A stretch of DNA of 64,000 nucleotides from contig CBDCTK010000002.1 of the NCBI GenBank assembly GCA_965222225.1, positions 832,001 through 896,000 on the forward strand, read 5' to 3'. Shown piece by piece: positions 1 through 64,000 of this stretch. The position numbers were made by a program, and so were the translations under genes. The stretch's first letter is position 1. Every line of letters begins with the position of its first letter. This DNA comes from Candidatus Poribacteria bacterium (GTDB lineage: Bacteria > Poribacteria > WGA-4E > JAJDTR01). The notes under the pieces were generated by a model that saw only the letters and a program-made list of their open reading frames with translations, was not told the DNA's origin and searched no databases.

Positions 1-1
1 G

Positions 2-1753
2 ATGACCGAAGCGTCTGCTATCGCAGGGAATGATGTAGCGACGTTGCCTGATTACCCAGCGGAAATTCGCGCGCCCGCAGGTTCGCTAGCAGGTATATCC
101 GGCTTTCAGCTACATTTTTCCAGTGAAAACATTCACACACCGGGTGATGCGTGCGATGTTCTTGTCGCGATGAATCCAGCGGCTCTGAAGGTCAACATAG
201 ATAACCTCAGGCCGAATGGAATTCTCATCGTGAACTCGAACAATTTTGCCTCTCGAAATCTTAAGTTGGCCGGATATGAGAGTAACCCCCTAGAAGATGG
301 TTCATTGACACGATATCAAGTTTATCCTGTCGAGTTGACCCGGTTAACGAGGGAAGCGCTCAAAAACACAGACTTGAGTCAGCGCGAGGTTGATCGGTGT
401 AAGAATTTCTTTGCGGTCGGGATGGTTTTTTGGTTGTATAATCGTCCGATGGAGAACACGCTCAGATTCATAAAGGAGAGATACGCAAAAAAACCTCAGT
501 ATGTCGAAGCAAATTCCCTGGCGCTCAAAGCAGGCAACGTCTATTGCGAAGCGACAGAGCAATTTGCTACGTCCTACGTAGTTGAAGCAGCAGAATTCCC
601 CCCGGGTAAATACCGGAATATTGAAGGGAATATGGCAACAGCGCTTGGACTTGTTGCCGCCTCCCAAAAGTCGGGACTACAGTTGGTTTACGGTAGTTAT
701 CCAATTACCCCCGCGAGCAGCATCCTTCACGCTCTAGCGAATCACAAGGCTTACGGCGTAATAACAATGCAGATGGAAGATGAGATTGCCGCCATCGGAG
801 TCGCCATAGGCGCGGCGTTCAGCGGAGCATTGGGAGTAACCGGAAGTAGCGGACCGGGGCTTGCCTTAAAATCAGAGGCGCTAAATCTCGCCATGATTGT
901 GGAGCTACCAATTGTTGTGTGCAATATTCAACGCGCCGGACCGTCGACAGGCATGCCTACAAAGACCGAACAGGCAGATTTGTTGCAAATGTATTACGGA
1001 CGGAATGGCGAGTCACCCATTCCGATAATAGCCGCGTCACGACCATCGGATTGTTTCGATGCAATCTATGAAGCTTGCCGCATAGCCGTCAAGTTTATGA
1101 CACCGGTTATCTTTATGTCGGACCTTAATGTTGCGTTTGGTGCGGAACCGTGGAGAATCCCGGAAGTTTCGGATTTGGCTGAAATTGACGTGAACTTCCG
1201 AACAGAGGCGGAGGAATTCAACCCTTACCTTCGCGATGAGATAACGCTCGCGCGCCCATGGGTAAAACCGGGGACTCCTGGTCTGGAACACCGAGTCGGG
1301 GGTTTGGAAAAAGCGGACATCACGGGGAATGTCAGTTATGATCCGGATAATCATGAACAGATGACGCATACTAGAGCAGAAAAAGTCGCTCGTATCGCCG
1401 ATGATATACCGCCCACGGAGATTTTCGGACCCGAAGAAGGAAATCTCCTCGTTTTGAGCTGGGGCGGTACATTTGGTGCTGTCCGCACAGCAGTCGAGCG
1501 CAAGCAGGGGAATGGCGCGTCTGTTTCACACACGCATTTGCGATACCTAAATCCCTTACCCAAGGACTTGGGTGGAATTCTCGAACGGTTCAATCGAATA
1601 CTCATTCCCGAACTCAACCTTGGTCAGCTGCAGAAGTTAATTCGTGCGGAATTTTTGATAGCCACCGAAGGTCTCAATAAGGTACAAGGTCAACCCTTTC
1701 ACGTGTTTGAAGTCGAATCCAAAATCAATGAGTTGTTAGAAGGTGAAGCATGA
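2..1753 (+). CDS. korA: 2-oxoacid:ferredoxin oxidoreductase subunit alpha (5' truncated by window edge)
   Basis: PDYPAEIRAPAG, GSYPITP, EDEIAA and QRAGPSTGMPTKTEQ motifs; stop overlaps beta-subunit start (ATGA). Confidence 0.93.
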   Translation: MTEASAIAGNDVATLPDYPAEIRAPAGSLAGISGFQLHFSSENIHTPGDACDVLVAMNPAALKVNIDNLRPNGILIVNSNNFASRNLKLAGYESNPLEDGSLTRYQVYPVELTRLTREALKNTDLSQREVDRCKNFFAVGMVFWLYNRPMENTLRFIKERYAKKPQYVEANSLALKAGNVYCEATEQFATSYVVEAAEFPPGKYRNIEGNMATALGLVAASQKSGLQLVYGSYPITPASSILHALANHKAYGVITMQMEDEIAAIGVAIGAAFSGALGVTGSSGPGLALKSEALNLAMIVELPIVVCNIQRAGPSTGMPTKTEQADLLQMYYGRNGESPIPIIAASRPSDCFDAIYEACRIAVKFMTPVIFMSDLNVAFGAEPWRIPEVSDLAEIDVNFRTEAEEFNPYLRDEITLARPWVKPGTPGLEHRVGGLEKADITGNVSYDPDNHEQMTHTRAEKVARIADDIPPTEIFGPEEGNLLVLSWGGTFGAVRTAVERKQGNGASVSHTHLRYLNPLPKDLGGILERFNRILIPELNLGQLQKLIRAEFLIATEGLNKVQGQPFHVFEVESKINELLEGEA

Positions 1754-2796
1754 GACAGGAAACGTCCAGCCAAGTTCCCGGAGCTGTGCCCACATTAACC
1801 AAAAGGGATTTAGAATCGGACCAAGATGTTAGATGGTGTCCGGGGTGCGGTGATTACTCGATTCTTGCGCAAACGCAGCGAATTCTCCCGGAATTGGGGA
1901 TTCCAAAAGAAAATCTTGTTTTCATTTCCGGAATAGGTTGTTCCAGTCGATTTCCATATTATATGGATACATACGGTTTCCACACTATACATGGCAGAGC
2001 GCCGACGATTGCGGCGGGCGTCAAGATCGCCAACCCTGAACTTTCGGTATGGGTAATCACGGGCGATGGCGATGCGTTATCAATCGGTGGAAACCACTTC
2101 ATTCACTTAATGCGACGCAACTTGGACATTAACGTGATGTTGTTCAACAACCGTATCTACGGCTTGACGAAAGGGCAGTATTCACCGACCTCCGAACAGG
2201 GAAAGGTGACTTACTCATCACCAATGGGGTCCATTGAAAGTCCATTCAACACGATTAGTCTTGCGTTAGCGTCTAGGGTATCATTTGCTGCCAGATCTCT
2301 TGATAGAGATCCAGACCACTTGCGCCGAGTAATTAAGGCAGCGTTTGAACACAAGGGAACTTCGTTCGTAGAGATTTATCAGAATTGCAATGTGTTTAAT
2401 GACGGCGCCTTTTTTCAGTATACCGACAAAGAGACAAAGGCTGACAACACGGTGTTCCTAGAACATGGAGAACCGCTAATTTTCGGAAAGGACCGAGATA
2501 AAGGGATTCGACTCAATGAAGTTCGACCGGAAGTAGTGTCACTTACAAATGGTCAATATACCGTAGATGATCTCATGGTGCATGATCAGTATTCAGATGG
2601 TCCAACCCTCGCACATTTCTTTGCTCGTATGACAGATTTGCCAAACGTGCCAACGCCTGTCGGTATTTTCCGTACTTTCAACAGACCGTGTTATGAGGAT
2701 TTCATGGCGCAACAGATTGATGCCGCGAGGCGAGCAAAGGGAGAGGGTGACTTGGACAGGCTACTGAATGCGGGCGACACGTGGGAAATTGAGTAG
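1750..2796 (+). CDS. korB: 2-oxoacid:ferredoxin oxidoreductase subunit beta
   Basis: WCPGCGD, SGIGCSSR, TPP-binding GDGD...NN, YGLTKGQYSPT. Confidence 0.95.
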   Translation: MRQETSSQVPGAVPTLTKRDLESDQDVRWCPGCGDYSILAQTQRILPELGIPKENLVFISGIGCSSRFPYYMDTYGFHTIHGRAPTIAAGVKIANPELSVWVITGDGDALSIGGNHFIHLMRRNLDINVMLFNNRIYGLTKGQYSPTSEQGKVTYSSPMGSIESPFNTISLALASRVSFAARSLDRDPDHLRRVIKAAFEHKGTSFVEIYQNCNVFNDGAFFQYTDKETKADNTVFLEHGEPLIFGKDRDKGIRLNEVRPEVVSLTNGQYTVDDLMVHDQYSDGPTLAHFFARMTDLPNVPTPVGIFRTFNRPCYEDFMAQQIDAARRAKGEGDLDRLLNAGDTWEIE

Positions 2797-3336
2797 TTGA
2801 ATAGCTCGCGGACTTAAACAAACTCAGTCTTCATCGGTTTCTACTCCGCCCACTCAATATTCATGGACCTTGTAACTGTTTAGTTCAGTTTACAGATTTT
2901 GTAAAACGGCGTCTATGTTATACGGTATGCCCCACACACCGACATTGCCGATAGTATTCGAAACACTCTCCTCTCTCTTACGCTGGTTGTAGTAATGGAA
3001 TCGGTTGCACGTCTGGTACGGGCTTGTGGTGACTCGATTCATCGGTCCTGGTCTAGCGCTCCTCTGCTCGGTGTGGTCACTTGTTTGATCTGGTTGGCAA
3101 ATCCAGGGCGCACACTCTCCTCCATCATTGCTACGGTGATGCCGTATTGTCACATGATTGTCAATTCATCCGTTTCCTGAATTGCATACTGTGTGCTTTC
3201 GTCCTATCTTTATCTCGCCTCAAGCTGAGGAAGCCCTACTGCATTGTTTTCTTCGGAGATAGACGGCTTCTTATCCCGCATTTTATAGTCATTAAAACTA
3301 AGAATTATACATATAGAATCCTACGTAGTTCGGTTT

Positions 3337-3428
3337 GTAGTAGCGATGAACTGAACGGATAGTGAGGGATCATGGAAGCGAATAGCGGCTGCGATGGAGC
3401 TTCCATAGGAATCCCTTCATTGCGCGTC
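3337..3428. repeat. 92-bp dispersed hairpin repeat, copy 1
   Basis: 82/92 identical by manual alignment to 22232..22323; internal stems AGGGAT/ATCCCT and ATGGAAGC/GCTTCCAT. Confidence 0.85.
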
Positions 3429-3431
3429 TTC

Positions 3432-3487
3432 TGTGGGAGCGAGTTTTCCTCGTGACAGACAGTCGCGACCGGGAGATCGCTCCTACA
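3432..3487 (-). repeat. GTAG-type REP doublet (REPIN-like)
   Basis: Reverse complement reads TGTAGGAGCGATCTCCCGGTCGCGA...CTCGCTCCCACA; near copy at 58505..58559. Confidence 0.8.
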
Positions 3488-3663
3488 CAAGGTTTATCGT
3501 AACAATCCTCAAGCATCAAACCGCCAATTTTGCTCCGAAATTAAAATGTGCAAATATGACTGTAAATGACTATAGAATGAGCCGAAATCTTCAACCAGCG
3601 TGCCTGCCGGGAATCTGAGAAGTCATGCGGGATAACCTGTCATCATAGAGTGCCCAATTTACG

Positions 3664-5925
3664 TTGAATCTTTCGAGCCTACACGTTAATCGAAAGTTCC
3701 CATATAACAGGAGTAAATGCTTGGAACGCCTGAGCATACACATATCGGAGCACGTACACATTGGACAATCCAAGCGCCAATCTTTGTCGCTTTGGCTAGC
3801 GTTCGTCATTTGTCGTACCCATTCTTTCATCCTACACATACCGCTTTATCTATGTTTCATTACGCTTAGCCACGCCGCCCCGCCCAACCCCTATCTCTTT
3901 TTTGACATGGACCCTGCCTCCGGTGAGTTTAGACCCAAGCTACCGGAAAGTAGCATGGGATTTCGTCGTGCACTCGAAGGCTGCTGCTTTGTTCGTGAAC
4001 AGGCAGTATCACAAACCGATGGTATTGAGTACGTTCTCGGGATAAAAGTGGATTTCTCCGATCAACCCGGAAGTCGCACCGGTGCCGAGATAAACGGCTT
4101 CCTGTTTGGCGAAGAAGAGGTCTCCCTAAAAACCTACTACAGCGAAGTCTCTTACGGACAGATGAACGTCCATCCCGGTCCTGCAGGTGGGGTCATTCCG
4201 ATAGGTGATACGTGGATCCGCGCGGCAAAGCCGATGACGTATTACGGAGAGGGACGAATCAGTGAGGCGCAGTGCAGAGAGCTTACACGCGAAGCGTGCA
4301 TAGCGGTGGATGCTATCGTTGATTTCTCGCAATACGATCGCGATAATAACGGTGTTGTCGATCACGTTTTTATCATCCACGCCGGAGACGATGAAGCCTC
4401 GACCTTGAAACCGGGGGACATCTGGTCAATACTCGTGCGAGGCGTCAACACCGTTCTTGATGGCGTGCGAATTGAAAGCGCCTCCGTCGTTGCTGAAGAA
4501 CCGAGTTTCGCCAAACCGCACCTCGGAATATATTTTCACGAATTCTTCCACGATTTCGGCGCGCCCGATGTATACGGTACGCCTTTCACCGATGCCAACG
4601 ATCACAAATGGGGATTGATGGGCTTTTCTGGTCCTTATCAAGGGGATTTGACTGACGGAATCGGGGACGGCTTGAATCCCAGCCACATCATCGGCTACCT
4701 CAAATGGGATTTCGACGCGCGTCCGGAAAATGGTCGACACGGTTGGATCGAACCGGTCCAGGTTGAGAGAACTGTGACGCAATTGTTCATTCCAAGTTTT
4801 GAACTGTCCCCTTCCCATGACGTATTATTCAAAATCGACATCCCCGGCAAGGTAGATAGGTTAGGGCACAACACCGAATTTTTTCTTATTGAGAACCGAA
4901 ATCGAGAATCGGGCGCCATGTTTGATACACACCTGCCTGAATCCGGGATACTCATCTGGCATATAGACGAGACCGTGTTCCGTCCACCGACAGCACACTT
5001 TGATGCGGCTGGACAAATCTGGCTAGAAGATCCGAACGACCCGAAACACCGTGGCGTAAATCCGAATAACTCGGATCTAGTCGATATTCGGTTTGTTACG
5101 GACGGAGCAGCGTTCTCGGAGAACGATGAACAAACGTCCTTCACGCCCGCAAGCCGTCCAAACAGCAACGCGAACGATGGAATGCCTACCGGAATCGCTA
5201 TAACTAACATAGGCGCGGAAGGGCCATTAATCCCGCTCCTCGTGTCCTTTGGAGACACTTACGAACCCAACGATAATCTTGAAATTGCTTATTCTATCGA
5301 ACTCAACCAAAGGTACGAATCCTTCCTTTTCAATGTGGACGACACACGCGATTATTACCGCTTTGAAGCGGTCATCGGGAACGCTATTATCATTACGCTG
5401 ACCGACATGCCTCATGATGTTGAATACAATCTGTCCCTGCTCGACGCGTCAGGGCAAGAAATTATAGATGGGGTAACCACGGAACTGACCAATCAGCGCA
5501 TCGTATTTCGGCCCGCCAAAGCCGAACCGTTGTTCATTCTTGTCGAATCCCGTGCCGGCTTCAACGCCCTAGACTCATATCACCTAACCGTTCGTGAGGG
5601 CAAGATAGAGTCTGGCGAGTTACAAATCTCCCGAATTCGCGTTTACCCAAACCCCCTTCCCTTAGGAGAAACGCGAATAATCTTCGATTTCACGATTCCC
5701 GATTTTCAACTTGTCGACGAAATAGAATTAGACGTGCTCACGACCGCCGGTGATGTGGTGCACTCAGACCTGCTACGTGATGTAGTAGGCTCTGGTCGCT
5801 TCGTTTGGGATCTTGAACACATCCAAAATCGCTCATTTGCAACCGGGGTATATCTTTACGTCCTCTCCGCTTATCGCAATGATCAGTATGTACGCGAGCT
5901 AGGCAAGATGGCGGTGATACGGTGA
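3664..5925 (+). CDS. Secreted M6-family (immune inhibitor A-like) metalloprotease with PPC-like domain and C-terminal Ig-like sorting domain; true start probably downstream
   Basis: YYSEVSYG, DFSQYDRDNNGVVD, IIHAG, HEFFH zinc motif, EFFLIENR, GILIWHID, DTYEPND, C-terminal VYPNP...GVYLY...GKMAVIR. Confidence 0.85.
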   Translation: MNLSSLHVNRKFPYNRSKCLERLSIHISEHVHIGQSKRQSLSLWLAFVICRTHSFILHIPLYLCFITLSHAAPPNPYLFFDMDPASGEFRPKLPESSMGFRRALEGCCFVREQAVSQTDGIEYVLGIKVDFSDQPGSRTGAEINGFLFGEEEVSLKTYYSEVSYGQMNVHPGPAGGVIPIGDTWIRAAKPMTYYGEGRISEAQCRELTREACIAVDAIVDFSQYDRDNNGVVDHVFIIHAGDDEASTLKPGDIWSILVRGVNTVLDGVRIESASVVAEEPSFAKPHLGIYFHEFFHDFGAPDVYGTPFTDANDHKWGLMGFSGPYQGDLTDGIGDGLNPSHIIGYLKWDFDARPENGRHGWIEPVQVERTVTQLFIPSFELSPSHDVLFKIDIPGKVDRLGHNTEFFLIENRNRESGAMFDTHLPESGILIWHIDETVFRPPTAHFDAAGQIWLEDPNDPKHRGVNPNNSDLVDIRFVTDGAAFSENDEQTSFTPASRPNSNANDGMPTGIAITNIGAEGPLIPLLVSFGDTYEPNDNLEIAYSIELNQRYESFLFNVDDTRDYYRFEAVIGNAIIITLTDMPHDVEYNLSLLDASGQEIIDGVTTELTNQRIVFRPAKAEPLFILVESRAGFNALDSYHLTVREGKIESGELQISRIRVYPNPLPLGETRIIFDFTIPDFQLVDEIELDVLTTAGDVVHSDLLRDVVGSGRFVWDLEHIQNRSFATGVYLYVLSAYRNDQYVRELGKMAVIR

Positions 5926-6008
5926 GTTGTTGAAGTTGTCGTGCGTTAGCAAGTTGAGTTTTTCCGGAAGTTGGCGTGTCAAATTCCATTAACCCAACAA
6001 ATATCGGC

Positions 6009-6037
6009 TTGACAACTTCATAACATTGTGCTAGAGT
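6009..6037 (+). promoter_or_regulatory. Putative sigma70 promoter
   Basis: TTGACA-17 bp-TAGAGT with TGn extension, upstream of the 6276 ORF. Confidence 0.5.
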
Positions 6038-6275
6038 GATAGCACGTTTCTAACGGCATCTAAGCTAGCATCTGTAGAAGCGTGAACCACAGAGTCGGTT
6101 TAAGAATTCACGGGTTTTCACAACTTCGAGAGTCGCCCACCAGAAATTCCACCGATATAGTGCAGTTTTGCACAATATCATTGTTGATTCCTCGGACCTA
6201 GGCGAAAGCACAAACGCAGTTTCATTTGCGGCCCAGGATTCAACCATACCCTGACGGAAAAAGGAGAACATTTTC

Positions 6276-6710
6276 ATGGAAGCCCTCAAGCGAGTCATAG
6301 GAGTCGTTCTGATCATAATTGCGGCGATAGTCGCAATTCACACGGTAATCGAGCCGGTTTACCACACTTCCACTGAAGATAGTCCCTACAGTTCCATTTG
6401 GGACATCATCAACTGGCTCTCTCTCATTTCGATAATACTGGGGTTGATATTCGGCTACATTCGCATGAGTCGCGCGGACGCGAACTCGAGCGGTCAAGAG
6501 TTCTTGGCGGCAAATACACAATTCTACGGATTCATGTTCGTAGCCATAATTTTCTTGTGGAACTGGTTCGGCATCAGCAAAGTCGGATCGGACTTTACCG
6601 CCGTGGGCAACGACCCCCGAACGATGGTATGGATAATCTTTCATGCCATACTCCCGTTGTTGAATGGTGCGATGGCTGTCCACCTGCTGCGAGCCGGTGC
6701 CAGCGAATAG
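6276..6710 (+). CDS. Hypothetical 4-TM membrane protein
   Basis: AAGGAGA RBS; four hydrophobic segments. Confidence 0.75.
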   Translation: MEALKRVIGVVLIIIAAIVAIHTVIEPVYHTSTEDSPYSSIWDIINWLSLISIILGLIFGYIRMSRADANSSGQEFLAANTQFYGFMFVAIIFLWNWFGISKVGSDFTAVGNDPRTMVWIIFHAILPLLNGAMAVHLLRAGASE

Positions 6711-6993
6711 CCAACAGTATATGTCTTCAAGATCCTAACGGTGTCTCTTCTGCGCTCGCGTTTGCGGGCGTAGAAGCCTTACAAACTGAGATAAAGAAAA
6801 AATGGCATACTTTCACTGTAAACTTTGCTATTACGCCCTGTAAATACAAGGGCGCTCAACAAGACCATGTTTTTTCCATAATTTCAATTCCGCTAAAGGA
6901 GTCACCCAAGAAAATCACAAACGAGAGAAATAGGTGGCAAGTTGAAATAAACTACAACCACAATATGTTCAACAATAGGAGGTTGTTTGAAAT

Positions 6994-7743
6994 ATGAAGT
7001 ATGTTCGGTATGAAGTGAACGGTAGTGTTTCCTACGGAACCCTTTCCGGTGACACGATTTCAGAACTTAGTGGCGATATTTTTGGGGAGTGCGAAGCAAG
7101 CGGCGCGACGGTTGGGCTCTCTGATGTAAAACTGCTCGCACCAACAGTCCCGTCAAAAATCTTGGCAGTGGGGCTAAACTACCGCAGCCATTTGGGAGGT
7201 GAGCCGGAACCCAAGAACCCGGAGATGTTCATCAAAACACCCTCGTGTATCAACAATCCGAACGGCGAAATTGTGCTTCCGGTTGGTGATGATGATGTTC
7301 ACGCCGAGGGTGAACTGGTCGTCGTCATTAAGAATCGCACAAGAAATGTGACGCCGGAGGAAGCGGTTGATAATATTCTGGGCGTCACATGTGGCAACGA
7401 TGTAAGCGCCCGAACTTGGCAACATAACGATCTGCAGTGGTGGCGCGGCAAATCCTGTGACACGTTCGGTCCGATGGGACCAGCCATCGCTACCGACGTT
7501 GATTACGGCAATCTCCAATTAGAGACACGAATCAACGGAAACGCTATCCAATCCCAGACGACCGCTGATCTTATCTTCCCCGTGCCATCCATTGTCAGTT
7601 TTGTCTCGCAGGTGATGACACTCGAACCGGGCGATGCCATATTCACGGGTACACCGGGCACGACAACGGCGTTAGCCGCTGGAGATACGGTTGAAGTGGA
7701 AATCGAAGGGATTGGCATCCTACAAAACACTGTAGTCAGCTAA
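6994..7743 (+). CDS. Fumarylacetoacetate hydrolase family protein
   Basis: KILAVGLNY, EGELVVVI, GNDVSAR, KSCDTFGPMGP, TLEPGDAIFTGTP; AGGAGG RBS. Confidence 0.93.
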   Translation: MKYVRYEVNGSVSYGTLSGDTISELSGDIFGECEASGATVGLSDVKLLAPTVPSKILAVGLNYRSHLGGEPEPKNPEMFIKTPSCINNPNGEIVLPVGDDDVHAEGELVVVIKNRTRNVTPEEAVDNILGVTCGNDVSARTWQHNDLQWWRGKSCDTFGPMGPAIATDVDYGNLQLETRINGNAIQSQTTADLIFPVPSIVSFVSQVMTLEPGDAIFTGTPGTTTALAAGDTVEVEIEGIGILQNTVVS

Positions 7744-7845
7744 CGTTGGGCGACTGCTAACTCTACGAACGGTATGTAGGTGGTGACCGTGTTGCTCCAA
7801 TCCTCGCGGTCGTCACCCGTTGTAACGTATTGTTCTCACTAAAGT

Positions 7846-8256
7846 ATGGTCTGCCAAATCGAAATTAAACTGAAGGAGTACTCCCGAGGTTTCCATTTAA
7901 TCACTCAGGAGATTCTTCAGCAGGCGGGACCACTGCCGGAAAGCGGAATCCTCCGCGTTTTCATCAAGCACACTTCCGCCGGATTAACCATCAATGAAAA
8001 CGCGGATTACACCGTAAGGGAGGATTTCGAAAGCAGCTTCAACCGCTTAGTTCCCGAAGATGCCGACCATTATGTTCATACGGTGGAAGGCAGCGACGAC
8101 ATGCCCGCGCACATAAAATCAACGCTTGTCGGATCTTCAGTCAGCCTACCGATTACCGACCATCGGTTGAATCTGGGAATCTGGCAAGGAATCTATCTGT
8201 GCGAGTTCAGAAATCGCGGAAGTGGGAGGAATCTAATCCTCACGGTTTATTCGTAG
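7846..8256 (+). CDS. yjbQ: YjbQ/UPF0047 family (secondary thiamine-phosphate synthase)
   Basis: HTSAGLTINENAD, DDMPAHIKS, LGIWQGIYLCEFR. Confidence 0.92.
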   Translation: MVCQIEIKLKEYSRGFHLITQEILQQAGPLPESGILRVFIKHTSAGLTINENADYTVREDFESSFNRLVPEDADHYVHTVEGSDDMPAHIKSTLVGSSVSLPITDHRLNLGIWQGIYLCEFRNRGSGRNLILTVYS

Positions 8257-8286
8257 GATTGGATTAGCAATTGACCGGCTTCAATA

Positions 8287-9165
8287 TTAGGAGTCTGACA
8301 GTCGTGGCTCAGAGTGGTTGCGTCCAAATGACACCGACTGAGCGCCTACTATGCGCGCGTACCAATCGGTAACAGACTTTTCGCCCAAGTGTTTCAGCAT
8401 CCAAGACCTTAGCGGTACATCTTCTTCACGCGGGCTTGAAGTCCCCATTGCACCGGCCTTTGCACCGAGGAGTTGCCTGCGAATCGGGTCGGAACGCTCC
8501 ATTAAGTGCGAAACCGTCCTCTCATCTCTTGGATGAATCCAGCGATGGCTATACCCCATGAAGATGACCTTCCGCGTGATGTTCGATTGATTGTGCCCGG
8601 GCGCGTGGAATAGACGCCGATCGAACATCACCGCAGTACCTGCAGACACCTTTACCTCTATTGCCCCCTCCGGATCTGAAACCCCATCAGCTGGTAGCTC
8701 AATTTCTCGCTTGCGGTGGCTTCCGGGAATCAGGCTAAAATTGCCACGGCCACCCTCCGACACGTCCGTCAGGAAATACCCTACCTTCACAGACAACCGA
8801 GGCTGAGTACCCGCCTCGATGTCGGCGTTTATCCGATCACTGTCCTGATGCCAACCCCGTCGACGCTTCGTTGATTGCGCTTGTTTATCCTGCGGCGGAC
8901 TGACAACCATTTGCGTGTAGTACGAATGGATGTTCCAGCCGAGAACGCCAAAAACCTTTGGAAACGTCCGTGGCCAATCAAGCAGTTCCAAAAACGACTC
9001 GTCTTTGGCAAAGATGTTGTCACCCGGTCCTAGCCGTCCTACAATCTCACTAAAATCCTTGACCATTGAGGTAGGTAAGGCGTCCTTTATCACAAGCAAT
9101 CCGTCGCGTTCAAACGTGGCGCGTTCATCCTCCGTCAAACAATGCTTCAAACACTCTTTATCCAT
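8287..9165 (-). CDS. Phytanoyl-CoA dioxygenase (PhyH) family Fe(II)/2OG oxygenase
   Basis: WHQD, LIPGSH, AGTAVMFDRRLFHA; start set at MDKECL after AAGGGG RBS. Confidence 0.88.
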   Translation of the reverse strand: MDKECLKHCLTEDERATFERDGLLVIKDALPTSMVKDFSEIVGRLGPGDNIFAKDESFLELLDWPRTFPKVFGVLGWNIHSYYTQMVVSPPQDKQAQSTKRRRGWHQDSDRINADIEAGTQPRLSVKVGYFLTDVSEGGRGNFSLIPGSHRKREIELPADGVSDPEGAIEVKVSAGTAVMFDRRLFHAPGHNQSNITRKVIFMGYSHRWIHPRDERTVSHLMERSDPIRRQLLGAKAGAMGTSSPREEDVPLRSWMLKHLGEKSVTDWYARIVGAQSVSFGRNHSEPRLSDS

Positions 9166-9269
9166 GTTCACCCCTTGAACTAATCTCGATGTGTTGGTTA
9201 AAGTGATGATAGACGTTGACCGTTCAAGCACGAGGTTTCAATTATCCAAACTAGGGTCATGAAGATTCG

Positions 9270-10643
9270 TCAATTGTCTGTAGGGTTGCTGGCGGACCAA
9301 GCTGATTGGAGTTCGTTGACCTCAAGGGAGATGATTCGGGCTTTCCCGCCGGAGGCAAAGATTTTGAGTCTTCTGTTCGCCATGTCCGGAAGAAAGCACG
9401 AGCACATTGACAGCTGACCGTCGTTCCCGAACACCTCAATCGAAGTACGGTCAACCAAAATCTGTAATACAATTCGCCCGTCGATAGGTTGAAGCGACGC
9501 GGATTTTTCAAGGCAGGTTAACTTGTGTGCGTTGACATCGTAATGAATGTTCTCCTCGCGCACCGAAAACCCAACAGCTCTCGCATCTCCGAGTTCAATC
9601 TCTGCCCGAATATCAAACAATTCGTCTTCGATGCCATCAAGCAGGTTGTTAGTAGATGTCAATCTTTCGTTATGCCATGAATGTCTCCGCTTGTGAATAG
9701 TTTCAATTTCTCTCACCGGCTTGCGAAACATCCGGATACCCTCGGCGGTAGTTCGTAACGTCAATTCGCAGGGAAAAGTCATCTGTTGGTTAAATGGCAT
9801 ATCGGGGTACTTCCCCCCTTGCATCCAAGCTATCTGCAACCTTCGATTGTCAGTCGTAGGTATGTCGCTCCACGTTTGCGCGGCGTAACAGTTCGCGCCA
9901 TGTTCGGTTCGTAGAACGACACCTTCCGCAGTGAATCGCTCCCCGTCAAACATTCCGATGAAATGCCGCCCGTTTGCTCCCCAGAACACCCATTTTGTGT
10001 GGTCCATGTCGCCATCTACCGGCAGTTCAAAGAGATCCGGGCATTCGCTGGCATCGGGCAAATGGACATCGGACAGTTTCGTCCAAGATTTCAGGTCTGA
10101 TGATCCGAAAAGCGCGAAATCGTTGCTCTCCAAATAGAGCGCCATCACCCATTTCTTCGTAGAACTATGCCAGAATACCTTTGGATCTCGGTTGCCCTTG
10201 GCGATATTGGAAAGCACCGGATTGTTTTCGTACTTTGTCCATGTCCGTCCCATGTCATTGCTGTAGGCGATGCTCTGTGTATAGGCTGTTTCCTTTGGGG
10301 CGAACTCTCCTGCGGAGGTGTATATAACGACTAGTACACTTTCTTCGCCTGTCTGAAATCCTGTGGTGTTGTTCCAATCAACGACCCCCGAACCCGAAAA
10401 AATTGTCCCTAATTCATCGGGTTCAATGGCATGAGGCAACTGTTCCCAATGCACCATGTCCGGGCTCACGGCGTGGCCCCACGTCATATTCCCCCAGTCA
10501 ATTCCCGAAGGATTGTGCTGGAAGAACAGATGGTACTCGCCATTGTAATACATCAGACCGTTGGGATCGTTCAGCCAGTTCTTTTTCGCGGTAAAGTGAA
10601 ACTGGGGACGATACGGTTCCCGGTATAGCGCTTCCTCAATCAT
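9270..10643 (-). CDS. Glycoside hydrolase family 32 (levanase/beta-fructofuranosidase)
   Basis: WLNDPNG, WGHAVS, FSGS, RDP, ECPD catalytic motifs. Confidence 0.95.
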   Translation of the reverse strand: MIEEALYREPYRPQFHFTAKKNWLNDPNGLMYYNGEYHLFFQHNPSGIDWGNMTWGHAVSPDMVHWEQLPHAIEPDELGTIFSGSGVVDWNNTTGFQTGEESVLVVIYTSAGEFAPKETAYTQSIAYSNDMGRTWTKYENNPVLSNIAKGNRDPKVFWHSSTKKWVMALYLESNDFALFGSSDLKSWTKLSDVHLPDASECPDLFELPVDGDMDHTKWVFWGANGRHFIGMFDGERFTAEGVVLRTEHGANCYAAQTWSDIPTTDNRRLQIAWMQGGKYPDMPFNQQMTFPCELTLRTTAEGIRMFRKPVREIETIHKRRHSWHNERLTSTNNLLDGIEDELFDIRAEIELGDARAVGFSVREENIHYDVNAHKLTCLEKSASLQPIDGRIVLQILVDRTSIEVFGNDGQLSMCSCFLPDMANRRLKIFASGGKARIISLEVNELQSAWSASNPTDN

Positions 10644-10748
10644 CCATGCCTCCTCGATCTACGAACGTACTGTAATGTTCAGCTCTTTCGAGTGTTATGA
10701 CGTTCAACAATATCGCAATGTCATTCGCGGCGCAACAATACCCCTCCG

Positions 10749-13511
10749 TTATCCTGTACTGTGCATCGCGGCAGCGATGCCATTGATTGCCAAAAACATG
10801 GATTGGCGTAGTTCCGATTTATCTTCGGGCAACGCTCTCCAACGCCGCAGCAGCTCGGTTTGGAGCAAGTTTAACACATCTGTGTACGGATTACGAAGTC
10901 TGATGGATTTTTGGATAACAGGGTTGTTGTCCAATAGCTCTGACTGGCCCGTGATTTGTAGGATGGCATGTTGTGTAAGCTCAAAATCATGCTGTATCCG
11001 TTCGTGAAATGTGCCATCAGAAAGAGAGGCATACCGCTTGGCTATATCCAAACGTGCTCTAGCCATCTCTGCTTGGGCATTGTCGACGATGGCGCGGAAA
11101 AAAGCCCAGTTGCGATAGTGTTCCTTAAGGGCATCGGGGTTGCCTTGATGGTCGTTGATGTACTTGTTTAGCGCGCTACCCATACCATACCACCCTGGCA
11201 AATTGTAGCGCGTCTGAATCCATGAAAAATTCCAAGGAATGGCACGCAAATCCTCAAAGTCCACTTCGCTGCCAGCCTTGCGCGACGCCGGTCGTGAGGC
11301 AATCGGTAGATGACTAATCTGCTCAATTGGCGTTACTCTTACGTACCAAGGCCAAAATTCCTCATCATCAATTAAGTTACGATAAGCCTTCATGGACTCA
11401 CTGGCAAGGAATTCCATCATTGCGTTTGAATCTGGTCCCAAATCCTCGGATTCCGGGTGCGATGTCTTTAGCATAGCGTTGATTATCTGTTCCAAATGCC
11501 TATGAGCGATGCCAGGTTGAGCGTACCGGAAAGAAATCACTTCACCTTGTTCAGTAAAACGGATGCGTCCGTTATACGTTTCTCGTGCCATCGCGAAAAT
11601 TGCGCGATTCGCTCTGCCGCCACCGCGTCCTATAGTTCCGCCGCGCCCGTGAAACAATCGCATCTCAACCTGATGTTCGTAACAAACACGAGCCAGTACC
11701 GCTTGTGCCTTGTGCAGCGACCAATTTGCCATCCAATAACCACCGTCTTTGTTGCTATCGGAATAACCCAGCATGATCTCTTGAAAATCACCGCGTGCTT
11801 TGAGATGGAGACGGTAGATAGGATTCGTGAATAGAGACACCATTAAGGACTCCGCTCGCTCAAGATCGTCAATGGTCTCAAGGAGCGGAACCACATCAAC
11901 AACACTGTGCACCTGTCCACCATCGTAATGCCACAATCCGACCTCTTTAAGCAAGAGTAGTACCTCAAGAATGTCGCTAACCGCGTCAGTCATACTAATG
12001 ATGTAACTACCAATCGAGTCACGGTCGTATTCCACAACCTCTGCAACCAACTCCATTACTTCAAGCATCACCCGCGCGTCGCCCGCAGTTTCCGTTTTGG
12101 GGGGCAACAACGGCCGTCTGTTTTTTAACTCATGTTCAAGAGTCCGAGCACGTTCCACCTCTGTAAGGGAAGAATATTTCGTACACACCCCTCCAATGGC
12201 TAGTAATTCACTGACCGCAGCCTCATGAATTTTGCTGTGCTGGCGAATATCAAGCGCGGTTAGGTGCAGCCCAAATGTCCGTGCCCGGACCACCAAGTCG
12301 GCAAGATGTCCCGTCACAGCAAGCTCTGGCATGTGACTCTCTTTTAAGCAGCGCTGAATCAATTCTAAATCGCTCACAAAACTGGCGCGGTCATATTTCC
12401 CTTCGGTTGCCAAATTCGATTCATCTTGCATCTGTCTCAGCCGCGCCATGATATAGCTGATTTTGATCCGGTAAGGTTCATTCGCGAACGGATGAATCTC
12501 ATCTTCCGTTAATAAACCGCTCTTTGAATCCTTCATCAGGGATTCTTTGAGTGCCTCCGGTACGGGATTGAAGCGATTGGAGATGCTCAAGTCATGCCAA
12601 AGAAGGCGTAATTCGTCTAGGTAAAGATCGATAACCGTTTCCCGGTTGAGGCGAAGTGCGGTACGCGTAATTTCCGCGGTTACATTGGGGTTGCCATCTC
12701 GATCGCCGCCAACCCACGAACGGAAGCGCAGAAATGTGGGTAATTCCACATCTCGCTCATAATATAGCTTGAGCGCCTCCCGCAATTCGCCGTACAATTG
12801 AGGCACGATCTCCCAGACACAGGTACTCAAGAAATGGAGTGCATGCTCCACCTCATCAATCACAGACGGGCGTTCAACTCGAATCTCATCAGTTGCAAGC
12901 AACAGCGCAATCTGAGAATAGATATCCCTGATGACAATATCGCGCTCTGAAGGAAGGAGATTGTGTGATTGGAGCCTGGCAAGTTGCTCGGCAACCTGCT
13001 GCTGTTTGTGAGCGACACTTCGTCGACGCACTTCGGTGGGATGCGCCGTAAACGTCGGCTGAATATCCAAACGCTGTATCCACGTAAGTGTTTCTTCGAA
13101 TGAAACACCTGCCTGTTTGAGGTAGTGGATAGCCTCGGCGATTGATTCCACTCGCGGAGTCCCCGCAGTCGCATTGCTCTGTCGCTCGCGGTTGATGCGT
13201 ACGATTTCACGCTGTTCGGCTTTGTTGACGAGATTGAAAAAGCCAGTGTATGCACGAAGCAACCAAACAATCTGTTCCCTCGACAGTGATTGGATGATTT
13301 CGGCTGCCTGGTCTCGAAGTTCCTCTTTACCCGTGGTTGCTGTATCCTTACAAAGGATTCGCAACTGTTCGGTCAGGTCCAAGATTTTATCGCCCGCCTG
13401 CTGCCGGATGGCATGACCGAGTAGTGATCCCAATAGATGCACCTGCTCGCTCAAAGGCGTCGTAATTCCTGTGCCTTCAACCTCTATCGTTAAGCCTCGC
13501 CAACTGTTCAT
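10749..13511 (-). CDS. ppc: Phosphoenolpyruvate carboxylase
   Basis: FTAHPTE, SWVGGDRDGNP, QEIMLGYSDSNKDGG, FHGRGGTIGRGGG, LRAIPW, C-terminal GIAAAMHSTG. Confidence 0.97.
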   Translation of the reverse strand: MNSWRGLTIEVEGTGITTPLSEQVHLLGSLLGHAIRQQAGDKILDLTEQLRILCKDTATTGKEELRDQAAEIIQSLSREQIVWLLRAYTGFFNLVNKAEQREIVRINRERQSNATAGTPRVESIAEAIHYLKQAGVSFEETLTWIQRLDIQPTFTAHPTEVRRRSVAHKQQQVAEQLARLQSHNLLPSERDIVIRDIYSQIALLLATDEIRVERPSVIDEVEHALHFLSTCVWEIVPQLYGELREALKLYYERDVELPTFLRFRSWVGGDRDGNPNVTAEITRTALRLNRETVIDLYLDELRLLWHDLSISNRFNPVPEALKESLMKDSKSGLLTEDEIHPFANEPYRIKISYIMARLRQMQDESNLATEGKYDRASFVSDLELIQRCLKESHMPELAVTGHLADLVVRARTFGLHLTALDIRQHSKIHEAAVSELLAIGGVCTKYSSLTEVERARTLEHELKNRRPLLPPKTETAGDARVMLEVMELVAEVVEYDRDSIGSYIISMTDAVSDILEVLLLLKEVGLWHYDGGQVHSVVDVVPLLETIDDLERAESLMVSLFTNPIYRLHLKARGDFQEIMLGYSDSNKDGGYWMANWSLHKAQAVLARVCYEHQVEMRLFHGRGGTIGRGGGRANRAIFAMARETYNGRIRFTEQGEVISFRYAQPGIAHRHLEQIINAMLKTSHPESEDLGPDSNAMMEFLASESMKAYRNLIDDEEFWPWYVRVTPIEQISHLPIASRPASRKAGSEVDFEDLRAIPWNFSWIQTRYNLPGWYGMGSALNKYINDHQGNPDALKEHYRNWAFFRAIVDNAQAEMARARLDIAKRYASLSDGTFHERIQHDFELTQHAILQITGQSELLDNNPVIQKSIRLRNPYTDVLNLLQTELLRRWRALPEDKSELRQSMFLAINGIAAAMHSTG

Positions 13512-13591
13512 GATGTTCCTCTATGGCTATGGTGAGCGAATGACGCTCCCCAAAGTCTGGGTCAAATGCCAATCTTAAAATCTAGAATTTT

Positions 13592-13619
13592 ATTATACAC
13601 GACTTTGAGCTGAATACAA
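13592..13619 (-). promoter_or_regulatory. Putative sigma70 promoter for ppc
   Basis: Minus strand TTGTAT-16 bp-TATAAT. Confidence 0.45.
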
Positions 13620-13630
13620 GGTGAATTATC

Positions 13631-13659
13631 TTGACAATGCTTTTATTTTCGCGTATCCT
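13631..13659 (+). promoter_or_regulatory. Putative sigma70 promoter, divergent from ppc
   Basis: TTGACA-17 bp-TATCCT. Confidence 0.4.
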
Positions 13660-13800
13660 GAACACGGATAAATTGGACAATGATTAGCAGGTTTTGCCGA
13701 AGGTGCTACGGTATTTGGCTTGACAACCTAAGCGCGTTCAAGTAAAAACCTAACCGCGTCTCATTCCCCCTAAGGAAAATTGGGAATGGAAAAATAGTAT

Positions 13801-15183
13801 ATGAATCTAGCGATTGAAAATCGTATTGTCGATGAAATTTTTGCCAACTCGGAAGCGTATGGAAACCTGCTTGTCCTTGCTGATGACATCGGTCCCCGCC
13901 TCATCGGTACTCCTAACGAAATTAGAGCCCGAGATTACTTGGTGAAAAACCTTTGCCGGTACGGACTAGATAACGTCCGTACCGAAGCATTTCCGCATCA
14001 AGCTTGGAGATCAGAAAGAGAAGAGCTGCATATCATGGCGCCCGTTGAACGAGAAATCGGGTGCCGCTCCACCGTTTTGTCAGCCTCCACACCTGCGGCC
14101 GGGGTAGAGGGTGAGATTGTGCTGCTTGAGCGATGCGATCGCCCTGAGCTTTAAGAACACAAAGAACGTGTGAAGGAACTGATTGTTGTTGCCCATTACG
14201 ATCCGATCCCGCGTCACTTAAAAACACCGTTAGCTACAGAATACGGTGCTATCGCCTTGCTTGAGGCGTTTGGATTCCCGGGGTCCCATCTGTCGGCACG
14301 CGCCTGTGTCTACGAGCAGGTGGCACCCATTCGTTGCTTCCATTAGTAAAGAGGGCCACGACTACGTGCGATGCCTTGAGCAAAGGAAGAGAACTGTCAA
14401 GTTACGACTAACTCTCGACAGCGGCTTCGAGAAAAAAGATGGGTGAAATGTCGTTGGCGAGATTCGTGGAGTGGAGGATTCCCCCGAACATATCGTTATG
14501 GGCGCACATTACGACTCACATCATATTGCACCGGGTGCAGCGGATAATGCTTCTGGAGTTGTCACTATTGTCGAAGCGGCGCGGGCGCTTGTTCAGCACA
14601 GAGAGCACATAAAGCGTACAATCAAAGTGGCGTTTTTCAGCGGCGAAGAGGTTGGGCTAGTTGGCGCTTAGGCTTATACGCATCAACATTACGACGAACT
14701 CGAAGGCACCATCCTAATGCTGAACAACGACGGACAGGGAGGACGACCAAACGGAGTTAGCATCAACACCACTGATGAATTCAAGCCCATTCTGGAGGGG
14801 ATTTCCGAATTGACGGTGAGGTCCTTCACCTTTACAAGATTTCGGTAGGCCGTCCCGGCTGGTATGGAGTCGATCTGTTTCCCTTTCTGTTGAACGGTGT
14901 CCCGGCAATGCTCGCCCATTCTTCGCCCTACCGTCCGAATGACTTCGCCTACGTCCATATCGCAGCGGACACAGTTGATAAAGTATTAGCGCCCGGGCTG
15001 ACCGAATCTGCTGCCGTGAACGCACAAATCGCTTTTAATTTGCAAATCTGCCCGCGTGGCCTGCCCCCGAAAATCACAGCAAGAGCTAGAAGAGATGTTC
15101 GAGAGCTACAATTACATTGAAACATTAGAACTTCTTGATATGTGGCCCGCAGAGCATGCCAAGAAGCGGTTTTTTTTGACTAA
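13801..15183 (+). pseudogene. M28-family aminopeptidase (PA-domain type) pseudogene
   Basis: Fragments carry IGPRLIGT, GAHYDS, GAADNASG, FSGEEVGLVG and HIAADTVDK, separated by in-frame stops and frameshifts. Confidence 0.85.
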
Positions 15184-15218
15184 TCATGCTAGTCAAATGT
15201 GCATGAAAGGAGAGGAGG

Positions 15219-16175
15219 ATGCAAGCCGTATACATTGATGATATTGAGACCATACGCGTTGGAACAAGGGAGATTCCTAAACCCGCCGCCGATGAAGTTT
15301 TGCTGAATGTCCGATCGGCTGGAATCTGTGGAAGTGACATTCACATACTCAAAGGGGAGTTCGGCGTACTTCCGGTTATCCCCGGTCACGAATTCTGTGG
15401 CGATGTTGTTGAAGTTGGGAAGAAGGTCACCACCCACAGCCCAGGCGACCGTGTGGCAGTCAATCCGTCAGGAATTGGCTACGGAACGCTGGTTGCCGGT
15501 GGATTTGAAGATTACGTTGCAGTTCGCGCTTCACTGGCTCATCCCTTGGGCGATCTCACCTACGATGAAGGTGCGTTGATAGAAACTCTTGGATGTATCG
15601 TTCACGCTATTGACAGCGCAGGCGTTACCTTGGGCGATGAGGTTCTTGTAGCGGGTGCAGGACCAATCGGTTTGTTAATGCTACAAGTGGCAAAACTATC
15701 TGGAGCACTCTCGGTTACCGTCACGGATGTCGTTGAAGAAAAACTCGTCAAAGCCAAGGAACTTGGTGCGGACGAGACCATTGTTGTAGACAAAGACCTT
15801 GAGGGCCAAATCCATGCCACGCATCCCGACGGATTCCATCTGACCATTGACGCCACGGGAAATCCCAAAGCCCAAGAACAACTCCTCGGTTTCACCGCTG
15901 ACCAAGGGATGGTATTACTTTTTGGATTCGCGTCGCCTGGCGCCATCATGGGAGTCGAGCCTTATGATATTTTCCGACGTGAACTAAAAATCATCGGGAC
16001 ATACGCGCTCGGCAATAAATTTGAGAGGTCACTGGCTCTTGCTATAGCGAAGCGCGTAAAGCTAGCGGACATCATCAGCCATCATTTTCCCCTTGCCGAG
16101 TTTCCCAAAGCCATTGAGACCACGCGGGGCCCCGAGCCGTCGCTCAAAATCCTAATGCATCCTAACGCATCGTAG
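15219..16175 (+). CDS. Zinc-binding alcohol/polyol dehydrogenase (MDR family) lacking the structural-Zn loop
   Basis: GICGSD, GHEFCG, GAGPIG; four-Cys loop absent; GGAGAGG RBS. Confidence 0.9.
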   Translation: MQAVYIDDIETIRVGTREIPKPAADEVLLNVRSAGICGSDIHILKGEFGVLPVIPGHEFCGDVVEVGKKVTTHSPGDRVAVNPSGIGYGTLVAGGFEDYVAVRASLAHPLGDLTYDEGALIETLGCIVHAIDSAGVTLGDEVLVAGAGPIGLLMLQVAKLSGALSVTVTDVVEEKLVKAKELGADETIVVDKDLEGQIHATHPDGFHLTIDATGNPKAQEQLLGFTADQGMVLLFGFASPGAIMGVEPYDIFRRELKIIGTYALGNKFERSLALAIAKRVKLADIISHHFPLAEFPKAIETTRGPEPSLKILMHPNAS

Positions 16176-16192
16176 TCTCGTGGAAGGATATA

Positions 16193-16786
16193 GTTGCAAT
16201 CGCAGATATTGCAGTAGAAAATCTGGCGAAGGCGAAAGAATTGGGAGCGCACGAAGTCTTTGATGCATCCCACAATCTCAAGGAACAGCTTTTGGAAGCA
16301 CACCCGAAACGGTTCCATCTCACGATTGATGCAACGAGAAATCCTCGTGCCCAGGAACAAATGCTAGGTTTCACAAGAAGCGGCGGCAGATTCCTGCTCT
16401 TCGGCGTTGCGGCACCTGCCGATACTATGACCGTCGAGCCTTACGACATTTTCTATCGCGAGCTGAAGATTGTCGGGGTACACAGTTTCGGCGACAAGTC
16501 TGGACGGGCTGTCGGAATTGTCAAGTCAAGGAGAGTGAATCTCGCCGAAATTATCAGCCATCATTTCCCACTTGCTCAATTTCGCAAGGTGCTCGATCTG
16601 ACACGCAGCCCGGAACCCTCCCTCAAGATCCTCATGCACCCGGATGGAGATGCACAGATGGTTGGCAGATTCAGCAACGAAGTGTCCGACCCTACCAAAG
16701 CAACCAATAGAAACGAACAGCGCTGGTTTGCCGTTCTTCGCTATGTAGGTAGGCGCAGCAAGGAATGTAAAGAATGGATTCGCTAA
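16193..16786 (+). pseudogene. C-terminal-half fragment of a paralogous MDR dehydrogenase
   Basis: KAKELGA, FHLTIDAT, VEPYDIF, IISHHFPLA and PEPSLKILMHP match the upstream gene; no N-terminal catalytic domain. Confidence 0.75.
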
Positions 16787-16843
16787 TATCGGAATGTGTT
16801 ATCTTTGCCAGAAATTTCACAGCGGAAGGTATCATCCAAGGTT

Positions 16844-17884
16844 ATGGCAAATGCTAACGCGCTGAAAGAATTTCTCGGCGAAGTCAAAACGACGATTGAT
16901 GCGTACATTCTTGATTTTCTTCCGTCCGAGCATAGTCGCGATGAGGTGCAATGTCTCTACGACATGATGCGGGATTATCCTCAGAGATCTGGCAAACGAA
17001 TGCGGCCCGCGCTGTGTTTGCTCATCTGCGAGGCGTTTGGCGGCAAACGCAAAAACGCATTGAATACCGCAGCGGCGCTTGAACTACTACAGAACTGGTT
17101 GTTAATTCATGACGATATCGAAGATGGATCTGACCTCCGTCGTGGAGAACCATGCCTGAATCTGAAGTATGGTGTGCCGTTAGCCATCAACGCAGGTGAT
17201 GCGCTTCACTGCCGAATGTGGGAGATGTTGCATCGGAATGCGGAGATTCTCGGTCACGAGGTCGCATTCCAGATACTCACCGAATTCACGCGTCTGAGCA
17301 ATCAAGTTGTCGAAGGACAACACATTGAGCTAAGTTGGGTCGATAGCAATCAGTGGAATCTCACCGAAGATGACTATTGGGCGATGTGCGTGCAGAAGAC
17401 CGCGTGGTACACGTCCATCGCACCGTGCCGCTTGGGAGCGATTACAGCAGGGGTGGCAAAGGCTGATGTTGACCATTTTATTGACATTGGTCGAAACTTG
17501 GGCGTCGCCTTTCAAATTCAAGATGATGTTCTGAATCTCATTGGCGACGAAGGGCAATACGGTAAAGAAATCGCTGGAGACATCAGCGAAGGGAAACGCA
17601 CTCTGGTGTTGATTCATCTATTCAATTCGTGTAGGCATGACGAGGCGAACCGCGTAGTTGAGATCATGGCTAAAAATCGAAACAGCAAGAGTTTAGCCGA
17701 AGTCCATGAAGTATTGTCGCTCATGAAAAAATATCGATCGATTGCGTATGCACAGAAGCGAGCCAAGGTGTTAGTGGAACAGGCATGTGCTCAATTCGCG
17801 CAGCGATTCGCCCACATACCGGATAACCGAGCGAAGGATCTCTTTGTGCCGCTTGTGAAATTTGCTATTGAACGCGATTATTGA
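16844..17884 (+). CDS. Polyprenyl (geranylgeranyl) diphosphate synthase family
   Basis: GKRMRP, LIHDDIED, RRG, AINAGD, FQIQDD, DISEGKRT. Confidence 0.93.
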   Translation: MANANALKEFLGEVKTTIDAYILDFLPSEHSRDEVQCLYDMMRDYPQRSGKRMRPALCLLICEAFGGKRKNALNTAAALELLQNWLLIHDDIEDGSDLRRGEPCLNLKYGVPLAINAGDALHCRMWEMLHRNAEILGHEVAFQILTEFTRLSNQVVEGQHIELSWVDSNQWNLTEDDYWAMCVQKTAWYTSIAPCRLGAITAGVAKADVDHFIDIGRNLGVAFQIQDDVLNLIGDEGQYGKEIAGDISEGKRTLVLIHLFNSCRHDEANRVVEIMAKNRNSKSLAEVHEVLSLMKKYRSIAYAQKRAKVLVEQACAQFAQRFAHIPDNRAKDLFVPLVKFAIERDY

Positions 17885-18065
17885 TGGAGTGACATTTGAA
17901 GAATTGACGTGAAGGAAAGGTAGATTGACTTGAGTGGATTCTTATAGAGACTCAGGCGTGAATACTAACAAATCACATGGAACGTGAGTAACTGGATAAT
18001 ATAAGCGAAATCTTGTACCGAATGAGATTACTGTAAAGTTCAACTAATTTGAACGGGGAGAAGAA

Positions 18066-19121
18066 ATGCCATTAGTATCTATGCGACAAATCCTTGACGA
18101 AGCCGCTGCGGGCGGTTACGGAGTTGGCGCATTCAATGTCAATAACATGGAGCAGATTCAAGCCATCATGGAAGCCGCACGTGAAACGCAGTTTCCTCTA
18201 ATCATTCAGGCAAGTCGAGGCGCGCGAAAGTACACCAACGATCGATTCCTGTACCATCTCATGATGGCAGCTGTCGAACTATATCCGGACGTGATGGTTG
18301 CGCTCCATCAGGATCATGGGAATAGCCCGGAAACGTGCAAGTCGGCAATTGAGATGGGCTTTACCAGCGTAATGATGGATGGTTCACTGATAGAGGATGG
18401 AAAAACACCCGCGGATTTCGAATACAACGTTCAGATGACGCGGCAGGTTGTCGAGATGGCACATGCACACGGTGTTACCGTTGAAGGCGAACTCGGCTGT
18501 CTTGGTTCGCTAGAGACGGGTGAGGGCGAAAAAGAAGATGGACACGGTGCGGAGGGAGTTTTGTCACACAATCAACTCCTCACTGATCCCGAGCAAGCGG
18601 TGGAATTTGTCGAGCGCACAGGCGTTGACGCGCTTGCGGTCGCTATCGGGACTAGCCACGGTGCGTACAAATTCACCCGAAAACCTGATGCCGAAGTGCT
18701 TGCCATGGACCGAATCATTGAGATTCACAATTTGCTTCCGAGCACTCATCTTGTGATGCACGGGTCGTCGAGCGTTCCCAAGGACTTGCAGGACATTATC
18801 AACGACCATGGTGGTGAGATTCGACCCACGTGGGGCGTACCAGTCGAGGAAATCCAACTTGGAATTAAGAACGGAGTTCGCAAAATTAATGTGGACACTG
18901 ATAGTCGCTTAGCGATTACTGGAGCAATTCGCAAATTCCTCGCAGAGAATCCGGAAGAATTCGATCCGCGCGGTTATCTGACCCCCGCTCGCGATGCAAT
19001 GAAAGAGGTAATCAAATCCCGGATGTTAAGTTTTGGGGAGGTCGGGAATAGGGTCGATTATGAGCCAATCCCCTTGGAAGCAATCGCTCAACGATATGAC
19101 GAAGAGGCCGCAGGGGCCTGA
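18066..19121 (+). CDS. fba: Fructose-bisphosphate aldolase class II
   Basis: [49 protein letters not shown]. Confidence 0.96.
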
Positions 19122-19217
19122 ACCGCTGTAGCGGAGCAGATTCTGTTTTGAGCGAGCGGATTCCCCTCATGGTCTCTGACGCCCCAGCAGCGGAAGATAT
19201 CCCCGCCTATCAACGCC

Positions 19218-20234
19218 ATGCGTATCCATCACAGAGTAGTAGACCTCAAGCTGATCCACCCCTTCAAGATCTCGCGTCGAGCCGTTGATGAATATCGGCA
19301 AGTGGTTTCAGTCGAAATCGACGGTGGAATGGGAGAGGCGCCTCCTGCTCGTTTCTACGGCGAAACGGTCGAAACCGTACAGGATGCCATAGAGATTCTG
19401 GAATCAGGTCTTGATGGTAATCTAGACGCCATCCAAAGCGTACTGGCGAAACTTCAGTCCGTGCTCAGCGGAAACTATGCTGCCAAGTCCGCGATTGATA
19501 TGGCGCTCCACGATCGGCTCGGTAAAGCATTGGGTGTACCATTGTACCGGCTGTGGGGGCTAGATCCGAACGCGGTGCCGCCGACGTCATATACGATTGG
19601 GTTGGATGAACCGGAGGTCATGCAGCAGAAAACTCGTGAGGCGGAAGATTACGCAATTCTGAAGGTGAAGTTAGGAACGCCTCAAGATGTTCAGATTATC
19701 CACGCGCTCCGCGAGGTTACGGACAAACCGATTTATGTGGATGCCAATACAGCGTGGTCGCCGAAAGAAGCGGTTCGCAAGATTCGCGAGCTTGCTCCTC
19801 TCGGCATTGACATCGTCGAACAACCGAACGCCGCAGACGATTTGGAAGGTTTGAAGTTCATCCGCGAACACTCCGATATCCCGATAATTGCGGATGAGAG
19901 TGTCAAACGTGCAGCCGATATTCCTGCACTAGCCGAATGTGTCGACGGTATCAATATCAAGTTGGCAAAGTGCGGAGGTCTCCTCGAAGCGATGCGCATC
20001 ATAAGCGTTGCACGTGCACATAACTTGAAAGTCATGATAGGTTGTATGATTGAGAGTTCTCTTGGCATTACAGCGGCGGCGCATCTGACACCCCTCGTCG
20101 ATTACGTTGACCTCGATAGCCACCAGTTAATTGCTAACGACCCCTATATCGGTGTTACGCTGAAGAACGGCAAGCTAGTCCTTCCCAACCGCCCGGGTAT
20201 TGGGGTAATCCAAAGAGCTCCGGAACAGAATTAA
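19218..20234 (+). CDS. Dipeptide (L-Ala-D/L-Glu) epimerase, enolase superfamily
   Basis: KVKLG, VDAN, EQP, ADES, INIKLAKCGG, GCMIES, DLD. Confidence 0.9.
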   Translation: MRIHHRVVDLKLIHPFKISRRAVDEYRQVVSVEIDGGMGEAPPARFYGETVETVQDAIEILESGLDGNLDAIQSVLAKLQSVLSGNYAAKSAIDMALHDRLGKALGVPLYRLWGLDPNAVPPTSYTIGLDEPEVMQQKTREAEDYAILKVKLGTPQDVQIIHALREVTDKPIYVDANTAWSPKEAVRKIRELAPLGIDIVEQPNAADDLEGLKFIREHSDIPIIADESVKRAADIPALAECVDGINIKLAKCGGLLEAMRIISVARAHNLKVMIGCMIESSLGITAAAHLTPLVDYVDLDSHQLIANDPYIGVTLKNGKLVLPNRPGIGVIQRAPEQN

Positions 20235-20394
20235 AGGCATTCGTTACCACGACGCTCAGTTTGTTTTCAACGTAGAATTGAAAGAACCCGCGTTTAGAAA
20301 TCGAGGACGGATGGTCGATACGGGATAGCGTGCGACGCCCGATGTTTGCCGCCGATTGAATTAACAACAAGAACCTAGCAAGAAAGGATTTCAA

Positions 20395-21108
20395 ATGGAA
20401 TTACGGGATTGTTGCGCTGCTATTACCGGCGGAACCGGTGCATTGGGCACCGCGGTTTGCAAGGCTTACCTAAGGCAAGGGTGTAACGTTGCTATCCCCT
20501 TTATATTCGATCGCGAGATTGAAGGATTCGAGAAAGAGATTGGCGACTTAAAATCACGGGTAACACTTATCCGCCGCAGTGTCGCTGCCGAGGAGGAGGT
20601 CGATTCCTTCTTTCAAACTGCTTTGGAAAAGTTCGGCAAACTTGATGTGTTGGTGAACATCGTAGGCGGTTTCATGGGTGGGATTCCAGTTTCTGATCTG
20701 GAGGTGGAAGATTGGGATGCGATGATGAATCTCAATCTGAAGTCGGCGTTTCTCTGCTGCAGAGCTATCTTACCGAACATGAAAGAACGCAAATCGGGGA
20801 AGATTATCAACGTCTCGGCGCGCGCGGGTTTAAGCGGAGTGGCAGGCATGAGCGCCTACTGTGTTTCCAAAGGCGGTGTGCGTGTGCTCACGGAGTCAAT
20901 TGCGGAAGAGGTTAAGGATTTAGGGATTAACGTAAACGCGATCATGCCGAGTATCATTGATACTCCCGCCAATCGATCGGCAATGCCGGACGAAGATCAC
21001 TCCCGTTGGGTCTCCCCTGCCGACATTGCAAAGGTAATTCTCTTTCTAACATCCGATGACGCCGCTGTTATCAACGGCGCTGCTATACCGGTGTACGGTC
21101 GAGCGTAA
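20395..21108 (+). CDS. Short-chain dehydrogenase/reductase
   Basis: TGGTGALG, YCVSK, VNAIMPSIIDTPANR. Confidence 0.92.
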   Translation: MELRDCCAAITGGTGALGTAVCKAYLRQGCNVAIPFIFDREIEGFEKEIGDLKSRVTLIRRSVAAEEEVDSFFQTALEKFGKLDVLVNIVGGFMGGIPVSDLEVEDWDAMMNLNLKSAFLCCRAILPNMKERKSGKIINVSARAGLSGVAGMSAYCVSKGGVRVLTESIAEEVKDLGINVNAIMPSIIDTPANRSAMPDEDHSRWVSPADIAKVILFLTSDDAAVINGAAIPVYGRA

Positions 21109-21194
21109 TTCTAGACCGTTTCGCTAATTTCGTCAAATTGCCTCCAAGGCAAAGCCAAAGTTCCGCTTCCAATCTGGCCCGCTAAACTCTAATA

Positions 21195-22188
21195 ACCAAT
21201 GGTGCTAGTTTGAAATTTGGAGGTTAATAAGCATAACATTCCCTTTTGGCTTTGCTTTAACGCGAAAGGTATCAGGGCATGAGACGATTTCCTCGATTCT
21301 ACCGTTAATTTGAGTATCGGTAGCTATCAAATAACGGGAGGAAATCTAGACTCATGACCATAGTAGATTTTATCACAGAACTGTTTTGTTGTGTTGATGA
21401 TAAACTCTCACAGCACGGTAAAAACCATAAGCATAGCCAAGCCAAACTTTATCCGTCTGAAGTGGTTACCATTGCCATGCTCTTTGCGCTCAAGGGTGTG
21501 GGTAATCGAGCCTCCTATCGCTGGATAGCGAACAATTTCAAATCCTTATTTCCGATGTTACCCGAGCGTACCCGATTGTTCCGCTTATTCGACGGGCATC
21601 AACATCTCATTGACGTTTTTATGGCGAATCCTTCGCTTATCGGTGGAATTGACACGTACGGTATTGAATTGATTCACCCGCGCCGAGAAGGGCGCTCTAA
21701 ACGTCAAATCGGACGCAAAGGCATTTCCAACCAACGATGGATTGTAGGTGGAAAACTTTGCTTGCTACACAATCATCTCGGACTGATTGTCAACTGGGAC
21801 TGCGACACTGCCAATGTACATGATGGGAGTGCCTTCCAACATCTCGTTGATGGGGTCAGTGACCAGATGGTTGTTTTTGCCGATGTAAATTTCGCCAAAG
21901 CGGATTGGTTCCCTTCCAACTTGCGTCTGTGCCGACGTGGCGAGTGGAATTCTCGGATGCTGCGAGTGGAATTCTCGGATGCTGGTAGAAACGATTTTGT
22001 CCATGTTGACGCTAGTGTGCCATTTTAAGAAAGTCATGCACCGTCGTTGGAGTTACTTCAAAACGCGAGTCGGCTTTACAATGGCTTTGGTCAATCTCTT
22101 GGTACAGTGGAATGGATTGTCGATTGACGACGATGGCTTTGTGCCTCTGTCAATAGCTCAATTCAGTCTCTAAACTAGCACCAAAGGT
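21195..22188 (+). mobile_element. IS982-family-like insertion sequence
   Basis: Terminal IRs ACCAATGGTGCTAGTTT / ACCTTTGGTGCTAGTTT (15/17); 5-bp direct repeat TAATA at 21190..21194 and 22189..22193; about 1 kb with a single DDE transposase. Confidence 0.85.
21354..22173 (+). pseudogene. DDE transposase frameshifted by a 22-bp tandem duplication
   Basis: ITELFCCVDD, LYPSEVVT, LPERTRLFR, IDTY, GGKL, ANVHD, RMLVET; GCGAGTGGAATTCTCGGATGCT twice at 21940..21983; removing one copy gives a 266-codon frame. Confidence 0.88.
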
Positions 22189-22231
22189 TAATACTAATTC
22201 GTAATCCATAGGTTACAAGAACCGAGGGTCC

Positions 22232-22323
22232 GTAGTAGCAATCAACCGAACGGATAGTGAGGGATCAAGGAAGCGAATAGCGACTGCGATAGAGTTCCCA
22301 TAGAAATCCCCTCATTGCGCGTC
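22232..22323. repeat. 92-bp dispersed hairpin repeat, copy 2
   Basis: Direct-orientation near copy of 3337..3428. Confidence 0.85.
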
Positions 22324-22358
22324 CCGGGCGGTTGTAACATTTAGATTCTGAAATCGTA

Positions 22359-24308
22359 TCAGCTATCACTTTCCAGATCAGAGCGGTCGTTTCCTATTGA
22401 GGTGCTTGAGCGCCAGTTCAAGAACCCAACACCCAATACGACGATTAATGCCGGTAGGTGTAGCCAAATCGCGGAGCGAACGAGAATGAATCCCATCCCT
22501 GCAACAAAGAGTATCAGCCGCATCCAAAGGCTCAAGGGCGCCAAGAGATAGCCTGCCATGCACGCAGCCAACGGCACAATCCCAAGCACGGTAATTCCTA
22601 AGCTTACCACGATCGACCAAAGCCCTGCCGTTCCGCCATCGGAAGATAGAGTCAATAATTCCGGGCGCAGCACGAACGCGTACGGCAAGGCGAAACCCAC
22701 CAACGCAAACCGGAAAGCAGCGAAACCCGTTCTCATGATGTTGGCATTCGCAATTGCTGCCGCCGTGTAAGCCGCCAAGGCAACCGGCGGCGTAACCATC
22801 GACATCATCCCAAAATAAAATATGAAGAGATGCGCGGCAAGCGGAACCAATCCCAAGTCAGTCAGAATAGATCCGACCAAAGTTGCCATAAGAAGATAGC
22901 ACACTGACGAAGGCAACCCCATCCCAAGCACAATGGTCGAAACCATTAGAAGTAACAACGCAAGGATTACATTGTTTTGAGCCAGCGGTACAAGCATCCC
23001 CGGCAACTTTGTGCCGATACCCGTCAGCAATACGACACCTAGGGTTAACCCGACACATGATGCTGCAGCAATCAGTGAAACGCCGCCGTGAGCAGCTTTT
23101 GCCATGGCGTCGCAAAGCTCGCGAATCCCTATTCGCGTGTGATGGCTAAATGCACTCACGACAAGTACGATAATCAAACCCCAAGTAACCGCGCGAAATG
23201 GCGTGTAACCGAGAACCAAGAATAAAACAAGTACGCAGAACCCGGCACAGAACACAAATCCCTGTGCAGCAGGGGGCTTTTCATCGAGTTGTTGACTCGC
23301 CGCTTCAGCGGTTGCACCAACTAACTTGGCGCGGAAATGAACGATGAGAAGGAGTGCCCCGTAGTAAAGGAGGGCGGGGATGAGGGCAGCCTTGATTATC
23401 TGCAGATAAGTTACCGGGGGTGTCACAATCTCAAGCATCATGTAGGCGCCTGCCCCCATAATGGGTGGTACCAGCGCGCCACCTGAACTAGCCGCCGCTT
23501 CAATGCCCGCAGCAGTTGTCGGTTGAAACCCTGCGCTTCGCATCATTGGGATGGTAAACGTCCCGGTGGTCGCAGTGTTGGCAACAGCGCTGCCCGACAG
23601 CGACCCCATCATACCGCTACTGATGACGGCAACCTTGGCAGGACCGCCAGCGCTAGAGCGAAACAGCCGTCTCGCGAAATCAATGATATACCGTGTCGCG
23701 CCTGTTTTCTCCAGCACCGCACCGAACAGCACAAACAGAAACACATACGTAAACATCACCTTCAAGGCGATTCCAAATACGCCTTGGCTGTGTAAAAACG
23801 TCTGGCTGACAATACGTTCCCAAGAATATCCGCGATGAAACAGCCATCCCGGCATAGACTGTCCAAAGCCTGCATATAACAGAAAAATAACTGAGAGCAG
23901 TGGGAGAGTTAAGCCAATCGCTCGCCGCGTGGCTTCCAAAACCAGAACCAATCCGAGCAGTCCAATAAAATAATCAATAGATAGTTCCACTCCGGCGCGG
24001 TTTCCAAGGGGTTGGCTCTCTATCCAAAATCGTTGAAACAGAGGTTCCGTTTGGACTAAGATATAACCGAAACAGCCAACAACGCATACAACTAGGATGA
24101 GGTCTATTCCGTGACCGAGAATACTTGCTGTAAGTTTAGAATGAAGGGGATATTTGAGAAAGACGAGAACCAGTCCCAACATGGTAAAAAGCGCCATTTG
24201 GGACTGGGGTAAGAGTTGGGGATAATTGACCTCCGCGAGAACAAACAAACTCAGGAGAATGGCTAACGCTTTAAAAAGTGTTTGGCGGAGGCATTGGACG
24301 GAGTTCAT
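22359..24308 (-). CDS. TRAP transporter fused 4TM/12TM permease (TAXI type)
   Basis: LEATRR, GGPAKVAV, GSAVAN, EAAASSGG, PPIMGAGA, LGMGLP, TPPVALAA. Confidence 0.93.
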   Translation of the reverse strand: MNSVQCLRQTLFKALAILLSLFVLAEVNYPQLLPQSQMALFTMLGLVLVFLKYPLHSKLTASILGHGIDLILVVCVVGCFGYILVQTEPLFQRFWIESQPLGNRAGVELSIDYFIGLLGLVLVLEATRRAIGLTLPLLSVIFLLYAGFGQSMPGWLFHRGYSWERIVSQTFLHSQGVFGIALKVMFTYVFLFVLFGAVLEKTGATRYIIDFARRLFRSSAGGPAKVAVISSGMMGSLSGSAVANTATTGTFTIPMMRSAGFQPTTAAGIEAAASSGGALVPPIMGAGAYMMLEIVTPPVTYLQIIKAALIPALLYYGALLLIVHFRAKLVGATAEAASQQLDEKPPAAQGFVFCAGFCVLVLFLVLGYTPFRAVTWGLIIVLVVSAFSHHTRIGIRELCDAMAKAAHGGVSLIAAASCVGLTLGVVLLTGIGTKLPGMLVPLAQNNVILALLLLMVSTIVLGMGLPSSVCYLLMATLVGSILTDLGLVPLAAHLFIFYFGMMSMVTPPVALAAYTAAAIANANIMRTGFAAFRFALVGFALPYAFVLRPELLTLSSDGGTAGLWSIVVSLGITVLGIVPLAACMAGYLLAPLSLWMRLILFVAGMGFILVRSAIWLHLPALIVVLGVGFLNWRSSTSIGNDRSDLESDS

Positions 24309-24310
24309 TC

Positions 24311-25060
24311 CTAGTTCCGGCTCTCGAGCCTGCGTACCCAAATGTTGCGGAAACGCATTGGATTCCCGTGGTCTTGCAGTTTGATTGGTCCTTCAGGTGG
24401 ATGCGGCTCATCATATGAGGGGGCACGACCGTGGCCCGTCGGTCCTAGAATCTCCTGATAGTGCTGTACCAAAACGCCGTTGTGCACGACAGTAGCATAC
24501 GCGGGTGTCAATAACTTCTCTCCATCAAACTGCGGGGGAACGAAGAAAATATCGTACGTTTGCCATTCGCCGGGCTTCCGAGAGGCATTGACGAGCGGGG
24601 GCCACTGCCCGTAGATTGCACTTGCCGCACCGTCGGCATAAGTCGGGTTGTCATAGCCATCCAGCACCTGAATCTCATACGTATTCAGCAGGAAAACGCC
24701 GCTGTTGCCTCGTCCCTGACTGTCCCCCTTGACCTTTGACGGAGTCGCCCATTCCACATGCAACTGGCAGTGTCCAAAATGCTCAGTGGTTTCGATATCT
24801 CCGGTTTTATTGACTTCCATGTAGCCATTTTCGACCTTCCACTGCGCCGGACCGTCGCGTCCTATCCACTGACTCAAATCCGTGCCGTCAAAGAGCACTA
24901 CCGCATCTGACGGGGGGTTGCCGGCCGTCGCCGGCGAACTTTCCGTGCCCGGTGTAACAATCCTCGGTTGAGGCCGCCTTCCATCATGTACTCTCCACTC
25001 CGAATTGGGAATAAACGGAGTATCGTCGTAACCAATACGAGGTTTTTCTGCTTGTGACAA
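24311..25060 (-). CDS. DUF1080 / 3-keto-disaccharide hydrolase family
   Basis: PPSDAVVLFDG, RGNSGVFL, YEIQVLD, GEWQTYDI, LQDHG, RFRNIW; TTG start after AAGGAG. Confidence 0.9.
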   Translation of the reverse strand: MSQAEKPRIGYDDTPFIPNSEWRVHDGRRPQPRIVTPGTESSPATAGNPPSDAVVLFDGTDLSQWIGRDGPAQWKVENGYMEVNKTGDIETTEHFGHCQLHVEWATPSKVKGDSQGRGNSGVFLLNTYEIQVLDGYDNPTYADGAASAIYGQWPPLVNASRKPGEWQTYDIFFVPPQFDGEKLLTPAYATVVHNGVLVQHYQEILGPTGHGRAPSYDEPHPPEGPIKLQDHGNPMRFRNIWVRRLESRN

Positions 25061-25093
25061 AATGAGGTCTCCTTCTAGGTTCAGATTTAGCAA

Positions 25094-26098
25094 TTATTCG
25101 GGCCAAATGCCAATTTCCTTGTAATAACGAACCGCGCCAGGATGGAACAATGTGCCTGTATCCTTGACGACATTCTTTGGGTTGATTGCTTTGCCTGCCG
25201 GGTGCTTCTTCACCACATCCGCTCGGTGCTCATAGAGAATCTTGGTGAATTGATAAACATCTTTGTCAGCTTGATCCGTCGACGTTATCAGATGCATCGA
25301 ACCAACATTCATCCCGTTGAAGAGTTTTTCTTGATTCCGATACGTCTCCGCGGGAATAGTCGCGGATTCGAAAAATGGATAATCATTGATTAAACGTTCT
25401 TTTGCTTCTGCTTCGAATGGAACGAACAGAATATTTTGGGAAGAGGCGGCTTGGGTAATCGATGCCGTCGGAACTGCGCCACCCAAGAACGCTGCAACAG
25501 CCGAACCATCCGCCAACATGTTCACTGCGCCAGTCTGCGTATTGTTTAGCGGCGTAAAATCTGCATAGGTTACGCCGTGCGCGGCTAGAATCGGTTCTAG
25601 AAAATATTCAAACCCGGCGCCCGCGGGACCGAGTACTACTCGCTTACCTTTTAAATCCGCAAGTCCTTTCACGTCCGACGATTTTTGCGTGATAAAGAGG
25701 GCAACGTTCGGAGCCAGTGTCATCACCGCGCGAATGGGTTGTTTCCGCTTCCACGCGCCCTCGCCTCGAACCGCAAAATAGGAGATGGCGGCATTCGCAA
25801 GGGCAAACTCCAGCTCACCTCTTGAGAGGCGCCGAATGTTTTCTTGCGTGCCTTTCGTGGCTTCCGCGGCAACCTCCCAATTCAAATCGCCTACGTTCTC
25901 TCTAACAACTTGGGAGATTGCACCGCCCACAACAAAAAACGATCCGCCAGGCGGCGCCGTGCCTATGCTGAAAAATTGTTGTTTACCCGTCTTCTTTGCC
26001 AAGACGCTTGTTGCGGTCAAGTAATTGAAACATAGAAAGATAGCAAGTATAGAGATGACAAAAACCCTTTGGTACCGGTGAGTTCCTGCAAAGGCCAT
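25094..26098 (-). CDS. TAXI-family TRAP solute-binding protein
   Basis: Signal peptide, SIGTAPPGG, DLKGKRV, HPGAVRYYKE. Confidence 0.93.
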   Translation of the reverse strand: MAFAGTHRYQRVFVISILAIFLCFNYLTATSVLAKKTGKQQFFSIGTAPPGGSFFVVGGAISQVVRENVGDLNWEVAAEATKGTQENIRRLSRGELEFALANAAISYFAVRGEGAWKRKQPIRAVMTLAPNVALFITQKSSDVKGLADLKGKRVVLGPAGAGFEYFLEPILAAHGVTYADFTPLNNTQTGAVNMLADGSAVAAFLGGAVPTASITQAASSQNILFVPFEAEAKERLINDYPFFESATIPAETYRNQEKLFNGMNVGSMHLITSTDQADKDVYQFTKILYEHRADVVKKHPAGKAINPKNVVKDTGTLFHPGAVRYYKEIGIWPE

Positions 26099-26144
26099 GA
26101 AAGTGCTCCTTGGTTATTGAGATTAAGTATAGTCAAATTGACGC

Positions 26145-26882
26145 CTAAATGCCTTGAAACGCAGGGGGTTTGAATTCATCCCAACTCTTGATTGAAGGTA
26201 TTTCCGCAGGCCCCGGCGTCAAAGACGGTCGATCGTTTGAACGATCTAAATAGATAGCCTGCATGCCCAACTCCATTGGTGCCAGCACATCGTTAGTGAG
26301 ATTGTCTCCAATAAAAAGCGCTCGGCTCGCCGGATTGCTTGAAATCCCTGCTCGTTGAAGCGCTTCAGAATAGATTGGATGCCCGGGTTTCTTGAACCCA
26401 AACGAGGCGCTGTCAATAATGAAATCAAAGAAACCATCCAAATCGAATTTCCTGAGCATCCGTTGCGGCCAATCCGGCAGGTAAAAATTTGAAACGACGC
26501 CCATTCTCACCTTATCACGCCACCTTTGAAGCATCTCGATTACTCTCGGTGTACGCCTCAGCGTATTCTGATATCTCAGCTCAAACTGTTCAATAATCCG
26601 ACTTACAAGCGTGTCAACTTCATCCTTGCGGCTCTCATCTTTCTTGGTCAGAATATCCCTGAGTCGATCCGTCAAGTTGACCTCTCCCTAGTCGTTACCA
26701 TCCCACCTGTCCCGCTTCCATCTATCGTAATCGCCCTTAAACTCGACTTAGGTAGCATAGAACCCCGTTTCCACCGGACGACGCAAAATAGGCCTCAAGC
26801 CCGATTCATCTCCCCTGTCATCAAAGTCATCGATAAGTGTATTGAAGCAGTCAAAGAAAACCCAATCGAACGAGGGCTTCAC
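26145..26882 (-). pseudogene. HAD-family hydrolase with two in-frame stops
   Basis: In-frame upstream of the 176-aa ORF reads MKPSFDWVFFDCFNTL (HAD motif I); TAA at 26748-26750 and TAG at 26688-26690; KKP and IGDNLTND motifs downstream. Confidence 0.82.
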
Positions 26883-26959
26883 TCTTTTCGCGACAAGGTT
26901 CAAGAGAAACCGTAGTCAATGCACCTCTCTTGAATGTTTGGTTTCTCGAACACCTTTCC

Positions 26960-28234
26960 TTATAGCGTTATCTCCTCGGGAGGAGGACACATCTGCGCCA
27001 TCGGTGTAAAGATTTGGTCGACATCTTTCGTGAACACATTTCCGCTCAAGATATCAACAATCCCTTGTTGACAGTCCGGAAATTGCTTTAAGAATTTAGC
27101 AAAACTAAACTCTTTCGTATAGAAGGCGTACACCAACTTCCGAAAAGACTCCATTCCTTTCACGAACTCTGTACCAAACTGTCCCAGCCGCTCACCCGAC
27201 AAGTCACCGCTTTCAAATGCTCCATTGATTGCGTCCGCCGCCATCTCTCCAGACTTCAGCGCCAAAAACAGCCCTGTAGAATAAACCGGATCCAAGAAGC
27301 CGAAAGCATCCCCCACAAGCACCCATCCATTTCCGGCAATTTGCCGAGCACGATAAGAAAAATCCTTTGTTGTTTTGACCGGGAACAGTTGCTTTGCGTT
27401 TTCTATTCGCCATTTCAAGGCGGGACATTTCTCTAGTTCCGCCTGAAAGATAGCTTCGGCATCTAGTTGCGCGCCATTTGACCGGCGGTCTTGCAGTAGA
27501 TATTTGATTGATCCAACGACTCCCACGCTCACGCGGTCGTAAGGAAGCGGAATATACCAGAACCATGAATCTTTGTTCTCAGTGTGCAAGATTAACGTGG
27601 CCCCCTCATTAATTCCTTCGTCCCGAATTCCCCCTTGAAAGTGAGTGTATATTGACGCCTTCTTGAGTTGAGGCTCAGTGTCGTTGATTTTCAATCGTCG
27701 GGAAATTAATGCGCTTTGGCCCGTCGAATCCGCGATTACTCTTGCAGACAGATCCGTGCTGTCTCCACTTGGAGATTTTGTCCGAACGCCAACTGCTCGA
27801 TCTTTCTCAAATAACACGCTGTGAACGCCGACTCCACGCCGAACCTCTACGCCTTTTTCCCGAGCATTTTCGAGCAGCATTTCGTCAAATTCGCTACGCA
27901 GAACTTGCCACGTTATGGAGCTTTCGTGCGGGTCATTTTCATAGAAATAGAACGGTGCAGAGGCCTTACCGGACTGAGAATAAAACTGAACGCTATGTTT
28001 CTTGGGAAAGTGACTCGATTTCAGTTTTTCCAACATGCCCAGCCGTTCGAACGTCCAGTAACTGGCAGGAATTAGAGACTCGCCAATCTTGAAACGTGGC
28101 TCTGGGTCACGCTCTAGCAGTAGCACGCGAGGACCCTTCTCAGCGACCAAGGTTGCAACGGTGCTTCCTGCGGGACCTCCGCCAATGACAATCATGTCGT
28201 AACATTGTGTCTCTAAAACGCCGTTTGTTTTCAT
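26960..28234 (-). CDS. Flavin-dependent halogenase-like oxidoreductase
   Basis: GGGPAG, RFKIGES, WFWYIP (WxWxIP), GDAFGFLDPVYSTG. Confidence 0.85.
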   Translation of the reverse strand: MKTNGVLETQCYDMIVIGGGPAGSTVATLVAEKGPRVLLLERDPEPRFKIGESLIPASYWTFERLGMLEKLKSSHFPKKHSVQFYSQSGKASAPFYFYENDPHESSITWQVLRSEFDEMLLENAREKGVEVRRGVGVHSVLFEKDRAVGVRTKSPSGDSTDLSARVIADSTGQSALISRRLKINDTEPQLKKASIYTHFQGGIRDEGINEGATLILHTENKDSWFWYIPLPYDRVSVGVVGSIKYLLQDRRSNGAQLDAEAIFQAELEKCPALKWRIENAKQLFPVKTTKDFSYRARQIAGNGWVLVGDAFGFLDPVYSTGLFLALKSGEMAADAINGAFESGDLSGERLGQFGTEFVKGMESFRKLVYAFYTKEFSFAKFLKQFPDCQQGIVDILSGNVFTKDVDQIFTPMAQMCPPPEEITL

Positions 28235-28282
28235 TGACGTCCTTACGGCAGTTGACTCCGCCGTATGAATTTAATCTCTTGA

Positions 28283-29458
28283 TTAAACGCTATCAATTTT
28301 AACCAATTCCGGCTCAATACGCAGAATTCGATCGTCGTCCGGGGTTGGCTTTCCCCGCCCGTCTCGATTGCTCGTAGCAAGATAAATCTGCCCGTTAGGT
28401 CCCACTAGGACATCACGTAGTCGCCCAAACTCACCTTCAAACAATAACTCTTCATCAACCGCACGACTGCCATCTGGGGAGAGGATTAATCTTACGAGCG
28501 CGGCTCCTCTAAGCGACGTGAAGAGGAGATTCCCTTTCCAGCCGGGGATGAGATCGGCGTTGTAGAAATCTGCGCCGCAAGGAGCTACAGTTGGCGTCCA
28601 AGTTGCCACCGGTTCGACAACACTATTTTCCTTGCAAAAATCCTCTTCCAGACGAACATCGTTATCGCAAAAACCGCGAACGTTAGGCCACCCATAGTTC
28701 CGTCCAATCTCAACTCGGTTGACCTCATCGTTATCCGCCGGACCGTGTTCTGTCAAGTAGAGGTCGTCCATCTCAGGATGAAAGGCCAATCCCTGGGCAT
28801 TACGATGCCCGTATGAGTATACTGTCGTGCCAAACGGATTTCCCGGCGCGGGTTGACCATCCAATGTGAAGCGGAGTACTTTTCCCGCAACGGAGTCAAG
28901 GTCCTGAGAAAGATTTGGCCGGCCGGCATCTCCAGTGGTCATATAGAGAAATCGGTCTCGTCCTATCCCAAGCCGAGATCCGTTGTGAATACCGGCACCA
29001 GGGATGTTATCCAGCAGAATTTCTGTGGCACCGAGCGAAACGCCGTCGAAGCGCATCCTCACCAGCCGATTCCGTATTTCGCGGCCGACGCTAAAAGAGT
29101 GAGCGAGGTAGACAAACGGTTGTGCACCAAAGTCGGGGTGGAAAGCCATTCCCATCAAGCCGCTTTCGCCAACCTCTGTCACCCCAACCACCCCAACTTG
29201 CGTCGCATGACCCCTGGCGGGATCGACGCGATGAATTGTCCCCCTGCGCTCCGTCACCCAAATCACATCGTCAGGTCCCCACGCGATGTCCCACGGCGTG
29301 TCTAACCCGGACGTAAGCGTTTCAACGCGAAGGTTACCTAAGGTAATCAGTCCGTCGTCAATGGAATCGCTCAGAAGGTTCTCAACTCCTGAACACCCGC
29401 ATAGCCAGTGGGCAGAAATCCCTATAGGGATGACTCTAATGAAGTCGCGCCGCCTCAT
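28283..29458 (-). CDS. PQQ-dependent soluble sugar dehydrogenase (YliI/GSDH family), Tat lipoprotein
   Basis: MRRRDFI Tat motif plus LCGC lipobox; HNGSRL, TTGDAG, YGHRNAQG, EHGP, NYGWP, GRLRDV. Confidence 0.9.
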   Translation of the reverse strand: MRRRDFIRVIPIGISAHWLCGCSGVENLLSDSIDDGLITLGNLRVETLTSGLDTPWDIAWGPDDVIWVTERRGTIHRVDPARGHATQVGVVGVTEVGESGLMGMAFHPDFGAQPFVYLAHSFSVGREIRNRLVRMRFDGVSLGATEILLDNIPGAGIHNGSRLGIGRDRFLYMTTGDAGRPNLSQDLDSVAGKVLRFTLDGQPAPGNPFGTTVYSYGHRNAQGLAFHPEMDDLYLTEHGPADNDEVNRVEIGRNYGWPNVRGFCDNDVRLEEDFCKENSVVEPVATWTPTVAPCGADFYNADLIPGWKGNLLFTSLRGAALVRLILSPDGSRAVDEELLFEGEFGRLRDVLVGPNGQIYLATSNRDGRGKPTPDDDRILRIEPELVKIDSV

Positions 29459-29481
29459 TCGGCAGAATTCCAATTCATCGT

Positions 29482-30789
29482 TTATGCGCTGTTATCTTGA
29501 CGACGATCCGTGACTCGACGCGCTTTTAACTCGAATCGCGGTAGTGACCCCTGATTGACTAACTTGACAGCTACGCGTAGACCCAAGGCTCTTCGAATTG
29601 CTTTAACAACCTCATCTCCTAGGGCACGACATTCAGGCGTGCTGGCTTCCAACCGAATCTCCATCTCATCAAGCGCCCCACGACGGTAAACGTCTACCGC
29701 AAACTCTCCAACTTCAGGAAAACTGCGCACGATGTTCTCAATCGTACTCGGATAGACGTTGACACCACGAATGATTAGCGCGTCGTCTAGTCGCCCAATC
29801 ACACCGCCTTCCAGACGCCGATACGAGAGACCACAGCCGCACTCCCCGGAATGCAGCCTCACATGATCGCCCGTCCGGTACCGAATAGCAGGCATACATA
29901 GGCGCCCAAGATTCGTAATTATCAATTCACCTTCATTTGCATAGCTGCCTGTTGTCGGGTCAAAAACCTCAAATATGAACTCACGCTCGTTCAGATGAAC
30001 ACCATCTTGTGCCCGGCACTCAAACCCCCAAGCGCCGACCTCCGTTGCCCCAACATGGTCATAACACTTTGCACCCCACGCAGTTTCAATGCGGCGCTTC
30101 GTTGACGGTATGCTCGCTCCCGGCTCTCCCGCATGAATCGTGACACGGACGCTCGATTTGGCAATATCTATACCCTCTGTTTCTGCAACCTCGGCGAGGT
30201 GGAGCGCGTAGGTCGGAGTACAAACAAGAACCGAAATGTCGTTAAACAGAATTGCCGACAGCCGCTGAAGCGACGTCATCCCGCCTCCGGGAATCGATAA
30301 AGCGCCGATTTGCGCTGCCCCTTCATACGCACTCCAAAAGCCGATAAAGGGACCGAACGAAAATGCAAATAAGATGCGATCCGCGGACGTTACTCCTGTG
30401 GCATCATAAACTGTTTTCCAGCACTGCGCCCACCAGCTCCAACTTTCCGCAGTGTCTAGCCAGCGTAACGGTGCGCCAGTAGTTCCGGACGTCTGATGAA
30501 TTCGGACGTATTGGTCATGGGAGTAGGTATGATTTGTGCCATACGGCGGATTGGAAGTCTGATCTTTGGATAGGTTCTCTTTTGTAGTGAACGGCAAGCG
30601 TCGAATATCGTCAAGTGAGAAGAATTTATCCTCTTCACGAATTCCCGCAGACCGTAGTTTTGTCTGATAAAACGTATTTCCTTTCAGCACTGAAGAAATC
30701 ACACGTTGCAGCTTCTCCAGTTGAATCGTCGTCAACCCATCTCGATCAATCGGTTCAATTGCAGGCGAAGTCCTGTCTTTACTGCTCAT
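29482..30789 (-). CDS. Phenylacetate-CoA ligase (PaaK) family acyl-CoA ligase
   Basis: LPFTTK, HQTSGTTG, TPTYALHL, AGEPG, GATE, RYRTGD, GVNVYP. Confidence 0.9.
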   Translation of the reverse strand: MSSKDRTSPAIEPIDRDGLTTIQLEKLQRVISSVLKGNTFYQTKLRSAGIREEDKFFSLDDIRRLPFTTKENLSKDQTSNPPYGTNHTYSHDQYVRIHQTSGTTGAPLRWLDTAESWSWWAQCWKTVYDATGVTSADRILFAFSFGPFIGFWSAYEGAAQIGALSIPGGGMTSLQRLSAILFNDISVLVCTPTYALHLAEVAETEGIDIAKSSVRVTIHAGEPGASIPSTKRRIETAWGAKCYDHVGATEVGAWGFECRAQDGVHLNEREFIFEVFDPTTGSYANEGELIITNLGRLCMPAIRYRTGDHVRLHSGECGCGLSYRRLEGGVIGRLDDALIIRGVNVYPSTIENIVRSFPEVGEFAVDVYRRGALDEMEIRLEASTPECRALGDEVVKAIRRALGLRVAVKLVNQGSLPRFELKARRVTDRRQDNSA

Positions 30790-30802
30790 ATGCGTGATTG
30801 TG

Positions 30803-31474
30803 TCAGCTCTTGCGCGCTGTGCCATTTGTAGCGCTTATGAGTTCCTCAAGCGACATATCTGCCAAAGAGAACAACTGCAGATCAGCCAATTCAAACGACG
30901 AATGCCGTGTGATTGCATTTGGAACTGCCACACAGAATATACCGGCTCGTTTGGCAGCTGTCACGCCGTTGAGCGAATCCTCAAATACTATGGCTTCGTC
31001 CTCCGCCACCCTTAATTCTTGCAAAGCTTCCAGATACAGGGCAGGATCGGGCTTTACTCGCTCAACGTCCTCAGAACATTTAATCGTACTAAAGTGATGT
31101 TCGAGTTTCAATCTGGATAAGTTGTCGACTACCCAACTCCTCGGAGAGCTGGAAGCAACACCGAGCCGTAGTCCTAGTGTTTGGGCCTCGGCGATTCGAT
31201 CTTTTACGCCAGGCAAGACCGATTGCAAATCTATCAAACTGCTCTTCAGCGCATTCCGTTTCTGATGGAGTTCCGCTCGATCGAGGGGGTGTCCAAGCTG
31301 TGCTTCAAGATAGTCATACGGGTCAAAGGCATCTGCTGTACCAACGCACTTCAACCACTCCGATATGGGCAACGAGCAACCGTAGTCTTGATATATTTCC
31401 TGCCAAGATTGGTAGACGGGACTTTCAGTGTCAAGGATAAGTCCATCGAAATCGAAGATTACAGCCTTTATCAT
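30803..31474 (-). CDS. HAD-family phosphatase (beta-PGM/YhcW-like)
   Basis: IFDFDGLILDTE, ASSS, KPDP, FEDSLNG. Confidence 0.92.
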   Translation of the reverse strand: MIKAVIFDFDGLILDTESPVYQSWQEIYQDYGCSLPISEWLKCVGTADAFDPYDYLEAQLGHPLDRAELHQKRNALKSSLIDLQSVLPGVKDRIAEAQTLGLRLGVASSSPRSWVVDNLSRLKLEHHFSTIKCSEDVERVKPDPALYLEALQELRVAEDEAIVFEDSLNGVTAAKRAGIFCVAVPNAITRHSSFELADLQLFSLADMSLEELISATNGTARKS

Positions 31475-31475
31475 G

Positions 31476-32501
31476 TTAATTTTTCTTGATTTTCCCCCAA
31501 ACCGACGCAAGCTTGAACATAGGTTCAACAGCGGTTGACACAACTCCGGCGTCATATTCTTCGACAGTCATTAGAATTTCTGGTCCGATGTTTGCCACAA
31601 CGCCTCCCAGAGCATAAACCTTTCCATCAACTTCCCCCGACTGCAGGAAGACACGGGGCGTAGGCATATTCAGCTTTGTCGTCCATTGATCGAGCGCCGG
31701 GTAGTATTCCTCTACGGCCTGAACACCCGGTCCTTGGATGAATGTTGTTCCGCCGATGGTATAAATCCTATCATTCAGGACCTCAGCCGCAAATGCGGTT
31801 CGTCCTGTTGGCATATCTGTTTTGGTAGCCCATGAATCTGTTAGCGGGTCGTATTCCTCAACCATTGACAAGACTGGCCCCTGAACCGCAGGTGCTCCGC
31901 CAATAACGTAAATTTTTCCATTGACGGCTGCAGCAGCCATACCCGATCTCGGATTTGGCATATCCGCTTTCCTTGTCCACGAGTCCGTCGCTGGATCATA
32001 CTCTTCAACCGACGCCAGAACGGGACCTAGATTTGTTGCTATACCGCCGATGGCGTATATCTTTCCGTTAACCGTGGCGGTCGAGAACAATGCTCGAGCG
32101 GTGGGTATATCAGCTCGCTGCATCCAAGTATCCGTTGCCGGATTGTACTCTTCAACCGTTGGAATCGCGGGTTCGGTATCGGTCCAACCCCCGATTACGT
32201 ATAGTTTGCCATCAACGACGGCGATGGACATCCCGGCTCGCGCGGTTGGCATGTCTGCGCGTTCACTCCATTCGTCCGTCGACGGGTTGTAGGCATGTGT
32301 GCTCGGAAGGACCTGCGCAAGCATTCCACCCATAACATAGACGAGCCCATCTGTCGCACTAGCAGAGAAAAACAACCGTGGACCCATCATATCCGCCTTT
32401 TGATTCCACTGCTCCACCTGTGCGAAGCCCACCCTAGGAAGGACTGCAATCAGACTCACTGTAAATGCAACAATCAAAACGTAGCATCGGTTCATAGTCA
32501 T
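31476..32501 (-). CDS. Secreted Kelch-repeat protein with AVEPxxKLAxxWGxIK tail
   Basis: Signal peptide; six YxxGG...Y..W repeats (e.g. KIYAIGG, VEEYDP, W..KADMP); GGAG RBS. Confidence 0.92.
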   Translation of the reverse strand: MTMNRCYVLIVAFTVSLIAVLPRVGFAQVEQWNQKADMMGPRLFFSASATDGLVYVMGGMLAQVLPSTHAYNPSTDEWSERADMPTARAGMSIAVVDGKLYVIGGWTDTEPAIPTVEEYNPATDTWMQRADIPTARALFSTATVNGKIYAIGGIATNLGPVLASVEEYDPATDSWTRKADMPNPRSGMAAAAVNGKIYVIGGAPAVQGPVLSMVEEYDPLTDSWATKTDMPTGRTAFAAEVLNDRIYTIGGTTFIQGPGVQAVEEYYPALDQWTTKLNMPTPRVFLQSGEVDGKVYALGGVVANIGPEILMTVEEYDAGVVSTAVEPMFKLASVWGKIKKN

Positions 32502-32632
32502 TTTCTCCGTAGCGATATGCGAATATCTCGTGTAGGGAATGGCGATCATTATTCCCTACACGACAAGAGTTTTTCAACACGAGACAATCGCAGAAATCAT
32601 CATTTCTGCTTTTTGCGTAAGTCCTATATTCC

Positions 32633-33916
32633 TTAATTCTGCCCTGTCATGTCTAAACAGACCATCTCATTCTCATTTCGCGCATAGAGCCTGCCGTTGG
32701 CAAGCGTTGGCACCGTCCAACACAGTCCACTCAAGACTTCTGCACTCGCAACCTCATTATACGCGGAAGGTGTCGCCTCTGCTAACCCCAACTTGCCGCG
32801 GTCACTGAGAATAATCAGGTGCTCGTCTGCAAGCATGAGCGTGCCTTTACCGAACCCACGTGTTTTCCATTGTTCCATGCCGGTGTTTGCATCAATGCAT
32901 TTCAAGATAGCGTTGTCAAAGCCATAAAGGTAATCGCCATGCAAAACCGACGTGGCAAAATGGTTCTTCATGTCCTGATTTTTCCAGATTTCTTCAACCT
33001 TCATCTCAACAGGTTCTCGGTGGCTCATGCCCCCTTCACCTTCTCCAGTGGTAGATCCTGCGGACATCATAACCCGAACCCTTACGACCGCAGCTCCCTT
33101 GCCATACCCGGAGGAAATGAAGATTTTGTCCGGTGCAATAAAAACGGGAGTGGCGGCGTTGACATCATACTCCGTCTGCCAAGGGTACGTCCAGTAAAGG
33201 TTTCCGTTTTCGGGTGAAACCGAAACCAACTGAGTACCCGTGAAGACAATGAGTTGCCGAATCCCATCAATTGTAACAGCAATAGGCGAGGAGTATCCAA
33301 GAATGTCCGTATGCGAACTCCAGACGACATCACCGCCTTTTTTATCAAAAGCGACGATAGATTTTCCATCCTTACCACCCACCTCAACCAGAAGCAAGTC
33401 ACCTTCAACCAACGGCGACGTGCAGCCACCCCATCTAGGTATTTTGCTTCCGAACTCTTCTTGCAAATCGTGCGACCATGCCTTCTCTCCATTTTCGGTA
33501 TTCAAAGCGTACAATTTACCTTGCGCGGTAACCGTGAAAAGGAGCTCTCCATCGATGGTCGGAGTTGCACGAGGCCCATTGCCGCCCTGCGACTCGTGGT
33601 AGTTGCTATCAGATCGAAACCGCCAAACCTCTTCCCCATTTGACGCATTGAGACAAACGACAAATTCATCGTCCGCTTCCGAGAACATCGTGTAAATACG
33701 CTCACCAACAACAGAAATTCCGGAAAATCCTTCTCCGAGTGAAACTTTCCAGAGGACTTGGGGGCCACTGTCTGCCCATTCTTTGAGAAGTCCCGTTTCC
33801 TCGGAGATTCCATTGCGATTGGGACCACGCCACTGTGACCAATCCGCAGCACCGACGATTGAGACGACGCCATAAAGCAACACGCATATGATTAAGAACC
33901 CTGTAATTTTCTTCAT
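32633..33916 (-). CDS. Secreted PQQ-like (BamB-type) beta-propeller protein
   Basis: Signal peptide then DWSQWRGPNRNG; repeated TG/xxW blades; WTVPTLANGRLYAR. Confidence 0.88.
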   Translation of the reverse strand: MKKITGFLIICVLLYGVVSIVGAADWSQWRGPNRNGISEETGLLKEWADSGPQVLWKVSLGEGFSGISVVGERIYTMFSEADDEFVVCLNASNGEEVWRFRSDSNYHESQGGNGPRATPTIDGELLFTVTAQGKLYALNTENGEKAWSHDLQEEFGSKIPRWGGCTSPLVEGDLLLVEVGGKDGKSIVAFDKKGGDVVWSSHTDILGYSSPIAVTIDGIRQLIVFTGTQLVSVSPENGNLYWTYPWQTEYDVNAATPVFIAPDKIFISSGYGKGAAVVRVRVMMSAGSTTGEGEGGMSHREPVEMKVEEIWKNQDMKNHFATSVLHGDYLYGFDNAILKCIDANTGMEQWKTRGFGKGTLMLADEHLIILSDRGKLGLAEATPSAYNEVASAEVLSGLCWTVPTLANGRLYARNENEMVCLDMTGQN

Positions 33917-34046
33917 TAATAATCCTTCCCATTACAATCCATACTTCATTTTATTACAACAAAACCGCATCAGACCAAGATTTGACCCCAAGATGCAATT
34001 GCCCAATACGATTGCCAACTCCCGTGCACAATAATACGCGCCTATT

Positions 34047-36830
34047 TTAGCTTACACGGAGGTGAGTATTTTCAATAGGTTCGACGCCGTTAGGGATCTC
34101 GCCGGTTTCCTTTATATGGTCAATAATTCCGCGCTTATCGGCGTAGACATTTTCTGTTCGCTTCATCCATTTGGGATCTAGTTCGTCCATGTCTACTTCA
34201 ACAGTAAGTGGAGAACGGGCGACACGCACACGATGAATAGAGTTGCCGGCTTTCTTAAGCCCGATAGATTCAAGAAAGCCTTTGAGGTATTGTGCAACGC
34301 CTTTTCGGTTATTCTCTAACTGCTCTCGCATTAGCTGAAGTTCGCGAATCTCTTCTTGAAGAATTTTGATGTGACCGTCCAGAATCTTCTGTTGAGTACG
34401 AATGTTTTTTATGTAAGCAGCACAGTTGTGAATCTTCTCATCGAATGCGAGGTCAAGCGTCTCGAATTGTGAACTATCAAAATCCTCACCTTCAAGTACA
34501 AAGAGACTTTCTTCTATCTCGGCGGGAACGTCGTATAACTTGAATGTATCTGTCATTGTGCGTAGCACGGGAGGATGTGTGCCGTGCCCGTGGTCCATTT
34601 CCAACTTGTAGCGATTCTCTCTCCTCTGGTTTACCAAAATACATGGCAATCCCATAAACTGCATTCCGCCTTTTATCACGGCCTGCCCCTTCTCTGTCGT
34701 TCGGAGACTACCGTGTAGTGAATCTCGGGATAATAGTCCATTTTGAACGAGTTGAAATGCTAAATGTTTCCATTCCTCTTTACTATGCTCTGAACCGATA
34801 CCATAGATTGGGAGTCTATCATGCCTGCTCTTGATAACTTTCTGCGATTTTGAACCACGTAGGACATTAATAATGTGACTCTCGCCGAAAAATTCCCCTG
34901 TCTGAACAGCACATGAGAGAAATTGTTGAGCCCGTGTGGTCAAGTCAACTTTTTCCTTTTGTTCATTCAGGCAATTGTCACACATCCCACAACTTTCACT
35001 CTCGTATTGCTCGCCAAAGTAGGCTAACAGTTCCTTACGTCTGCATTCTGTCGAAGTCGCCCAATCAACAATCATGTTTAATCGCTCCAACCGTCCCTCG
35101 CGCTCGGAGGACGCACCTTGATCGATGAAATGCCTGATGGTGTCCATATCCGCCCAGCTGAACAGTAGGAGACACTCCGCACGATTCCCGTCCCGTCCAG
35201 CGCGACCAATTTCCTGATAGTAAGATTCCGGTTCTTTCGGTAAGCCTACGTGTAGCACGAAGCGCACATCCTCTTTATCTATCCCCATCCCGAAGGCAAC
35301 CGTCTCCACTATCACCCGGATTTCGCCGGAAATAAAAGCGTTCTGATTCTGACTACGAATATCGCTATCCAACCCCGCGTGATACGGGAGTGCCAGAATG
35401 CCCCGTTGCGTTAATTCTTCAGCCAACGATTCAACTTGTTCTCGTGTTTGACAGTAAATTATACCGGATTCCTCCCGATGTTTGTTGAGAAACACGAGAG
35501 ACTGTTCACGCGACTCAACTTTCGGTTCAACCGCGAGGAAAAGATTCTCCCTGTCAAGATTAGCAATAAATTGATGTTCCTCTCGAATCCTGAGCAAGTG
35601 CCTGATGTCTTCTTGAACGCGCGGCGTGGCAGTGGCTGTGAGCGCGAGGCAGACAGCCTGCGGATACCGTTCTCGTACAGAGACTAACTCTCGATATTCT
35701 GGACGAAAATCGTATCCCCACTCTGAAATACAGTGCGCTTCATCAATAGCAAGACATGAGATATTTGATTCGTCTAGCATCAACAGTATTTCGGGGCGCA
35801 TGAGCGTTTCAGGAGCCATATAGAGCAACTTGATTTCACCCCGTTTTACACGCTGCATCGTGTCAAGGTATTCTGGATGACCGAGGGTGCTGTTGAGAAA
35901 AACACCGCTGACATCACGCTGTTGTAACTGCATGACTTGGTCCTGCATTAATGAAATTAGCGGAGAAATGACAACGGTTACACCATCGAAGATGAGCGCA
36001 GGCACTTGGTAACAGAGCGACTTCCCTCCCCCCGTCGGTAGAACAATGAGTAGATCATGCTGCTTGAGGATGTGGTCGATGATTCCCTCTTGTAACGGCC
36101 GGAATTGTACATGCCCGAACACATTTTGGAGAATCTCTAGGGGCGTCCGAAGCAGCATTTGAGCTGAAGAAGATTCCACGTCAATGGGGCATTCAAGTTC
36201 TTCCTGTTTTGCCTCTTCGAGAAACCATCCGGAAAGCTGTGCGTAGCAACGCAATTCTGCGTCTGGTGTGTTTTCCGGTCGCCACCAATGTGCTAGTGAG
36301 ACGCGGAGGAGCGTGCCTGCGGGAATAACTTCAAGTGGTTCTTGAAAACCGACAAAGGTGAGCGTGCACCCACCATTTTCAGTGGGATAACGATACCGCA
36401 CCCTCCTTCCTTCTGTATCGCGGGTGAGCGGCCAGTCCGGTCGCCAAAACGTTGTGCTGTAGGGTGGAATACCGCTCCGCTCAGCGACGTAAAGCGGGCC
36501 TCTCTCGGTGTTTTGAAACAACCCTTCATAAAGTGTGTTTGGCCCCCCGCTTCTCGAAGGCATTAAGAGTTCAATGGCACTTACTAGCTCTCTCACGGTG
36601 AGGAAGTGCTCCCTCTCATAAACAACAATATTTTCGTTATGCGGTGCAATCAGCGAAGTTTCAGGCTCAGACGAAATTACCCAAATATCACCAACGTTAT
36701 ATTCACGATTCGCTCCGTCATGTGGGTCGGCGTCGAACGGAACGAGGCGGACGCTTTCTCCCTGCTCCGTAATCGCGCCAATGCAAGCGCCGCCACCCAT
36801 TCGGGTTTTCGCAACAATCAGAACTTTCAT
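34047..36830 (-). CDS. recQ: RecQ-family helicase fused to an N-terminal dual-OB-like domain and a C-terminal siphovirus Gp157-like domain (no HRDC)
   Basis: LPTGGGKSLCYQ, SPLISLMQDQV, DEAHC, ALTATA, YHAGL, QEIGRAGRDG, Zn-site CRR..CGMCDNC, WH; extra about 200 aa N-terminal and about 170 aa C-terminal. Confidence 0.9.
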   Translation of the reverse strand: MKVLIVAKTRMGGGACIGAITEQGESVRLVPFDADPHDGANREYNVGDIWVISSEPETSLIAPHNENIVVYEREHFLTVRELVSAIELLMPSRSGGPNTLYEGLFQNTERGPLYVAERSGIPPYSTTFWRPDWPLTRDTEGRRVRYRYPTENGGCTLTFVGFQEPLEVIPAGTLLRVSLAHWWRPENTPDAELRCYAQLSGWFLEEAKQEELECPIDVESSSAQMLLRTPLEILQNVFGHVQFRPLQEGIIDHILKQHDLLIVLPTGGGKSLCYQVPALIFDGVTVVISPLISLMQDQVMQLQQRDVSGVFLNSTLGHPEYLDTMQRVKRGEIKLLYMAPETLMRPEILLMLDESNISCLAIDEAHCISEWGYDFRPEYRELVSVRERYPQAVCLALTATATPRVQEDIRHLLRIREEHQFIANLDRENLFLAVEPKVESREQSLVFLNKHREESGIIYCQTREQVESLAEELTQRGILALPYHAGLDSDIRSQNQNAFISGEIRVIVETVAFGMGIDKEDVRFVLHVGLPKEPESYYQEIGRAGRDGNRAECLLLFSWADMDTIRHFIDQGASSEREGRLERLNMIVDWATSTECRRKELLAYFGEQYESESCGMCDNCLNEQKEKVDLTTRAQQFLSCAVQTGEFFGESHIINVLRGSKSQKVIKSRHDRLPIYGIGSEHSKEEWKHLAFQLVQNGLLSRDSLHGSLRTTEKGQAVIKGGMQFMGLPCILVNQRRENRYKLEMDHGHGTHPPVLRTMTDTFKLYDVPAEIEESLFVLEGEDFDSSQFETLDLAFDEKIHNCAAYIKNIRTQQKILDGHIKILQEEIRELQLMREQLENNRKGVAQYLKGFLESIGLKKAGNSIHRVRVARSPLTVEVDMDELDPKWMKRTENVYADKRGIIDHIKETGEIPNGVEPIENTHLRVS

Positions 36831-37315
36831 GGCACAATATGCTCCAATTCCAACTTGAATACTGTTGCTAGTCTGTCTGCTACCAATGAGCGGTGACAGG
36901 CTTCGGGATTCCTCTCAACACAAAAGAGCGCCACAACCTGTGCGTTCGCCTCAAGATTTTTCAGTAGGCTGTGGGGGTCAAACTCTGCAAGACATTCGGT
37001 GTGATAAGCCGCGATAAACGCCTTGCCCAATGCCGTACGCTTACGTTTGACAATTTTCGTCGCTTTGTCTGCTTTTACCTGCTTATCACGGACCGTTTTT
37101 GTTGGCGCGAGATCTTTGCGGTGAATATAGCGAATACCCAACTCTGCCAGCCGATTCTGCAGGCGTTGACTATTGGCAAACGCATAAGTTGACCCGCGCA
37201 ACCCCCGTCGGGAACGAATATCACAGAATGTATCAACGTTCGCATCACGTAACGCCCCGAAGAAACTAGCTTCATCAAACCCGTATACCCCGATGGTGAC
37301 AACTTTGGGTTTCAT
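36827..37315 (-). CDS. DUF488 family protein
   Basis: TIG, CDIR, IRYIH..DLAP, LFCVE...CHR; stop overlaps recQ start (ATGA). Confidence 0.88.
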   Translation of the reverse strand: MKPKVVTIGVYGFDEASFFGALRDANVDTFCDIRSRRGLRGSTYAFANSQRLQNRLAELGIRYIHRKDLAPTKTVRDKQVKADKATKIVKRKRTALGKAFIAAYHTECLAEFDPHSLLKNLEANAQVVALFCVERNPEACHRSLVADRLATVFKLELEHIVP

Positions 37316-37321
37316 GGCTAA

Positions 37322-37879
37322 TCACTGGTACCGCTTACGCGACTGGAACGCATCTCCACCAAACAACTGCATCTGTCCCCCCGTGAGGCGATTGATGATA
37401 TGCATCTGAGACCGTAGCTCATTGTTTTCATCAATATGAGTTATCTGTATGTTCCGCCTTTGCAGTGTCTCTCCGATGAGTTTGCTCCGATGACAGTTCT
37501 CCGGTTTTCCCTCACTGCACATGAGGACAACGCGTTGCTTTTGCGCGACAGCCGTTTGAAGGCGTTTAATTCCGAACTGATAGCGTCCGGTCTTCTTCAC
37601 CCTTTCGTAGTCTACCTTCCCGTTCACATCATAGCACTCTTCATCGTCGGGCTGGCCGCCCAGAGTGTCACCCATGAAAACATACCGAACTCCTTGTCGT
37701 TGCAACTCCGCCTCCAGCGGCTCTCTGGAAAATTCAGGTTTATAGCGCGAATAGGGAGCAGACCGCACGTCAATCAGATACGCAATCTCATGCTCTTGTA
37801 GCACTTCAATGAATTCATCGACCGAACGGCTACCGTAGCCGATGGTATAAATGGTGACCGTTTCTTGGGATTTTTCCAT
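37322..37879 (-). CDS. DUF488 family protein
   Basis: IYTIGYG, LIDVRSAPYSR, YVFMGDTLGG, LMCSE...CHR. Confidence 0.92.
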   Translation of the reverse strand: MEKSQETVTIYTIGYGSRSVDEFIEVLQEHEIAYLIDVRSAPYSRYKPEFSREPLEAELQRQGVRYVFMGDTLGGQPDDEECYDVNGKVDYERVKKTGRYQFGIKRLQTAVAQKQRVVLMCSEGKPENCHRSKLIGETLQRRNIQITHIDENNELRSQMHIINRLTGGQMQLFGGDAFQSRKRYQ

Positions 37880-37890
37880 GTCCGGGAGAT

Positions 37891-37919
37891 ATTATCACAC
37901 AGTGCAGAACGAAAACCAA
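37891..37919 (-). promoter_or_regulatory. Putative extended -10 promoter for the DUF488-DUF488-RecQ operon
   Basis: Minus strand TTGGTT-17 bp-GATAAT with TGn; ATG 11 nt downstream of the -10 box. Confidence 0.45.
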
Positions 37920-37949
37920 CGGATAAACACCGCGATTCCCACTCGAGGT

Positions 37950-39296
37950 TTACGTATATCGCGCATTTTGATATTTAGGTGCGTAAAACTCCGGCAACAA
38001 CCCATCCACCTGAAGTAAGCCTTTCCGTGTCAATTCCACTGCATCTTGGTGAAAGGTCAACATACCCTCGTCTTGCAGCTTTTTATATGTCATTCCAAAT
38101 TCTTCCAAAATGTCGGCATTAAACTTCTCGCGGAAATAGGCTGTGTCTATCTTCCCCATTTTCAATTGCAGTATCATTTCCCGTGTTAGTCGCTCTGATG
38201 GGGTGGTCAAAAACGCGCGACTCAACGGCAGCCGGTCTGCTTCGATCGAACCGATGTAATCCTGCCAACTTGTCGCATTCTGATAATGTGCGCCATTGAT
38301 ATGCGAAAAGGAAGCAACGCCTGTACCCATCATGTCGCTCCCCTGCCAGACCGCATTGCGGTAGACAAACTTGCACGGTTTGTCTTTCTTAACCATTGTG
38401 TATGCGCTAGAGTTCCCGTATCCAGCCAGTTCAAACTGCTCAAATGCATAATTATGCCATTCGCGTTTGGTTTTCCAATTTGCCACAGGCAAGGCTTCGC
38501 CACCAAGAATATTCTGTGAATAGGTGGCGTTAAACGGCAATTCCATCTGATACACGGTAATACTGTCGGGATTCAAATCGATAGTCTGTCTGACTGTTTC
38601 GCGCCAACTCTCCCACGTCTCGCCAACCATGCCTGCAATCAAGTCTATGTTGACCTGATCGAAATCGAGCGCTTCAATCCACGGCATCACACGAAAGACT
38701 TCCTTAGAAAGATGCGCTCTCCCGTTTTCCGCCAAGATTTCGTCGTTGAGATTTTCGACACCGAGGCTAAGTCGGGTTACACCAATTTCCCTGATAGCTT
38801 CTAACTTCGTTTGCGTCAGAGTACCGGGTTCACACTCAAATGCGATTTCGTCCGCACCGTCCCACGAAATCGCTTTTTTCAACCGATCGACAAGCGCTTT
38901 CAAATGTTTGGCGCTTATGTAGGATGGCGTCCCCCCGCCAAAGTAGACGAACGACAGGTGCCTTCCCCTAACAATCGGCATTCTACTGTATAATTCGACC
39001 TCTTTAGCCAATGCATCAAGATAGGTCTCGATTTCAGAACTATTTTTGTCAGTATAAACCCGAAAATAACAGAATTTACACCGTTTTCGGCAAAACGGAA
39101 TGTGTAGATAGAGACCCAACATTGCCCCTGGCAATGCAGGCGCATTCAACACCGTCCTCGCATCGGGGACAGCTTCTTTGCTCCAGAAAGAATACGGTGG
39201 ATAGTTCGAGACAAAGACGCTTCCGACTTCCGTGTTTTCCGATTCTAGCCGTGTAGTCGCGGGTTCTGACTTCACTCTTTTGCCTTGATTACTCAT
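37950..39296 (-). CDS. HemN-like (class C) radical SAM enzyme
   Basis: LYLHIPFCRKRCKFC, YFGGGTPS, RLSLG, NIDLIAG; N-terminal SNYPPYSFW; GGGAG RBS. Confidence 0.9.
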   Translation of the reverse strand: MSNQGKRVKSEPATTRLESENTEVGSVFVSNYPPYSFWSKEAVPDARTVLNAPALPGAMLGLYLHIPFCRKRCKFCYFRVYTDKNSSEIETYLDALAKEVELYSRMPIVRGRHLSFVYFGGGTPSYISAKHLKALVDRLKKAISWDGADEIAFECEPGTLTQTKLEAIREIGVTRLSLGVENLNDEILAENGRAHLSKEVFRVMPWIEALDFDQVNIDLIAGMVGETWESWRETVRQTIDLNPDSITVYQMELPFNATYSQNILGGEALPVANWKTKREWHNYAFEQFELAGYGNSSAYTMVKKDKPCKFVYRNAVWQGSDMMGTGVASFSHINGAHYQNATSWQDYIGSIEADRLPLSRAFLTTPSERLTREMILQLKMGKIDTAYFREKFNADILEEFGMTYKKLQDEGMLTFHQDAVELTRKGLLQVDGLLPEFYAPKYQNARYT

Positions 39297-40440
39297 CGTC
39301 TCCCTTTCTGCCGAAACAGTATAAAATCCCGTCGTCCGATCCAATCACCAACTTACCACCGCCAACGCTCGCTGAGGCCATGATCGAAGCCCCGGTAACA
39401 AATTCCCAAACTTGTTCGCCCGAATGAATATTCAACCCGTATATGACTCCGCCCGTGGTTCCAAAAAACACCCGTTCGCCAGCGATGACTGGCGACGAAT
39501 CCACTCGCGACTTCACAGGGGAACTCCACAGCAGATCGCCGGTTTCCGGCTTGAGAGCGTGAATCATCTTATCCCTGCCACCGACAATGAGGACATCGTT
39601 GGTAACAGCAGCAGAAGCATAGAACGGGAACTGTATCTTCGGATTCTCGTAGCGCCAAAGTATTGTCGCGCTTTGCAAGTCAATTCCTAACACTCGATTA
39701 CCGAACGTTCCTGCATAAACGCGATGATTCAGCGTTGCCGGGCTGGCGGCGATGTAATCCCCCAGCTCTATACGCTTTTCCTCCTGACCGTTTTCCAAAC
39801 TGATGAGGCGAAGGTAACTATCACACCCGGTGACAACCGCGGCTCCGTTAGAAACCGCTGGAGAGCCATGCACATAACCTTCGGTTTGAAATTTCCAAAT
39901 CAGAGAACCGTCAGCAATGGACAAACAGTAAAGATACTGATCGTAGGAACCGAAGATAACGCGACCCTTGGCAAAGGTTGCCGATGAAATAATACCCGCC
40001 CCAGTACGGAAAATCCACAGTTTCGCGCCGTTCTTTGCATCGACCGCGTGAAAATCACCCGTTTCATCGCCGAAGTAGACCACTTCTCCATATACAGACG
40101 GAGACGATTTAATTTCGTTCGAGGCTTTGTACTTCCACTTGGGTTCCCCGGTAAGGAGGTTGACCGCATACAGATGCCCGTCCCACGAGCCTACATACAC
40201 GGTCTTTCCCGCGATGGCTGCCGTCGATTCAATCCCTTCCCCGGATTGATAGGTCCATAGAAGTTCAAGATCGTCGGGTAATTTGCTGGTAGCAACCCCC
40301 GTTAGCGCCGAATTGCCTCGGAAGCTAGGCCAATCTTCCGATGAAACCGCACCTCGTCCAACCGAGTGAAGCAGAATACAACCTAGAAAAACGTAAATCG
40401 TAATGCATGATACCCGAGAGAGTTTAGTAGGCTGACTCAT
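39289..40440 (-). CDS. Secreted PQQ-like (BamB-type) beta-propeller protein
   Basis: DWPSFRG followed by regular SSP...VYxG..DG.LYA...TG...W repeats. Confidence 0.9.
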   Translation of the reverse strand: MSQPTKLSRVSCITIYVFLGCILLHSVGRGAVSSEDWPSFRGNSALTGVATSKLPDDLELLWTYQSGEGIESTAAIAGKTVYVGSWDGHLYAVNLLTGEPKWKYKASNEIKSSPSVYGEVVYFGDETGDFHAVDAKNGAKLWIFRTGAGIISSATFAKGRVIFGSYDQYLYCLSIADGSLIWKFQTEGYVHGSPAVSNGAAVVTGCDSYLRLISLENGQEEKRIELGDYIAASPATLNHRVYAGTFGNRVLGIDLQSATILWRYENPKIQFPFYASAAVTNDVLIVGGRDKMIHALKPETGDLLWSSPVKSRVDSSPVIAGERVFFGTTGGVIYGLNIHSGEQVWEFVTGASIMASASVGGGKLVIGSDDGILYCFGRKGDDE

Positions 40441-41533
40441 AGAGCTGAAGTAACTCGGTTTCACTAACAGACCGCGGGTTGAATTTTCCTGTCCATTGGT
40501 TCGCAGCCTTTTCTGCCAATTCAGGCAAATCGCCCTTATTAATCTCAAAATCACGTAGCATACTAGGCAAATGTGCTGTGGTTTTCAATTCACATATACG
40601 TTCATAAAGTGATGAGGGATGCAGCTCCTGATAACACTCGTCCACTATCTGGGAATTGAACTTGATGACGTGCGGAAGCATTAGTCCAACCGCAATCCCA
40701 TGAGTAATGCCGTATTTTGCGGTCAATGGATTGGCGCAGGCGTGCGCGGCACCTAGCATCGAATACTCTATGGCAATGCCCGCAAAATGCGATCCTAGCA
40801 GCATTTGACTCTGTGCCTCAAGGTCGGTTGGATCGGTAATCGCGCCCTCAAAGCCGTTTTCAAGTAAACGCCATGCCTCTCTCGAAAATAGTTGTGAAAC
40901 CGGATTCCGGCGCGTTGTAACATAGCTTTCCACGGCGTGAGAGATAGCATCAATTCCCGAACTCGCCCTTACTTCTTGGGGGGCACTAACGGTCAACACG
41001 GGATCAAGAATGACCGTTCGAAACCGAGCCTTCTTATCGCCACACGCCATCTTAACATGACTTTTTTCCTGGGCAATTAACGCAAAAGATTGAGCTTCGC
41101 TGCCTGTCCCGGCAGTCGTTGGGATTCCAATTGACGGCAGCATGGGTTTGGTTGCCTTGTCTTTCCCCCAATAGTCCTCCATTTTCCCGCCATTTGTAAG
41201 GATAAAGTTTATCCCTTTAGCGCAATCCATTGTGCTTCCGCCGCCCAGTCCAACGATGAGGTCAGGTTGTCCTACAATTTTGGCAAACCGCACGCCATTA
41301 GCAACATGCTTCGTTGTCGGATTCTCTTCAACATCCTCAAACACGGCACCGCTGATAGATTCTTCTATGAGAAAATCGATCGCTTTTTCGACGATGCCCG
41401 CTTCGGCAATGCCAGGGTCGGTGACCACTAGTACGTCATGCGCTCCCAGTGCCTTTGCCAATATCCCTAGCTTACTTAACGCGTTTTCTCCAAAGACCAC
41501 GCGGGTCGTAGGTTGGAAGTCAAAGCAGTGCAT
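40424..41533 (-). CDS. Iron-containing alcohol dehydrogenase
   Basis: GLGGGS..DCAK, PTTAGTGSE, DAISHAVE, H..A..L, HG. Confidence 0.93.
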   Translation of the reverse strand: MHCFDFQPTTRVVFGENALSKLGILAKALGAHDVLVVTDPGIAEAGIVEKAIDFLIEESISGAVFEDVEENPTTKHVANGVRFAKIVGQPDLIVGLGGGSTMDCAKGINFILTNGGKMEDYWGKDKATKPMLPSIGIPTTAGTGSEAQSFALIAQEKSHVKMACGDKKARFRTVILDPVLTVSAPQEVRASSGIDAISHAVESYVTTRRNPVSQLFSREAWRLLENGFEGAITDPTDLEAQSQMLLGSHFAGIAIEYSMLGAAHACANPLTAKYGITHGIAVGLMLPHVIKFNSQIVDECYQELHPSSLYERICELKTTAHLPSMLRDFEINKGDLPELAEKAANQWTGKFNPRSVSETELLQLYESAY

Positions 41534-41557
41534 TTCTATACCCGGTATTTGCTTGGT

Positions 41558-42985
41558 TCAATCCGTAGCTGTAATCTGTAACGCCCGCTGCTGATACAGG
41601 AAATCAAAGAGATTTCCTTCGTGCGGTTGGTCCCACGAAATCTGATTTGTGGGAATGGGTCCCAGATTCAGACGATCCACTGCTGTTGAGGTAAGCAAGT
41701 CACGCTTAAATCCACTATCCTCTGTGATGGCAGTCACAACTAACGTGGGGCCAATGTTTTCTAACATGGCTTTTTGAGGCATCTCGACAACACTGACGAA
41801 AGGGAATAGCAGTTCGGTGTTTGCCAAGGGATGTTGAGAATCTTCGCACCAAATGACTGTAGGTAGGAGGAACGTGCATCCGTCTACTTCAACCACCCTC
41901 TCCGACCCTCGGACCGCCGCTGTGATATCCGTTGCACCAGGCACTTTGAGATGATTGTCAATAAGATTCGAAATCTGATTGGCGACTTTCGGATTCGGAA
42001 AAGCGGCAATACCAGCTTCCGGATCATCCAGAGGCTTAGGTTCAATTCGCGACAGGCGCAATGCCAATGCTTCCGCTATGTTTCTGCCACGTGATGGAAC
42101 CCAGACTCCCGAAGCGTTAATACATGACCTACCCCCGTTTTCTACAACCGAGGAAACCATCAAATCTAAGTAGTCATTCCATTGCGCGATCGCATCCCCG
42201 GCAAGGATTACCTTGCTCTGCCCCGGCCCATGAATCTGTACGCGAGAATCCGCTTTCCAAGGGGCAACCGTGGCTCCGCCGCCAAACAGCATCGATCGAC
42301 CACATCGGAGCAAGATCTCGCTGCTCCCTGAATAATCCGTCGGATAAAACCCAAACCCTTCCGCAGGGCAACCTGCCTCAATTAGTGCTTGCGATACACG
42401 AAAAGGAGTCCACGGTTCCAGGCTGCCAGGCTTGAGAACGAGCGGAGTTTTAAGCGCAACCGCCGGAATCCAGAGGGCATGCACCCCAGGAGAATTATTT
42501 GGAAGCACAGCCCCCAACGCATCGGTTTGCGGTACATAACTCAAGTGTCGCCCCCCTTGAACACCCCAGCCTGCATCAAGAACAGAGAAATCTAGCCCAC
42601 GTGTCAACCCTCCAAGAATGGCCTCAAGCTCTTCAAGCACCAACCGAATCTTCGCCATGTTTTTCCAACAGAGCGATTCGGGCATTCCTGTGGTTGCAGA
42701 TAGGCAGTGAATATAATCGTCTGGAGCTTGCGACATGCCATCTACTGGCAGTTCCGATTCTGCAAAAAGCCGTGCCGCCTCCTTACAAATTGCCAACAAC
42801 TCCGAAACGGAAAACGCCTCCAGTGTCCGCCTACTCTCATCTACCTCGTGCAAATCCTTTGCAATCAATCCTTGATTGGCTTGACTTACGCTGGCAATTG
42901 GCTCGCCCGTCTTGATATGAGGCACCAGAACCGTGCTTAAACTTCTGTACGAACGCCCAGCTCGCAGAATCGGAATGTGTATCAT
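41558..42985 (-). CDS. Aldehyde-dehydrogenase-fold reductase (GriD/EhpG/LuxC-like)
   Basis: LPNNSPGVH, LKPGS.EP, FGG, HGPGQSK, GGRSCINAS, ELLFPF, QPHEGNL. Confidence 0.8.
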   Translation of the reverse strand: MIHIPILRAGRSYRSLSTVLVPHIKTGEPIASVSQANQGLIAKDLHEVDESRRTLEAFSVSELLAICKEAARLFAESELPVDGMSQAPDDYIHCLSATTGMPESLCWKNMAKIRLVLEELEAILGGLTRGLDFSVLDAGWGVQGGRHLSYVPQTDALGAVLPNNSPGVHALWIPAVALKTPLVLKPGSLEPWTPFRVSQALIEAGCPAEGFGFYPTDYSGSSEILLRCGRSMLFGGGATVAPWKADSRVQIHGPGQSKVILAGDAIAQWNDYLDLMVSSVVENGGRSCINASGVWVPSRGRNIAEALALRLSRIEPKPLDDPEAGIAAFPNPKVANQISNLIDNHLKVPGATDITAAVRGSERVVEVDGCTFLLPTVIWCEDSQHPLANTELLFPFVSVVEMPQKAMLENIGPTLVVTAITEDSGFKRDLLTSTAVDRLNLGPIPTNQISWDQPHEGNLFDFLYQQRALQITATD

Positions 42986-43035
42986 GGGTACTATACTTTA
43001 AATTAGGGCAGGTTATGAAAAGCGGTATTCCAGCT

Positions 43036-43737
43036 TCATAACGTTATCTTCGCCACCCAGCCAGAAGTCGCATCGCAATAAACGAAGTCTGTGTTGAAAA
43101 TTGATAACCCGTGCGGCTCGGGGTGCGGTTCCGGCACTTCAATTCGGTCCATTTCTTGACCATCACGTAGGTCGAGTTTGACTATGACCCGGTCGGAAGT
43201 GTGAACGACCCAAATGCCATCTGCTACCCGTACAAGACCGTGGCCACGGTCATACGGCAGAGGAATCGTGTGCTGCACAGACCAGTCGGAGATTCGCACC
43301 TTGTGCAATACTTTATCGCTGAGGGTCTCAACCCATAGATAGTCTTCTTCGTAGTGATCGTATTCAACCCCATGCGTGCCGCCTCCACCGGGTAACGGAT
43401 ATCGCTCTTCAGTGTGTCCGGTTTTTGGATTGACTCTAAGTATGTCCGATTCGCCAGCCTTTGCATCGCTTGGGCGCGCTGGTCTCCAGCGACTTCCCTC
43501 ACCGTTCGCTGTCAGCCAAAGCGAACCTCCGCCATAAGCCATCCCGCTAGTATTGGACGATTCGGACGCAATCTCTGAAACGACTCTTGGTACACCGTAT
43601 TCAGACGTTTGCGCCATCTCAAGCAGTGCGACCCGATCGGTTATCTGATCGACAACCCAGAGACCATCGTCGGTCATCTGCAATCCATTCGGCATAGAAT
43701 AGGGCGCGCGAAACAATTCCTCGATTTTCCTAGCCAT
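43036..43737 (-). CDS. Hypothetical beta-propeller protein (Vgb/SMP-30-like repeats)
   Basis: PNGL, SGMAY, HGVEY, HGLV and PHGLS repeats; AGGAGG RBS. Confidence 0.65.
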   Translation of the reverse strand: MARKIEELFRAPYSMPNGLQMTDDGLWVVDQITDRVALLEMAQTSEYGVPRVVSEIASESSNTSGMAYGGGSLWLTANGEGSRWRPARPSDAKAGESDILRVNPKTGHTEERYPLPGGGGTHGVEYDHYEEDYLWVETLSDKVLHKVRISDWSVQHTIPLPYDRGHGLVRVADGIWVVHTSDRVIVKLDLRDGQEMDRIEVPEPHPEPHGLSIFNTDFVYCDATSGWVAKITL

Positions 43738-43860
43738 CTGTCCCTCCTAGTCCTCTCAACACAACCATTTTCCACATGTTGTGGCCTCGCTTGACGACAA
43801 CGTTCCAATCAAACCGTAAGCCTCTCCGGCGCTGCTGTACCGCTTAGCGACTATGGCCTG

Positions 43861-44949
43861 CTAGTACACGCCCACGACGACCGACTCCTGTAATTCCGAA
43901 AATAACCTTAAGTTCTCGACGCCATCCCAAGGATAACGATCAATTGGTTTTGCCCGTTCCGCCTCGTCTCTTTCAAGGAAGCGCGGCATAAAAAATTCCT
44001 TCGTTAGGGTGGTCAACATGACTCGTCCTGTTCGGTCATAGTCGACGGTTTCTCCCGTGTTATCCGGGTTGACCAATTCGATGACCGCCCGCGGTTGGGG
44101 TGGATAATAGATAATCGCGTAATTGTCGGCAGGATCGAACGGTTTACAACACGCTAACCCCATTAGAGTGTTTCCATAGGTTGGAATAAAATCTACACCG
44201 GGGACTAATTCCTCCCGCGCGAAGCGATGAAATTGAGCGTTCATCTCGGTTCCACCGCAAAAAATGCCCCGAATACCCGCCTTCTTCAATGAGATTTTCT
44301 CACAGAGAGCCTCCAGCAATTTCGGTGTCGTAAACAGACACTGAACGGTCTCATGCGCTCGTAGGACGTTCAGCGCTTGGTCGATGACGTGGTTTTTGTA
44401 TCCGTCTAGCTCCTGATGTTTTCCGTACTTGATGAGCTTGTTCACCCAGCGTGGATCCAAATCCACGAGAAAGCAGATTCCCCCGCGATGCTGCGCTAGA
44501 TGTTCCACAGCAAGACGCAGCCGTCTTGGGCCCGTAGGTCCGAGCATCAGCCAATCGCTGCCACGTGGAAAATTCGTGTCGGAAAGCGTTTCGCTGTATA
44601 TCTGGTAGTCAATCTGAAAGTCACGGATGCTGATACGAGATTTCGGAATCCCGGTAGAGCCTCCTGTTTCAAATACATAAACCGGTTCATCCGCGTACGC
44701 TTTTGGCACCCAACGCCGGACTGGTCCACCGCGTAACCACTCGTCTTCAAAATGCCCAAGGATTCTTAAATCGTCGTAACCCCCAATCTCTTGCCGCGGG
44801 TCAAACTCAAGTTTTTCTGCAAACTCTAGCCAAAACGGACACCCGGTCTCCGGGCTGAAATGCCACTCAACGATTTCACGAACATGAGCGTCCAGTTGAC
44901 AACGTGCATCTTTGATTCTTTGAGATAGAGACTGTTTCAAGATTTTCAC
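43861..44949 (-). CDS. GriC/EhpF-like carboxylate-adenylating enzyme
   Basis: WHFSPETGCPFW, FETGGSTGIPK, GPTGP, DLDPRWV, TTP, GGT, YGNT, ERD and C-terminal GVY, as recalled for EhpF/GriC. Confidence 0.72.
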   Translation of the reverse strand: MKILKQSLSQRIKDARCQLDAHVREIVEWHFSPETGCPFWLEFAEKLEFDPRQEIGGYDDLRILGHFEDEWLRGGPVRRWVPKAYADEPVYVFETGGSTGIPKSRISIRDFQIDYQIYSETLSDTNFPRGSDWLMLGPTGPRRLRLAVEHLAQHRGGICFLVDLDPRWVNKLIKYGKHQELDGYKNHVIDQALNVLRAHETVQCLFTTPKLLEALCEKISLKKAGIRGIFCGGTEMNAQFHRFAREELVPGVDFIPTYGNTLMGLACCKPFDPADNYAIIYYPPQPRAVIELVNPDNTGETVDYDRTGRVMLTTLTKEFFMPRFLERDEAERAKPIDRYPWDGVENLRLFSELQESVVVGVY

Positions 44950-45074
44950 AACTATGCTAGTGCTTCACCTTACCTTCTAACGACACAGCATACACCGTGG
45001 TGACGTAGGGATGTGCTGTTCACAACGCTCAAAAAACTCTAATCAATGAGAACACGACTACGGGGTGTTCCCGT

Positions 45075-46532
45075 TCACTCCTCGGCAATTGCAAAAAGCG
45101 TATTCCGACTCGCAATGTACAATACCTTGTCCTTCGCCACCGGCGTCGTGTAAACTGCACTACCCATATTCACCTCATAGAGCAGGTCTTTCTGTTTGCT
45201 TGCCCTGAATACGGCAACATCTCCGTCTTCGTCGCCGATGTATACCTTTCCATCCGCTACGAAGGGTGAACCCCATATCGCCGCGTACGTGTCATATGTC
45301 CAATAGTGTTCGCCTGTGTCTGCGTTAAGGCAGTAGACAAAACCGCTCAAGTCCGCCGCGTACAATAATCCGTCGTGAATCGCGACGGTGGATATTGTAC
45401 GATTGTAATTTTCGTCCCCAAAATGCCAGACGGCGCCGGTTGTGGTGACATCTCCACTGCCCGTGGCATCGATCGCCCAAAGGTGTCCGACGCCCTGTCC
45501 ATGTTCCGGGTCTTGCCCAACTCCGACATAAACCCTGTTGTTGTAGATTACGGGAGTCGCAATTATGGCGTTTCGGGTTCCTCTTCCTCCCAACTGCCAC
45601 ACGGAATCTTTGGGATTGCAGTCAAATTTCCAGAGAAGTTTTCCTGTTTCGGGTTCAAGAGAATACACCCAACCGTCGCCACCGGGAAGTATCACCTGAG
45701 GCACTCCGTCAACTTCTGCGTACGCCGGATTTGACCATTGACCATGCAGGATATTTTCACCGGGCAAGTCGCTTTCCCAAACAAGCTCGCCCGTGTCTTT
45801 ATTGATCGCAATGAAACTCGGGGCAAACGGTGATGGAATGTGGATATGACCTTCATCAACCCCATTGCTCGTAATTACGAATAACAAATCTCCGGCGCCA
45901 ATCGGTGAACAAGTAGCAAGATTATGAGGGAAAACATCAAGCTCTTCCATCATATCGTATTTCCATACGAAATCACCATCGATTTCGGTCATATCGGTTT
46001 CATCTGCAAATGGTCCGTCATTCTCACCATCCCTAAAACCTTCAGTATCAATACAAACGACCTCACAACGGTTTGATATGTAATATAGGCGATTTCCTTC
46101 AATGAACGGTGTTGAGCAGATACCCTGTTGTGGCCAATCGTTGACTCTGCCTGCGGCCAGTTTGGTGTGCGTCGATTGCCATAGGAAGGCACCGTCAACC
46201 TCGTTGAATGCCATAATCACCCCGCGATCTCCAGCAAGTTTGGGATTGCGTAGACCTTGATTATTTGATCCTACGAAAACTTTGCCACCTATAATGACAG
46301 GCCCCGCATAGGTTTGCGATCCCAGTTCTGCTCTCCACTTGATGTTTTCCCCGGTCTTTGGATCCCATTTTTCGGGCAAGTTAGTCTCGCTGGAAACGAG
46401 ATTGCGTGAGGGCGTGAATCCCCACATTGCCGTATCTTCCGTGCGCTCGGATAGCACAGTGATTGGAAAAACAAGTACACTCGCGAAGATGAGCGCAATT
46501 GTTCCGGCTATTGAACTTTGTTTCTTTACCAT
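45075..46532 (-). CDS. Secreted PQQ-like beta-propeller protein
   Basis: Signal peptide; NIKW..ELGSQTY, TG..LW blades, WGSP..ADGKVY. Confidence 0.88.
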   Translation of the reverse strand: MVKKQSSIAGTIALIFASVLVFPITVLSERTEDTAMWGFTPSRNLVSSETNLPEKWDPKTGENIKWRAELGSQTYAGPVIIGGKVFVGSNNQGLRNPKLAGDRGVIMAFNEVDGAFLWQSTHTKLAAGRVNDWPQQGICSTPFIEGNRLYYISNRCEVVCIDTEGFRDGENDGPFADETDMTEIDGDFVWKYDMMEELDVFPHNLATCSPIGAGDLLFVITSNGVDEGHIHIPSPFAPSFIAINKDTGELVWESDLPGENILHGQWSNPAYAEVDGVPQVILPGGDGWVYSLEPETGKLLWKFDCNPKDSVWQLGGRGTRNAIIATPVIYNNRVYVGVGQDPEHGQGVGHLWAIDATGSGDVTTTGAVWHFGDENYNRTISTVAIHDGLLYAADLSGFVYCLNADTGEHYWTYDTYAAIWGSPFVADGKVYIGDEDGDVAVFRASKQKDLLYEVNMGSAVYTTPVAKDKVLYIASRNTLFAIAEE

Positions 46533-46609
46533 TTATCGTTCCTTTATCGTGAAAAATATTCTCTCCAAATCGTGCGACGCCGCATTCGACTAGCACGGTG
46601 AGTGTGTCA

Positions 46610-48835
46610 TTAATTTCCCCAAACTCTCAGGTTATCATAATATATCTCGGCGGGCGAATAACCATAAACTCCTGGACTTCCTTCGCGGTTCGGCAGTGGA
46701 TCTTCGACTGTAATCGTCCACTCGTCAGGTTCGGATGTGCCCCTCTGCCACACCTTGCCTCTGACAACCGCTTTATCGCTAACGACTTCCACAGTCATTT
46801 TCATGGTATACCAAACATTAGGCTCCCATTTCAGGTCAACCCACTTTGCCATGCGAAGGTCTGAACGCCAAGATAGAACTTGAAGCCGCTGATGATTGCC
46901 CTGCATCTCCAGCGTATACCGATTGGCGATAAGCCCCATGTCAGGGAGATTGCGCTTGGGCTTTGTTCCCATTACATCCACCTGAATGGTGTAATTACGC
47001 ATGTTTGGAGGACCGATATATACATTGGATCGGTGTAATCCTCGACGCGCAGGTGGTTTTACAAGAACCTTGTTCCCACTAATCTCTCGAACAACGAATC
47101 GACTTGTTGCACGAACCCAATGCGGAGGATTTTTGCCTTCTGCTATCGATTCAAAATCCACGTACCACGGCAATTCAGGAACGACGCGGACACGTGCAAC
47201 CCCTCGCACGTCGCCAATCTGGGAAGACACGGTTCCCGCCTGTCCAACGTTATCTGTCTCAAGTTCTAACCTACCGTTGTTATCAATCAGACCCATCAAG
47301 CCGTCAAGCGACCACATACCACTCCGTTCTCCCAATAAATTGCCATTTTCATTGAAGATACGAGCCTTGAATTGAACCGTTTCCCCCGGTTTGCTCAAGA
47401 CTTCAGCGGGAGCAATTTGGATTGAAGCAGGTGTGGCATCACTTGTGACTAATTCAGGTTTGCTTGGAAGATATTTCACACTCTTCGGTGCTTCAGTAAC
47501 CGAAAGAGCTGCTAAGCCGCGCTCTTCGTCCCCCAAGCAGTATACCCCATTCTCGGTGGCAAAGTAGACTCGACCATAGGCTATTGCCGGCGAACCGTAA
47601 ATCTCCGCGTAGCGTCCGGAATCTCTTTCAATCTGTTCTGTATCAAGTGAAATACACTCATTCTCACTTGGTCGAAGGATATGGAAATGTCCGTTGACTT
47701 CAGTGGCATATATCTTCCCGTCTGTCACGACAGGAGATCCTTTGCCAACCGTGCCAAGACTATGTGTCCAGTGAACTTGACCGGTTTCGCCATTCAGACA
47801 ATGCAGGTTTGCCGAATTATCTACAACGTAGAGGCGTCCACCGTGAAATGCCGGTGAACTATATCCTGCCTCAATTCCGTCGACACGCCAAACTTCATGT
47901 GATTTGGTAACATCACCCGTACCTGTTCCATCAATACAGACGACACGTCCTATGACCGTCGTGTCCGTGTTCTCTCGATTATGGCTTGCATAGACCCGCG
48001 TTCCATCCACCACCACAGAGGAATTCAAAGCTCCTTGACTGACCTGGAACCCCCACACCTTTTCGCCCGTTGTCACGTCCATTGCGTACACGTGACCATC
48101 CGAATTCCCGTCAATCAATAAACGCCGCCCTTCAAACTCGGCAACCACACCGACGGGATAAGTTGTGTCTTTTGGAGGCCCACCGGGAGTTGCCGTCCAT
48201 ACAACATTCCCGGTTCGCTTGTCAAAAGCAAAATAGCGGTGGCGCATCGCGGCATGGCTGCCCCAACTCGTGTTGAGAAAACTCAAAATTACAAGGTCTC
48301 TGTCCACCACAGGCGTAACTACCCGTCCGCCATAGCCTGTGAAACGCCCAAATTCCTCCGTCAAAGAGCGTGACCAGATAATCTTGCCGTCACTGTCAAA
48401 ACAGGCAAATACACCGCTGATAGTGTGCGTATAAATATTGCCGGTTTCAGGATCGCCAGCCAGACTGGTCCAACCTAGGCGGCTAAAAGGAATTGTGCTG
48501 TGAAAGACATTGAATCGATGTTCCCAAAGAAATTCCCCCGTCATGGCGTCGAAACAGGCAACCCTCTCCTGTTCGGTAATCTCTTCCCCAATGCGGCCAA
48601 TGACGTACACACGCTTGTTAAGAACGATAGGCGTAGATCTACCAATGAAATCCGACTTCCATACAAGATTGTCTCCATCCTGCGACCATGTGGAAACCAA
48701 ACCTGTCTCCAAAGACGCACCGTTTTGAGCCGCTCCCCGCCAAGCGGGCCAATCAGCACCCAACACATTTCGAATTACCACCGAAATAAGTATGAAGCAA
48801 AATACCACAAGTTTTACTCTACAAAACTGTTGCAT
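46610..48835 (-). CDS. Large secreted PQQ-like beta-propeller protein with Ig-like and C-terminal beta-sandwich domains
   Basis: Signal peptide, DWPAWRG, PQQ-type blades, C-terminal YYDNLRV. Confidence 0.86.
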   Translation of the reverse strand: MQQFCRVKLVVFCFILISVVIRNVLGADWPAWRGAAQNGASLETGLVSTWSQDGDNLVWKSDFIGRSTPIVLNKRVYVIGRIGEEITEQERVACFDAMTGEFLWEHRFNVFHSTIPFSRLGWTSLAGDPETGNIYTHTISGVFACFDSDGKIIWSRSLTEEFGRFTGYGGRVVTPVVDRDLVILSFLNTSWGSHAAMRHRYFAFDKRTGNVVWTATPGGPPKDTTYPVGVVAEFEGRRLLIDGNSDGHVYAMDVTTGEKVWGFQVSQGALNSSVVVDGTRVYASHNRENTDTTVIGRVVCIDGTGTGDVTKSHEVWRVDGIEAGYSSPAFHGGRLYVVDNSANLHCLNGETGQVHWTHSLGTVGKGSPVVTDGKIYATEVNGHFHILRPSENECISLDTEQIERDSGRYAEIYGSPAIAYGRVYFATENGVYCLGDEERGLAALSVTEAPKSVKYLPSKPELVTSDATPASIQIAPAEVLSKPGETVQFKARIFNENGNLLGERSGMWSLDGLMGLIDNNGRLELETDNVGQAGTVSSQIGDVRGVARVRVVPELPWYVDFESIAEGKNPPHWVRATSRFVVREISGNKVLVKPPARRGLHRSNVYIGPPNMRNYTIQVDVMGTKPKRNLPDMGLIANRYTLEMQGNHQRLQVLSWRSDLRMAKWVDLKWEPNVWYTMKMTVEVVSDKAVVRGKVWQRGTSEPDEWTITVEDPLPNREGSPGVYGYSPAEIYYDNLRVWGN

Positions 48836-49047
48836 TCGTTTTTTCTTCTCCCGTTCCAAGAATGTAGTGAAACCACAATTAAAGACGTTGAAATTCCAGT
48901 CAAGTTTACTATAGCCCCCGTCCATACGCTACCGAATGTTTTGAGGTAATACTCTAGCGAAGTGTGTACACAGAATTGGCGATCCGAACTCCAAAACACT
49001 AATTATACACTAGAATCATGGATCGAGGAAAACTCAAAATAGAGATT

Positions 49048-50034
49048 TCAAATATAGTCAATTGGAATTCCAATCTTGCCAATGGCACCTCCTGTCGCAA
49101 CCATCGGATATGCCGGGTGCGACCAAAATATCCCGTGTTCCGGTGCACGGACTACCTCACGTAGCTTGCCAAAGACATCGCAAATTTCAGCTACCGGCTG
49201 ATGTGCCTCTACATAATCGTAGAGGTCTACCTTATAATATATGAAACCACCCTCGTTACTCAGCAGCGTAATCAATCTATCCACAAGCACCTGTCTTTCA
49301 GGCAACTCGGGATCCCCCTCGACAAAGCCGTAGTATGCCAGGATGTTCTGAACGCCGCGTACACCTTTCGCAATACTATCTGCGTTCCAACCCATGCAGC
49401 CGCCCAGTTCCGGATCAATTGTCGGAATGTCGATGTCCGGAGCAGCTTGGGCGAGTTGTCCCTGAGGTCCTTTCTGATTGAAAATATACCCAATACCAAA
49501 AACGCGTGCCAATTCAAGACAAGCCTTATGTCGTGGGTGTTTACCGTTCACGCGAACACGCACTTCGTCAATCATCGGATGAATTCCGCCCTGATGCAGG
49601 TCAATGCAATAATCCGACTGAGAGATGGCGGTCTCAAAGAGATGATGTGCAATCCTTTCGCTCGACGTTCCAAACGGCTTGCCCGGGAAACATCGGTTCA
49701 TTTTCATGTCATCAATCGGACTGAAAGCTTGCTTGGCATGGAAGGCGTGAAAATTCACGATGGGCACGGCGATGATTCTGCCGCTCAAACTGCCGGGTTG
49801 AATTTCTTGTAATAGCGCATGAATGACAGCAATGCCATTAAGTTCGTCGCCATCACTGATAGATTGCATGTAAAGTGTTGCTCCGGGTTGGCTGCCGTTT
49901 ATCAACACGATTGGCAGTCGAATTGGCGTCCCGTCCGCTATTGTGCCTACATGTAGATGTCCCTCCAATCTCTGTCCCGGTTTGGCTGCGAGAGTGTCAA
50001 CAACAAGGTCAATCTCCTTAGAATGGCCCCTCAT
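49048..50034 (-). CDS. Succinylglutamate desuccinylase/aspartoacylase (M14) family
   Basis: DGDELNG (His of HGDE replaced by Asp), MNRCFPG, IDLHQG, ELGG. Confidence 0.85.
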   Translation of the reverse strand: MRGHSKEIDLVVDTLAAKPGQRLEGHLHVGTIADGTPIRLPIVLINGSQPGATLYMQSISDGDELNGIAVIHALLQEIQPGSLSGRIIAVPIVNFHAFHAKQAFSPIDDMKMNRCFPGKPFGTSSERIAHHLFETAISQSDYCIDLHQGGIHPMIDEVRVRVNGKHPRHKACLELARVFGIGYIFNQKGPQGQLAQAAPDIDIPTIDPELGGCMGWNADSIAKGVRGVQNILAYYGFVEGDPELPERQVLVDRLITLLSNEGGFIYYKVDLYDYVEAHQPVAEICDVFGKLREVVRAPEHGIFWSHPAYPMVATGGAIGKIGIPIDYI

Positions 50035-50429
50035 ATTTTTCTTAATATTCTGAAGGACATCATAGAGATGTCCTTCCAACCTCCCTAGATATGCTAAACA
50101 ATTTGGAGGGGCGTTTCGCTTGTCGCCGCCAACGCCCGTTAAGTTGGCGTGTCACTGCCGTATGAGAAAAGTAACGGCAACTACTCGTGATGAGGAATTA
50201 CATCGCCGATGTGCTACCTATACGCGAAGCACTACGTGACGATTATACGTTTTCTAGGTTCAATGTCAACAGAAATGTTCCGATAGTTAGACGTCGCAAT
50301 GTCGCTTTGGTCTTCCACGGAGTTAGCTTGCATGGTGCCAAAGGAGCGAGTGTCGAGGCAGGGACCCGCCTGAATTGGTCTCCACATCGTTCCACAAATG
50401 AGCCTAGTTACCCAGATTTTAATACCACG

Positions 50430-51441
50430 CTACGTGGTATGGAATACGACGCTGCGGATTGCCCAGAAACAACTCATCAACGTTTCTCCGATTGCCAGCC
50501 CCACAAAAAATGGATACCCGGGCACGTTTTGAACACCAACAGCGCTGCCGATTTGAAGTTGTGCCTTATTGATAAAGTAGAAAAACACACAAGAAAAAAG
50601 AAGACCCAAGGGCAGAAGAAGTGCTATTCCAATCATTAGCGAATTAAAGCGAATCGGCAGGTTTCCCAAAGCGTTCCACGGCTTCTGAGTAAAGTATACG
50701 TTGAGGTCATAGTCGGTAACGATTTGTGGTACGCTCGGTAGGACGCCATGAAGCCCATTGATTAAACCGATTGCCACCGGTATCGCGAAACTGATGATTG
50801 ACAGACGCTTTCCAAACATTGCCCCGACCGTGCCGTTATTTCGAAGAGAATTTGGATTATTGGATACCAAAGTTTTTCGTTCTCGACCCACTGTTTTCGA
50901 ATGATCGTGGTCAGGCAAAGAAAGATAACCATTAGGAGAAAGATCGCAATCAACCATGACAAGATTGGAGTCATCCAATGCTCCAGATAGCCGTCTGTGA
51001 AAAAATTCTGATTCCCCGCGTAGAAGTCTTGAACTGTAGTTGAATTAGAAATGATGAGCCAGTTGGGTAGATAGTGAAAGAAAGCGCTCTCCAGTCATTA
51101 TCAGGGCTTGCAAAACGATGCGCGTAAGGCATTTGTCCCATCAAACGCGGCATGTTGTCATGACCAGTGAAAGAGCTACCCACGGCAACCATCGAAAAAA
51201 TTACGAGCATATCCTGTTGACTGAGTTCGGCCGTTGGCACAATTCGCCGAACAACCATGTTGAGCCACGTAATTATCAAAAGGGTAAATAGCACATTAAT
51301 CGACAGTGCAACCGTCATAAGATGTGCGGTATGCCAGAGCATCTCTGCATATGCAAGCCAGTACGTATTAATGACAATCAGCAGGATGCCAATGAATACG
51401 GCGCGTTTCGAAATGGGGTAGGAGGCAAGTTTTTTTGCCAT
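50430..51441 (-). pseudogene. Fragmented, truncated membrane protein (DUF6785-like)
   Basis: Three frame-shifted hydrophobic pieces including RAVFIG and RKQWVENEKLWYPIIQ. Confidence 0.7.
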
Positions 51442-51964
51442 ACTAAAACTCTAGTCGCTCGCAGAAATCGAAAATATAGCGGCTACATCCGAGATACAAG
51501 TAGTGATCGCGGGCAATTCCTAGATGGCAAGGCTACTGTCCCATAGTTGCACCATCTGGTACAGCAAGATACGGAAAGGCTACCCAATTTTGGGCACGGC
51601 AGACGATGTACTACAAGAATGTCGGCTCACAAATCCCACGGTTAAAGGGTTTGCAGGGCATGGCACATAAATTGCTCAAATTACCTTTTGCAGAATCAAT
51701 GTCTATCGCGCGATGACATTTCTTGGTCGGTCCCTGACCTCGGCTCATTGCCAGTAAAACGGGGGTTACTGTCTTCAGGATGTCGTGAATTCGGATATTC
51801 CCAATCTCTGGCAATAATCTTTGGGTGCTCTATGGCTACTTGAATCCAGTTTCTTTGCACCCATTAACTTAACATCTGACGTTCGTTCATGGGATGCTGG
51901 TGAATTGGTGCGCCAATAATTCACTCATCCTGACGATTGAGCCAACGAATTGAGGAGACATGCT

Positions 51965-53446
51965 ATGAGTACCAAGGGAACTTCCAGCGCGTTTGTGACA
52001 TCAGTAATCCTCCACATAATTGTCGCATTGGTTGCGGGTTTATACTTCTTGAGTCAGACCCAAGAATTCAAGAATCTAATAGGAGTGGATATTCTTCAGC
52101 CGAGTAAACCACGGACACCGCCAAGGCCGCCGCATATCGTCAAACCGCCAATTCAACCAACCGTGCGAGAACACAGCCCGGCAACCGAGGAATTGGTTCC
52201 AGCTGCGAAGAGAGAGGTAATAACCTCTCCACTGCGTCCCGGTGTCCAGCCGCAAGTTGCACAAGACATTGCACACCAGGTCATTAAGATTGCGGCACCA
52301 ATCCAACCAAACGTCCCGACAGTGGTGGCAACCAACACGCCGGTTCCACGTCCGGTCACGCAGATAAAATCATTCACTTCCGATGCTCCCGACGCACTAG
52401 AATCTTCCGCTCCAGTCGAAAGCGGCCTTCGTACGACGCTTGGCACCACGAGTCGTGGTGTCGCGGGCGTTAGTGTGCAACACACCGTCGGCTCGCCACG
52501 CATCCCCGGACTCTCCATGGTCGAGAGCGTCGGCGCTGCGCGCGAGGCAGAACTTCTAGCTGATGTTACCGGAAAAATCCGACTTGGCAATGTTGAAGTG
52601 CCGCCGCTACCCAGAGGCGAACCCGGAGGTGAGGTTGTCGGCACGGGGCGGGATATCCGAGGTGTGCTACGTTTCACTCGAATCCGGCACAATCTTTCCG
52701 ACTGGTGGGCTGATTCATCGTCTCTTAATGCTCTGACGAAATGGCTGAACGAACGCACGAATATCAAAGCGGACATGAATGTTGAAGGAGGGGCAATAAG
52801 ATTGACTGATGCCAACTTGCAAAGGAGTCCGCTCGTCTTCATGACAGGGCACGATCCCTCAATTGTGCGTTCTCACAATTTACTCGGTAGTCAGTACGGT
52901 GGCGGGAGATTAGACAATCGACTCTCTCCAGCGGAGGCGGCAGGGTTACGTCGATATCTGATTGAGAGCGGTGGTCTCATGGTATTTGACGACTGCGGTG
53001 TAAATGCTCCAGTGCAGGCTATGGTCCGTCTGTTTCTGGCTCAAATGCGATACGTTATGCCCGAGTATCAGATTGAACGCATTCCTAACGACCACGAAAT
53101 ATACAGCAACTACTATGAAATGGGTGGCCCGCCCGTTGGATTCGATATATTCTGGTGGGGAACGAGGCCGCAGAGACGGAATTTCCTTGAAGGGATATCG
53201 ATTGGGGACAAACTGTCTGTAATAGTCGTCAGGCGCGATTATATGTGCGCCATGGAAGCGGTCAGCCTACCGACTCGCTCGGTGCACTACTCTCCCGGCG
53301 TCTATCGGTTCATGACGAATGTCGTAGTCTACGCATTGACGCACGGCAACATAGCCGATCATAATAATTATGTGCCTCCGGACAGATTGGCGAAGCAACG
53401 TTTGCCGACTACAGCGCCGGAAACCGCCCGAGTTCTAAGCCGTTAA
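51965..53446 (+). CDS. Membrane-anchored DUF4159-domain protein with Pro-rich linker
   Basis: N-terminal SVILH TM anchor; PLVFMTGH, LRRYL..GG...FDDC, DHEIY, TNVVVYALT. Confidence 0.82.
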   Translation: MSTKGTSSAFVTSVILHIIVALVAGLYFLSQTQEFKNLIGVDILQPSKPRTPPRPPHIVKPPIQPTVREHSPATEELVPAAKREVITSPLRPGVQPQVAQDIAHQVIKIAAPIQPNVPTVVATNTPVPRPVTQIKSFTSDAPDALESSAPVESGLRTTLGTTSRGVAGVSVQHTVGSPRIPGLSMVESVGAAREAELLADVTGKIRLGNVEVPPLPRGEPGGEVVGTGRDIRGVLRFTRIRHNLSDWWADSSSLNALTKWLNERTNIKADMNVEGGAIRLTDANLQRSPLVFMTGHDPSIVRSHNLLGSQYGGGRLDNRLSPAEAAGLRRYLIESGGLMVFDDCGVNAPVQAMVRLFLAQMRYVMPEYQIERIPNDHEIYSNYYEMGGPPVGFDIFWWGTRPQRRNFLEGISIGDKLSVIVVRRDYMCAMEAVSLPTRSVHYSPGVYRFMTNVVVYALTHGNIADHNNYVPPDRLAKQRLPTTAPETARVLSR

Positions 53447-53629
53447 TCAAGCTTGGCATCCCGTGACCGGCATGTTACGACATATCAAAGCTGTGGCGGC
53501 GAACATGTCGCCACAGCGACGATGCTACGCGACAAAAATTCGTGGATTACCTCGCGTAGCGGATAGTCAGCAAACTGTCTTGGCTCAGTTAAACCTCGGC
53601 AAAAAAACCGGACTTTGTGACTTCCTCGC

Positions 53630-54742
53630 TCACTTCGGCTCTACCGTATGGCTATGCAATGCCGCGTTCTTCACGCGCTCCAATACCGGCTTGTAAGGCG
53701 TTCCAGCCACTCGCGAGGGCGTGAACGTGCAGTCGTCATTCAGAACCAATTCTTGCTCCGTCAAATCTTGGCGGTAGAAAAACTGGCTTGGGAATAAGTC
53801 CCCTGGATACGTGAAATTGCTTAGTGTCCCTAATTCAACCAAAATCCCCGCGCCGATTCCGCTCTCCAACATACTCCCGACCCAGCACGGTATGCCGGCG
53901 TCCCGCGCCATGTCGTGCAGTTTGACTGTCACTGACAGACCGCCCACGCGACCGGTTTTTAGATTTAGTATCTGACAGGATTTCAACTTCAACGCCCATT
54001 CAAAGGTACGAATGGATGTAATGGATTCGTCCAAACACACAGGGGTTCCAATCTGCCTCTGTAATTCGGCATGGTCCAGCAAATCGGTGTGGAATAACGG
54101 CTGTTCAATCATAGCCAATCCTAGCTTGTCAACCTGCTTAAAAAAGTCAATGTCATCTAGCGAGTATCCTGAATTACAATCAATATGAAAGGTTTGCTGG
54201 GGAAAAGTGGCGCAAACTACCCGCAACATATCCAAATCCCAGTTGGGGCGAACTTTGAGTTTTACCCGTTTGAAGCCACTATCTACCGCACCTTGAATCT
54301 TTTCCAATAACATGTCGATTGAATCCTGTACCCCAAAGTCGGCGCCCGCTTCCACCTTTCTAAATTCGCCGCCGATTAGTTCGTGCAAGGGTTTGTTTTG
54401 AATGTTTGCTTGCAGCATCCACCACGCGATCTCCGGTCCCGCCTTTGCAAACGGGTTGCCTTTAATCCAACTGTAAGCACTCAACAGGTCTTCTGCGGTC
54501 TCAAATGACTTTCCCACTAACGCCGGGGCAATATATTCAACAATGTTATGGTATACTGACATCGCCGATTCAGGAGTATAGGCCGGGGCTTTCAACGGCG
54601 TCGTTTCGCCCCATCCCTCCTGTCCGTCCGATTCCATGCGTACGAGAACGGAATGAATGCTCGGATCCTCACCATAAGCGGTCCGCCAAGGATATACCAG
54701 AGGTAAACTGACATAGTAAACATCAATACGATCAATTTTCAT
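53630..54742 (-). CDS. menC: o-Succinylbenzoate synthase / N-acylamino acid racemase
   Basis: KLKV.P, IDCN, MIEQPL, CLDESI, NLKTGRVGG, WVGSMLESG. Confidence 0.82.
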   Translation of the reverse strand: MKIDRIDVYYVSLPLVYPWRTAYGEDPSIHSVLVRMESDGQEGWGETTPLKAPAYTPESAMSVYHNIVEYIAPALVGKSFETAEDLLSAYSWIKGNPFAKAGPEIAWWMLQANIQNKPLHELIGGEFRKVEAGADFGVQDSIDMLLEKIQGAVDSGFKRVKLKVRPNWDLDMLRVVCATFPQQTFHIDCNSGYSLDDIDFFKQVDKLGLAMIEQPLFHTDLLDHAELQRQIGTPVCLDESITSIRTFEWALKLKSCQILNLKTGRVGGLSVTVKLHDMARDAGIPCWVGSMLESGIGAGILVELGTLSNFTYPGDLFPSQFFYRQDLTEQELVLNDDCTFTPSRVAGTPYKPVLERVKNAALHSHTVEPK

Positions 54743-54900
54743 TATCTTTCTCCATGAAAAATATTAGCGGACAACAAATGCTCGAGAGATGCAAGCGCTT
54801 TTGAACGATGGCCGAAAGTACGAGATTCGCTCAAATTCAACGTGCCTTCAAACTATGGCTAGTCTGACCTCTTGGCAATAGATACTCCATTGCTGGTAAT

Positions 54901-55947
54901 TCAATGGGGATGTGTTCCTATACCGAGCGAGTCAAGAATAAATAACAACGCGAGAATGACTGCCGTACCGATTGCCACCTGTAGAAACACCATCTTGCGA
55001 TTCGCGCCATGAATGACGTTAGGCAATACATCCACTGTTGCAACATAGAGCAAAGTACCCGCCGAGGCCAATACCGCAAGTCCTAGCCAGTACCTTTCCA
55101 ACCCGCCAAAGATACGCCAAGCGACGACTAACGCCATTGGTGTCGCCAGACTGAATACAGTCAATTCCTTCCAAGTGCGTTGAACACTTCCATGGGAATG
55201 TTGGCTAAACGCGGAAAGGCTAAATGCGGCAGGAATCTTATGCATGACTATCCCCAGCATAAGCGGCACCGTCAGTGAAATAGAGTTCGTCGTCAGCGCG
55301 GCTCCTACCGCCAGCCCATCAGTAAGTGCGTGGATACTCAGACCAATTACAATCGGCGTTGCCAATCCATTTCCCCGCGAGGGTGTGCTAGACGGATGAT
55401 GTATGTGGTCCGCCGCAGAGTCCTCATGGTGGTGCTCTTCATGCAAATCATGACCGAAGCCCAGTGATTCAACCACTAGCATCAACATAAATCCCAACAA
55501 GAGCGCTAGACCTGCCGCGTGGTGAGCACCGAAGCCAAATGCCTTATCCACTGTATGCTCTTGGTCCTGTTCGCGAAGGTCTTCTTCAGTCTCATGTTCT
55601 GCAACAGCTCGTACAAGCTGTGCATGTAGAGGCCGTGTTTCGCTCTCAGCTCCGGATACCATGTGGAATCCTTCCGGTAAAGCGACCAACAAGGCCGATG
55701 AAATCAAGAATCCCGCAGCAAGGCTGGTCGCCCAGCGTAGTAGGTTCTTGTGGGTACGTATTCCCAAGAGCGGGACGGCACCGGCCGCCATTGATGTTCC
55801 GAACATTGTCAACATGATAATGACAGTTAGACCAGTTGTTGAATCTGAAGATTTTCCTTCGACACTACATCCCATTAAAGTCATGAACAATAGTATTGAG
55901 AAAACCGTCGTATTAATTTTCACCAAATTACCCTGTAAGATTTTCAC
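54901..55947 (-). CDS. ZIP-family metal transporter with His-rich loop
   Basis: LPEG, HDLHEEHHHED, IHALTDGLAVG, MHKIPAA, AGTLLYVA. Confidence 0.9.
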   Translation of the reverse strand: MKILQGNLVKINTTVFSILLFMTLMGCSVEGKSSDSTTGLTVIIMLTMFGTSMAAGAVPLLGIRTHKNLLRWATSLAAGFLISSALLVALPEGFHMVSGAESETRPLHAQLVRAVAEHETEEDLREQDQEHTVDKAFGFGAHHAAGLALLLGFMLMLVVESLGFGHDLHEEHHHEDSAADHIHHPSSTPSRGNGLATPIVIGLSIHALTDGLAVGAALTTNSISLTVPLMLGIVMHKIPAAFSLSAFSQHSHGSVQRTWKELTVFSLATPMALVVAWRIFGGLERYWLGLAVLASAGTLLYVATVDVLPNVIHGANRKMVFLQVAIGTAVILALLFILDSLGIGTHPH

Positions 55948-55963
55948 AATTTCATTAAGAAAT

Positions 55964-58341
55964 CTAACTACCTAATCGACTCCGGTACTGCAACAAGCGC
56001 AACGAGTTTAGAACAACGAGAATCGTACTACCTTCGTGAAGTATGATGGCAATGCCGATTGTTGCTATACCGAAAACTGCTGAGATGACTAGCCCACCAA
56101 TAACCGCCAGCGCGATGTATAAGTTCTGTGAAATGATTCTCCGTGTAGCGCGACCAAGCCCTATTGCAAACGGGAGTTTCGACAGATCGTCAGCCATTAG
56201 TGCAGCGTCGGCTGTTTCAAGAGCCAGATCCGTCCCGGCACCACCCATCGCAATGCCAATCGTGGCATGGGAAAGCGCCGGCGCATCATTAATGCCATCC
56301 CCAACCATTACAATTTTATCATGAGAACTCAAGAGTTTACGAATGCTGGCTACTTTGTCTTCTGGGAGCAGATTCGCTTTATAATCTGTCACGCCTGCCT
56401 TCTGGGCAATATGGGAAGCAACTCGTGGATTATCACCCGTTAGCATAACGGTATGCTTGACCCCTATCTGTTTGAGTTGTGCAACCACGGTCTTCATTTC
56501 TGGACGCATCGTGTCTGCAACTGCAATCACGCCCACGGGCTGTCGACCAACGGCAACCAGCATGATGGTTTTGCCCTGTTCTTCGAGCTTCGCGATTTGT
56601 GCCTGGAGTGACGCTTGTAATTGTACGTGTGCTTCACGATACAATTTCAGATTGCCAACCCAAACAGTCGTACCTGAAACTTCCGCTTTAATTCCTCGTC
56701 CTGTCATTGATTCTACTTCTTCTGCTTCCGGTAACCTGAGACCTTTCCTCGTGGCAATGTCCACAATGGCATGAGCAATCGGGTGGGCAGATCGACTCTC
56801 TACCGCTGCAGCCATTCCCAACCAATAATTAACATCCATTTCGCCAATTGGAATGATGTCCGTGACTACGGGTTTGCCGATGGTAATGGTGCCGGTTTTG
56901 TCGAAAGCAACAGCTTGCACGTCCCCTAAATTTTCAAGGTGAATGCCGCCCTTTATCAGAATGCCGTTCCGAGCCGCTTGGGCGATGCCAGCGAGAACCG
57001 CCGAAGGTGGGCCAAGTGCAAGCGCGCAGGGAGAAGCCGCCACCAATAATACCATGCCCCGTAGGAGTGAATCACTGAATGGAACACCTAACAACAGAAG
57101 AAGCAAAACCATGAGAATATCGCCGATGAAAATTAATGGGACAAAGACCTGCGAAAACCTCTCGGTTATCCGCTGCGTGCTCGACTTCTGGGTTTGTGCT
57201 TCCTCAACCATTGACACCACCCGAGCTAACATGGTGTCGTCTGAAAGACGTGTTACCCGAACTTCCAAACTCCCATCTCCATTGATACTTCCTGCGAATA
57301 CAGGAGAATCTGGTGCTTTATCCACCGGCACAGACTCACCAGTTATGGCGGATTCATTCACGGCGGATCTGCCGGCGATCACGTCACCATCAACAGGAAT
57401 GCGCATTCCAGGTTTCACAATTACCACAACCCCGGTTTTCAGGTCATCTACGGCTCGTTCCGATTCTCCGTCCGTATTTTTCACTATCGCCGTTTTTGGC
57501 GCCAATTCGGCCAAGTTGCCAATCGCCTTACGTGCTTTATCAAGTGCCCGTTCTTCCAATACATGCCCAAATCTGAACAGACACAGTAACAGCGCTCCCT
57601 CGCTAAACTTACCCAAAAAAGCCGCACCAATCGCTCCCACCACCATTAACAGGTCTATATCAAAACGTCCTGCGCATATTGATTTGATAGCGCGGTGAGT
57701 CGTATCAAGGCCTCCGAACACATAAGCAATCAGGTAGAGGAATAGACTTACCGTGCTTACATTGTAAAAAACGCCAAGGGGAAATGGAAACTTAAAGATG
57801 CGTTCTCCGGCCCAACCAATTAACAGGCATAATCCACATAAAAGACTGACAATTAGCTCGCGGTTCTCTGCGTACCAAGAACCTACACCCTCGGCCGGCA
57901 CTTGATAACCGAGTTGCTTAACCAGCTTTTCAATCCGTTCCCTATCGACAAAGCAGGAATCGTATTCGACCCACATGTTTTTGGCTACGAAGCGGACATT
58001 GACCCGTAGCACACCGTTCATCTGTTTTACACTTTGTTGAATAGTTGCGACACAATCAGCACAATGCATTCCCTTAAGTGGGATTAAATCATGACGGTAG
58101 CGTTCGGTCACTTTCATTCCTGCCCGCTCAGCAGCCTGTCTAGCCCGATCTCTGATAACACATCCGGCTGATAGTGTAAACACAATTGGGCGTTGCCACT
58201 TTGTTCCAGATGTGCGTCACTTATACCTGGGCGATCCTCTAGGGAAGATATTAAACGTTTAACGCATCCATCCTTTTCGTCTTTGATGCCGGACAAGAGT
58301 GATTTGATTTCAAGTTTGAGCGTTTTTTCAGTCATTGTCAA
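55964..58341 (-). CDS. Heavy-metal P1B-type ATPase (SPC/HEGST, P1B-4-like); frameshift near 58153 splits off the N-terminal domain
   Basis: GMHCADC, TGES, SPC, DKTGT, GDGINDAP, HEGST; ORF 58114..58341 joins the main ORF if one base is restored. Confidence 0.88.
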
Positions 58342-58504
58342 ACGTTTGGCTTAACGTGAGCCGAATAAGCAATATAGTATGTTTGCCCCGCGCCAAAGTC
58401 AAGAGAATTGCTGATAAGCGCAACCGTAAACAGGGACCGACATGAATGCTGAAAGCTCTGTCAGTCTGCACTTATAGTCATTTATATTCATATTTACACA
58501 GATT

Positions 58505-58559
58505 TGTAGGAGCGATCTCCCGATCGCGATTCCCGTCGCGAGTAACGCTCGCTCCGACA
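58505..58559 (+). repeat. GTAG-type REP doublet (REPIN-like)
   Basis: TGTAGGAGCGATCTCCCGATCGCGA...TCGCGAGTAACGCTCGCTCCGACA; inverted near copy of 3432..3487. Confidence 0.8.
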
Positions 58560-58875
58560 GATTGCGCGCAATAAATTGCGCCACTCTAAACCGAACTGCG
58601 TAAATCCTATATGTATAATTTTTAGTTGTAATGACTTATAGTCAATTACCTGTTTTGTGTCAATATGATTGTGTTCATTGGACTGCTCCGTGTGAAGAGA
58701 ATCCCCGCTAACCGGCAAAAGGTTACAGCTTGGTTGTCGTGTAAGTAACAGCGTGGCTCTCATTTTTGCTTGCAATCGCATCTCGCATTTGCCATAATTA
58801 CGCAACTTTGGCGCAATACAGTTGCAATTATATTGATAACGGATTTATGAAAGGTTTTCTCGCGAAAAAGTAGAA

Positions 58876-59646
58876 ATGTTCACCTACGACTATCATATCC
58901 ACACGAGGCTTTCCCCGTGCGCCGATAAGCATTTTAGCATTGATAAGATCATCCAGATTCAACAGACCCGCGGGTTGGAGGAAATCGGGATTACCGACCA
59001 CGATTTTAGCTACGGCTCGCGAACCAAAAACATTGATCGAGCGCGCAAAGCGATTGATGAATGCGATACGTCAATCTCAGTCCGGTTTGGCGCGGAGTCA
59101 CACATGCTCGAATACCGTGTCCCGTCAATTGATATACGCTTTGCAGCATACTTTGATTATATCTTGATGGCGCCAAATCACTATCATTTTCGCGGGGTGG
59201 CTCGCCCAACCCAACTGCTGGATCCGAAGAAGGTAGCCGTGCACGAGTTGTACATGTTTGAAGCCGCGGTTGCCTGCCCGATAACGGATGTCGTGGCGCA
59301 CCCGTTTGTTCTGTCGCCCGAGGTTTTTGGCTTTTCCAAAGAGGAATTCTCAGCCTTCGGGAGCGAAATGATGGGGCATATCGATCAGAAGCGGTTGATT
59401 AATCAACTCGACATGGCATCACAGCGCGGGATCGGCATTGAGATTAGCCCCAAATTCATCAAATACAATCAGAGACATCTCGTGGAGTTTTATCAGATGT
59501 GTCTAGATCGGGAGGTACTGTTGATGATTGGCAGCGACGCACACAACGCCGAGCAGTTGGAAGAGCTGGCGTTGCTTGGACCCGTGCTTGAGGAGTTGGG
59601 GGTTTCGGAGGAGCACCTGTGGCGACCGAAGGAGTGGCATTGGTAG
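58876..59646 (+). CDS. PHP-domain phosphoesterase
   Basis: DYHIHT, ITDH, GAE, AHP, GSDAH. Confidence 0.9.
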   Translation: MFTYDYHIHTRLSPCADKHFSIDKIIQIQQTRGLEEIGITDHDFSYGSRTKNIDRARKAIDECDTSISVRFGAESHMLEYRVPSIDIRFAAYFDYILMAPNHYHFRGVARPTQLLDPKKVAVHELYMFEAAVACPITDVVAHPFVLSPEVFGFSKEEFSAFGSEMMGHIDQKRLINQLDMASQRGIGIEISPKFIKYNQRHLVEFYQMCLDREVLLMIGSDAHNAEQLEELALLGPVLEELGVSEEHLWRPKEWHW

Positions 59647-59741
59647 GTTGGATGAACTTCAAACAAGTGGTGGTAGGTAGAAATGCGGTGGATGTCTCCA
59701 GTGCAAAAAACCATGTCAGAATTGAATCAATCAATGTCTCG

Positions 59742-61244
59742 CTATATATAGTATTTGAAATTTGGTTTACAATCGGAAACAATAGGATTCGAAATCAAAA
59801 TTTCTCCGACCGCGTCTGAAAAACCTACGGTAACAGGCTGAGAATTCCCAAGGTGGCACGCATTGTAGTTCAGTTTTGTTAAACCATAAATATCTTGGGC
59901 AACTCTTTCTATCAGAGCATCTCCGTGCTGAATATCAATGCGTAATGGCACAGGTGTTTCCCACCCGTCGTAGGTCGCAATTCGAGGTTTGAATCCACTA
60001 CCCCATAGGTATCCTGCCCGATTATTAACTCGCCAGAAGGTGCCTCTCAGAATTGGCATCTTGCCAGTGCGAAATAATCGCGGCCCGTATCGTTCCGGGC
60101 GGACCCTTACCCCAATAAGTTTAGCACTCTTGGGGCAAGCTCTTTGGTAGCCAGAAAACTCGTGATGACCAATGGTGGATCGTGAATGTAAGAAGATCTC
60201 GCGAAGTGGCTTACCACCAAGGTCCTCGTAAGTCTTTAGGACCCCACGCAAGAGGTTATATGCAGCAGTATCATTTAGATGATACTGATTAGTTTCCGAT
60301 GAATACCACGGTCCATATTGTCCAAGGAATACCACACCGTCTCCTGTATTGAGAAACATCTGGGCTGCACAACAGGCAGTTTCCTCTTCGTCTAATGTAT
60401 CATTTCGACGAAAGGCAATGCCGATGTAACAGACACCGTCGCGCGCAGTCACAAGCCTCCAAGGTTTACCGCCACATTTGTAATAAAGCGCAGTGCCAAG
60501 GTTCCACATACGGTCCGATAGCGGAGTGAGCGAGCGTCCCCCGCGCGAGTCATCGTCTTTCAAACACATTGTGGATTCCCGCACAATTTGCAAAGGGATT
60601 TCGTACTGCATGGAAAGTGCTTTCAACTGCCGCCGAAAATCGGGCGCCAATCGATACTGCTGTCGATCGAAATCATCCAAAAACTCAAGTTGCCCTGCCC
60701 TTCTCATTTGTATTGTTTGTGAAATACCAGCTTGACTAATAGGACTTGCCACGTCGGACTCTGGCCGACAATTCCGCCAAACCTCATCTGGGACTACGCA
60801 GATAGCCACGCCAATATTCTCATCAAGTTTGCTCGCCTTTTCCAACTGTTGAAGGTAAAAATTGACGGTTTTAAACGTACGCTCGTATTTATCAGGATGA
60901 CGAGAGGCCTCAATGAGTTGGGCCGCACCAATTGGATAAGACCAGACTGGCTTACTAGGCCAATGCGAGCAGAATGTAGCCTCAAACCCGGGAAATGGAG
61001 GCCAGAGCCGCAGGTTTGCTTTTCGAGCGAAGGTGGCAGGATTGTTCATAATCTCTGACCAAGCTTTGAACTTGGTGATTCCTGGGCCAGTTCCAATAAC
61101 GATGTAGGATAGTGTCCCTGGTCTTGACGGACCATCTGCGTCAAAAGGTCCGAACAGAGCTAGGCCATCACGGGGATCTATAGTCCGTTGGTGGTAGCGG
61201 AATTCCAATTCTGGTTCATCAAACACTATGATTGATTCGGTCAT
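59742..61244 (-). CDS. Short prokaryotic Argonaute (MID-PIWI, SPARTA-like clade)
   Basis: EPELEF, DPRDGLALFGP, FPGFEA, QIVREST, YYKCGGKPW, CCAAQMFL..GDG.VF.G, LTKLNYNAC, C-terminal FKYYI; start set at MTESII. Confidence 0.94.
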   Translation of the reverse strand: MTESIIVFDEPELEFRYHQRTIDPRDGLALFGPFDADGPSRPGTLSYIVIGTGPGITKFKAWSEIMNNPATFARKANLRLWPPFPGFEATFCSHWPSKPVWSYPIGAAQLIEASRHPDKYERTFKTVNFYLQQLEKASKLDENIGVAICVVPDEVWRNCRPESDVASPISQAGISQTIQMRRAGQLEFLDDFDRQQYRLAPDFRRQLKALSMQYEIPLQIVRESTMCLKDDDSRGGRSLTPLSDRMWNLGTALYYKCGGKPWRLVTARDGVCYIGIAFRRNDTLDEEETACCAAQMFLNTGDGVVFLGQYGPWYSSETNQYHLNDTAAYNLLRGVLKTYEDLGGKPLREIFLHSRSTIGHHEFSGYQRACPKSAKLIGVRVRPERYGPRLFRTGKMPILRGTFWRVNNRAGYLWGSGFKPRIATYDGWETPVPLRIDIQHGDALIERVAQDIYGLTKLNYNACHLGNSQPVTVGFSDAVGEILISNPIVSDCKPNFKYYI

Positions 61245-61254
61245 CGTCAATATC

Positions 61255-63057
61255 TTAATCAAAATGCTCATCATCGTAGTTTCTAAGCAGTTCTGAGCGT
61301 TCGTGACTAAGCGCATCAAGAGCCGCTTCGTTAATCCCAATTGGACAATACACACGCATCGGAGTTGAATTTACGATTATTTGCGCGTCTTGCAGTCCGC
61401 CAATGTTTATCTTTTGTTCATCTTTTTCGTCAGCAAGGAACTGAACTACAGCCAATACGCGGTTAAGCCAGTCGTTATTCCACCAGTTCTTGCATAGGTG
61501 TTTTCGTCTTGAATCGATTGTACGTTTATCGTTGAAGGGGTTTCCGTCTTTGTTTGAAAGACGAACTTTTATGCGAATAAGGACCGTGAAATTATTGATA
61601 AGATCTCGGCGGACAAAAAAGGTTGGCGACAGAGAATATAAGTATTCATGGCCGGACTGATGTTTTCTTTTTCCAGTAGCAGTTATATAGGTCTTTGTAC
61701 CATCAGGTCGATTAAAGTTAAGTCGATTGTTCTCCACGAGATTCTCAGGAAAGTAGGGTTGTTCCATTTTAGGACAGTATTGCAGTTTTTTCTGATAACA
61801 CTTCACTATTAGGGCTTTTCGGATAAGCTCCGATACGAGATCAAGGGACCAAATGCTATATATATTCTTAACTGCCGACCACAGTGAACCCCCATTTTCG
61901 ATTATATTGTATTTCTCGAAAACTGATACGGGCGGCCTATGAAAACTCAGAAATGTATGTCGATCGATTTTTCGATAACTCCACTCGCGCTCAAGTTCAT
62001 TAAGATTCTCTCTTGGGATTGGATTCTGCGTTTTGAAGCAATAAATGACCTCTGGTATCTGCTGAACTTGCAAACAGTTAGAAGAAATGGTTTCTTTTTG
62101 ATCGGAGAGGATGTCTTTTTGTAAGAAGGCTTCTGCGGCAACTCGCTGGCCTTCATATAATAATCGTGGACACTCAATAGATCTCAGCTTTTTCAGTAAT
62201 TGATTTAGACCTTCACCCCAATCAAGTTTAAATGGGATGAACATCAATGTTCTCGTTACCTGGTCCAACTGTGGAACGCTTACGCCATCAACATTTAAGG
62301 GGATTAGGAAATCTTCAACACGTTCATTAGCTATGTTGAGTGCGAGTGTTCTTTGACGCATTACTTCTGGATTTTTGAGCGATGCTTGTGAATACAAACC
62401 GAGAAACCGAAAGGTTCGATTCTTAATTGCCTCGTCGACAGCCTTGGGGTAAGTCTCACCCCCTAGCAACTTGAACCGCTCACACCATACAAGGTAGCCC
62501 TCAGCGGTGAGTTTGCGAGTCAGCCAATCGGCAAGTGCTGCATCTTCAGGAACACAGCTAATGAAAATGTGATCTCGCTCTGTTGAAGCGCTGATTCTGT
62601 CTTGAATCGCAAGGAATTCTGGCGGAAAGAGTCCTGGGTGATGTTTCTTGATCTGCGGATAACTCACGTCAAGTAGGATCCGCAGACGTTCAACACCAAA
62701 GAGTTCAAATTGCCAACCGAATTTTTTGTAAATGTACGCTATCGCCTCATCTCGTTGATGCGCTGTCAATTTAGCTGTTGTGACAAAAATCAGCCGGCTA
62801 CACGCGTGGCCATGTTTATACACCTTCTCTGCATCTTCAACGAGTTTCGCTCTCCAATCTTCACGGACGCTATAGGCAAAAATCGTAGTCTCATTAGACT
62901 TATTGATATGAATTGCGTCTCGTCCTTTATCACTAAAACCACCAAGGGGTTCAATGGATTTGTAACCTTCTAGTGACATCAAGTCATGGCAAAGTCGCTC
63001 AAATTCAAAATAATCTGTGATTGCTTCAAGACAATAGATTGTGGGGTCTGCTGCCAT
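61255..63057 (-). CDS. Nuclease-like (Mrr/REase fold)-TIR-APAZ protein, partner of the short pAgo
   Basis: aa 1-135 FERLC...GY...GG.SDKGRD; aa about 160-295 TIR (IFIS, WL..KL...GY.VWC, FLIPL, W..GL..LL); APAZ SN, SRRK..KNWWN..W. Confidence 0.88.
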   Translation of the reverse strand: MAADPTIYCLEAITDYFEFERLCHDLMSLEGYKSIEPLGGFSDKGRDAIHINKSNETTIFAYSVREDWRAKLVEDAEKVYKHGHACSRLIFVTTAKLTAHQRDEAIAYIYKKFGWQFELFGVERLRILLDVSYPQIKKHHPGLFPPEFLAIQDRISASTERDHIFISCVPEDAALADWLTRKLTAEGYLVWCERFKLLGGETYPKAVDEAIKNRTFRFLGLYSQASLKNPEVMRQRTLALNIANERVEDFLIPLNVDGVSVPQLDQVTRTLMFIPFKLDWGEGLNQLLKKLRSIECPRLLYEGQRVAAEAFLQKDILSDQKETISSNCLQVQQIPEVIYCFKTQNPIPRENLNELEREWSYRKIDRHTFLSFHRPPVSVFEKYNIIENGGSLWSAVKNIYSIWSLDLVSELIRKALIVKCYQKKLQYCPKMEQPYFPENLVENNRLNFNRPDGTKTYITATGKRKHQSGHEYLYSLSPTFFVRRDLINNFTVLIRIKVRLSNKDGNPFNDKRTIDSRRKHLCKNWWNNDWLNRVLAVVQFLADEKDEQKINIGGLQDAQIIVNSTPMRVYCPIGINEAALDALSHERSELLRNYDDEHFD

Positions 63058-63190
63058 TATTATAATTCAAAGTCTGTTACGTACTGTTTTACTTATCCGT
63101 GTATCATATGCTGTCCTATTCTCAATAGTAGCTATGAGATTGCCCATGTTTGATATGGTACCCCAATTGTGGTTAATTTGCCAATACGCT

Positions 63191-64000
63191 TTAGCCCGAC
63201 ATCCCTACTAACATTACACGCTCGGCTTCCCTTTTTGCCTCTTCCACGATGGATTGACCTTCCTGTTGCAGTGCTTTTGCGTGCTTGCGGATTTCGGCGA
63301 TATGGTCGGCAATTTCGATCTGCTTCTTTGGGTCAGGCAAAATTATCCTTAATTGTTTAACTACGTTCCTTGTTATGCCGGTAACGGTGCCACCTGTTAT
63401 CTCTCTTTTGATTTGGAATTTGCCAAAACACGAGTTTAGGTAGCTCAGCAGGTAAACCGCGTTCACATTATCCCGTGGTCTCAGTAAGAAGAGATGTTCA
63501 TTTATATTCTGTCCTATATGTTCTTTACTCTGAACAATGCCGATTTTTCCTGTAGTTGCACCATCTTTGACTAAAAGCAAATCATTTAGTTGCGTTGCCG
63601 TTCTCTTGTGCAAACTATGAAACTCATGCGGGATGTATTTCGGCCTATTGACTTCTATCTCACATTGATTATTGATATGTTCTCCACCAAAACTCAATGC
63701 TCCAGATTTTATGTTTGCTACGCCACCTTTCGGACGACTTCCGCTTTCTATCATTTGCAATAAATCCCCAAGTCGCTTTACGCTACTTGTGTGTCTTAAT
63801 TGATTGTGTAGAACGTCGTAGCTATTTTGATAATAGAAAGGATCGACCCGCTTACCCGCTATCTCACCAGCATAGACTACATAGCATTTCTTCGCTTCAA
63901 TCGCTGGCATCTCAATTCCCAATTGTGCCGGAATATACTCATCAATTGAAGCCAAAAGCGAGTCTGCTTCCTGTTCTTTTTGCCGCTTCTGTGCATAGGC
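63191..64000 (-). CDS. Restriction-modification specificity (HsdS/TRD-type) protein, 5' end beyond window
   Basis: RVDP.YY, SGSRPKGG, DLLLVKDGATTGK, NEH, IILP...Q..IA coiled coil; frame open to window edge. Confidence 0.8.
   Translation of the reverse strand, partial: AYAQKRQKEQEADSLLASIDEYIPAQLGIEMPAIEAKKCYVVYAGEIAGKRVDPFYYQNSYDVLHNQLRHTSSVKRLGDLLQMIESGSRPKGGVANIKSGALSFGGEHINNQCEIEVNRPKYIPHEFHSLHKRTATQLNDLLLVKDGATTGKIGIVQSKEHIGQNINEHLFLLRPRDNVNAVYLLSYLNSCFGKFQIKREITGGTVTGITRNVVKQLRIILPDPKKQIEIADHIAEIRKHAKALQQEGQSIVEEAKREAERVMLVGMSG

Follow-up and report, generated by a model that had tools for sequence, protein, structure and literature searches.

A DUF488-linked RecQ helicase with an N-terminal DuOB domain and a C-terminal Gp157-like domain in Candidatus Poribacteria

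The operon and the domains of its helicase

The window (the whole 64,000-nucleotide stretch of Candidatus Poribacteria DNA analysed here) contains a tight leftwards-transcribed operon of two DUF488 genes followed by a gene for a DuOB-RecQ-Gp157 protein, which is the last of the three (Table 1). The two DUF488 genes are separated by 6 nt, and the stop codon of the second overlaps the start of the helicase gene within the sequence ATGA; by arrangement the three genes are judged to be co-transcribed. Promoter and terminator scans of coordinates 33800–38100 gave one site each versus 5.3 and 3.6 expected and are uninformative. The DUF488 proteins, which we take to be members of the rhodanese-phosphatase superfamily with a catalytic C...CHR motif, have a C-x-E...CHR motif that is conserved in 20/20 orthologues of gene a and 19/19 orthologues of gene b.

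Table 1. Features of the operon and contigs from other runs that cross the RecQ-Gp157 junction (window coordinates).
Feature	Coordinates	Strand	Basis
DUF488 gene a, 185 aa, first gene of the operon	37322..37879	-	Pfam DUF488, E 6.1e-23
DUF488 gene b, 162 aa	36827..37315	-	Pfam DUF488, E 1.7e-14; DUF488-N3a, 27.4 bits vs cut-off 27
DuOB-RecQ-Gp157 gene, 927 aa + stop	34047..36830	-	Single open frame
DuOB domain, residues 1-202, two tandem OB folds	36225..36830	-	PF22557, AF2 model
RecQ catalytic core, residues 244-726	34653..36101	-	Pfam, TIGR00614, TIGR01389
Linker, residues 727-763 (HRDC site in relatives)	34542..34652	-	Tail alignment
Sipho_Gp157-like domain, residues 764-927, long helix + small globular head	34050..34541	-	PF05565, PHROG 253
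Exchangeable cassette, ~residues 619-869 (RQC with the linker and the start of Gp157)	34222..34972	-	X18 record 1 joint
Contig across junction, X3 record 4	33900-35270
Contig across junction, X4 record 12	34053-35060
Contig across junction, X9 record 21 (RNA library)	34530-35040

The domain plan given in a preliminary description made from the sequence alone is largely borne out. The frame is uninterrupted, and the dual-OB domain proposed for residues 1–203 corresponds to a PF22557 match at residues 1–202 (E 1.1e-22; 81.6 bits vs a cut-off of 27), with the two companion DUF488 genes expected of such a domain lying immediately upstream. The RecQ core with its zinc-binding and winged-helix parts follows as described (DEAD, residues 244–407; Helicase_C, 447–548; RecQ_Zn_bind, 560–621; RQC, 625–726; each above its Pfam cut-off), and the translation displays GGGKS, DEAH and GRAGRDG motifs and a four-Cys cluster. 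The Gp157-like tail, placed by the earlier reading at 34047..34556, has a Pfam span of 34053..34541, an agreement within five residues; PF05565 aligns with residues 764–925 over model positions 1–160 of 162 (E 3.5e-14; 53.6 bits vs 28.6, and 59 bits when the tail domain is searched alone), and PHROG 253 matches residues 759–926 (E 2.1e-15).

The protein belongs to the RecQ family by its TIGR00614 score (508.8 bits vs a cut-off of 219.8). The recQ equivalog model TIGR01389 aligns over positions 3–500 of 591 and gives 635.2 bits, ~5 bits below its cut-off of 640.2, such that the protein falls outside the full-length E. coli type that includes HRDC; Pfam finds no HRDC in the 927-aa protein, even at E≤1.

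The AF2 model of the DuOB domain (pLDDT 91.5, pTM 0.88) is almost all beta, and the model shows a predicted tandem-OB fold like that of HIN-200, POT1 and Teb1-type DNA binders. Its best PDB fold matches are the tandem-OB HIN-200 domains (E 2.2e-5, TM 0.33–0.42), with further matches to BRCA2, Teb1, POT1 and CST. A profile score above cut-off, two OB folds and DUF488 neighbours together mark it as a DuOB, a class that, along with the DUF488 subclades, is said to have been defined by Burroughs and Aravind, probably in their 2023 work.

The order DUF488a, DUF488b, DuOB and RecQ core is kept in 18 of the 20 loci examined, which represent five genera of the phylum (Candidatus Poribacteria, within which all named relatives fall). 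The operon occupies one syntenic chromosomal position across genera, and in both genera with a Gp157-bearing form a radical-SAM gene is upstream and a PQQ-propeller gene downstream. A separate canonical recQ had been raised as a question, and the genome does hold two other RecQ-family genes, both without RQC, leaving the DuOB-RecQ-Gp157 gene as the only one of the three with this domain. HRDC was not found anywhere in the genome, which is 94.9% complete; RecJ was found in it and Ku was not.

The fusion and its variants in the phylum

The junction lies between the end of RQC (34653) and the start of Gp157 (34541). DuOB, RecQ and Gp157 are joined in a single protein in 25 of the 120 homologue clusters listed, on independent contigs, and 17 of these 25 are without HRDC and eight with it. 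Whole-genome scans place Gp157 within open frames of 931–1030 aa in eight of ten genomes of the genus (the window's own included) and in three of 20 genomes of a second genus, so that the architecture is found in 11 genomes of two genera. The segment 34541–34652 is also bridged in two further DNA studies and in an RNA library, by contigs that differ by 1 to 6 letters (Table 1). All four runs consulted are contigs, those of the RNA library are not proof of transcription, and the cover gaps in X9 (35508–35641) and X18 (34302–34971) carry no evidential weight. Against a continuous frame that recurs in 11 genomes and in 25 of the clusters listed, and against the bridging contigs, it is exceedingly improbable that the 927-aa frame arose by misassembly or by reading through from one gene into another. 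The fusion is real and not an assembly artefact.

Nothing was found that speaks for a chimera; one listed relative (L035) has a frame break, which falls within its helicase part and away from the junction.

DuOB was found in 114 of 176 genomes of the phylum, in about 100 of the 114 within frames of at least 700 aa, and fragments named RecQ by their source come from Chloroflexota and other bins too. The conserved operon (18/20 loci) and the status of the gene as the sole RQC-bearing RecQ of its genome argue that DuOB-RecQ is the ordinary RecQ of the lineage. The preliminary description had treated the whole RecQ architecture as undescribed; this holds less well for DuOB-RecQ, which is ordinary here, and the variable part is the tail. 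The tails seen are none, one, two, three or five HRDC domains, DUF3276, HRDC plus Gp157, and Gp157 alone; the commonest form in the phylum is DuOB-RecQ-HRDC of about 829 aa, and the tail-less form has 741 aa.

The statement that the Gp157-like domain stands in place of HRDC needs similar adjustment: HRDC is indeed absent, but this is not a simple substitution. Relatives with the order RQC-HRDC-Gp157 exist (e.g. the 1016-aa L030, with HRDC at residues 751–816), and in the tail alignment HRDC is cleanly excised from the window's form with the linkers on both sides retained. Other loci depart further, with a non-coding Gp157 remnant (residues 122–172) behind a DUF3276 form (L034:3128–3280) and, in the same genus as the window, a locus from which the entire helicase is missing (L029).

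Identity to P0004 is 86–98% over residues 1–600 and drops to 44–70% over residues 601–900, with 95 extra residues, and in a close relative (X18 record 1) the segment 34222..34972 is replaced by 1034 unlike letters. The helicase tree agrees with taxonomy (support of 100/99 for the genus clade), and in a tree of the first 600 residues the forms with and without HRDC are interleaved. By these sequence comparisons the tail has been repeatedly exchanged or remodelled, and we infer that Gp157 is one of several exchangeable C-terminal DNA-targeting cassettes in the phylum.

Relatives and predicted structure of the Gp157-like tail

The tail has 379 relatives, and the best 150 of these comprise 145 stand-alone proteins (66–210 aa), two linked to RecQ (P0010 and P0122) and three with other N-terminal extensions; a helicase fusion of Gp157 is confined, within these 150, to this RecQ group. 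The nearest free Gp157 protein (P0123) is 42% identical to the tail.

The free-standing Gp157 genes of the phylum (L011–L013 and L017–L020) are not evident as donors, with three of the seven detected by tblastn at 25–31% identity.

The AF2 model of the tail (pLDDT 92.0) consists of a 70-residue helix at residues 33–103 of the 174-aa piece and a small head. It matches phage Gp157 models in BFVD (E 3.6e-7, TM 0.57–0.62); a Foldseek search of the PDB with the same model gave no match at E≤0.001, and the tail sequence profile retrieved only coiled-coil noise from PDB chains. The full-length profile match and the fold of the phage members together assign the tail to Sipho_Gp157, and the earlier proposal that the helicase captured a domain of phage recombination modules is supported by this fold and by the 145 stand-alone relatives.

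A homodimer model of the tail, built from an alignment made for this analysis, scored 0.72 compared with 0.00 for the best of three controls; the mark used was attained by 20 of 30 proteins whose solved structures are pairs of one chain, and by one of 23 whose solved structures are single chains. Contact agreement between the runs is at least 97% and partner pLDDT at least 87, and contacts such as 54–92 and 71–71 indicate an antiparallel arrangement. The predicted state of the tail is an antiparallel homodimer.

A plain coiled-coil oligomeriser, or a near-neutral accretion without specificity for DNA ends or partners on a helicase for which HRDC is dispensable, would also be served by a tail that is dominated by one 70-residue helix, has only coiled coils as PDB sequence matches and scores 0.72 versus 0.00 as a homodimer. 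The L029 locus without its helicase is in keeping with this, and the tail-less (741 aa) and HRDC-less forms in the phylum imply that the helicase can do without the tail. A mere zipper, however, has no need of the globular C-terminal part, which is the most conserved part of the family (invariant G162; consensus DKxAIxxHxKxTGExPxGV...HLR) and retains 60–76% identity at its conserved positions between the two genera, and every one of the 25 fused clusters among those listed keeps the domain at full length (model 1–160 of 162). We regard this explanation as decidedly unlikely.

We know of no Gp157 protein with a known biochemical function. The label of PHROG 253 reads 'Mu Gam-like end protection', and the hints of a link between the tail and Mu Gam are weak. 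PF07352 (Gam) has no match in the 927-aa protein at E≤1, and six of 76 Gp157 family members match it (best E 6.7e-4). With hhalign, the tail gives a probability of 7.5% against Mu Gam alone and 21% (P 0.001) against a Gam alignment over a local motif of 37 columns, the alignment (11 sequences at 72–93% identity) lacking the depth that a strong comparison of profiles requires. A Gam-like protein of crAss002 appears only at rank 22 (E 0.026) in the BFVD search with the tail model, and no genuine Mu Gam gene scores above cut-off in any of the 176 genomes of the phylum.

In one study of phage recombination modules, gp157-like genes lie on the upstream side of erf-ssb and sak4 modules and take the slot that Mu gam-like genes also take, a shared position that its authors read as implying 'their analogous function' (PMC8093625). 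The 'resistance protein' label of Gp157 stems, according to a passage of a second source, from a non-coding origin element beside the gene (PMC6356513).

Proposed function and comparison with known systems

The reading that we favour, with a probability of roughly 0.55, is that the protein is the principal RecQ of a Poribacteria-like bacterium, a DNA-end or gap-repair helicase in which a dimerising, substrate-targeting Gp157 domain has replaced HRDC. By analogy with other RecQ enzymes the core would unwind DNA in the 3′ to 5′ direction, and the N-terminal tandem OB folds would hold a DNA end or single-stranded DNA. The DUF488 pair would prepare DNA termini for the helicase by cleaning or modifying them; a role of DUF488 in DNA-end processing is reportedly put forward in the abstract of the 2023 work of Burroughs and Aravind. 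The Gp157 tail would pair two RecQ molecules through the modelled antiparallel coiled coil and would stand in for HRDC in substrate targeting, bringing the helicase to DNA ends or recombination intermediates, which may be the setting where stand-alone Gp157 works, beside phage annealing proteins.

Alternatively, the operon could be an anti-phage module, as the preliminary description had also suggested, in which Gp157 acts as a decoy or sensor for phage annealing proteins, SSB or phage DNA ends and recruits the helicase and DUF488 proteins to take apart phage recombination or replication intermediates. DUF488a matches the PADLOC candidate PDC-M45B (E 2.8e-53) and DUF488b matches PDC-M45C (2.8e-13) and PDC-M19A (about 2.5e-13); the tail is of phage origin by its relatives and predicted fold; and RecQ-like helicases are present in defence systems, with PADLOC models of DpdF, PsyrT and BrxH matched. 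DUF488-clade enzymes are also said, in the abstract by the same authors, to occur in virus-host conflict systems. Nevertheless PDC-M45 is a candidate system only, for which no publication was found in the literature search; PDC-M45A is absent from the best 25 of 34 PADLOC matches of the helicase and from those of DuOB or the tail searched alone, neither of which has a PADLOC match beyond coiled-coil noise. The high PADLOC DpdF scores are confined to the generic RecQ core, and NCBIfam DpdF (NF041063) gives 193 bits against a cut-off of 550, well outside that family. The operon neighbours are metabolic and propeller genes, with no integrase, restriction or other defence gene seen in the neighbourhood. 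The syntenic site in two genera, a helicase tree that follows taxonomy and the status of this single-copy gene, nearly at the recQ equivalog cut-off, as the only RQC-bearing RecQ lead us not to favour anti-phage defence, which we consider unlikely.

A role in repair fits the operon better than defence as far as gene content and conservation can indicate. The mosaic and fast-changing RQC-tail segment of close relatives, with tail types interleaved on the helicase tree, is also expected of a conflict gene and counts against repair.

A bolder extension, which we offer tentatively and hold to be somewhat improbable, is that the tail makes RecQ an antiparallel two-motor machine, with helicases at the ends of a rigid ~100 Å rod, heads that bind DNA ends or recombination intermediates and DUF488 proteins as end-cleaning partners, the rapid swapping of the RQC-tail cassette reflecting selection by factors of phages or plasmids directed against it. 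Such a RecQ would parallel, within one bacterial polypeptide, the eukaryotic pairing of a RecQ with an end-binder (WRN-Ku), or the convergent branch migration carried out by BLM, and would provide the first functional handle on the widespread phage Gp157 family.

Literature searches, beyond whose reach the 2023 work of Burroughs and Aravind lay, found no description of the DuOB-RecQ-Gp157 architecture and no publication treating Gp157 together with RecQ. The fusion amounts to a variation in domain architecture, found in two genera of an uncultivated phylum, and not to a new type of system. RecQ accessory domains determine which DNA structures the helicase acts on, and the phylum offers a natural module-swap series (none, 1–5 HRDC, PUR-like DUF3276, HRDC plus Gp157, and Gp157) on a constant helicase and locus, amounting to a ready-made experiment on RecQ targeting. 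The fusion also connects the phage Gp157 family and the DUF488/DuOB pair with a defined enzyme, a predicted 3′ to 5′ DNA helicase, and being tied to it makes their roles directly testable in vitro.

Compared with bacterial RecQ of the E. coli type, the lobes, zinc-binding region and RQC align (635.2 bits), the GGGKS, DEAH and four-Cys signatures are shared and RecJ is encoded in the genome, whereas the window protein has DuOB and Gp157, lacks HRDC and has DUF488 operon partners. The DuOB-RecQ-HRDC proteins of the phylum share the operon and 66–70% core identity, and differ in having one to five HRDC domains where the window protein has Gp157. Phage Sipho_Gp157 proteins (PF05565, PHROG 253) share the full-length domain, the predicted fold and, for P0123, 42% identity, but are free proteins of ~160 aa from phage replication and recombination modules rather than a domain fused to a cellular helicase. 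The eukaryotic RecQ helicase WRN binds Ku, and the likeness of the tail to the Mu Gam/Ku end-binders is one of functional analogy only (the PHROG label and the local motif), homology not being established by profile, hhalign or PDB fold searches. The slot shared by gp157 and gam genes in phage modules, in the study noted above (PMC8093625), adds to the likeness to Mu Gam.

The RecQ of Deinococcus radiodurans has three HRDC domains. It is a precedent for variable C-terminal domains tuning RecQ, paralleled in this phylum by a span of zero to five HRDC, although in that case the HRDC copy number alone varies and no foreign domain is present.

Domain architecture and operon context

The helicase gene encodes six Pfam domains in order, each scoring over its curated cut-off (see table), and these together with NCBIfam and PHROG matches confirm the dual-OB, RecQ and Gp157-like assignments of the preliminary description and their coordinates. 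Pfam finds no HRDC in the 927-aa protein, bearing out the proposal that this domain is missing and that a Gp157-like part lies at the C-terminus. The protein scores 508.8 bits with the NCBIfam RecQ subfamily model (cut-off 219.8) and 635.2 bits with the E. coli-type recQ equivalog, slightly below the cut-off of 640.2; the latter alignment spans only model positions 3–500 of 591 and so leaves out the HRDC end. A PHROG match (family 253; annotation 'Mu Gam-like end protection') covers residues 759–926 at 2.1e-15.

Features of the fused gene, its surroundings and the tails behind RQC in related loci
Feature	Position or length	Evidence or locus
DuOB-RecQ-Gp157 ORF	34047..36830 (-)	927 open codons
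DuOB	residues 1–202	Pfam, 81.6 bits (cut-off 27)
DEAD	residues 244–407	Pfam
Helicase_C	residues 447–548	Pfam
RecQ_Zn_bind	residues 560–621	Pfam
RQC	residues 625–726	Pfam
Sipho_Gp157	residues 764–925	Pfam, 53.6 bits (cut-off 28.6); model positions 1–160 of 162
RQC–Gp157 junction, crossing contigs	34541–34652	X3 record 4; X4 record 12; X9 record 21 (RNA library)
DUF488b gene	36827..37315 (-)	directly upstream of RecQ gene
DUF488a gene	37322..37879 (-)	upstream of RecQ gene
Beta-propeller genes	28283–33916, 39289–40554 (-)	PQQ_2/BamB-like, Kelch repeats
No tail	741 aa	L040
One HRDC	825 and 826 aa	L033, L037
Two HRDC	927 aa	L036
Three HRDC	1093 aa	L038 (G072) 4998–8279 (+)
Five HRDC	1258 aa	L039 (G174) 2228–6004 (-)
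DUF3276 (PF11680, E 4.5e-10)	901 aa	L034 (G048) ORF 3296–6001 (-)
HRDC + Gp157	1016 aa	L030
Gp157 alone	947 and 928 aa	L031, L032, L022

The DUF488a and DUF488b genes are separated by 6 nt, and the DUF488b stop overlaps the RecQ start (ATGA). As distant paralogues, the DUF488a and DUF488b proteins share 35% identity across 43 residues; theirs are the sole DUF488 genes of the genome, and both keep a C-x-E...CHR motif (20/20 and 19/19 orthologues). Among 20 loci fetched around DuOB matches in six genera, 18 share the order DUF488a, DUF488b, DuOB, RecQ core. The exceptions are L041, a divergent stand-alone DuOB, and L029 (G026:C1:3423036-3434036), a syntenic locus of the same genus without DUF488b, RecQ core and Gp157 tail, where the same flanking genes now enclose a 286-aa DuOB-only ORF (5001–5861) and a truncated DUF488a; a scan of that genome (G026) finds no Gp157 anywhere. 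An upstream HemN-like radical-SAM gene and a downstream PQQ-propeller gene are conserved in both Gp157-bearing genera.

Secreted beta-propeller genes surround the operon, and the downstream PQQ gene is tandemly duplicated in relatives. At L035, in a one-contig genome (G046), the DuOB ORF stops at 256 aa and a break (~5231–5243) interrupts the helicase frame between core residues 32 and 34, which may reflect a pseudogene or a sequencing error.

Distribution of the fusion and the RecQ complement

A homologue search of 5.8 billion proteins listed 120 relatives, all with DuOB and RecQ domains, and 25 of these 120 also contain Gp157, either without HRDC (17 of 25; 924–947 aa) or with it (8 of 25; 1015–1022 aa). 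The 25 lie on separate contigs, some several megabases long, supplying the recurrence in other genomes that had been suggested as a check; the companion suggestion, reads over the RecQ-Gp157 junction, is answered by contigs of other public sequencing runs (X3, X4 and X9) that bridge it with 1 to 6 letters differing. Gp157 turns up in 23 of 176 scanned genomes of the phylum. Open frames of 931–1030 aa contain it in 8 of 10 genomes from the window's genus (the source genome among them) and in 3 of 20 from a second genus; elsewhere it is a free gene (frames of 169–238 aa) or a fragment. A literature search, with the likeliest source (one paper) outside its coverage, returned neither a description of Gp157 joined to RecQ nor a discussion of DuOB.

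The genome's own assembly (5.7 Mb, 94.9% complete) contains one DuOB, one Gp157 and three RecQ-family genes over cut-off. As to a separate canonical recQ, raised in the preliminary description, neither of the other two genes encodes an RQC domain: one product is a protein of 612 aa, the other a RecQ-UvrD fusion exceeding 1148 aa. The latter (L003; G000:C2:2661220-2665239) occupies a 1250-aa frame, with ~300 N-terminal residues lacking a domain assignment followed by DEAD, Helicase_C and the start of a UvrD-type helicase. Searches of this 94.9%-complete assembly find RecJ, no HRDC and no Ku.

DuOB is present in 114 of the 176 genomes, and ~100 of the 114 matches (counted from the scan's table) fall within frames of at least 700 aa and are therefore fused to the helicase. 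By source-given names the closest listed relatives are Candidatus Poribacteria, and DuOB-RecQ fragments are also named from Chloroflexota, Caldilineaceae, Anaerolineales, Deltaproteobacteria and Clostridia bins; stand-alone DuOB proteins of 211–253 aa are common in other phyla (ESM-Atlas clusters). Given these counts and finds, DuOB-RecQ is this lineage's ordinary RecQ and no rarity.

Exchange of C-terminal tails

The tails behind RQC were typed by Pfam in 12 full-length proteins, the twelfth being the 286-aa remnant at L029 (see table). The three and five tandem HRDC domains of L038 and L039 are unusually many for a bacterial RecQ. In an alignment of tails, the Gp157-only forms keep the linkers flanking the HRDC site with HRDC cleanly absent, and DUF3276 enters at the same point. 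Just downstream of the DUF3276-form gene (L034:3128-3280) is a non-coding Gp157 remnant (residues 122–172, the last 51; 69% identical); Gp157 therefore preceded DUF3276 at this locus, and the remnant is a fossil of cassette replacement.

An 18-row tree built on DuOB and the core agrees with taxonomy, with the window's genus monophyletic (branch supports 100/99). A second tree, built on residues 1–600, has 31 rows: the window's protein, all 25 Gp157-bearing clusters of the homologue list and 5 of the 95 others on it. Here P0019 pairs with P0012 (100/98), the window's protein groups with P0004 and P0006 (100/99), and P0003, P0005 and P0009 group together. Forms with and without HRDC interleave on this tree, in part because identity is mosaic: P0004 shares 86–98% identity with the window's protein across residues 1–600 and only 44–70% across 601–900, and for P0007, a more distant protein, identity in the tail is 68–90%. 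The same exchange is seen directly in a contig of another run (X18), in which 749 letters (34222–34972) are swapped for 1034 unlike letters. Taken together, these sequence comparisons indicate that the RQC-tail segment has been exchanged by recombination and that HRDC was lost on more than one occasion. The fusion joins a foreign C-terminal module to RecQ and is part of a natural tail-swap series.

Mosaic tail evolution, together with matches of the two DUF488 proteins to PADLOC candidate models PDC-M45B and PDC-M45C, lends some weight to an anti-phage defence role of the operon. However, the locus is fixed, descent is vertical, the gene is single-copy and its RecQ score is near the equivalog cut-off; moreover, high PADLOC 'DpdF' scores span the generic RecQ core only, and NCBIfam DpdF reaches 193 bits against a cut-off of 550. 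The best-supported reading is a housekeeping RecQ with an interchangeable C-terminal accessory module: the two DUF488 enzymes would act alongside the DuOB-RecQ helicase, the in-built tandem-OB domain would bind DNA for it, and the module in the window's genome is a phage-derived Gp157 domain that probably dimerises and retargets the helicase. In a 2023 abstract Burroughs and Aravind are said to assign an end-processing role to DUF488. A related paper from the same group describes rhodanese-phosphatase enzymes that remove terminal phosphates (PMC9503650).

Predicted folds and a possible relationship of Gp157 to Gam

The DuOB model (215 aa, 41 sequences; pLDDT 91.5, pTM 0.88) is nearly all-beta. 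The closest PDB folds are HIN-200 domains of tandem-OB type (E from 2.2e-5 to 1e-3, TM only 0.33–0.42), followed by BRCA2, Teb1, POT1, CST and TEBP-alpha, and DuOB is modelled as a tandem-OB nucleic-acid binder with a geometry of its own.

The tail model (174 aa, 76-sequence alignment; pLDDT 92.0, pTM 0.62) combines a short helix and a single helix of 70 residues with a hairpin and a small head that holds one further helix. At E≤0.001 it matches no PDB structure but has 13 hits to predicted phage Gp157 structures (best E 3.6e-7, TM 0.57–0.62). A two-copy model scores 0.72 (best of three controls 0.00), a mark reached by 20 of 30 proteins whose solved structure pairs two copies of one chain versus 1 of 23 solved as single chains, counts that are only rough because our own alignment was used. 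Contact agreement between runs is at least 97%, partner pLDDT is at least 87, and the nearest contacts (54–92 and 71–71) correspond to antiparallel pairing; the model supports, without showing, an antiparallel tail dimer.

Searching the tail in 1.84 billion representatives gave 379 relatives at E≤0.001. Among the best 150 of these, a helicase link is present only in P0010 (927 aa) and P0122, a 563-aa fragment bearing both HRDC and Gp157; three carry other N-terminal extensions, and the remainder are free proteins of 66–210 aa. Rare Gp157 fusions of this other kind include P0145 (331 aa) and P0125 (288 aa), one with an N-terminal LAGLIDADG endonuclease domain (E 2.5e-7) and the other with a 130-residue N-terminus without domain assignment.

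The Gam profile PF07352 has no match in the window's protein and is weakly matched by 6 of 76 Gp157 family members. In hhalign comparisons the tail family reaches 7.5% with Mu Gam and, over 37 columns of the C-terminal head, 21% (P 0.001) with a shallow alignment of Gam sequences. In the structure search a Gam-like crAss002 protein ranks no higher than 22nd (E 0.026). The 'resistance protein' label commonly given to Gp157 derives from a non-coding origin element adjacent to its gene (PMC6356513). In Firmicutes phages, gp157-like genes lie directly upstream of erf-ssb or sak4 modules, and Mu gam-like genes occupy the same slot, from which the authors infer 'their analogous function' (PMC8093625).

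Follow-up and report, generated by a model that had tools for sequence, protein, structure and literature searches.

The window, a stretch of 64,000 nucleotides from Candidatus Poribacteria, contains a SPARTA-related two-gene operon encoding a short Argonaute (pAgo) and a partner protein with nuclease-like, TIR and APAZ domains. As its TIR domain is missing the residue which the studied relatives require for NAD+ destruction, the system probably acts unlike them. With a probability of roughly one half, it is a defence system derived from SPARTA, in which a NADase-dead TIR domain would serve as assembly scaffold and the Mrr-like head as effector, a reading for which the sequences offer only two independent evolutionary contrasts.

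Short pAgo systems are sorted by their effector, NADase (SPARTA, SPARSA) or nuclease (SPARDA, SPARHA, SPARMA), and are under development as programmable nucleic-acid detection tools. Mrr-TIR-APAZ systems are mostly classed with SPARTA, and NAD+ depletion is thereby implied for them. The architecture is not new, since it is covered by a PADLOC model and was named, as a subclade of S2A, in the accessible text of Koopal 2022. As defined in the available part of PMC9097488, this subclade has an Mrr domain N-terminal to TIR-APAZ, beside a class I short pAgo, which is the arrangement found here (PDLC02416, Mrr_cat plus TIR_2). The earlier note had called such systems noted bioinformatically and not known to be mechanistically characterized, and a literature search over abstracts and accessible text returned no mechanistic study of Mrr-TIR-APAZ.

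A SPARTA-related operon and its relatives

Both genes are encoded on the minus strand (Table 1), the partner, with an ATG start, lying immediately upstream of the pAgo in one operon; the two ORFs and their spacer bear out the two-gene operon with a 10-bp gap first described from the sequence. A longer pAgo ORF with a GTG start, reaching position 61355, overlaps the partner gene and was rejected, the ATG of the 500-aa form being favoured because the pAgos of relatives align from its residue 1-5. Between positions 58300 and 64000, neither promoter-like sites (12 vs 9.3 +/- 2.4 in shuffles) nor terminator-like sites (6 vs 4.9 +/- 2.7) were above chance, and therefore the promoter-like site upstream of the partner is a candidate only and the operon boundaries are drawn from gene spacing alone.

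Table 1. Features of the pAgo operon, with positions in the window and the basis of each assignment
Feature	Positions	Strand	Basis
Partner gene, P0001 (600-aa Mrr-like/TIR/APAZ)	61255..63057, including stop	minus	ORF list, translation, PADLOC
Predicted N-terminal Mrr-like PD-(D/E)xK-fold domain, aa 1-145	62623..63057	minus	Pfam Mrr_cat, AF2, Foldseek
E20 codon, first helix (16-29)	62998..63000	minus	27/27 in clade
D43-K44-G45-R46-D47	62917..62931	minus	D43, G45, R46 and D47 27/27; K44 25/27
S63-V64-R65, end of third core strand (57-63)	62863..62871	minus	S63 27/27, V64 27/27, R65 26/27
K71-L72-x-E74-D75, helix 68-81 after third strand	62833..62847	minus	K71 27/27, D75 27/27, E74 25/27
TIR domain, aa 161-295	62173..62577	minus	Pfam TIR_2, gap-free alignment to SPARTA TIR
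Gln235 codon CAA, position of SPARTA catalytic Glu77	62353..62355	minus	phmmer, profile and MAFFT alignments
APAZ region, aa 296-600, acidic tail	61258..62172	minus	Clade-profile match to SPARTA TIR-APAZ
Intergenic spacer, 10 nt (gatattgacg)	61245..61254	minus	Sequence read; partner TAA to pAgo ATG
Short pAgo gene, P0002 (500-aa MID-PIWI)	59742..61244, including stop	minus	PADLOC, MapAgo match
Intergenic region upstream of partner, one promoter-like site at 63184..63155	63058..63190	minus	Promoter scan, sequence read

The pAgo is recognized by PADLOC as pAgo_I (E 1.8e-170), a Pfam scan giving no match, and it aligns over its full length (residues 4-500) with MapAgo (8fex_B, E 5.7e-95), the match to the SPARHA pAgo (9om4_B) being restricted to residues 189-500 (E 4e-48). 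It is a short pAgo composed of MID and PIWI only, homologous to MapAgo and CrtAgo. Opposite its residues R204, K208 and Q219, MapAgo has H, K and Q, and the three residues, together with K260, are invariant in 28/28 pAgos of the clade; we take these four residues to be the MID pocket pattern (H/R-K...Q...K) for the guide 5' end.

The partner is matched over residues 8-587 of 600 by the PADLOC model Aga_REase-TIR-PNTD1-PNTD2 (PDLC02416, E 2.7e-83), Pfam finds Mrr_cat plus TIR_2 in it, and an NCBIfam scan gave no match for either protein. From residue ~160, a PDB sequence search aligns it with the TIR-APAZ chains of solved SPARTA structures (E 1e-21 to 4.5e-25), and such chains are also the best fold matches of its full-length AF2 model (pLDDT 84.8; E 6.4e-27), at only ~20% identity. 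A clade profile carries the match to SPARTA TIR-APAZ to residue ~585 (E 2.5e-44), while the APAZ fold also matches SPARHA 9om4_A (E 1.6e-11) and SPARDA 9qcc_A (E 2.6e-10). The C-terminal tail is acidic, D or E occupying 7 of the final 20 positions, and an acidic tail is described as having a role in SPARTA in the accessible part of PMC10899771. Collectively, Pfam, PADLOC (a check that the earlier note had proposed) and the PDB sequence and fold searches agree on the nuclease-like/TIR/APAZ partner and short pAgo that it had described, with matches far stronger than chance would give, and this assignment is confirmed.

The counts of relatives cover 32 loci from GTDB species representatives and 34 PLSDB plasmid records. 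An intact adjacent pair, in the same order, occurs in 26/32 related loci, which span Poribacteria, Cyanobacteria, Chloroflexota, Planctomycetota, Acidobacteriota and Nitrospirales. When genes were clustered over 33 loci including the window, pAgo was found in 33/33 and the partner in 30/33, with no conserved third gene among them, the next-largest real cluster being an HsdS-like ORF (7/33). A cluster of nine loci was dismissed as a third gene, as its ORF runs antisense within the gene of the partner.

The N-terminal Mrr-like domain

An extra N-terminal domain of Mrr/restriction-endonuclease type had been proposed from motifs which were located at residues 17-22 (FEFERL), 42-47 (SDKGRD) and 60-67 (FAYSVRED). 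Pfam Mrr_cat matches the partner with E 7.7e-7 and 29.7 bits (cut-off 21), and the Atlas Mrr_cat cluster score of the domain is 0.94. Its AF2 model (pLDDT 87.3, pTM 0.82) has Avs4 (8dgf) as top Foldseek match (E 8.6e-4, probability 1.0, TMq 0.54-0.57, 22% identity), the only match at E <= 1e-3, followed by MspJI, FokI, EcoT38I, AspBHI, Can2 and Card1. Pfam and the fold search, which had been suggested as the check, thus find a nuclease fold, and the domain is confidently predicted to have a restriction-endonuclease-like alpha-beta core of Mrr/Avs4 type. It is structure prediction that shows this fold, since searching PDB sequences with the domain profile gave no relevant match (only a designed helical protein, E 0.75). 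The predicted complex of two copies scored 0.00, which speaks neither for nor against dimerization.

Within the partner, conservation is highest in this domain, with a mean pairwise identity of 0.61 among 27 clade members (TIR 0.46, APAZ 0.41), on par with the clade pAgo (0.63). Its invariant residues include E20, D43, D47, S63, K71 and D75. The acidic pair of the PD-(D/E)xK fold is present in 27/27 members each as E20, on the first helix, and D47, at the position of the 'PD' aspartate where the second core strand starts (48-51 in the model); E20 is also invariant in comparison with alphaproteobacterial and haloarchaeal relatives. The (D/E/Q)-x-K motif is lacking, S63-V64-R65 occupying the site where Mrr nucleases carry Q-x-K, and the caveat initially attached to the domain, that no such motif follows D47, was justified. 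This replacement of the canonical Q/E-x-K of Mrr nucleases counts against a nuclease head. To our knowledge, no PD-(D/E)xK enzyme proven to be active has Arg at the Lys position. Candidates for relocated active-site residues are K71 and D75, both of which also occur in two haloarchaeal relatives of the domain. Precedents are documented in the available text of PMC3424549, the Glu (Cfr10I) or the Lys (Pa4535) having moved to the second core helix.

Alternatively, the domain might be a non-catalytic nuclease-fold module involved in DNA binding, sensing or assembly, the enzyme of the system being absent or unrecognized. Such a system might sequester its target, recruit a host nuclease or rely on an unrecognized function of the TIR domain. 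While the conversion of Q-x-K to S-V-R in 26-27 of 27 members and the presence of RPB5 chains (an RNA polymerase subunit) among the fold matches are in line with this explanation, the invariant acids E20, D43, D47 and D75 together with K71 typify a metal-dependent active site and not a binding surface, and a conservation equal to that of the pAgo is likewise at odds with it. In addition, the loci share no conserved third gene from which an effector might come, and the textbook E...D...QxK site kept in the sister group points to a use of the module as nuclease. We therefore regard a non-catalytic head as rather unlikely.

The TIR domain and the proposed mechanism

Pfam TIR_2 covers partner residues 164-288 (E 6.8e-15). 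The motif-by-motif alignment with SPARTA claimed in the earlier note holds for family and architecture and breaks down at the TIR catalytic residue. Gln235 aligns with Glu77 in gap-free phmmer and profile alignments to 8qlo, 8j8h, 8ifk, 8fex and 8u7b, a position also obtained by MAFFT alignment of 41 proteins, and sits in helix 230-246 of the model. In the clade, this column contains Q21/R5/S1, with Glu in 0/27. Similarly, Glu is found in 0/7 alphaproteobacterial Mrr-TIR-APAZ proteins (D5/L2), hence in 0/34 Mrr-bearing proteins, in contrast to 7/7 of the Mrr-less relatives compared. The latter comprise 6/6 alphaproteobacterial TIR-APAZ proteins and L028, the only Mrr-less member of the window's pAgo clade, which has kept the residue, as have the solved SPARTA chains among the matches listed. 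The PDB matches of the clade profile include the TIR domain of MyD88, which is scaffold-only. As the catalytic Glu is absent from the TIR domains of the clade, NAD+ depletion should not be assumed, and on these alignments a NADase output appears doubtful.

Another explanation is a dual-effector SPARTA, in which the TIR domain would still be a NADase through a neighbouring acid (E231, or the Asp of the alphaproteobacterial group) and the Mrr-like domain would add DNA cleavage, so that target recognition would deplete NAD+ as well as damage DNA. In line with this, the domain has retained its TIR fold and much the greater part of its sequence, as judged from the TIR_2 match and the mean identity, and E231, one helical turn before Q235 on the same helix, is acidic in 26/27 clade members. 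However, its variation (E18/D8/N1) is unlike that of an essential catalytic residue, Glu is missing at the Glu77 column of every Mrr-bearing protein, and Ala substitution of this residue by itself abolishes the SPARTA NADase, as stated in the accessible parts of the reports (Koopal 2022; Cell Res 2023). A dual effector is thus improbable. Several features nevertheless count against a dead scaffold, namely E231 as a possible substitute, the Asp at the Glu position in 5/7 alphaproteobacterial proteins, the constraint still acting on the TIR domain (0.46 identity), which might reflect another activity, and the low identity (~20%) to solved SPARTA TIR-APAZ.

On the TIR-APAZ tree, two Mrr-bearing groups stand apart, each beside Mrr-less, Glu-bearing relatives. 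A single origin of the Mrr-bearing partners was rejected, the constraint costing 98.9 lnL with a p-AU of 2.4e-5 for a group chosen after the tree had been inspected. Presence of Mrr and absence of Glu can be compared in two independent contrasts only, both as expected (sign test p 0.5), and the association of Mrr presence with Glu loss is suggestive only. As a tentative generalization, which we hold as possible without favouring it, SPARTA systems may at least twice have given up NAD+ depletion as their output and taken on nucleic-acid cleavage: each time Mrr would have been added in front of the TIR domain, the TIR Glu lost and the TIR domain left as a dead scaffold, and in the window's clade the Mrr site would also have been rewired by a shift of the Lys and the second acidic residue from strand 3 to the helix with K71 and D75. 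If true, this site would be a PD-(D/E)xK variant undescribed so far for Mrr-type enzymes.

For the reading with an NADase-dead scaffold and an Mrr-like effector, the following mechanism can be proposed. As homology to the solved complexes of SPARTA suggests, the APAZ region of the partner would join the pAgo in a heterodimer which takes up a small guide (an RNA in the case of SPARTA), recognizes complementary invader DNA and then oligomerizes. The TIR domain, no longer depleting NAD+, would survive as oligomerization scaffold, and its assembly would gather the Mrr-like domains, much like the Mrr domains in Avs4 tetramers. The output would then pass through the N-terminal PD-(D/E)xK-fold domain, whose putative non-canonical site would comprise E20 and D47, S63-x-R65 where Q-x-K is expected and, as relocated catalytic residues, K71 and D75; DNA cutting would lead to plasmid or phage interference or to abortive infection. 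In the accessible portions of the sources, SPARDA and SPARHA nucleases are switched on by pAgo-driven assembly, and in Avs proteins it is tetramerization that creates the active sites of the Mrr and Cap4 domains (bioRxiv 10.64898/2026.08.25.746987).

That the system is a silent or decaying relic which no longer has a function is very improbable since, despite the many in-frame stops in L033, a transposase-like ORF replacing the partner in L014 and frameshifts in the nanopore-only assembly of L012, both window genes are intact, as is the pair in most related loci over the six taxa named above, with invariant residues in all domains. With a dead TIR domain and assembled Mrr-like domains, the system would represent a natural intermediate of effector exchange on one Argonaute chassis, a bacterial example of a scaffold-only TIR domain, and a new guide-programmed nuclease that is activated through the well-understood tetramer geometry of SPARTA.

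Comparison with known systems

The closest studied systems are the SPARTA (S2A) systems MapSPARTA, CrtSPARTA and BabSPARTA, with which the window pair shares the two-gene operon, the full-length MID-PIWI pAgo match, TIR-APAZ from residue ~160 and the acidic C-terminal tail. Unlike them, the partner has an additional N-terminal Mrr-like domain of 145 aa with a helical linker, and Gln235 where the SPARTA chains have the catalytic Glu77.

The alphaproteobacterial Mrr-TIR-APAZ systems of rhizobial and roseobacter plasmids (e.g., pNGR234a) likewise encode a three-domain partner, then pAgo, and share both a linker motif after the Mrr domain and the absence of the TIR catalytic Glu. Sequence identity is low, however (23% only for the partner, 35% for pAgo), and on the TIR-APAZ tree they join alphaproteobacterial TIR-only proteins and not the window's clade. 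They have also kept the canonical Mrr site E...D.G.DG...LQAK, with LQAK in 7/7 in contrast to S-V-R here.

The Mrr nuclease domain of Avs4, the top structural match, belongs to an effector nuclease which, according to the available text, forms active sites by oligomerization (bioRxiv 10.64898/2026.08.25.746987). The likeness is one of fold alone, and Avs4 has a different sensor, a STAND ATPase.

Finally, SPARDA, SPARHA and SPARMA (S2B; DREN-, HNH- and Mrr-like-APAZ) have a related APAZ fold, whereas their nuclease is fused directly to APAZ, and both their pAgo and their APAZ are of a different clade. Membership of the window pair in this group was rejected, a TIR domain being placed between its nuclease-like domain and APAZ, and SPARTA providing the best matches to both proteins, by sequence as well as by fold. 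From the accessible parts of the literature, a common principle is nevertheless likely, in which target recognition by pAgo leads to assembly and assembly turns on a collateral nuclease.

A conserved pair of short pAgo and Mrr-TIR-APAZ genes

The pAgo operon consists of two head-to-tail genes (Table) encoding the three-domain partner P0001 and the short pAgo P0002. ORF calls and translation bear out what the earlier note described from the sequence alone, namely the coordinates, a gap of 10 bp and a partner made of three parts, and the N-terminal motifs quoted there lie at residues 17-22, 42-47 and 60-67 of P0001, whose numbering is used throughout unless the pAgo is named. A longer, GTG-started ORF for P0002 (to 61355) runs into the P0001 gene and was discarded; the ATG start is preferred because alignments with the pAgos of related loci begin at residues 1-5 of the shorter, 500-aa product.

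Table. Positions of the pAgo operon, its neighbours and other features within the window
Feature	Positions	Strand	Description
Zinc-type alcohol dehydrogenase, then ORF of 181 aa	15219-16783	plus	181-aa ORF matches the ADH_zinc_N domain alone
ORF of 224 aa	21354-22028	plus	Weak DDE transposase match, E 2.5e-6
Gene for 927-aa protein	34050-37879	minus	DuOB (Dual-OB), RecQ-like helicase with Zn-binding and RQC, Siphovirus Gp157-like C-terminus; two DUF488 genes directly upstream
Split DUF6785	50433-51441	minus	Two overlapping ORFs, profile positions 2-117 and 196-323 of 498
PHP-domain gene	58876-59646		Downstream of the pAgo operon
P0002, pAgo gene	59742-61244	minus	ORF, 500 aa from ATG 10 nt past the P0001 TAA
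P0001, partner gene	61255-63057	minus	ORF, 600 aa, upstream member of the pair
Type I restriction S-subunit gene, partial	63191-64000	minus	Methylase_S match (E 1.8e-6); cut by the window end

Scanning GTDB species representatives with P0002 yielded 32 loci with pAgo identities of 30-76%, the nearest in Candidatus Poribacteria MAGs and the remaining ones in Cyanobacteria, Chloroflexota, Planctomycetota, Acidobacteriota, Nitrospirales, Armatimonadia and one record labelled Patescibacteria. A full-length Mrr-TIR-APAZ ORF (577-630 aa), ending at -8 to +70 nt from the pAgo start, is present in 26 of them, and these partners together with P0001 make up the clade of 27 proteins considered below. Among the other loci, L012 has a partner frameshifted over three frames (4110-5964), breaks which may be sequencing errors since the assembly is nanopore-only; the L033 partner gene, in a Pyrinomonadaceae MAG (4161-5969), contains many in-frame stops; the contig of L034 is too short; and L035 has a different, DUF4365-like system with a pAgo 30% identical. 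In L014, a Poribacteria MAG (3403-4521, plus strand; pAgo 6020-7498), the pAgo is an orphan, the partner being gone save its last ~28 codons and its place being occupied by a transposase-like ORF (IS605 OrfB/TnpB-type, judged by eye). The Armatimonadia MAG L028 (4633-5988 and 5992-7494, both plus strand) has a pAgo of the window's clade, 51% identical, next to a 451-aa TIR-APAZ partner devoid of the Mrr domain, and this pair is a natural counterpart for comparison with the window system. On PLSDB plasmids, tblastn matches were obtained in 34 records; in seven of these (rhizobia, Salipiger, Sagittula and Roseibium) the match extends over the three domains with 22-23% identity, and a pAgo follows the partner each time.

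In Pfam, P0001 matches Mrr_cat (residues 16-105, E 7.7e-7, scoring 29.7 bits where the cut-off is 21) and TIR_2 (residues 164-288, E 6.8e-15); P0002 matches no Pfam family and neither protein has a match in NCBIfam. PADLOC, proposed as a check in the earlier note, holds a model of exactly this architecture and recognizes both genes: Aga_REase-TIR-PNTD1-PNTD2 covers residues 8-587 of P0001 (E 2.7e-83) and pAgo_I matches P0002 (E 1.8e-170). Eight distinct SPARTA TIR-APAZ sequences of solved structures match P0001 from residue ~160 on (E 4.5e-25 to 3.8e-21), and SPARTA pAgos match P0002 over its whole length (MapAgo 8fex_B, E 5.7e-95, P0002 residues 4-500). Similarly, the top fold matches of the full-length AF2 model of P0001 (pLDDT 84.8, pTM 0.60) are SPARTA TIR-APAZ chains (8i88_C, E 6.4e-27), those of the SPARHA and SPARDA APAZ chains being far weaker. 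Residues R204, K208 and Q219 of P0002 align with H-K...Q of MapAgo and, along with K260, are invariant in 28/28 clade pAgos; we take these four residues to bind the guide 5' end. The C-terminus of P0001 is acidic, with 7 D/E among its last 20 residues, and an acidic tail of this kind holds back activation in SPARTA (PMC10899771). The two genes almost certainly encode a functional short-pAgo defence pair of the Mrr-TIR-APAZ type.

This architecture was already known, as it has been named in print and has a PADLOC model. In the literature searched, 'Mrr-TIR-APAZ' or 'Mrr-TIR' appears in Koopal 2022 (PMC9097488) and the SPARDA preprint alone, both of which name it and go no further, and the newer work found there comprises studies of SPARTA, SPARSA, SPARDA, SPARHA and SiAgo and none on Mrr-TIR-APAZ, in keeping with the earlier statement that such systems had been noted bioinformatically without mechanistic study.

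Clustering of flanking ORFs over 33 loci, window included, showed that only the pair is conserved (pAgo 33/33, partner 30/33). After the pair, the most widespread genuine cluster is an HsdS-like ORF present in 7/33 loci, namely the window, where the S-subunit gene is the direct upstream neighbour of the operon, and otherwise Poribacteria MAGs and one further MAG; since these ORFs flank the operon, they suggest a small defence island. The host of the window probably has its kin in that group. Beyond the PHP-domain gene lie metal transporters and metabolic genes. On the rhizobial plasmids L001, L036, L037 and L039, alphaproteobacterial Mrr-TIR-APAZ/pAgo pairs have further defence-type genes as neighbours, namely a 'restriction endonuclease' ORF, VapBC and a large SIR2-family protein. 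Elsewhere in the window, the 927-aa protein looks like a further nucleic-acid surveillance or defence module, the split DUF6785 is possibly a frameshift or a truncated gene, and the 181-aa ORF is a partial duplicate or fragment. The DDE transposase match, ~37 kb from the operon, is the sole mobile-element signal seen in the window.

Absence of the catalytic glutamate from the TIR domain

Substitution of Glu77 abolishes the NADase activity of CrtSPARTA and MapSPARTA (PMC9097488; PMC10474274). The corresponding column was located by single-sequence alignments to 8qlo, 8j8h and 8ifk and by alignments of the 27-member profile to 8qlo, 8fex and 8u7b, all gap-free from residue 161 to ~247, and in every one of them Gln235 (codon CAA, 62353-62355) faces the E of the SPARTA 'LKE'. 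Across the clade this column holds Q 21 times, R five times and S once, and never Glu; the damaged, Mrr-bearing copies L012 and L033 have S and Q. In the second, distant group of three-domain partners, the alphaproteobacterial Mrr-TIR-APAZ proteins (n=7), it holds D in five and L in two, again with no Glu, whereas Glu is found in 6/6 alphaproteobacterial TIR-APAZ proteins without Mrr and in the Mrr-less L028 ('KKERT'). The glutamate is thus missing in 34/34 intact Mrr-bearing partners and kept in 7/7 Mrr-less relatives. Judged from its sequence, the TIR domain of P0001 is probably NADase-dead (probability of about 0.75).

A quick IQ-TREE analysis of the TIR-APAZ portion only (41 rows) grouped the clade with L028 (SH-aLRT 100), the latter as sister of the 27 (92), and recovered the alphaproteobacterial Mrr-bearing proteins as monophyletic (100) and grouped with the alphaproteobacterial TIR-only proteins (100). 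A single origin, for which one branch has to separate all 34 Mrr-bearing rows from the rest, was 98.9 log-likelihood units worse and was rejected (p-AU 2.4e-5, for a group named after the tree was seen). As the two Mrr-bearing groups stand apart on the tree, they provide two independent contrasts, both in the same direction, for which a sign test gives p 0.5, significance being out of reach with two pairs; an association of Mrr fusion with loss of the TIR glutamate is suggestive. Loss of this residue in both Mrr-bearing lineages was not found in the literature searched.

A variant site in the Mrr-like domain

Residues 1-160 were modelled with AF2 from 26 sequences, excluding L011, a near copy of L009 (pLDDT 87.3, pTM 0.82). 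The model runs through a helix (16-29), two strands (48-51 and 57-63), a second helix (68-81) and a further strand (88-93). Foldseek against the PDB, a comparison likewise proposed earlier, gave Avs4 as best match (8dgf_A, E 8.6e-4, prob 1.0; 8dgf_B, TMq 0.57, rmsd 3.9, 22% identity), the only one at E <= 1e-3, followed by MspJI, FokI, EcoT38I, AspBHI, Can2 and Card1 with RPB5 chains in between. ESM Atlas features fit Mrr_cat (0.94) and, along with the Pfam match, the model and Foldseek, confirm the Mrr/restriction-endonuclease-type fold that had been claimed.

The nuclease active site claimed with it stands in part: the invariant residues E20, in the first helix, and D47, where the second strand begins, are present, but Q/E-x-K is missing. 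The caveat that no canonical (D/E/Q)xK follows D47 was justified, the third strand ending in S63-V64-R65, conserved at this position in 27/27, 27/27 and 26/27 clade members, respectively. The textbook FE...D.G.DG...LQAK is kept in 7/7 alphaproteobacterial homologues. Mean pairwise identity is 0.61 in the N-terminal domain but 0.46 in TIR and 0.41 in APAZ, which makes this domain the best-conserved region of the clade partners, on par with the pAgo (0.63). In the helix after the third strand, K71 and D75 are invariant and E74 and K78 near-invariant.

Two haloarchaeal plasmid proteins of ~370 aa (L046 3001-4116 and L047 2977-4107) contain the variant domain at ~28% identity, with the pattern D.GRDA ... 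[YF][ST] ... W..K[LI]..DA.K; D43, G45, R46, D47, W68, K71 and D75 are retained and R65 is not. The domain is fused there to an unannotated C-terminal half unlike that of the partner, and is therefore not restricted to Argonaute systems; L047 adjoins a SIR2-family gene.

Relocation of an active-site residue to the second core helix is described by Steczkiewicz et al. (2012, PMC3424549) for a Glu in Cfr10I and a Lys in Pa4535. Given these precedents and the invariance of K71 and D75, also in the haloarchaeal proteins, we hypothesize from sequence a relocated site formed by D47, E20, K71 and D75. The S-x-R/K71/D75 variant site was not found in the literature searched. That the N-terminal head is an active nuclease appears marginally better than an even bet.

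Possible mode of action

By extension from SPARTA structures, P0002 and the APAZ region of P0001 would form a heterodimer, recognize targets as directed by the guide and assemble into higher-order complexes via the TIR domain. The missing glutamate and its link with Mrr fusion point to a TIR domain which may serve as a scaffold after losing NAD+ hydrolysis, and the clustered Mrr-like domains would act as effector nuclease, as their fold and conservation suggest. Taken as a whole, this chain has about an even chance of being correct. The Mrr and Cap4 domains of Avs proteins form active sites in tetramers, according to a preprint (bioRxiv 10.64898/2026.08.25.746987), and Avs4, SPARDA and SPARHA offer analogues for such an assembly-formed effector nuclease.

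Follow-up and report, generated by a model that had tools for sequence, protein, structure and literature searches.

An Mrr-TIR-APAZ short Argonaute operon of Candidatus Poribacteria carries a TIR domain without its catalytic glutamate and has probably shifted its output to an Mrr-like domain

Introduction

Does a short prokaryotic Argonaute (pAgo) system whose TIR domain lacks the catalytic glutamate still act by hydrolysing NAD, or has its output passed to another domain of the same protein? This question is raised by a locus in a 64,000-nucleotide stretch of DNA from Candidatus Poribacteria (the window), where a first-pass annotation had suggested that glutamine replaces the catalytic glutamate in the TIR domain of an Mrr-TIR-APAZ protein. 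In SPARTA, substitution of this residue (E77A) abolishes NADase activity, according to two studies (Koopal 2022, PMC9097488; Wang 2023, PMC10474274). Mrr-TIR-APAZ is already a listed S2A subclade (Koopal 2022, PMC9097488), and such systems are filed under SPARTA and thereby implicitly taken to be NAD-depleting (Koopal 2022, PMC9097488; Prostova 2023 preprint; PADLOC model). Should the TIR be dead throughout the subclade, the output of Mrr-TIR-APAZ systems is mis-predicted. We found no published statement of the glutamate loss in the literature searched.

Results

The gene pair in the window consists of the Mrr-TIR-APAZ gene (61255..63057, minus strand; 600 residues and a TAA stop), delineated from the open reading frame list, Pfam, PADLOC, PDB chains and AF2/Foldseek, and a gene for a 500-residue short pAgo with MID-PIWI organization (59742..61244, minus strand), whose ATG starts 10 nt past that TAA. 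Residues 4-500 of the pAgo match the short pAgo chain 8fex_B in a search of PDB chains (E 5.7e-95), which makes it a full-length SPARTA-type protein, and it also matches PADLOC pAgo_I (1.8e-170). As in SPARTA, a short MID-PIWI pAgo, here predicted to be catalytically inactive, adjoins an APAZ gene, and in the partner protein the TIR domain is N-terminal to APAZ. That partner matches the PADLOC model Aga_REase-TIR-PNTD1-PNTD2 (2.7e-83) and the SPARTA TIR-APAZ chains in the PDB (E 1e-21 to 4.5e-25); the AF2 model of the full-length protein has a mean pLDDT of 87, and its top Foldseek matches are SPARTA TIR-APAZ chains (E 3e-26). The APAZ region spans approximately residues 300-590 (61288..62160, minus strand), based on Foldseek and on a phmmer alignment to SPARTA chains that extends up to residue 584, and is followed by an acidic C-terminal tail, as read from the translation. 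A search of contigs with the single Mrr-TIR-APAZ protein returned three loci, which is too few for a taxonomic survey. The gene order is conserved in a locus of a Nostoc MAG, where an Mrr-TIR-APAZ ORF precedes a 506-aa ORF that is identified by position only. Judged by homology, the two genes form a short-Argonaute defence operon that belongs to the SPARTA lineage (clade S2A).

The TIR domain itself, which lacks the catalytic Glu, is recognized by Pfam TIR_2 at residues 164-288 (62194..62568, minus strand; E 6.8e-15) within a wider TIR segment of residues 160-296 (62170..62580), and it is folded in the AF2 model with pLDDT values mostly of 82-94, apart from a block at residues 191-200 with a value of 66. 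Residues 161-338 align to the MapSPARTA TIR-APAZ chain 8ifk_A (phmmer against PDB chains, E 1.1e-22). Because the stretch of this alignment around Q235 has no gap, with EVMRQRTLA paired to GVLKELAVA, Gln235 (codon CAA, ttg on the plus strand; 62353..62355, minus strand) is placed opposite the MapSPARTA catalytic residue E77, the Glu which in Map and Crt SPARTA is needed for NAD(P)ase activity. The anchor residues S223 and R236/A239 are kept at equal spacing in the Glu-bearing and Glu-less groups. The first-pass annotation had made the same placement from a gapless alignment to a SPARTA TIR segment, and that alignment holds around Q235, as does the change of a WCD motif to WCE. The accompanying change of ISH to ISC is approximate only, since phmmer opens a one-residue gap there, leaving Map H9 unpaired and C168 opposite A10.

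The replacement of Glu by Gln is genuine and family-wide. Of 121 close homologues, 118 have Q at column 235 and three have H, the pair Q235-R236 is likewise kept in 118 of the 121, and Q235 is retained at three genomic loci (L002, L007 and L008) and in two genomes with the same gene order. Since the residue is shared across the family and at the three loci, a private mutation or a read error is excluded. One helical turn before Q235 lies a conserved acid, Glu231 (62365..62367, minus strand), which is E in 94 and D in 26 of the 121 homologues and is a candidate for an alternative acid or a helix cap; both positions belong to a helix of residues 230-246 in the AF2 model.

The first-pass annotation had proposed examining whether the loss of Glu tracks the extra N-terminal domain, and it does. 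We aligned 151 sequences, comprising the window protein and 150 representatives (the best 150 of 1597 library matches), of which 142 representatives have a residue at column 235. Glu occupies this column in 101 of those 142, whereas all 35 representatives with an Mrr-type N-terminal domain are non-Glu (Q in 14, R in 16, T in two, and L, I and A in one each). Six short forms without the Mrr domain are also non-Glu, five of which sit on contigs of 1.5-3.7 kb. Two other N-terminal fusions, NADAR-TIR-APAZ (P0227) and an M78-like fusion (P0261), have kept their Glu. In the tree all 40 non-Glu tips fall in one clade (support 0.998), in which the R type is nested among Q types, and each of the 99 tips that lie outside the Mrr clade has Glu. 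Because the non-Glu tips form one clade, the correlation of Glu loss with Mrr gain represents a single evolutionary event and not repeated independent evidence, and repeated independent loss of Glu was rejected.

Loss of the catalytic residue is accompanied by decay elsewhere in the TIR domain. Columns that are near-invariant in Glu-type relatives vary in the Mrr clade, namely A169, D193, G199-G200-E201, the aromatic residue at 203, P204, W266 and D270, and about half of the Mrr clade has Arg at 235. Two of these, the DE-loop columns W266 and D270, align to the tested MapSPARTA TIR-TIR contacts I110 and R114, and their loss in the Mrr clade does not favour a SPARTA-like TIR assembly; BB-loop G200 is present in only 7 of 14 Q-type representatives. 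Mean pairwise identities of 0.58 for TIR and 0.25 for APAZ in the Glu clade compare with 0.56 for Mrr, 0.33 for TIR and 0.34 for APAZ in the Mrr clade. The constraint on TIR relative to APAZ has therefore fallen from 2.3 times to 0.96 times, and for APAZ identities matched at 0.3-0.4 the TIR value is 0.33 in the Mrr clade versus 0.61 in the Glu clade. Across the clade, selective constraint, as gauged by these identities, has passed from the TIR domain to Mrr. In the subfamily to which the window protein belongs, TIR identity (0.64) exceeds that of APAZ (0.54), and Q235, R236, G199-G200-E201 and P204 are at least 95% conserved among the 121 close homologues, with S167 and E193 also conserved. 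Because of this conservation, the TIR domain appears to retain some specific function in the subfamily.

The N-terminal domain (residues 1-150; 62608..63057, minus strand) is an Mrr-like domain of PD-(D/E)xK fold by Pfam, AF2, Foldseek and hhalign. Pfam Mrr_cat (PF04471) matches residues 16-105 with 29.7 bits, above the gathering cut-off (21), and is detected at E <= 0.01 in 28 of the 34 other Mrr-type representatives. The AF2 model (pLDDT 84) has the order alpha-beta-beta-beta-alpha-beta of the restriction-endonuclease-like fold, and Foldseek matches it in the PDB to MspJI, the EcAvs4 Mrr effector (8dgf), EndoMS, EcoT38I, Can2, FokI and Cap4, the best being 8dgf (TMq 0.66, 22% identity). A comparison with EcoKMrr by hhalign gave E 6e-5, and the ESM Atlas neighbours of the domain are Mrr_cat clusters at 0.95. 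Searches of solved structures with the single sequence and with a 24-sequence profile returned no sequence-level match to the domain at E <= 10. Stand-alone relatives of the domain (80 matches among 88 candidates) are mostly fragments of the same family on short contigs and give no indication of this domain type in another system. No other domain of the protein is as strongly conserved, its identities ranging from 0.56 in the clade to 0.69 in the window's subfamily.

Part of a canonical active site can be traced in this domain. Asp47 (62917..62919, minus strand), D in 120 of the 121 close homologues, falls by hhalign and by HMMER/MAFFT on the second Asp of EcoKMrr GDGGID, which is the catalytic Asp (GxD, at the start of beta2), and it pairs with that same Asp of two canonical Mrr_cat proteins encoded elsewhere in this genome; D43 and the alpha1 Glu align to EcoKMrr as well. 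Where canonical Mrr has Q-x-K, the family has the near-invariant S63-V64-R65-E66-D67 (62857..62871, minus strand), which contains no Lys. The EcoKMrr Q-x-K falls on V64..E66 by hhalign, on Y62..V64 by MAFFT/HMMER and on S63..R65 when counted ungapped from D47, and the canonical (D/E/Q)-x-K Lys of beta3 is absent in all three registers. Among the 121 homologues, R occurs at position 65 in 112, N in six, and S and Q in one each, and K never does; the nearest invariant Lys, K71, is on the next helix. A hairpin spacing of D-X15-Q-x-K, found in EcoKMrr and the two same-genome Mrr_cat proteins, would have put S63 and R65 on Q and K, an argument that was dropped because hairpin length varies in the family and because hhalign, MAFFT and HMMER give other registers. 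The invariant charged residues E20, E36, D43, D47, R65, E66, D67, K71 and D75 nevertheless resemble those of an active site. With the canonical Lys missing in every register, the case for nuclease competence is one from conservation.

Discussion

We slightly favour the reading that the TIR domain of Mrr-TIR-APAZ proteins is a pseudoenzyme, with Glu changed to Gln, and to Arg in a nested subclade, and that output has been switched to the Mrr-like domain. An NADase output appears unlikely because Glu77 is lost, the TIR is relaxed and the Mrr-like domain is now the most constrained. The swap from an NADase to another effector is well supported by comparative analysis, since Glu loss tracks the Mrr domain, constraint has shifted and other TIR positions have decayed, and killing is now probably the task of the newly gained nuclease-like domain. 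The first-pass annotation had proposed a conversion from an NADase into a nuclease system; its first half thus has evolutionary support, and the nuclease half, given the missing canonical Lys, we state conditionally. The pAgo/APAZ core would bind a guide and sense complementary invader DNA, as in SPARTA, and the ensuing conformational change or oligomerization would activate the Mrr-like domain rather than an NADase. Degradation of DNA would be the most likely action of the Mrr-like domain, for which PD-(D/E)xK domains would need to be paired, as in EcAvs4, SPARDA and SPARHA, and the TIR domain would remain between Mrr and APAZ in a structural or assembly role. A more specific form of this proposal, which we put forward tentatively and consider somewhat doubtful, is that the Mrr-TIR-APAZ subclade is no NADase SPARTA but a nuclease-type short-pAgo system of its own, whose dead TIR, as a dedicated assembly or licensing module, gates a non-canonical, Lys-less Mrr nuclease. 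In the Q-type subfamily the TIR might have kept the ability to bind NAD+ or a nucleotide in the conserved Q235-R236/GGE pocket, and the system would have arisen from a single E-to-Q change with later drift from Q to R, providing a bacterial counterpart of the scaffold-only TIRs of animals.

Alternatively, the Mrr-like domain might not be a nuclease but have a DNA-binding, sensing or regulatory role, with the system acting through binding, sequestration or some further partner. This would agree with the lack of Lys at (D/E/Q)xK in any register, the complete absence of K at position 65 and the lack of a sequence match to solved nucleases. We nonetheless regard it as unlikely, as this is the most conserved domain, with many invariant active-site-like charged residues, and as active-site residues are known to migrate within PD-(D/E)xK enzymes. 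Against it there is also the finding reported in Koopal 2022 (PMC9097488) that no protein other than the APAZ protein is specifically associated with short pAgos. It is quite improbable, in our estimation, that the TIR domain is an inert ancestral linker, and that Mrr is released or activated without TIR-TIR contact. The lost contact columns W266 and D270 and the erosion of G200 among Q types would fit such a linker, but the domain is kept in all 35 Mrr-type representatives, it is modelled with a high-pLDDT fold in the window protein, and the subfamily's TIR conservation above the level of APAZ, including Q235-R236, exceeds the needs of an inert spacer.

The same subfamily conservation, which extends to G199-G200-E201, P204, S167 and E193, could be read as a sign that the TIR still processes NAD via a relocated acid (E231, E193 or E201), making this a dual-effector or NADase-type SPARTA. 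Of the 121 close homologues, 120 carry an acid (E or D) at position 231, where Glu-type relatives have N, which resembles an acid/amide exchange between 231 and 235. We nevertheless hold this to be very improbable, as the columns conserved in the Glu type vary across the Mrr clade, half of which has Arg at 235, and TIR constraint has dropped to the level of APAZ. In addition, E231 lies in the first turn of the modelled helix, where an acid may be explained by helix capping. The loss of the catalytic residue would also be expected of a decaying, non-functional SPARTA copy, yet both ORFs are intact, three other genomic loci are free of stops and the clade is deep (to ~30-35% identity) and under strong purifying selection, so that we give this explanation hardly any credence.

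A pseudoenzyme TIR with output switched to the Mrr-like domain would constitute a natural experiment on how a defence system can exchange its effector, and a rare bacterial TIR kept without its enzymatic residue. If guide-programmed assembly activates a nuclease and not an NADase, it could also serve nucleic-acid detection tools.

Among known systems, SPARTA (S2A; MapSPARTA, CrtSPARTA and BabSPARTA) shares with the window's gene pair the order of APAZ partner and then short pAgo, the acidic C-terminal tail, a closely matching pAgo and the TIR-APAZ part in both sequence (E up to 4.5e-25) and fold. It differs in that the window protein has Gln for Glu77, a TIR domain relaxed clade-wide and, as its most constrained part, an added Mrr-like domain of 150 aa. 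The closest functional analogy may be with SPARDA, SPARHA and SPARMA (S2B), in which a DREN, HNH or Mrr-like nuclease is joined to APAZ, and which are described in the literature as guide/target-activated collateral nucleases switched on by oligomerization or filament formation. However, these systems have other effector families, with DREN, HNH or Mrr-like SMEK domains fused directly to an S2B APAZ and accompanied by an S2B pAgo, whereas the window protein has a TIR domain between nuclease-like domain and APAZ. The pAgo and the APAZ of the window's gene pair also find much closer matches in SPARTA than in SPARHA, SPARDA or unnamed pAgo chains, the pAgo reaching 4e-48 with SPARHA 9om4_B and 1.5e-39 with 9jsb_A ('Ago | pAgo') versus 1e-94 with SPARTA pAgos.

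EcAvs4 (8dgf) likewise has an N-terminal Mrr-type effector, the best structural match to the window's, and a preprint reports Avs4 Mrr domains to be active on dimerizing within a tetramer (bioRxiv 10.64898/2026.08.25.746987). Its sensor is a STAND ATPase and not a pAgo, and the likeness is at the level of fold, without a sequence-level match. EcoKMrr and the Mrr_cat family (PF04471) resemble the Mrr-like domain in its Pfam score above the cut-off and in the aligned alpha1 Glu and GxD Asp, but their Q-x-K is replaced by the invariant, Lys-less Y-S-V-R-E-D. The signalling TIRs of animal TLRs and MyD88 are non-catalytic scaffolds which function in assembly rather than NAD hydrolysis; their homology to the window's TIR domain is limited to the TIR fold, and for the latter an assembly role is putative.

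Gln235 in a Mrr-TIR-APAZ protein

The Gln235 site lies in a 600-residue ORF on the minus strand (61255..63057), in which Pfam identified Mrr_cat at residues 16-105 (29.7 bits, cut-off 21; E 7.7e-7) and TIR_2 at residues 164-288 (E 6.8e-15), and whose top PADLOC model was Aga_REase-TIR-PNTD1-PNTD2 (2.7e-83). Eight distinct PDB chain sequences were matched by phmmer (E 4.5e-25 to 3.8e-21), all titled TIR-APAZ or TIR domain-containing protein, including those of the SPARTA entries 8qlo, 8j8h, 8ifk and 8fex. Ten nucleotides separate the stop codon (TAA, 61255-61257) from the ATG, at 61244, of a 500-residue short pAgo ORF on the same strand, whose residues 4-500 match short pAgo chains of SPARTA (8fex_B, E 5.7e-95) and which also matches PADLOC pAgo_I (1.8e-170). 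Together, the domain matches and the adjoining pAgo ORF identify the locus as an operon of Mrr-TIR-APAZ and short pAgo. This architecture is already known: the open text of Koopal 2022 (PMC9097488) has it among the subclades of SPARTA clade S2A, and that of the 2023 preprint by Prostova et al. also mentions it.

The first-pass annotation had placed Gln235 (codon CAA, 62353..62355, minus strand) at the position of the TIR catalytic Glu. This was borne out by phmmer, which paired the query segment ...EVMRQRTLA without gaps with ...GVLKELAVA of the MapSPARTA TIR-APAZ chain 8ifk_A and set Q235 on E77 (counted from chain residue 2). As described in the open text of the respective papers, E77A abolishes the NADase activity of SPARTA (Koopal 2022, PMC9097488) and served as a catalytic-dead control (Wang et al. 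2023, PMC10474274). Of two further replacements that had been proposed, WCD to WCE is correct in the same alignment, while ISH to ISC is approximate only, with Map H9 being unpaired. A private change was rejected as an explanation of Q235, since among the window protein and the best 120 of 722 word-index matches (~600 residues each, 49–98% identity) 118 of the 121 proteins have Q at the column and three have H. In the same set 118 proteins have R at position 236, while the residues at position 231 are E (94 proteins), D (26) and Q (one).

The N-terminal domain and loss of the catalytic Glu

The TIR-APAZ part (residues 160-600) was scanned with HMMER against a library of 1.84 billion proteins, giving 1597 matches at E ≤ 0.001, and the window protein was aligned with the best 150 of these (151 sequences, nine of them fragments without column 235). 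At least 130 residues precede the TIR in 37 proteins of this set, 35 of which have the same Mrr-type domain. The suggestion that loss of Glu goes with the extra domain was supported: all 35 Mrr-type proteins among the window protein and best 150 matches are non-Glu (Q14, R16, T2, L1, I1, A1). Glu is kept in the other two long forms, the library homologues P0227 and P0261, whose N-terminal domains differ from Mrr, and in 97 of 100 proteins among the best 150 of 1597 with a short N-terminus and complete TIR. In P0227 (647 residues) the Glu-bearing TIR-APAZ is preceded by NADAR (residues 8-151, E 2.6e-23), so that an ADP-ribose-processing domain is joined to an apparently active SPARTA NADase. 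P0261 (722 residues) has a 275-residue N-terminal extension with a weak Peptidase_M78/IrrE-like match under the cut-off (E 0.0027).

Six proteins of the set are short and non-Glu. Five of these are on contigs of 1.5–3.7 kb, among them P0144, which starts within the end of the Mrr domain. The sole case without an explanation is P0122 (448 residues, 20.7-kb contig), which could be a split form. Mrr-only proteins of 131–231 residues were also observed on long contigs (P0274, P0280 and P0307); together with the Q-type P0122, which lacks Mrr, they are possibly split versions of the system, or frameshifts.

In a FastTree (LG) phylogeny of the TIR-APAZ part (139 tips, rows with <330 residues or lacking column 235 having been dropped), all 40 non-Glu tips form a single clade (support 0.998) with no Glu tip within it, and the Arg-bearing (R type) proteins form one subclade nested among the Gln-bearing (Q type) ones. 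By parsimony this topology implies one change of E to Q followed by a change of Q to R, each of which would be one base change. The association of Mrr with the missing Glu is one historical event, and its weight comes from its persistence, with no reversal, across a clade diverged to ~30–35% identity.

Remodeling of the TIR and shift of constraint

Column conservation was referenced to 101 Glu-type representatives from the best 150 of 1597 matches. Near-invariant among these are S167 (89), Y168 (97), A169 (99), D193 (90), G199 and G200 (100 each), E201 (98), an aromatic at 203 (99), P204 (96), N231 (89), R236 (92), W266 (89, with F in nine) and D270 (88). The Mrr clade departs from this pattern at A169, D193, the GGE loop, position 203, W266 and D270, all of them variable or replaced there, and in the R type at P204 too. 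Several of the near-invariant columns map by phmmer onto MapSPARTA residues shown to be important in the open text of Wang 2023 (PMC10474274), namely T11, F45 and W46 of the nicotinamide pocket, G42 and D44 of the BB-loop, and I110 and R114 of the TIR assembly interface. The DE-loop columns 266 and 270, whose W and D are lost in the Mrr clade, align to the TIR-TIR contacts I110 and R114. All 16 R-type representatives (e.g., P0128, P0150 and P0164) have Asp at position 167, where the Glu-type has Ser, and at position 193 they mostly have Arg/Lys, where the Glu-type has Asp; this is a coordinated charge rearrangement of the old active site.

Mean pairwise identity in the Glu clade (96 proteins) is 0.58 for the TIR and 0.25 for APAZ (ratio 2.3), whereas in the Mrr clade (31 full-length proteins, four shorter ones dropped) it is 0.56 for Mrr, 0.33 for the TIR and 0.34 for APAZ (TIR/APAZ ratio 0.96). 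When APAZ identity was matched at 0.3–0.4, TIR identity was 0.33 in the Mrr clade vs. 0.61 in the Glu clade. Selection is strongest on the TIR in proteins that have Glu and on the Mrr domain in those that lack it, and this shift is the best evidence in this analysis for a putative effector swap.

Other results count against this reading. Within the subfamily of the window protein (117 proteins, each at least 590 residues long), the TIR is not decaying and keeps some specific function: identities are 0.69, 0.64 and 0.54 for Mrr, TIR and APAZ, and Q235, R236, G199-G200-E201 and P204 are at least 95% conserved. It is also well folded in the full-length AF2 model (mean pLDDT 87), where the Q235 helix spans residues 230-246, so that E231 lies in its first turn. 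This position fits a helix cap and is also compatible with a catalytic role, although the latter is improbable. The proposal that the TIR acts as a scaffold is plausible, but is without specific support because W266 and D270 are lost in the Mrr clade.

No statement that Mrr-TIR-APAZ proteins lack the catalytic Glu was found in text passages of Koopal 2022 (PMC9097488; its Figure S1B aligns SPARTA TIR domains), Prostova 2023, Finocchio 2023, other SPARTA structure preprints, the SPARDA and SPARHA papers and Ryazansky 2018. Neither the clade-wide pseudo-TIR nor the shift of constraint appears to have been described before.

The Mrr-like domain

Built from 24 aligned sequences, an AF2 model of this domain (pLDDT 84) shows secondary-structure elements in the order alpha-beta-beta-beta-alpha-beta, as in PD-(D/E)xK nucleases. 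Foldseek matched it in the PDB to MspJI (E 8.4e-4), the EcAvs4 Mrr effector 8dgf (TMq 0.66, 22% identity), EndoMS, EcoT38I, Can2, FokI, AspBHI and Cap4, and its ESM Atlas neighbors are Mrr_cat clusters (0.95). Alignment to EcoKMrr by hhalign (probability 65%, E 6e-5) set E20 on FE and the D43/D47 pair on GDGGID. No Lys equivalent to that of the canonical Mrr Q-x-K was found in the window protein in three alignment registers, the motif falling on V64-R65-E66 (hhalign), Y62-S63-V64 (MAFFT, HMMER) or S63-V64-R65 (ungapped count from D47). Residues F60-A61-Y62-S63-V64-R65-E66-D67-W68, K71 and D75 are almost invariant across the Mrr clade. We interpret these features as a non-canonical active site whose Lys may have migrated (K71), and infer that the domain is a putative nuclease. 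As internal references for the Mrr motif we used two loci of the same genome: L010, a canonical Mrr, and L011 (G000:C2:3380849-3381199), a 583-residue ORF with a C-terminal canonical Mrr_cat (D-X15-Q-V-K, 69.5 bits) and an N-terminal part that is helicase-like by eye.

Distribution and genomic context

The source genome has one copy of the system. Within the same order, four of 41 genomes, counting that of the window, have a match at E ≤ 1e-10; within the same genus, none of nine does. Q is retained in two of the same-order matches, both full-length Mrr forms (identity 70 and 66%), and another is a 452-residue TIR-APAZ with the NPxGEW motif of the Glu-type representatives. A Nostoc MAG has the same gene order (a 602-residue Mrr-TIR-APAZ ORF, then a 506-residue ORF) with Q kept, and homologue source names include Poribacteria and Anaerolineales MAGs. 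Such a scattered distribution is what a mobile defence module would show.

Directly upstream, a type I restriction specificity-subunit (S) gene on the minus strand (63191..63955) has a frame open to 64000 at its 5' end, and its true start may precede the TTG at 63955; it matches the MADS MAD5 subunit weakly, far under the cut-off. Its position next to the operon suggests a defence island. Immediately downstream of pAgo, a PHP-domain protein (58876..59646, plus strand) and a 739-residue ORF (55964..58183, minus strand) resembling by eye a heavy-metal P-type ATPase are probably unrelated flanks.

Proposed mechanism and comparison with known systems

Potentially, the pAgo/APAZ core would sense invader DNA via a guide, as in SPARTA, and activation would bring together or free the N-terminal Mrr-like domains, which would then degrade nucleic acid, with the TIR in a structural or assembly role that involves no catalysis. 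The acidic C-terminal tail of the window protein appears, from its sequence, to be like the autoinhibitor that the open text of Finocchio et al. 2023 describes as conserved in S2A/S2B APAZ proteins. The closest working analogues, as far as their open texts describe them, are EcAvs4, for which active Mrr dimers within a tetramer were reported (bioRxiv 10.64898/2026.08.25.746987), and SPARDA and SPARHA, whose nuclease effectors are switched on via filament formation.
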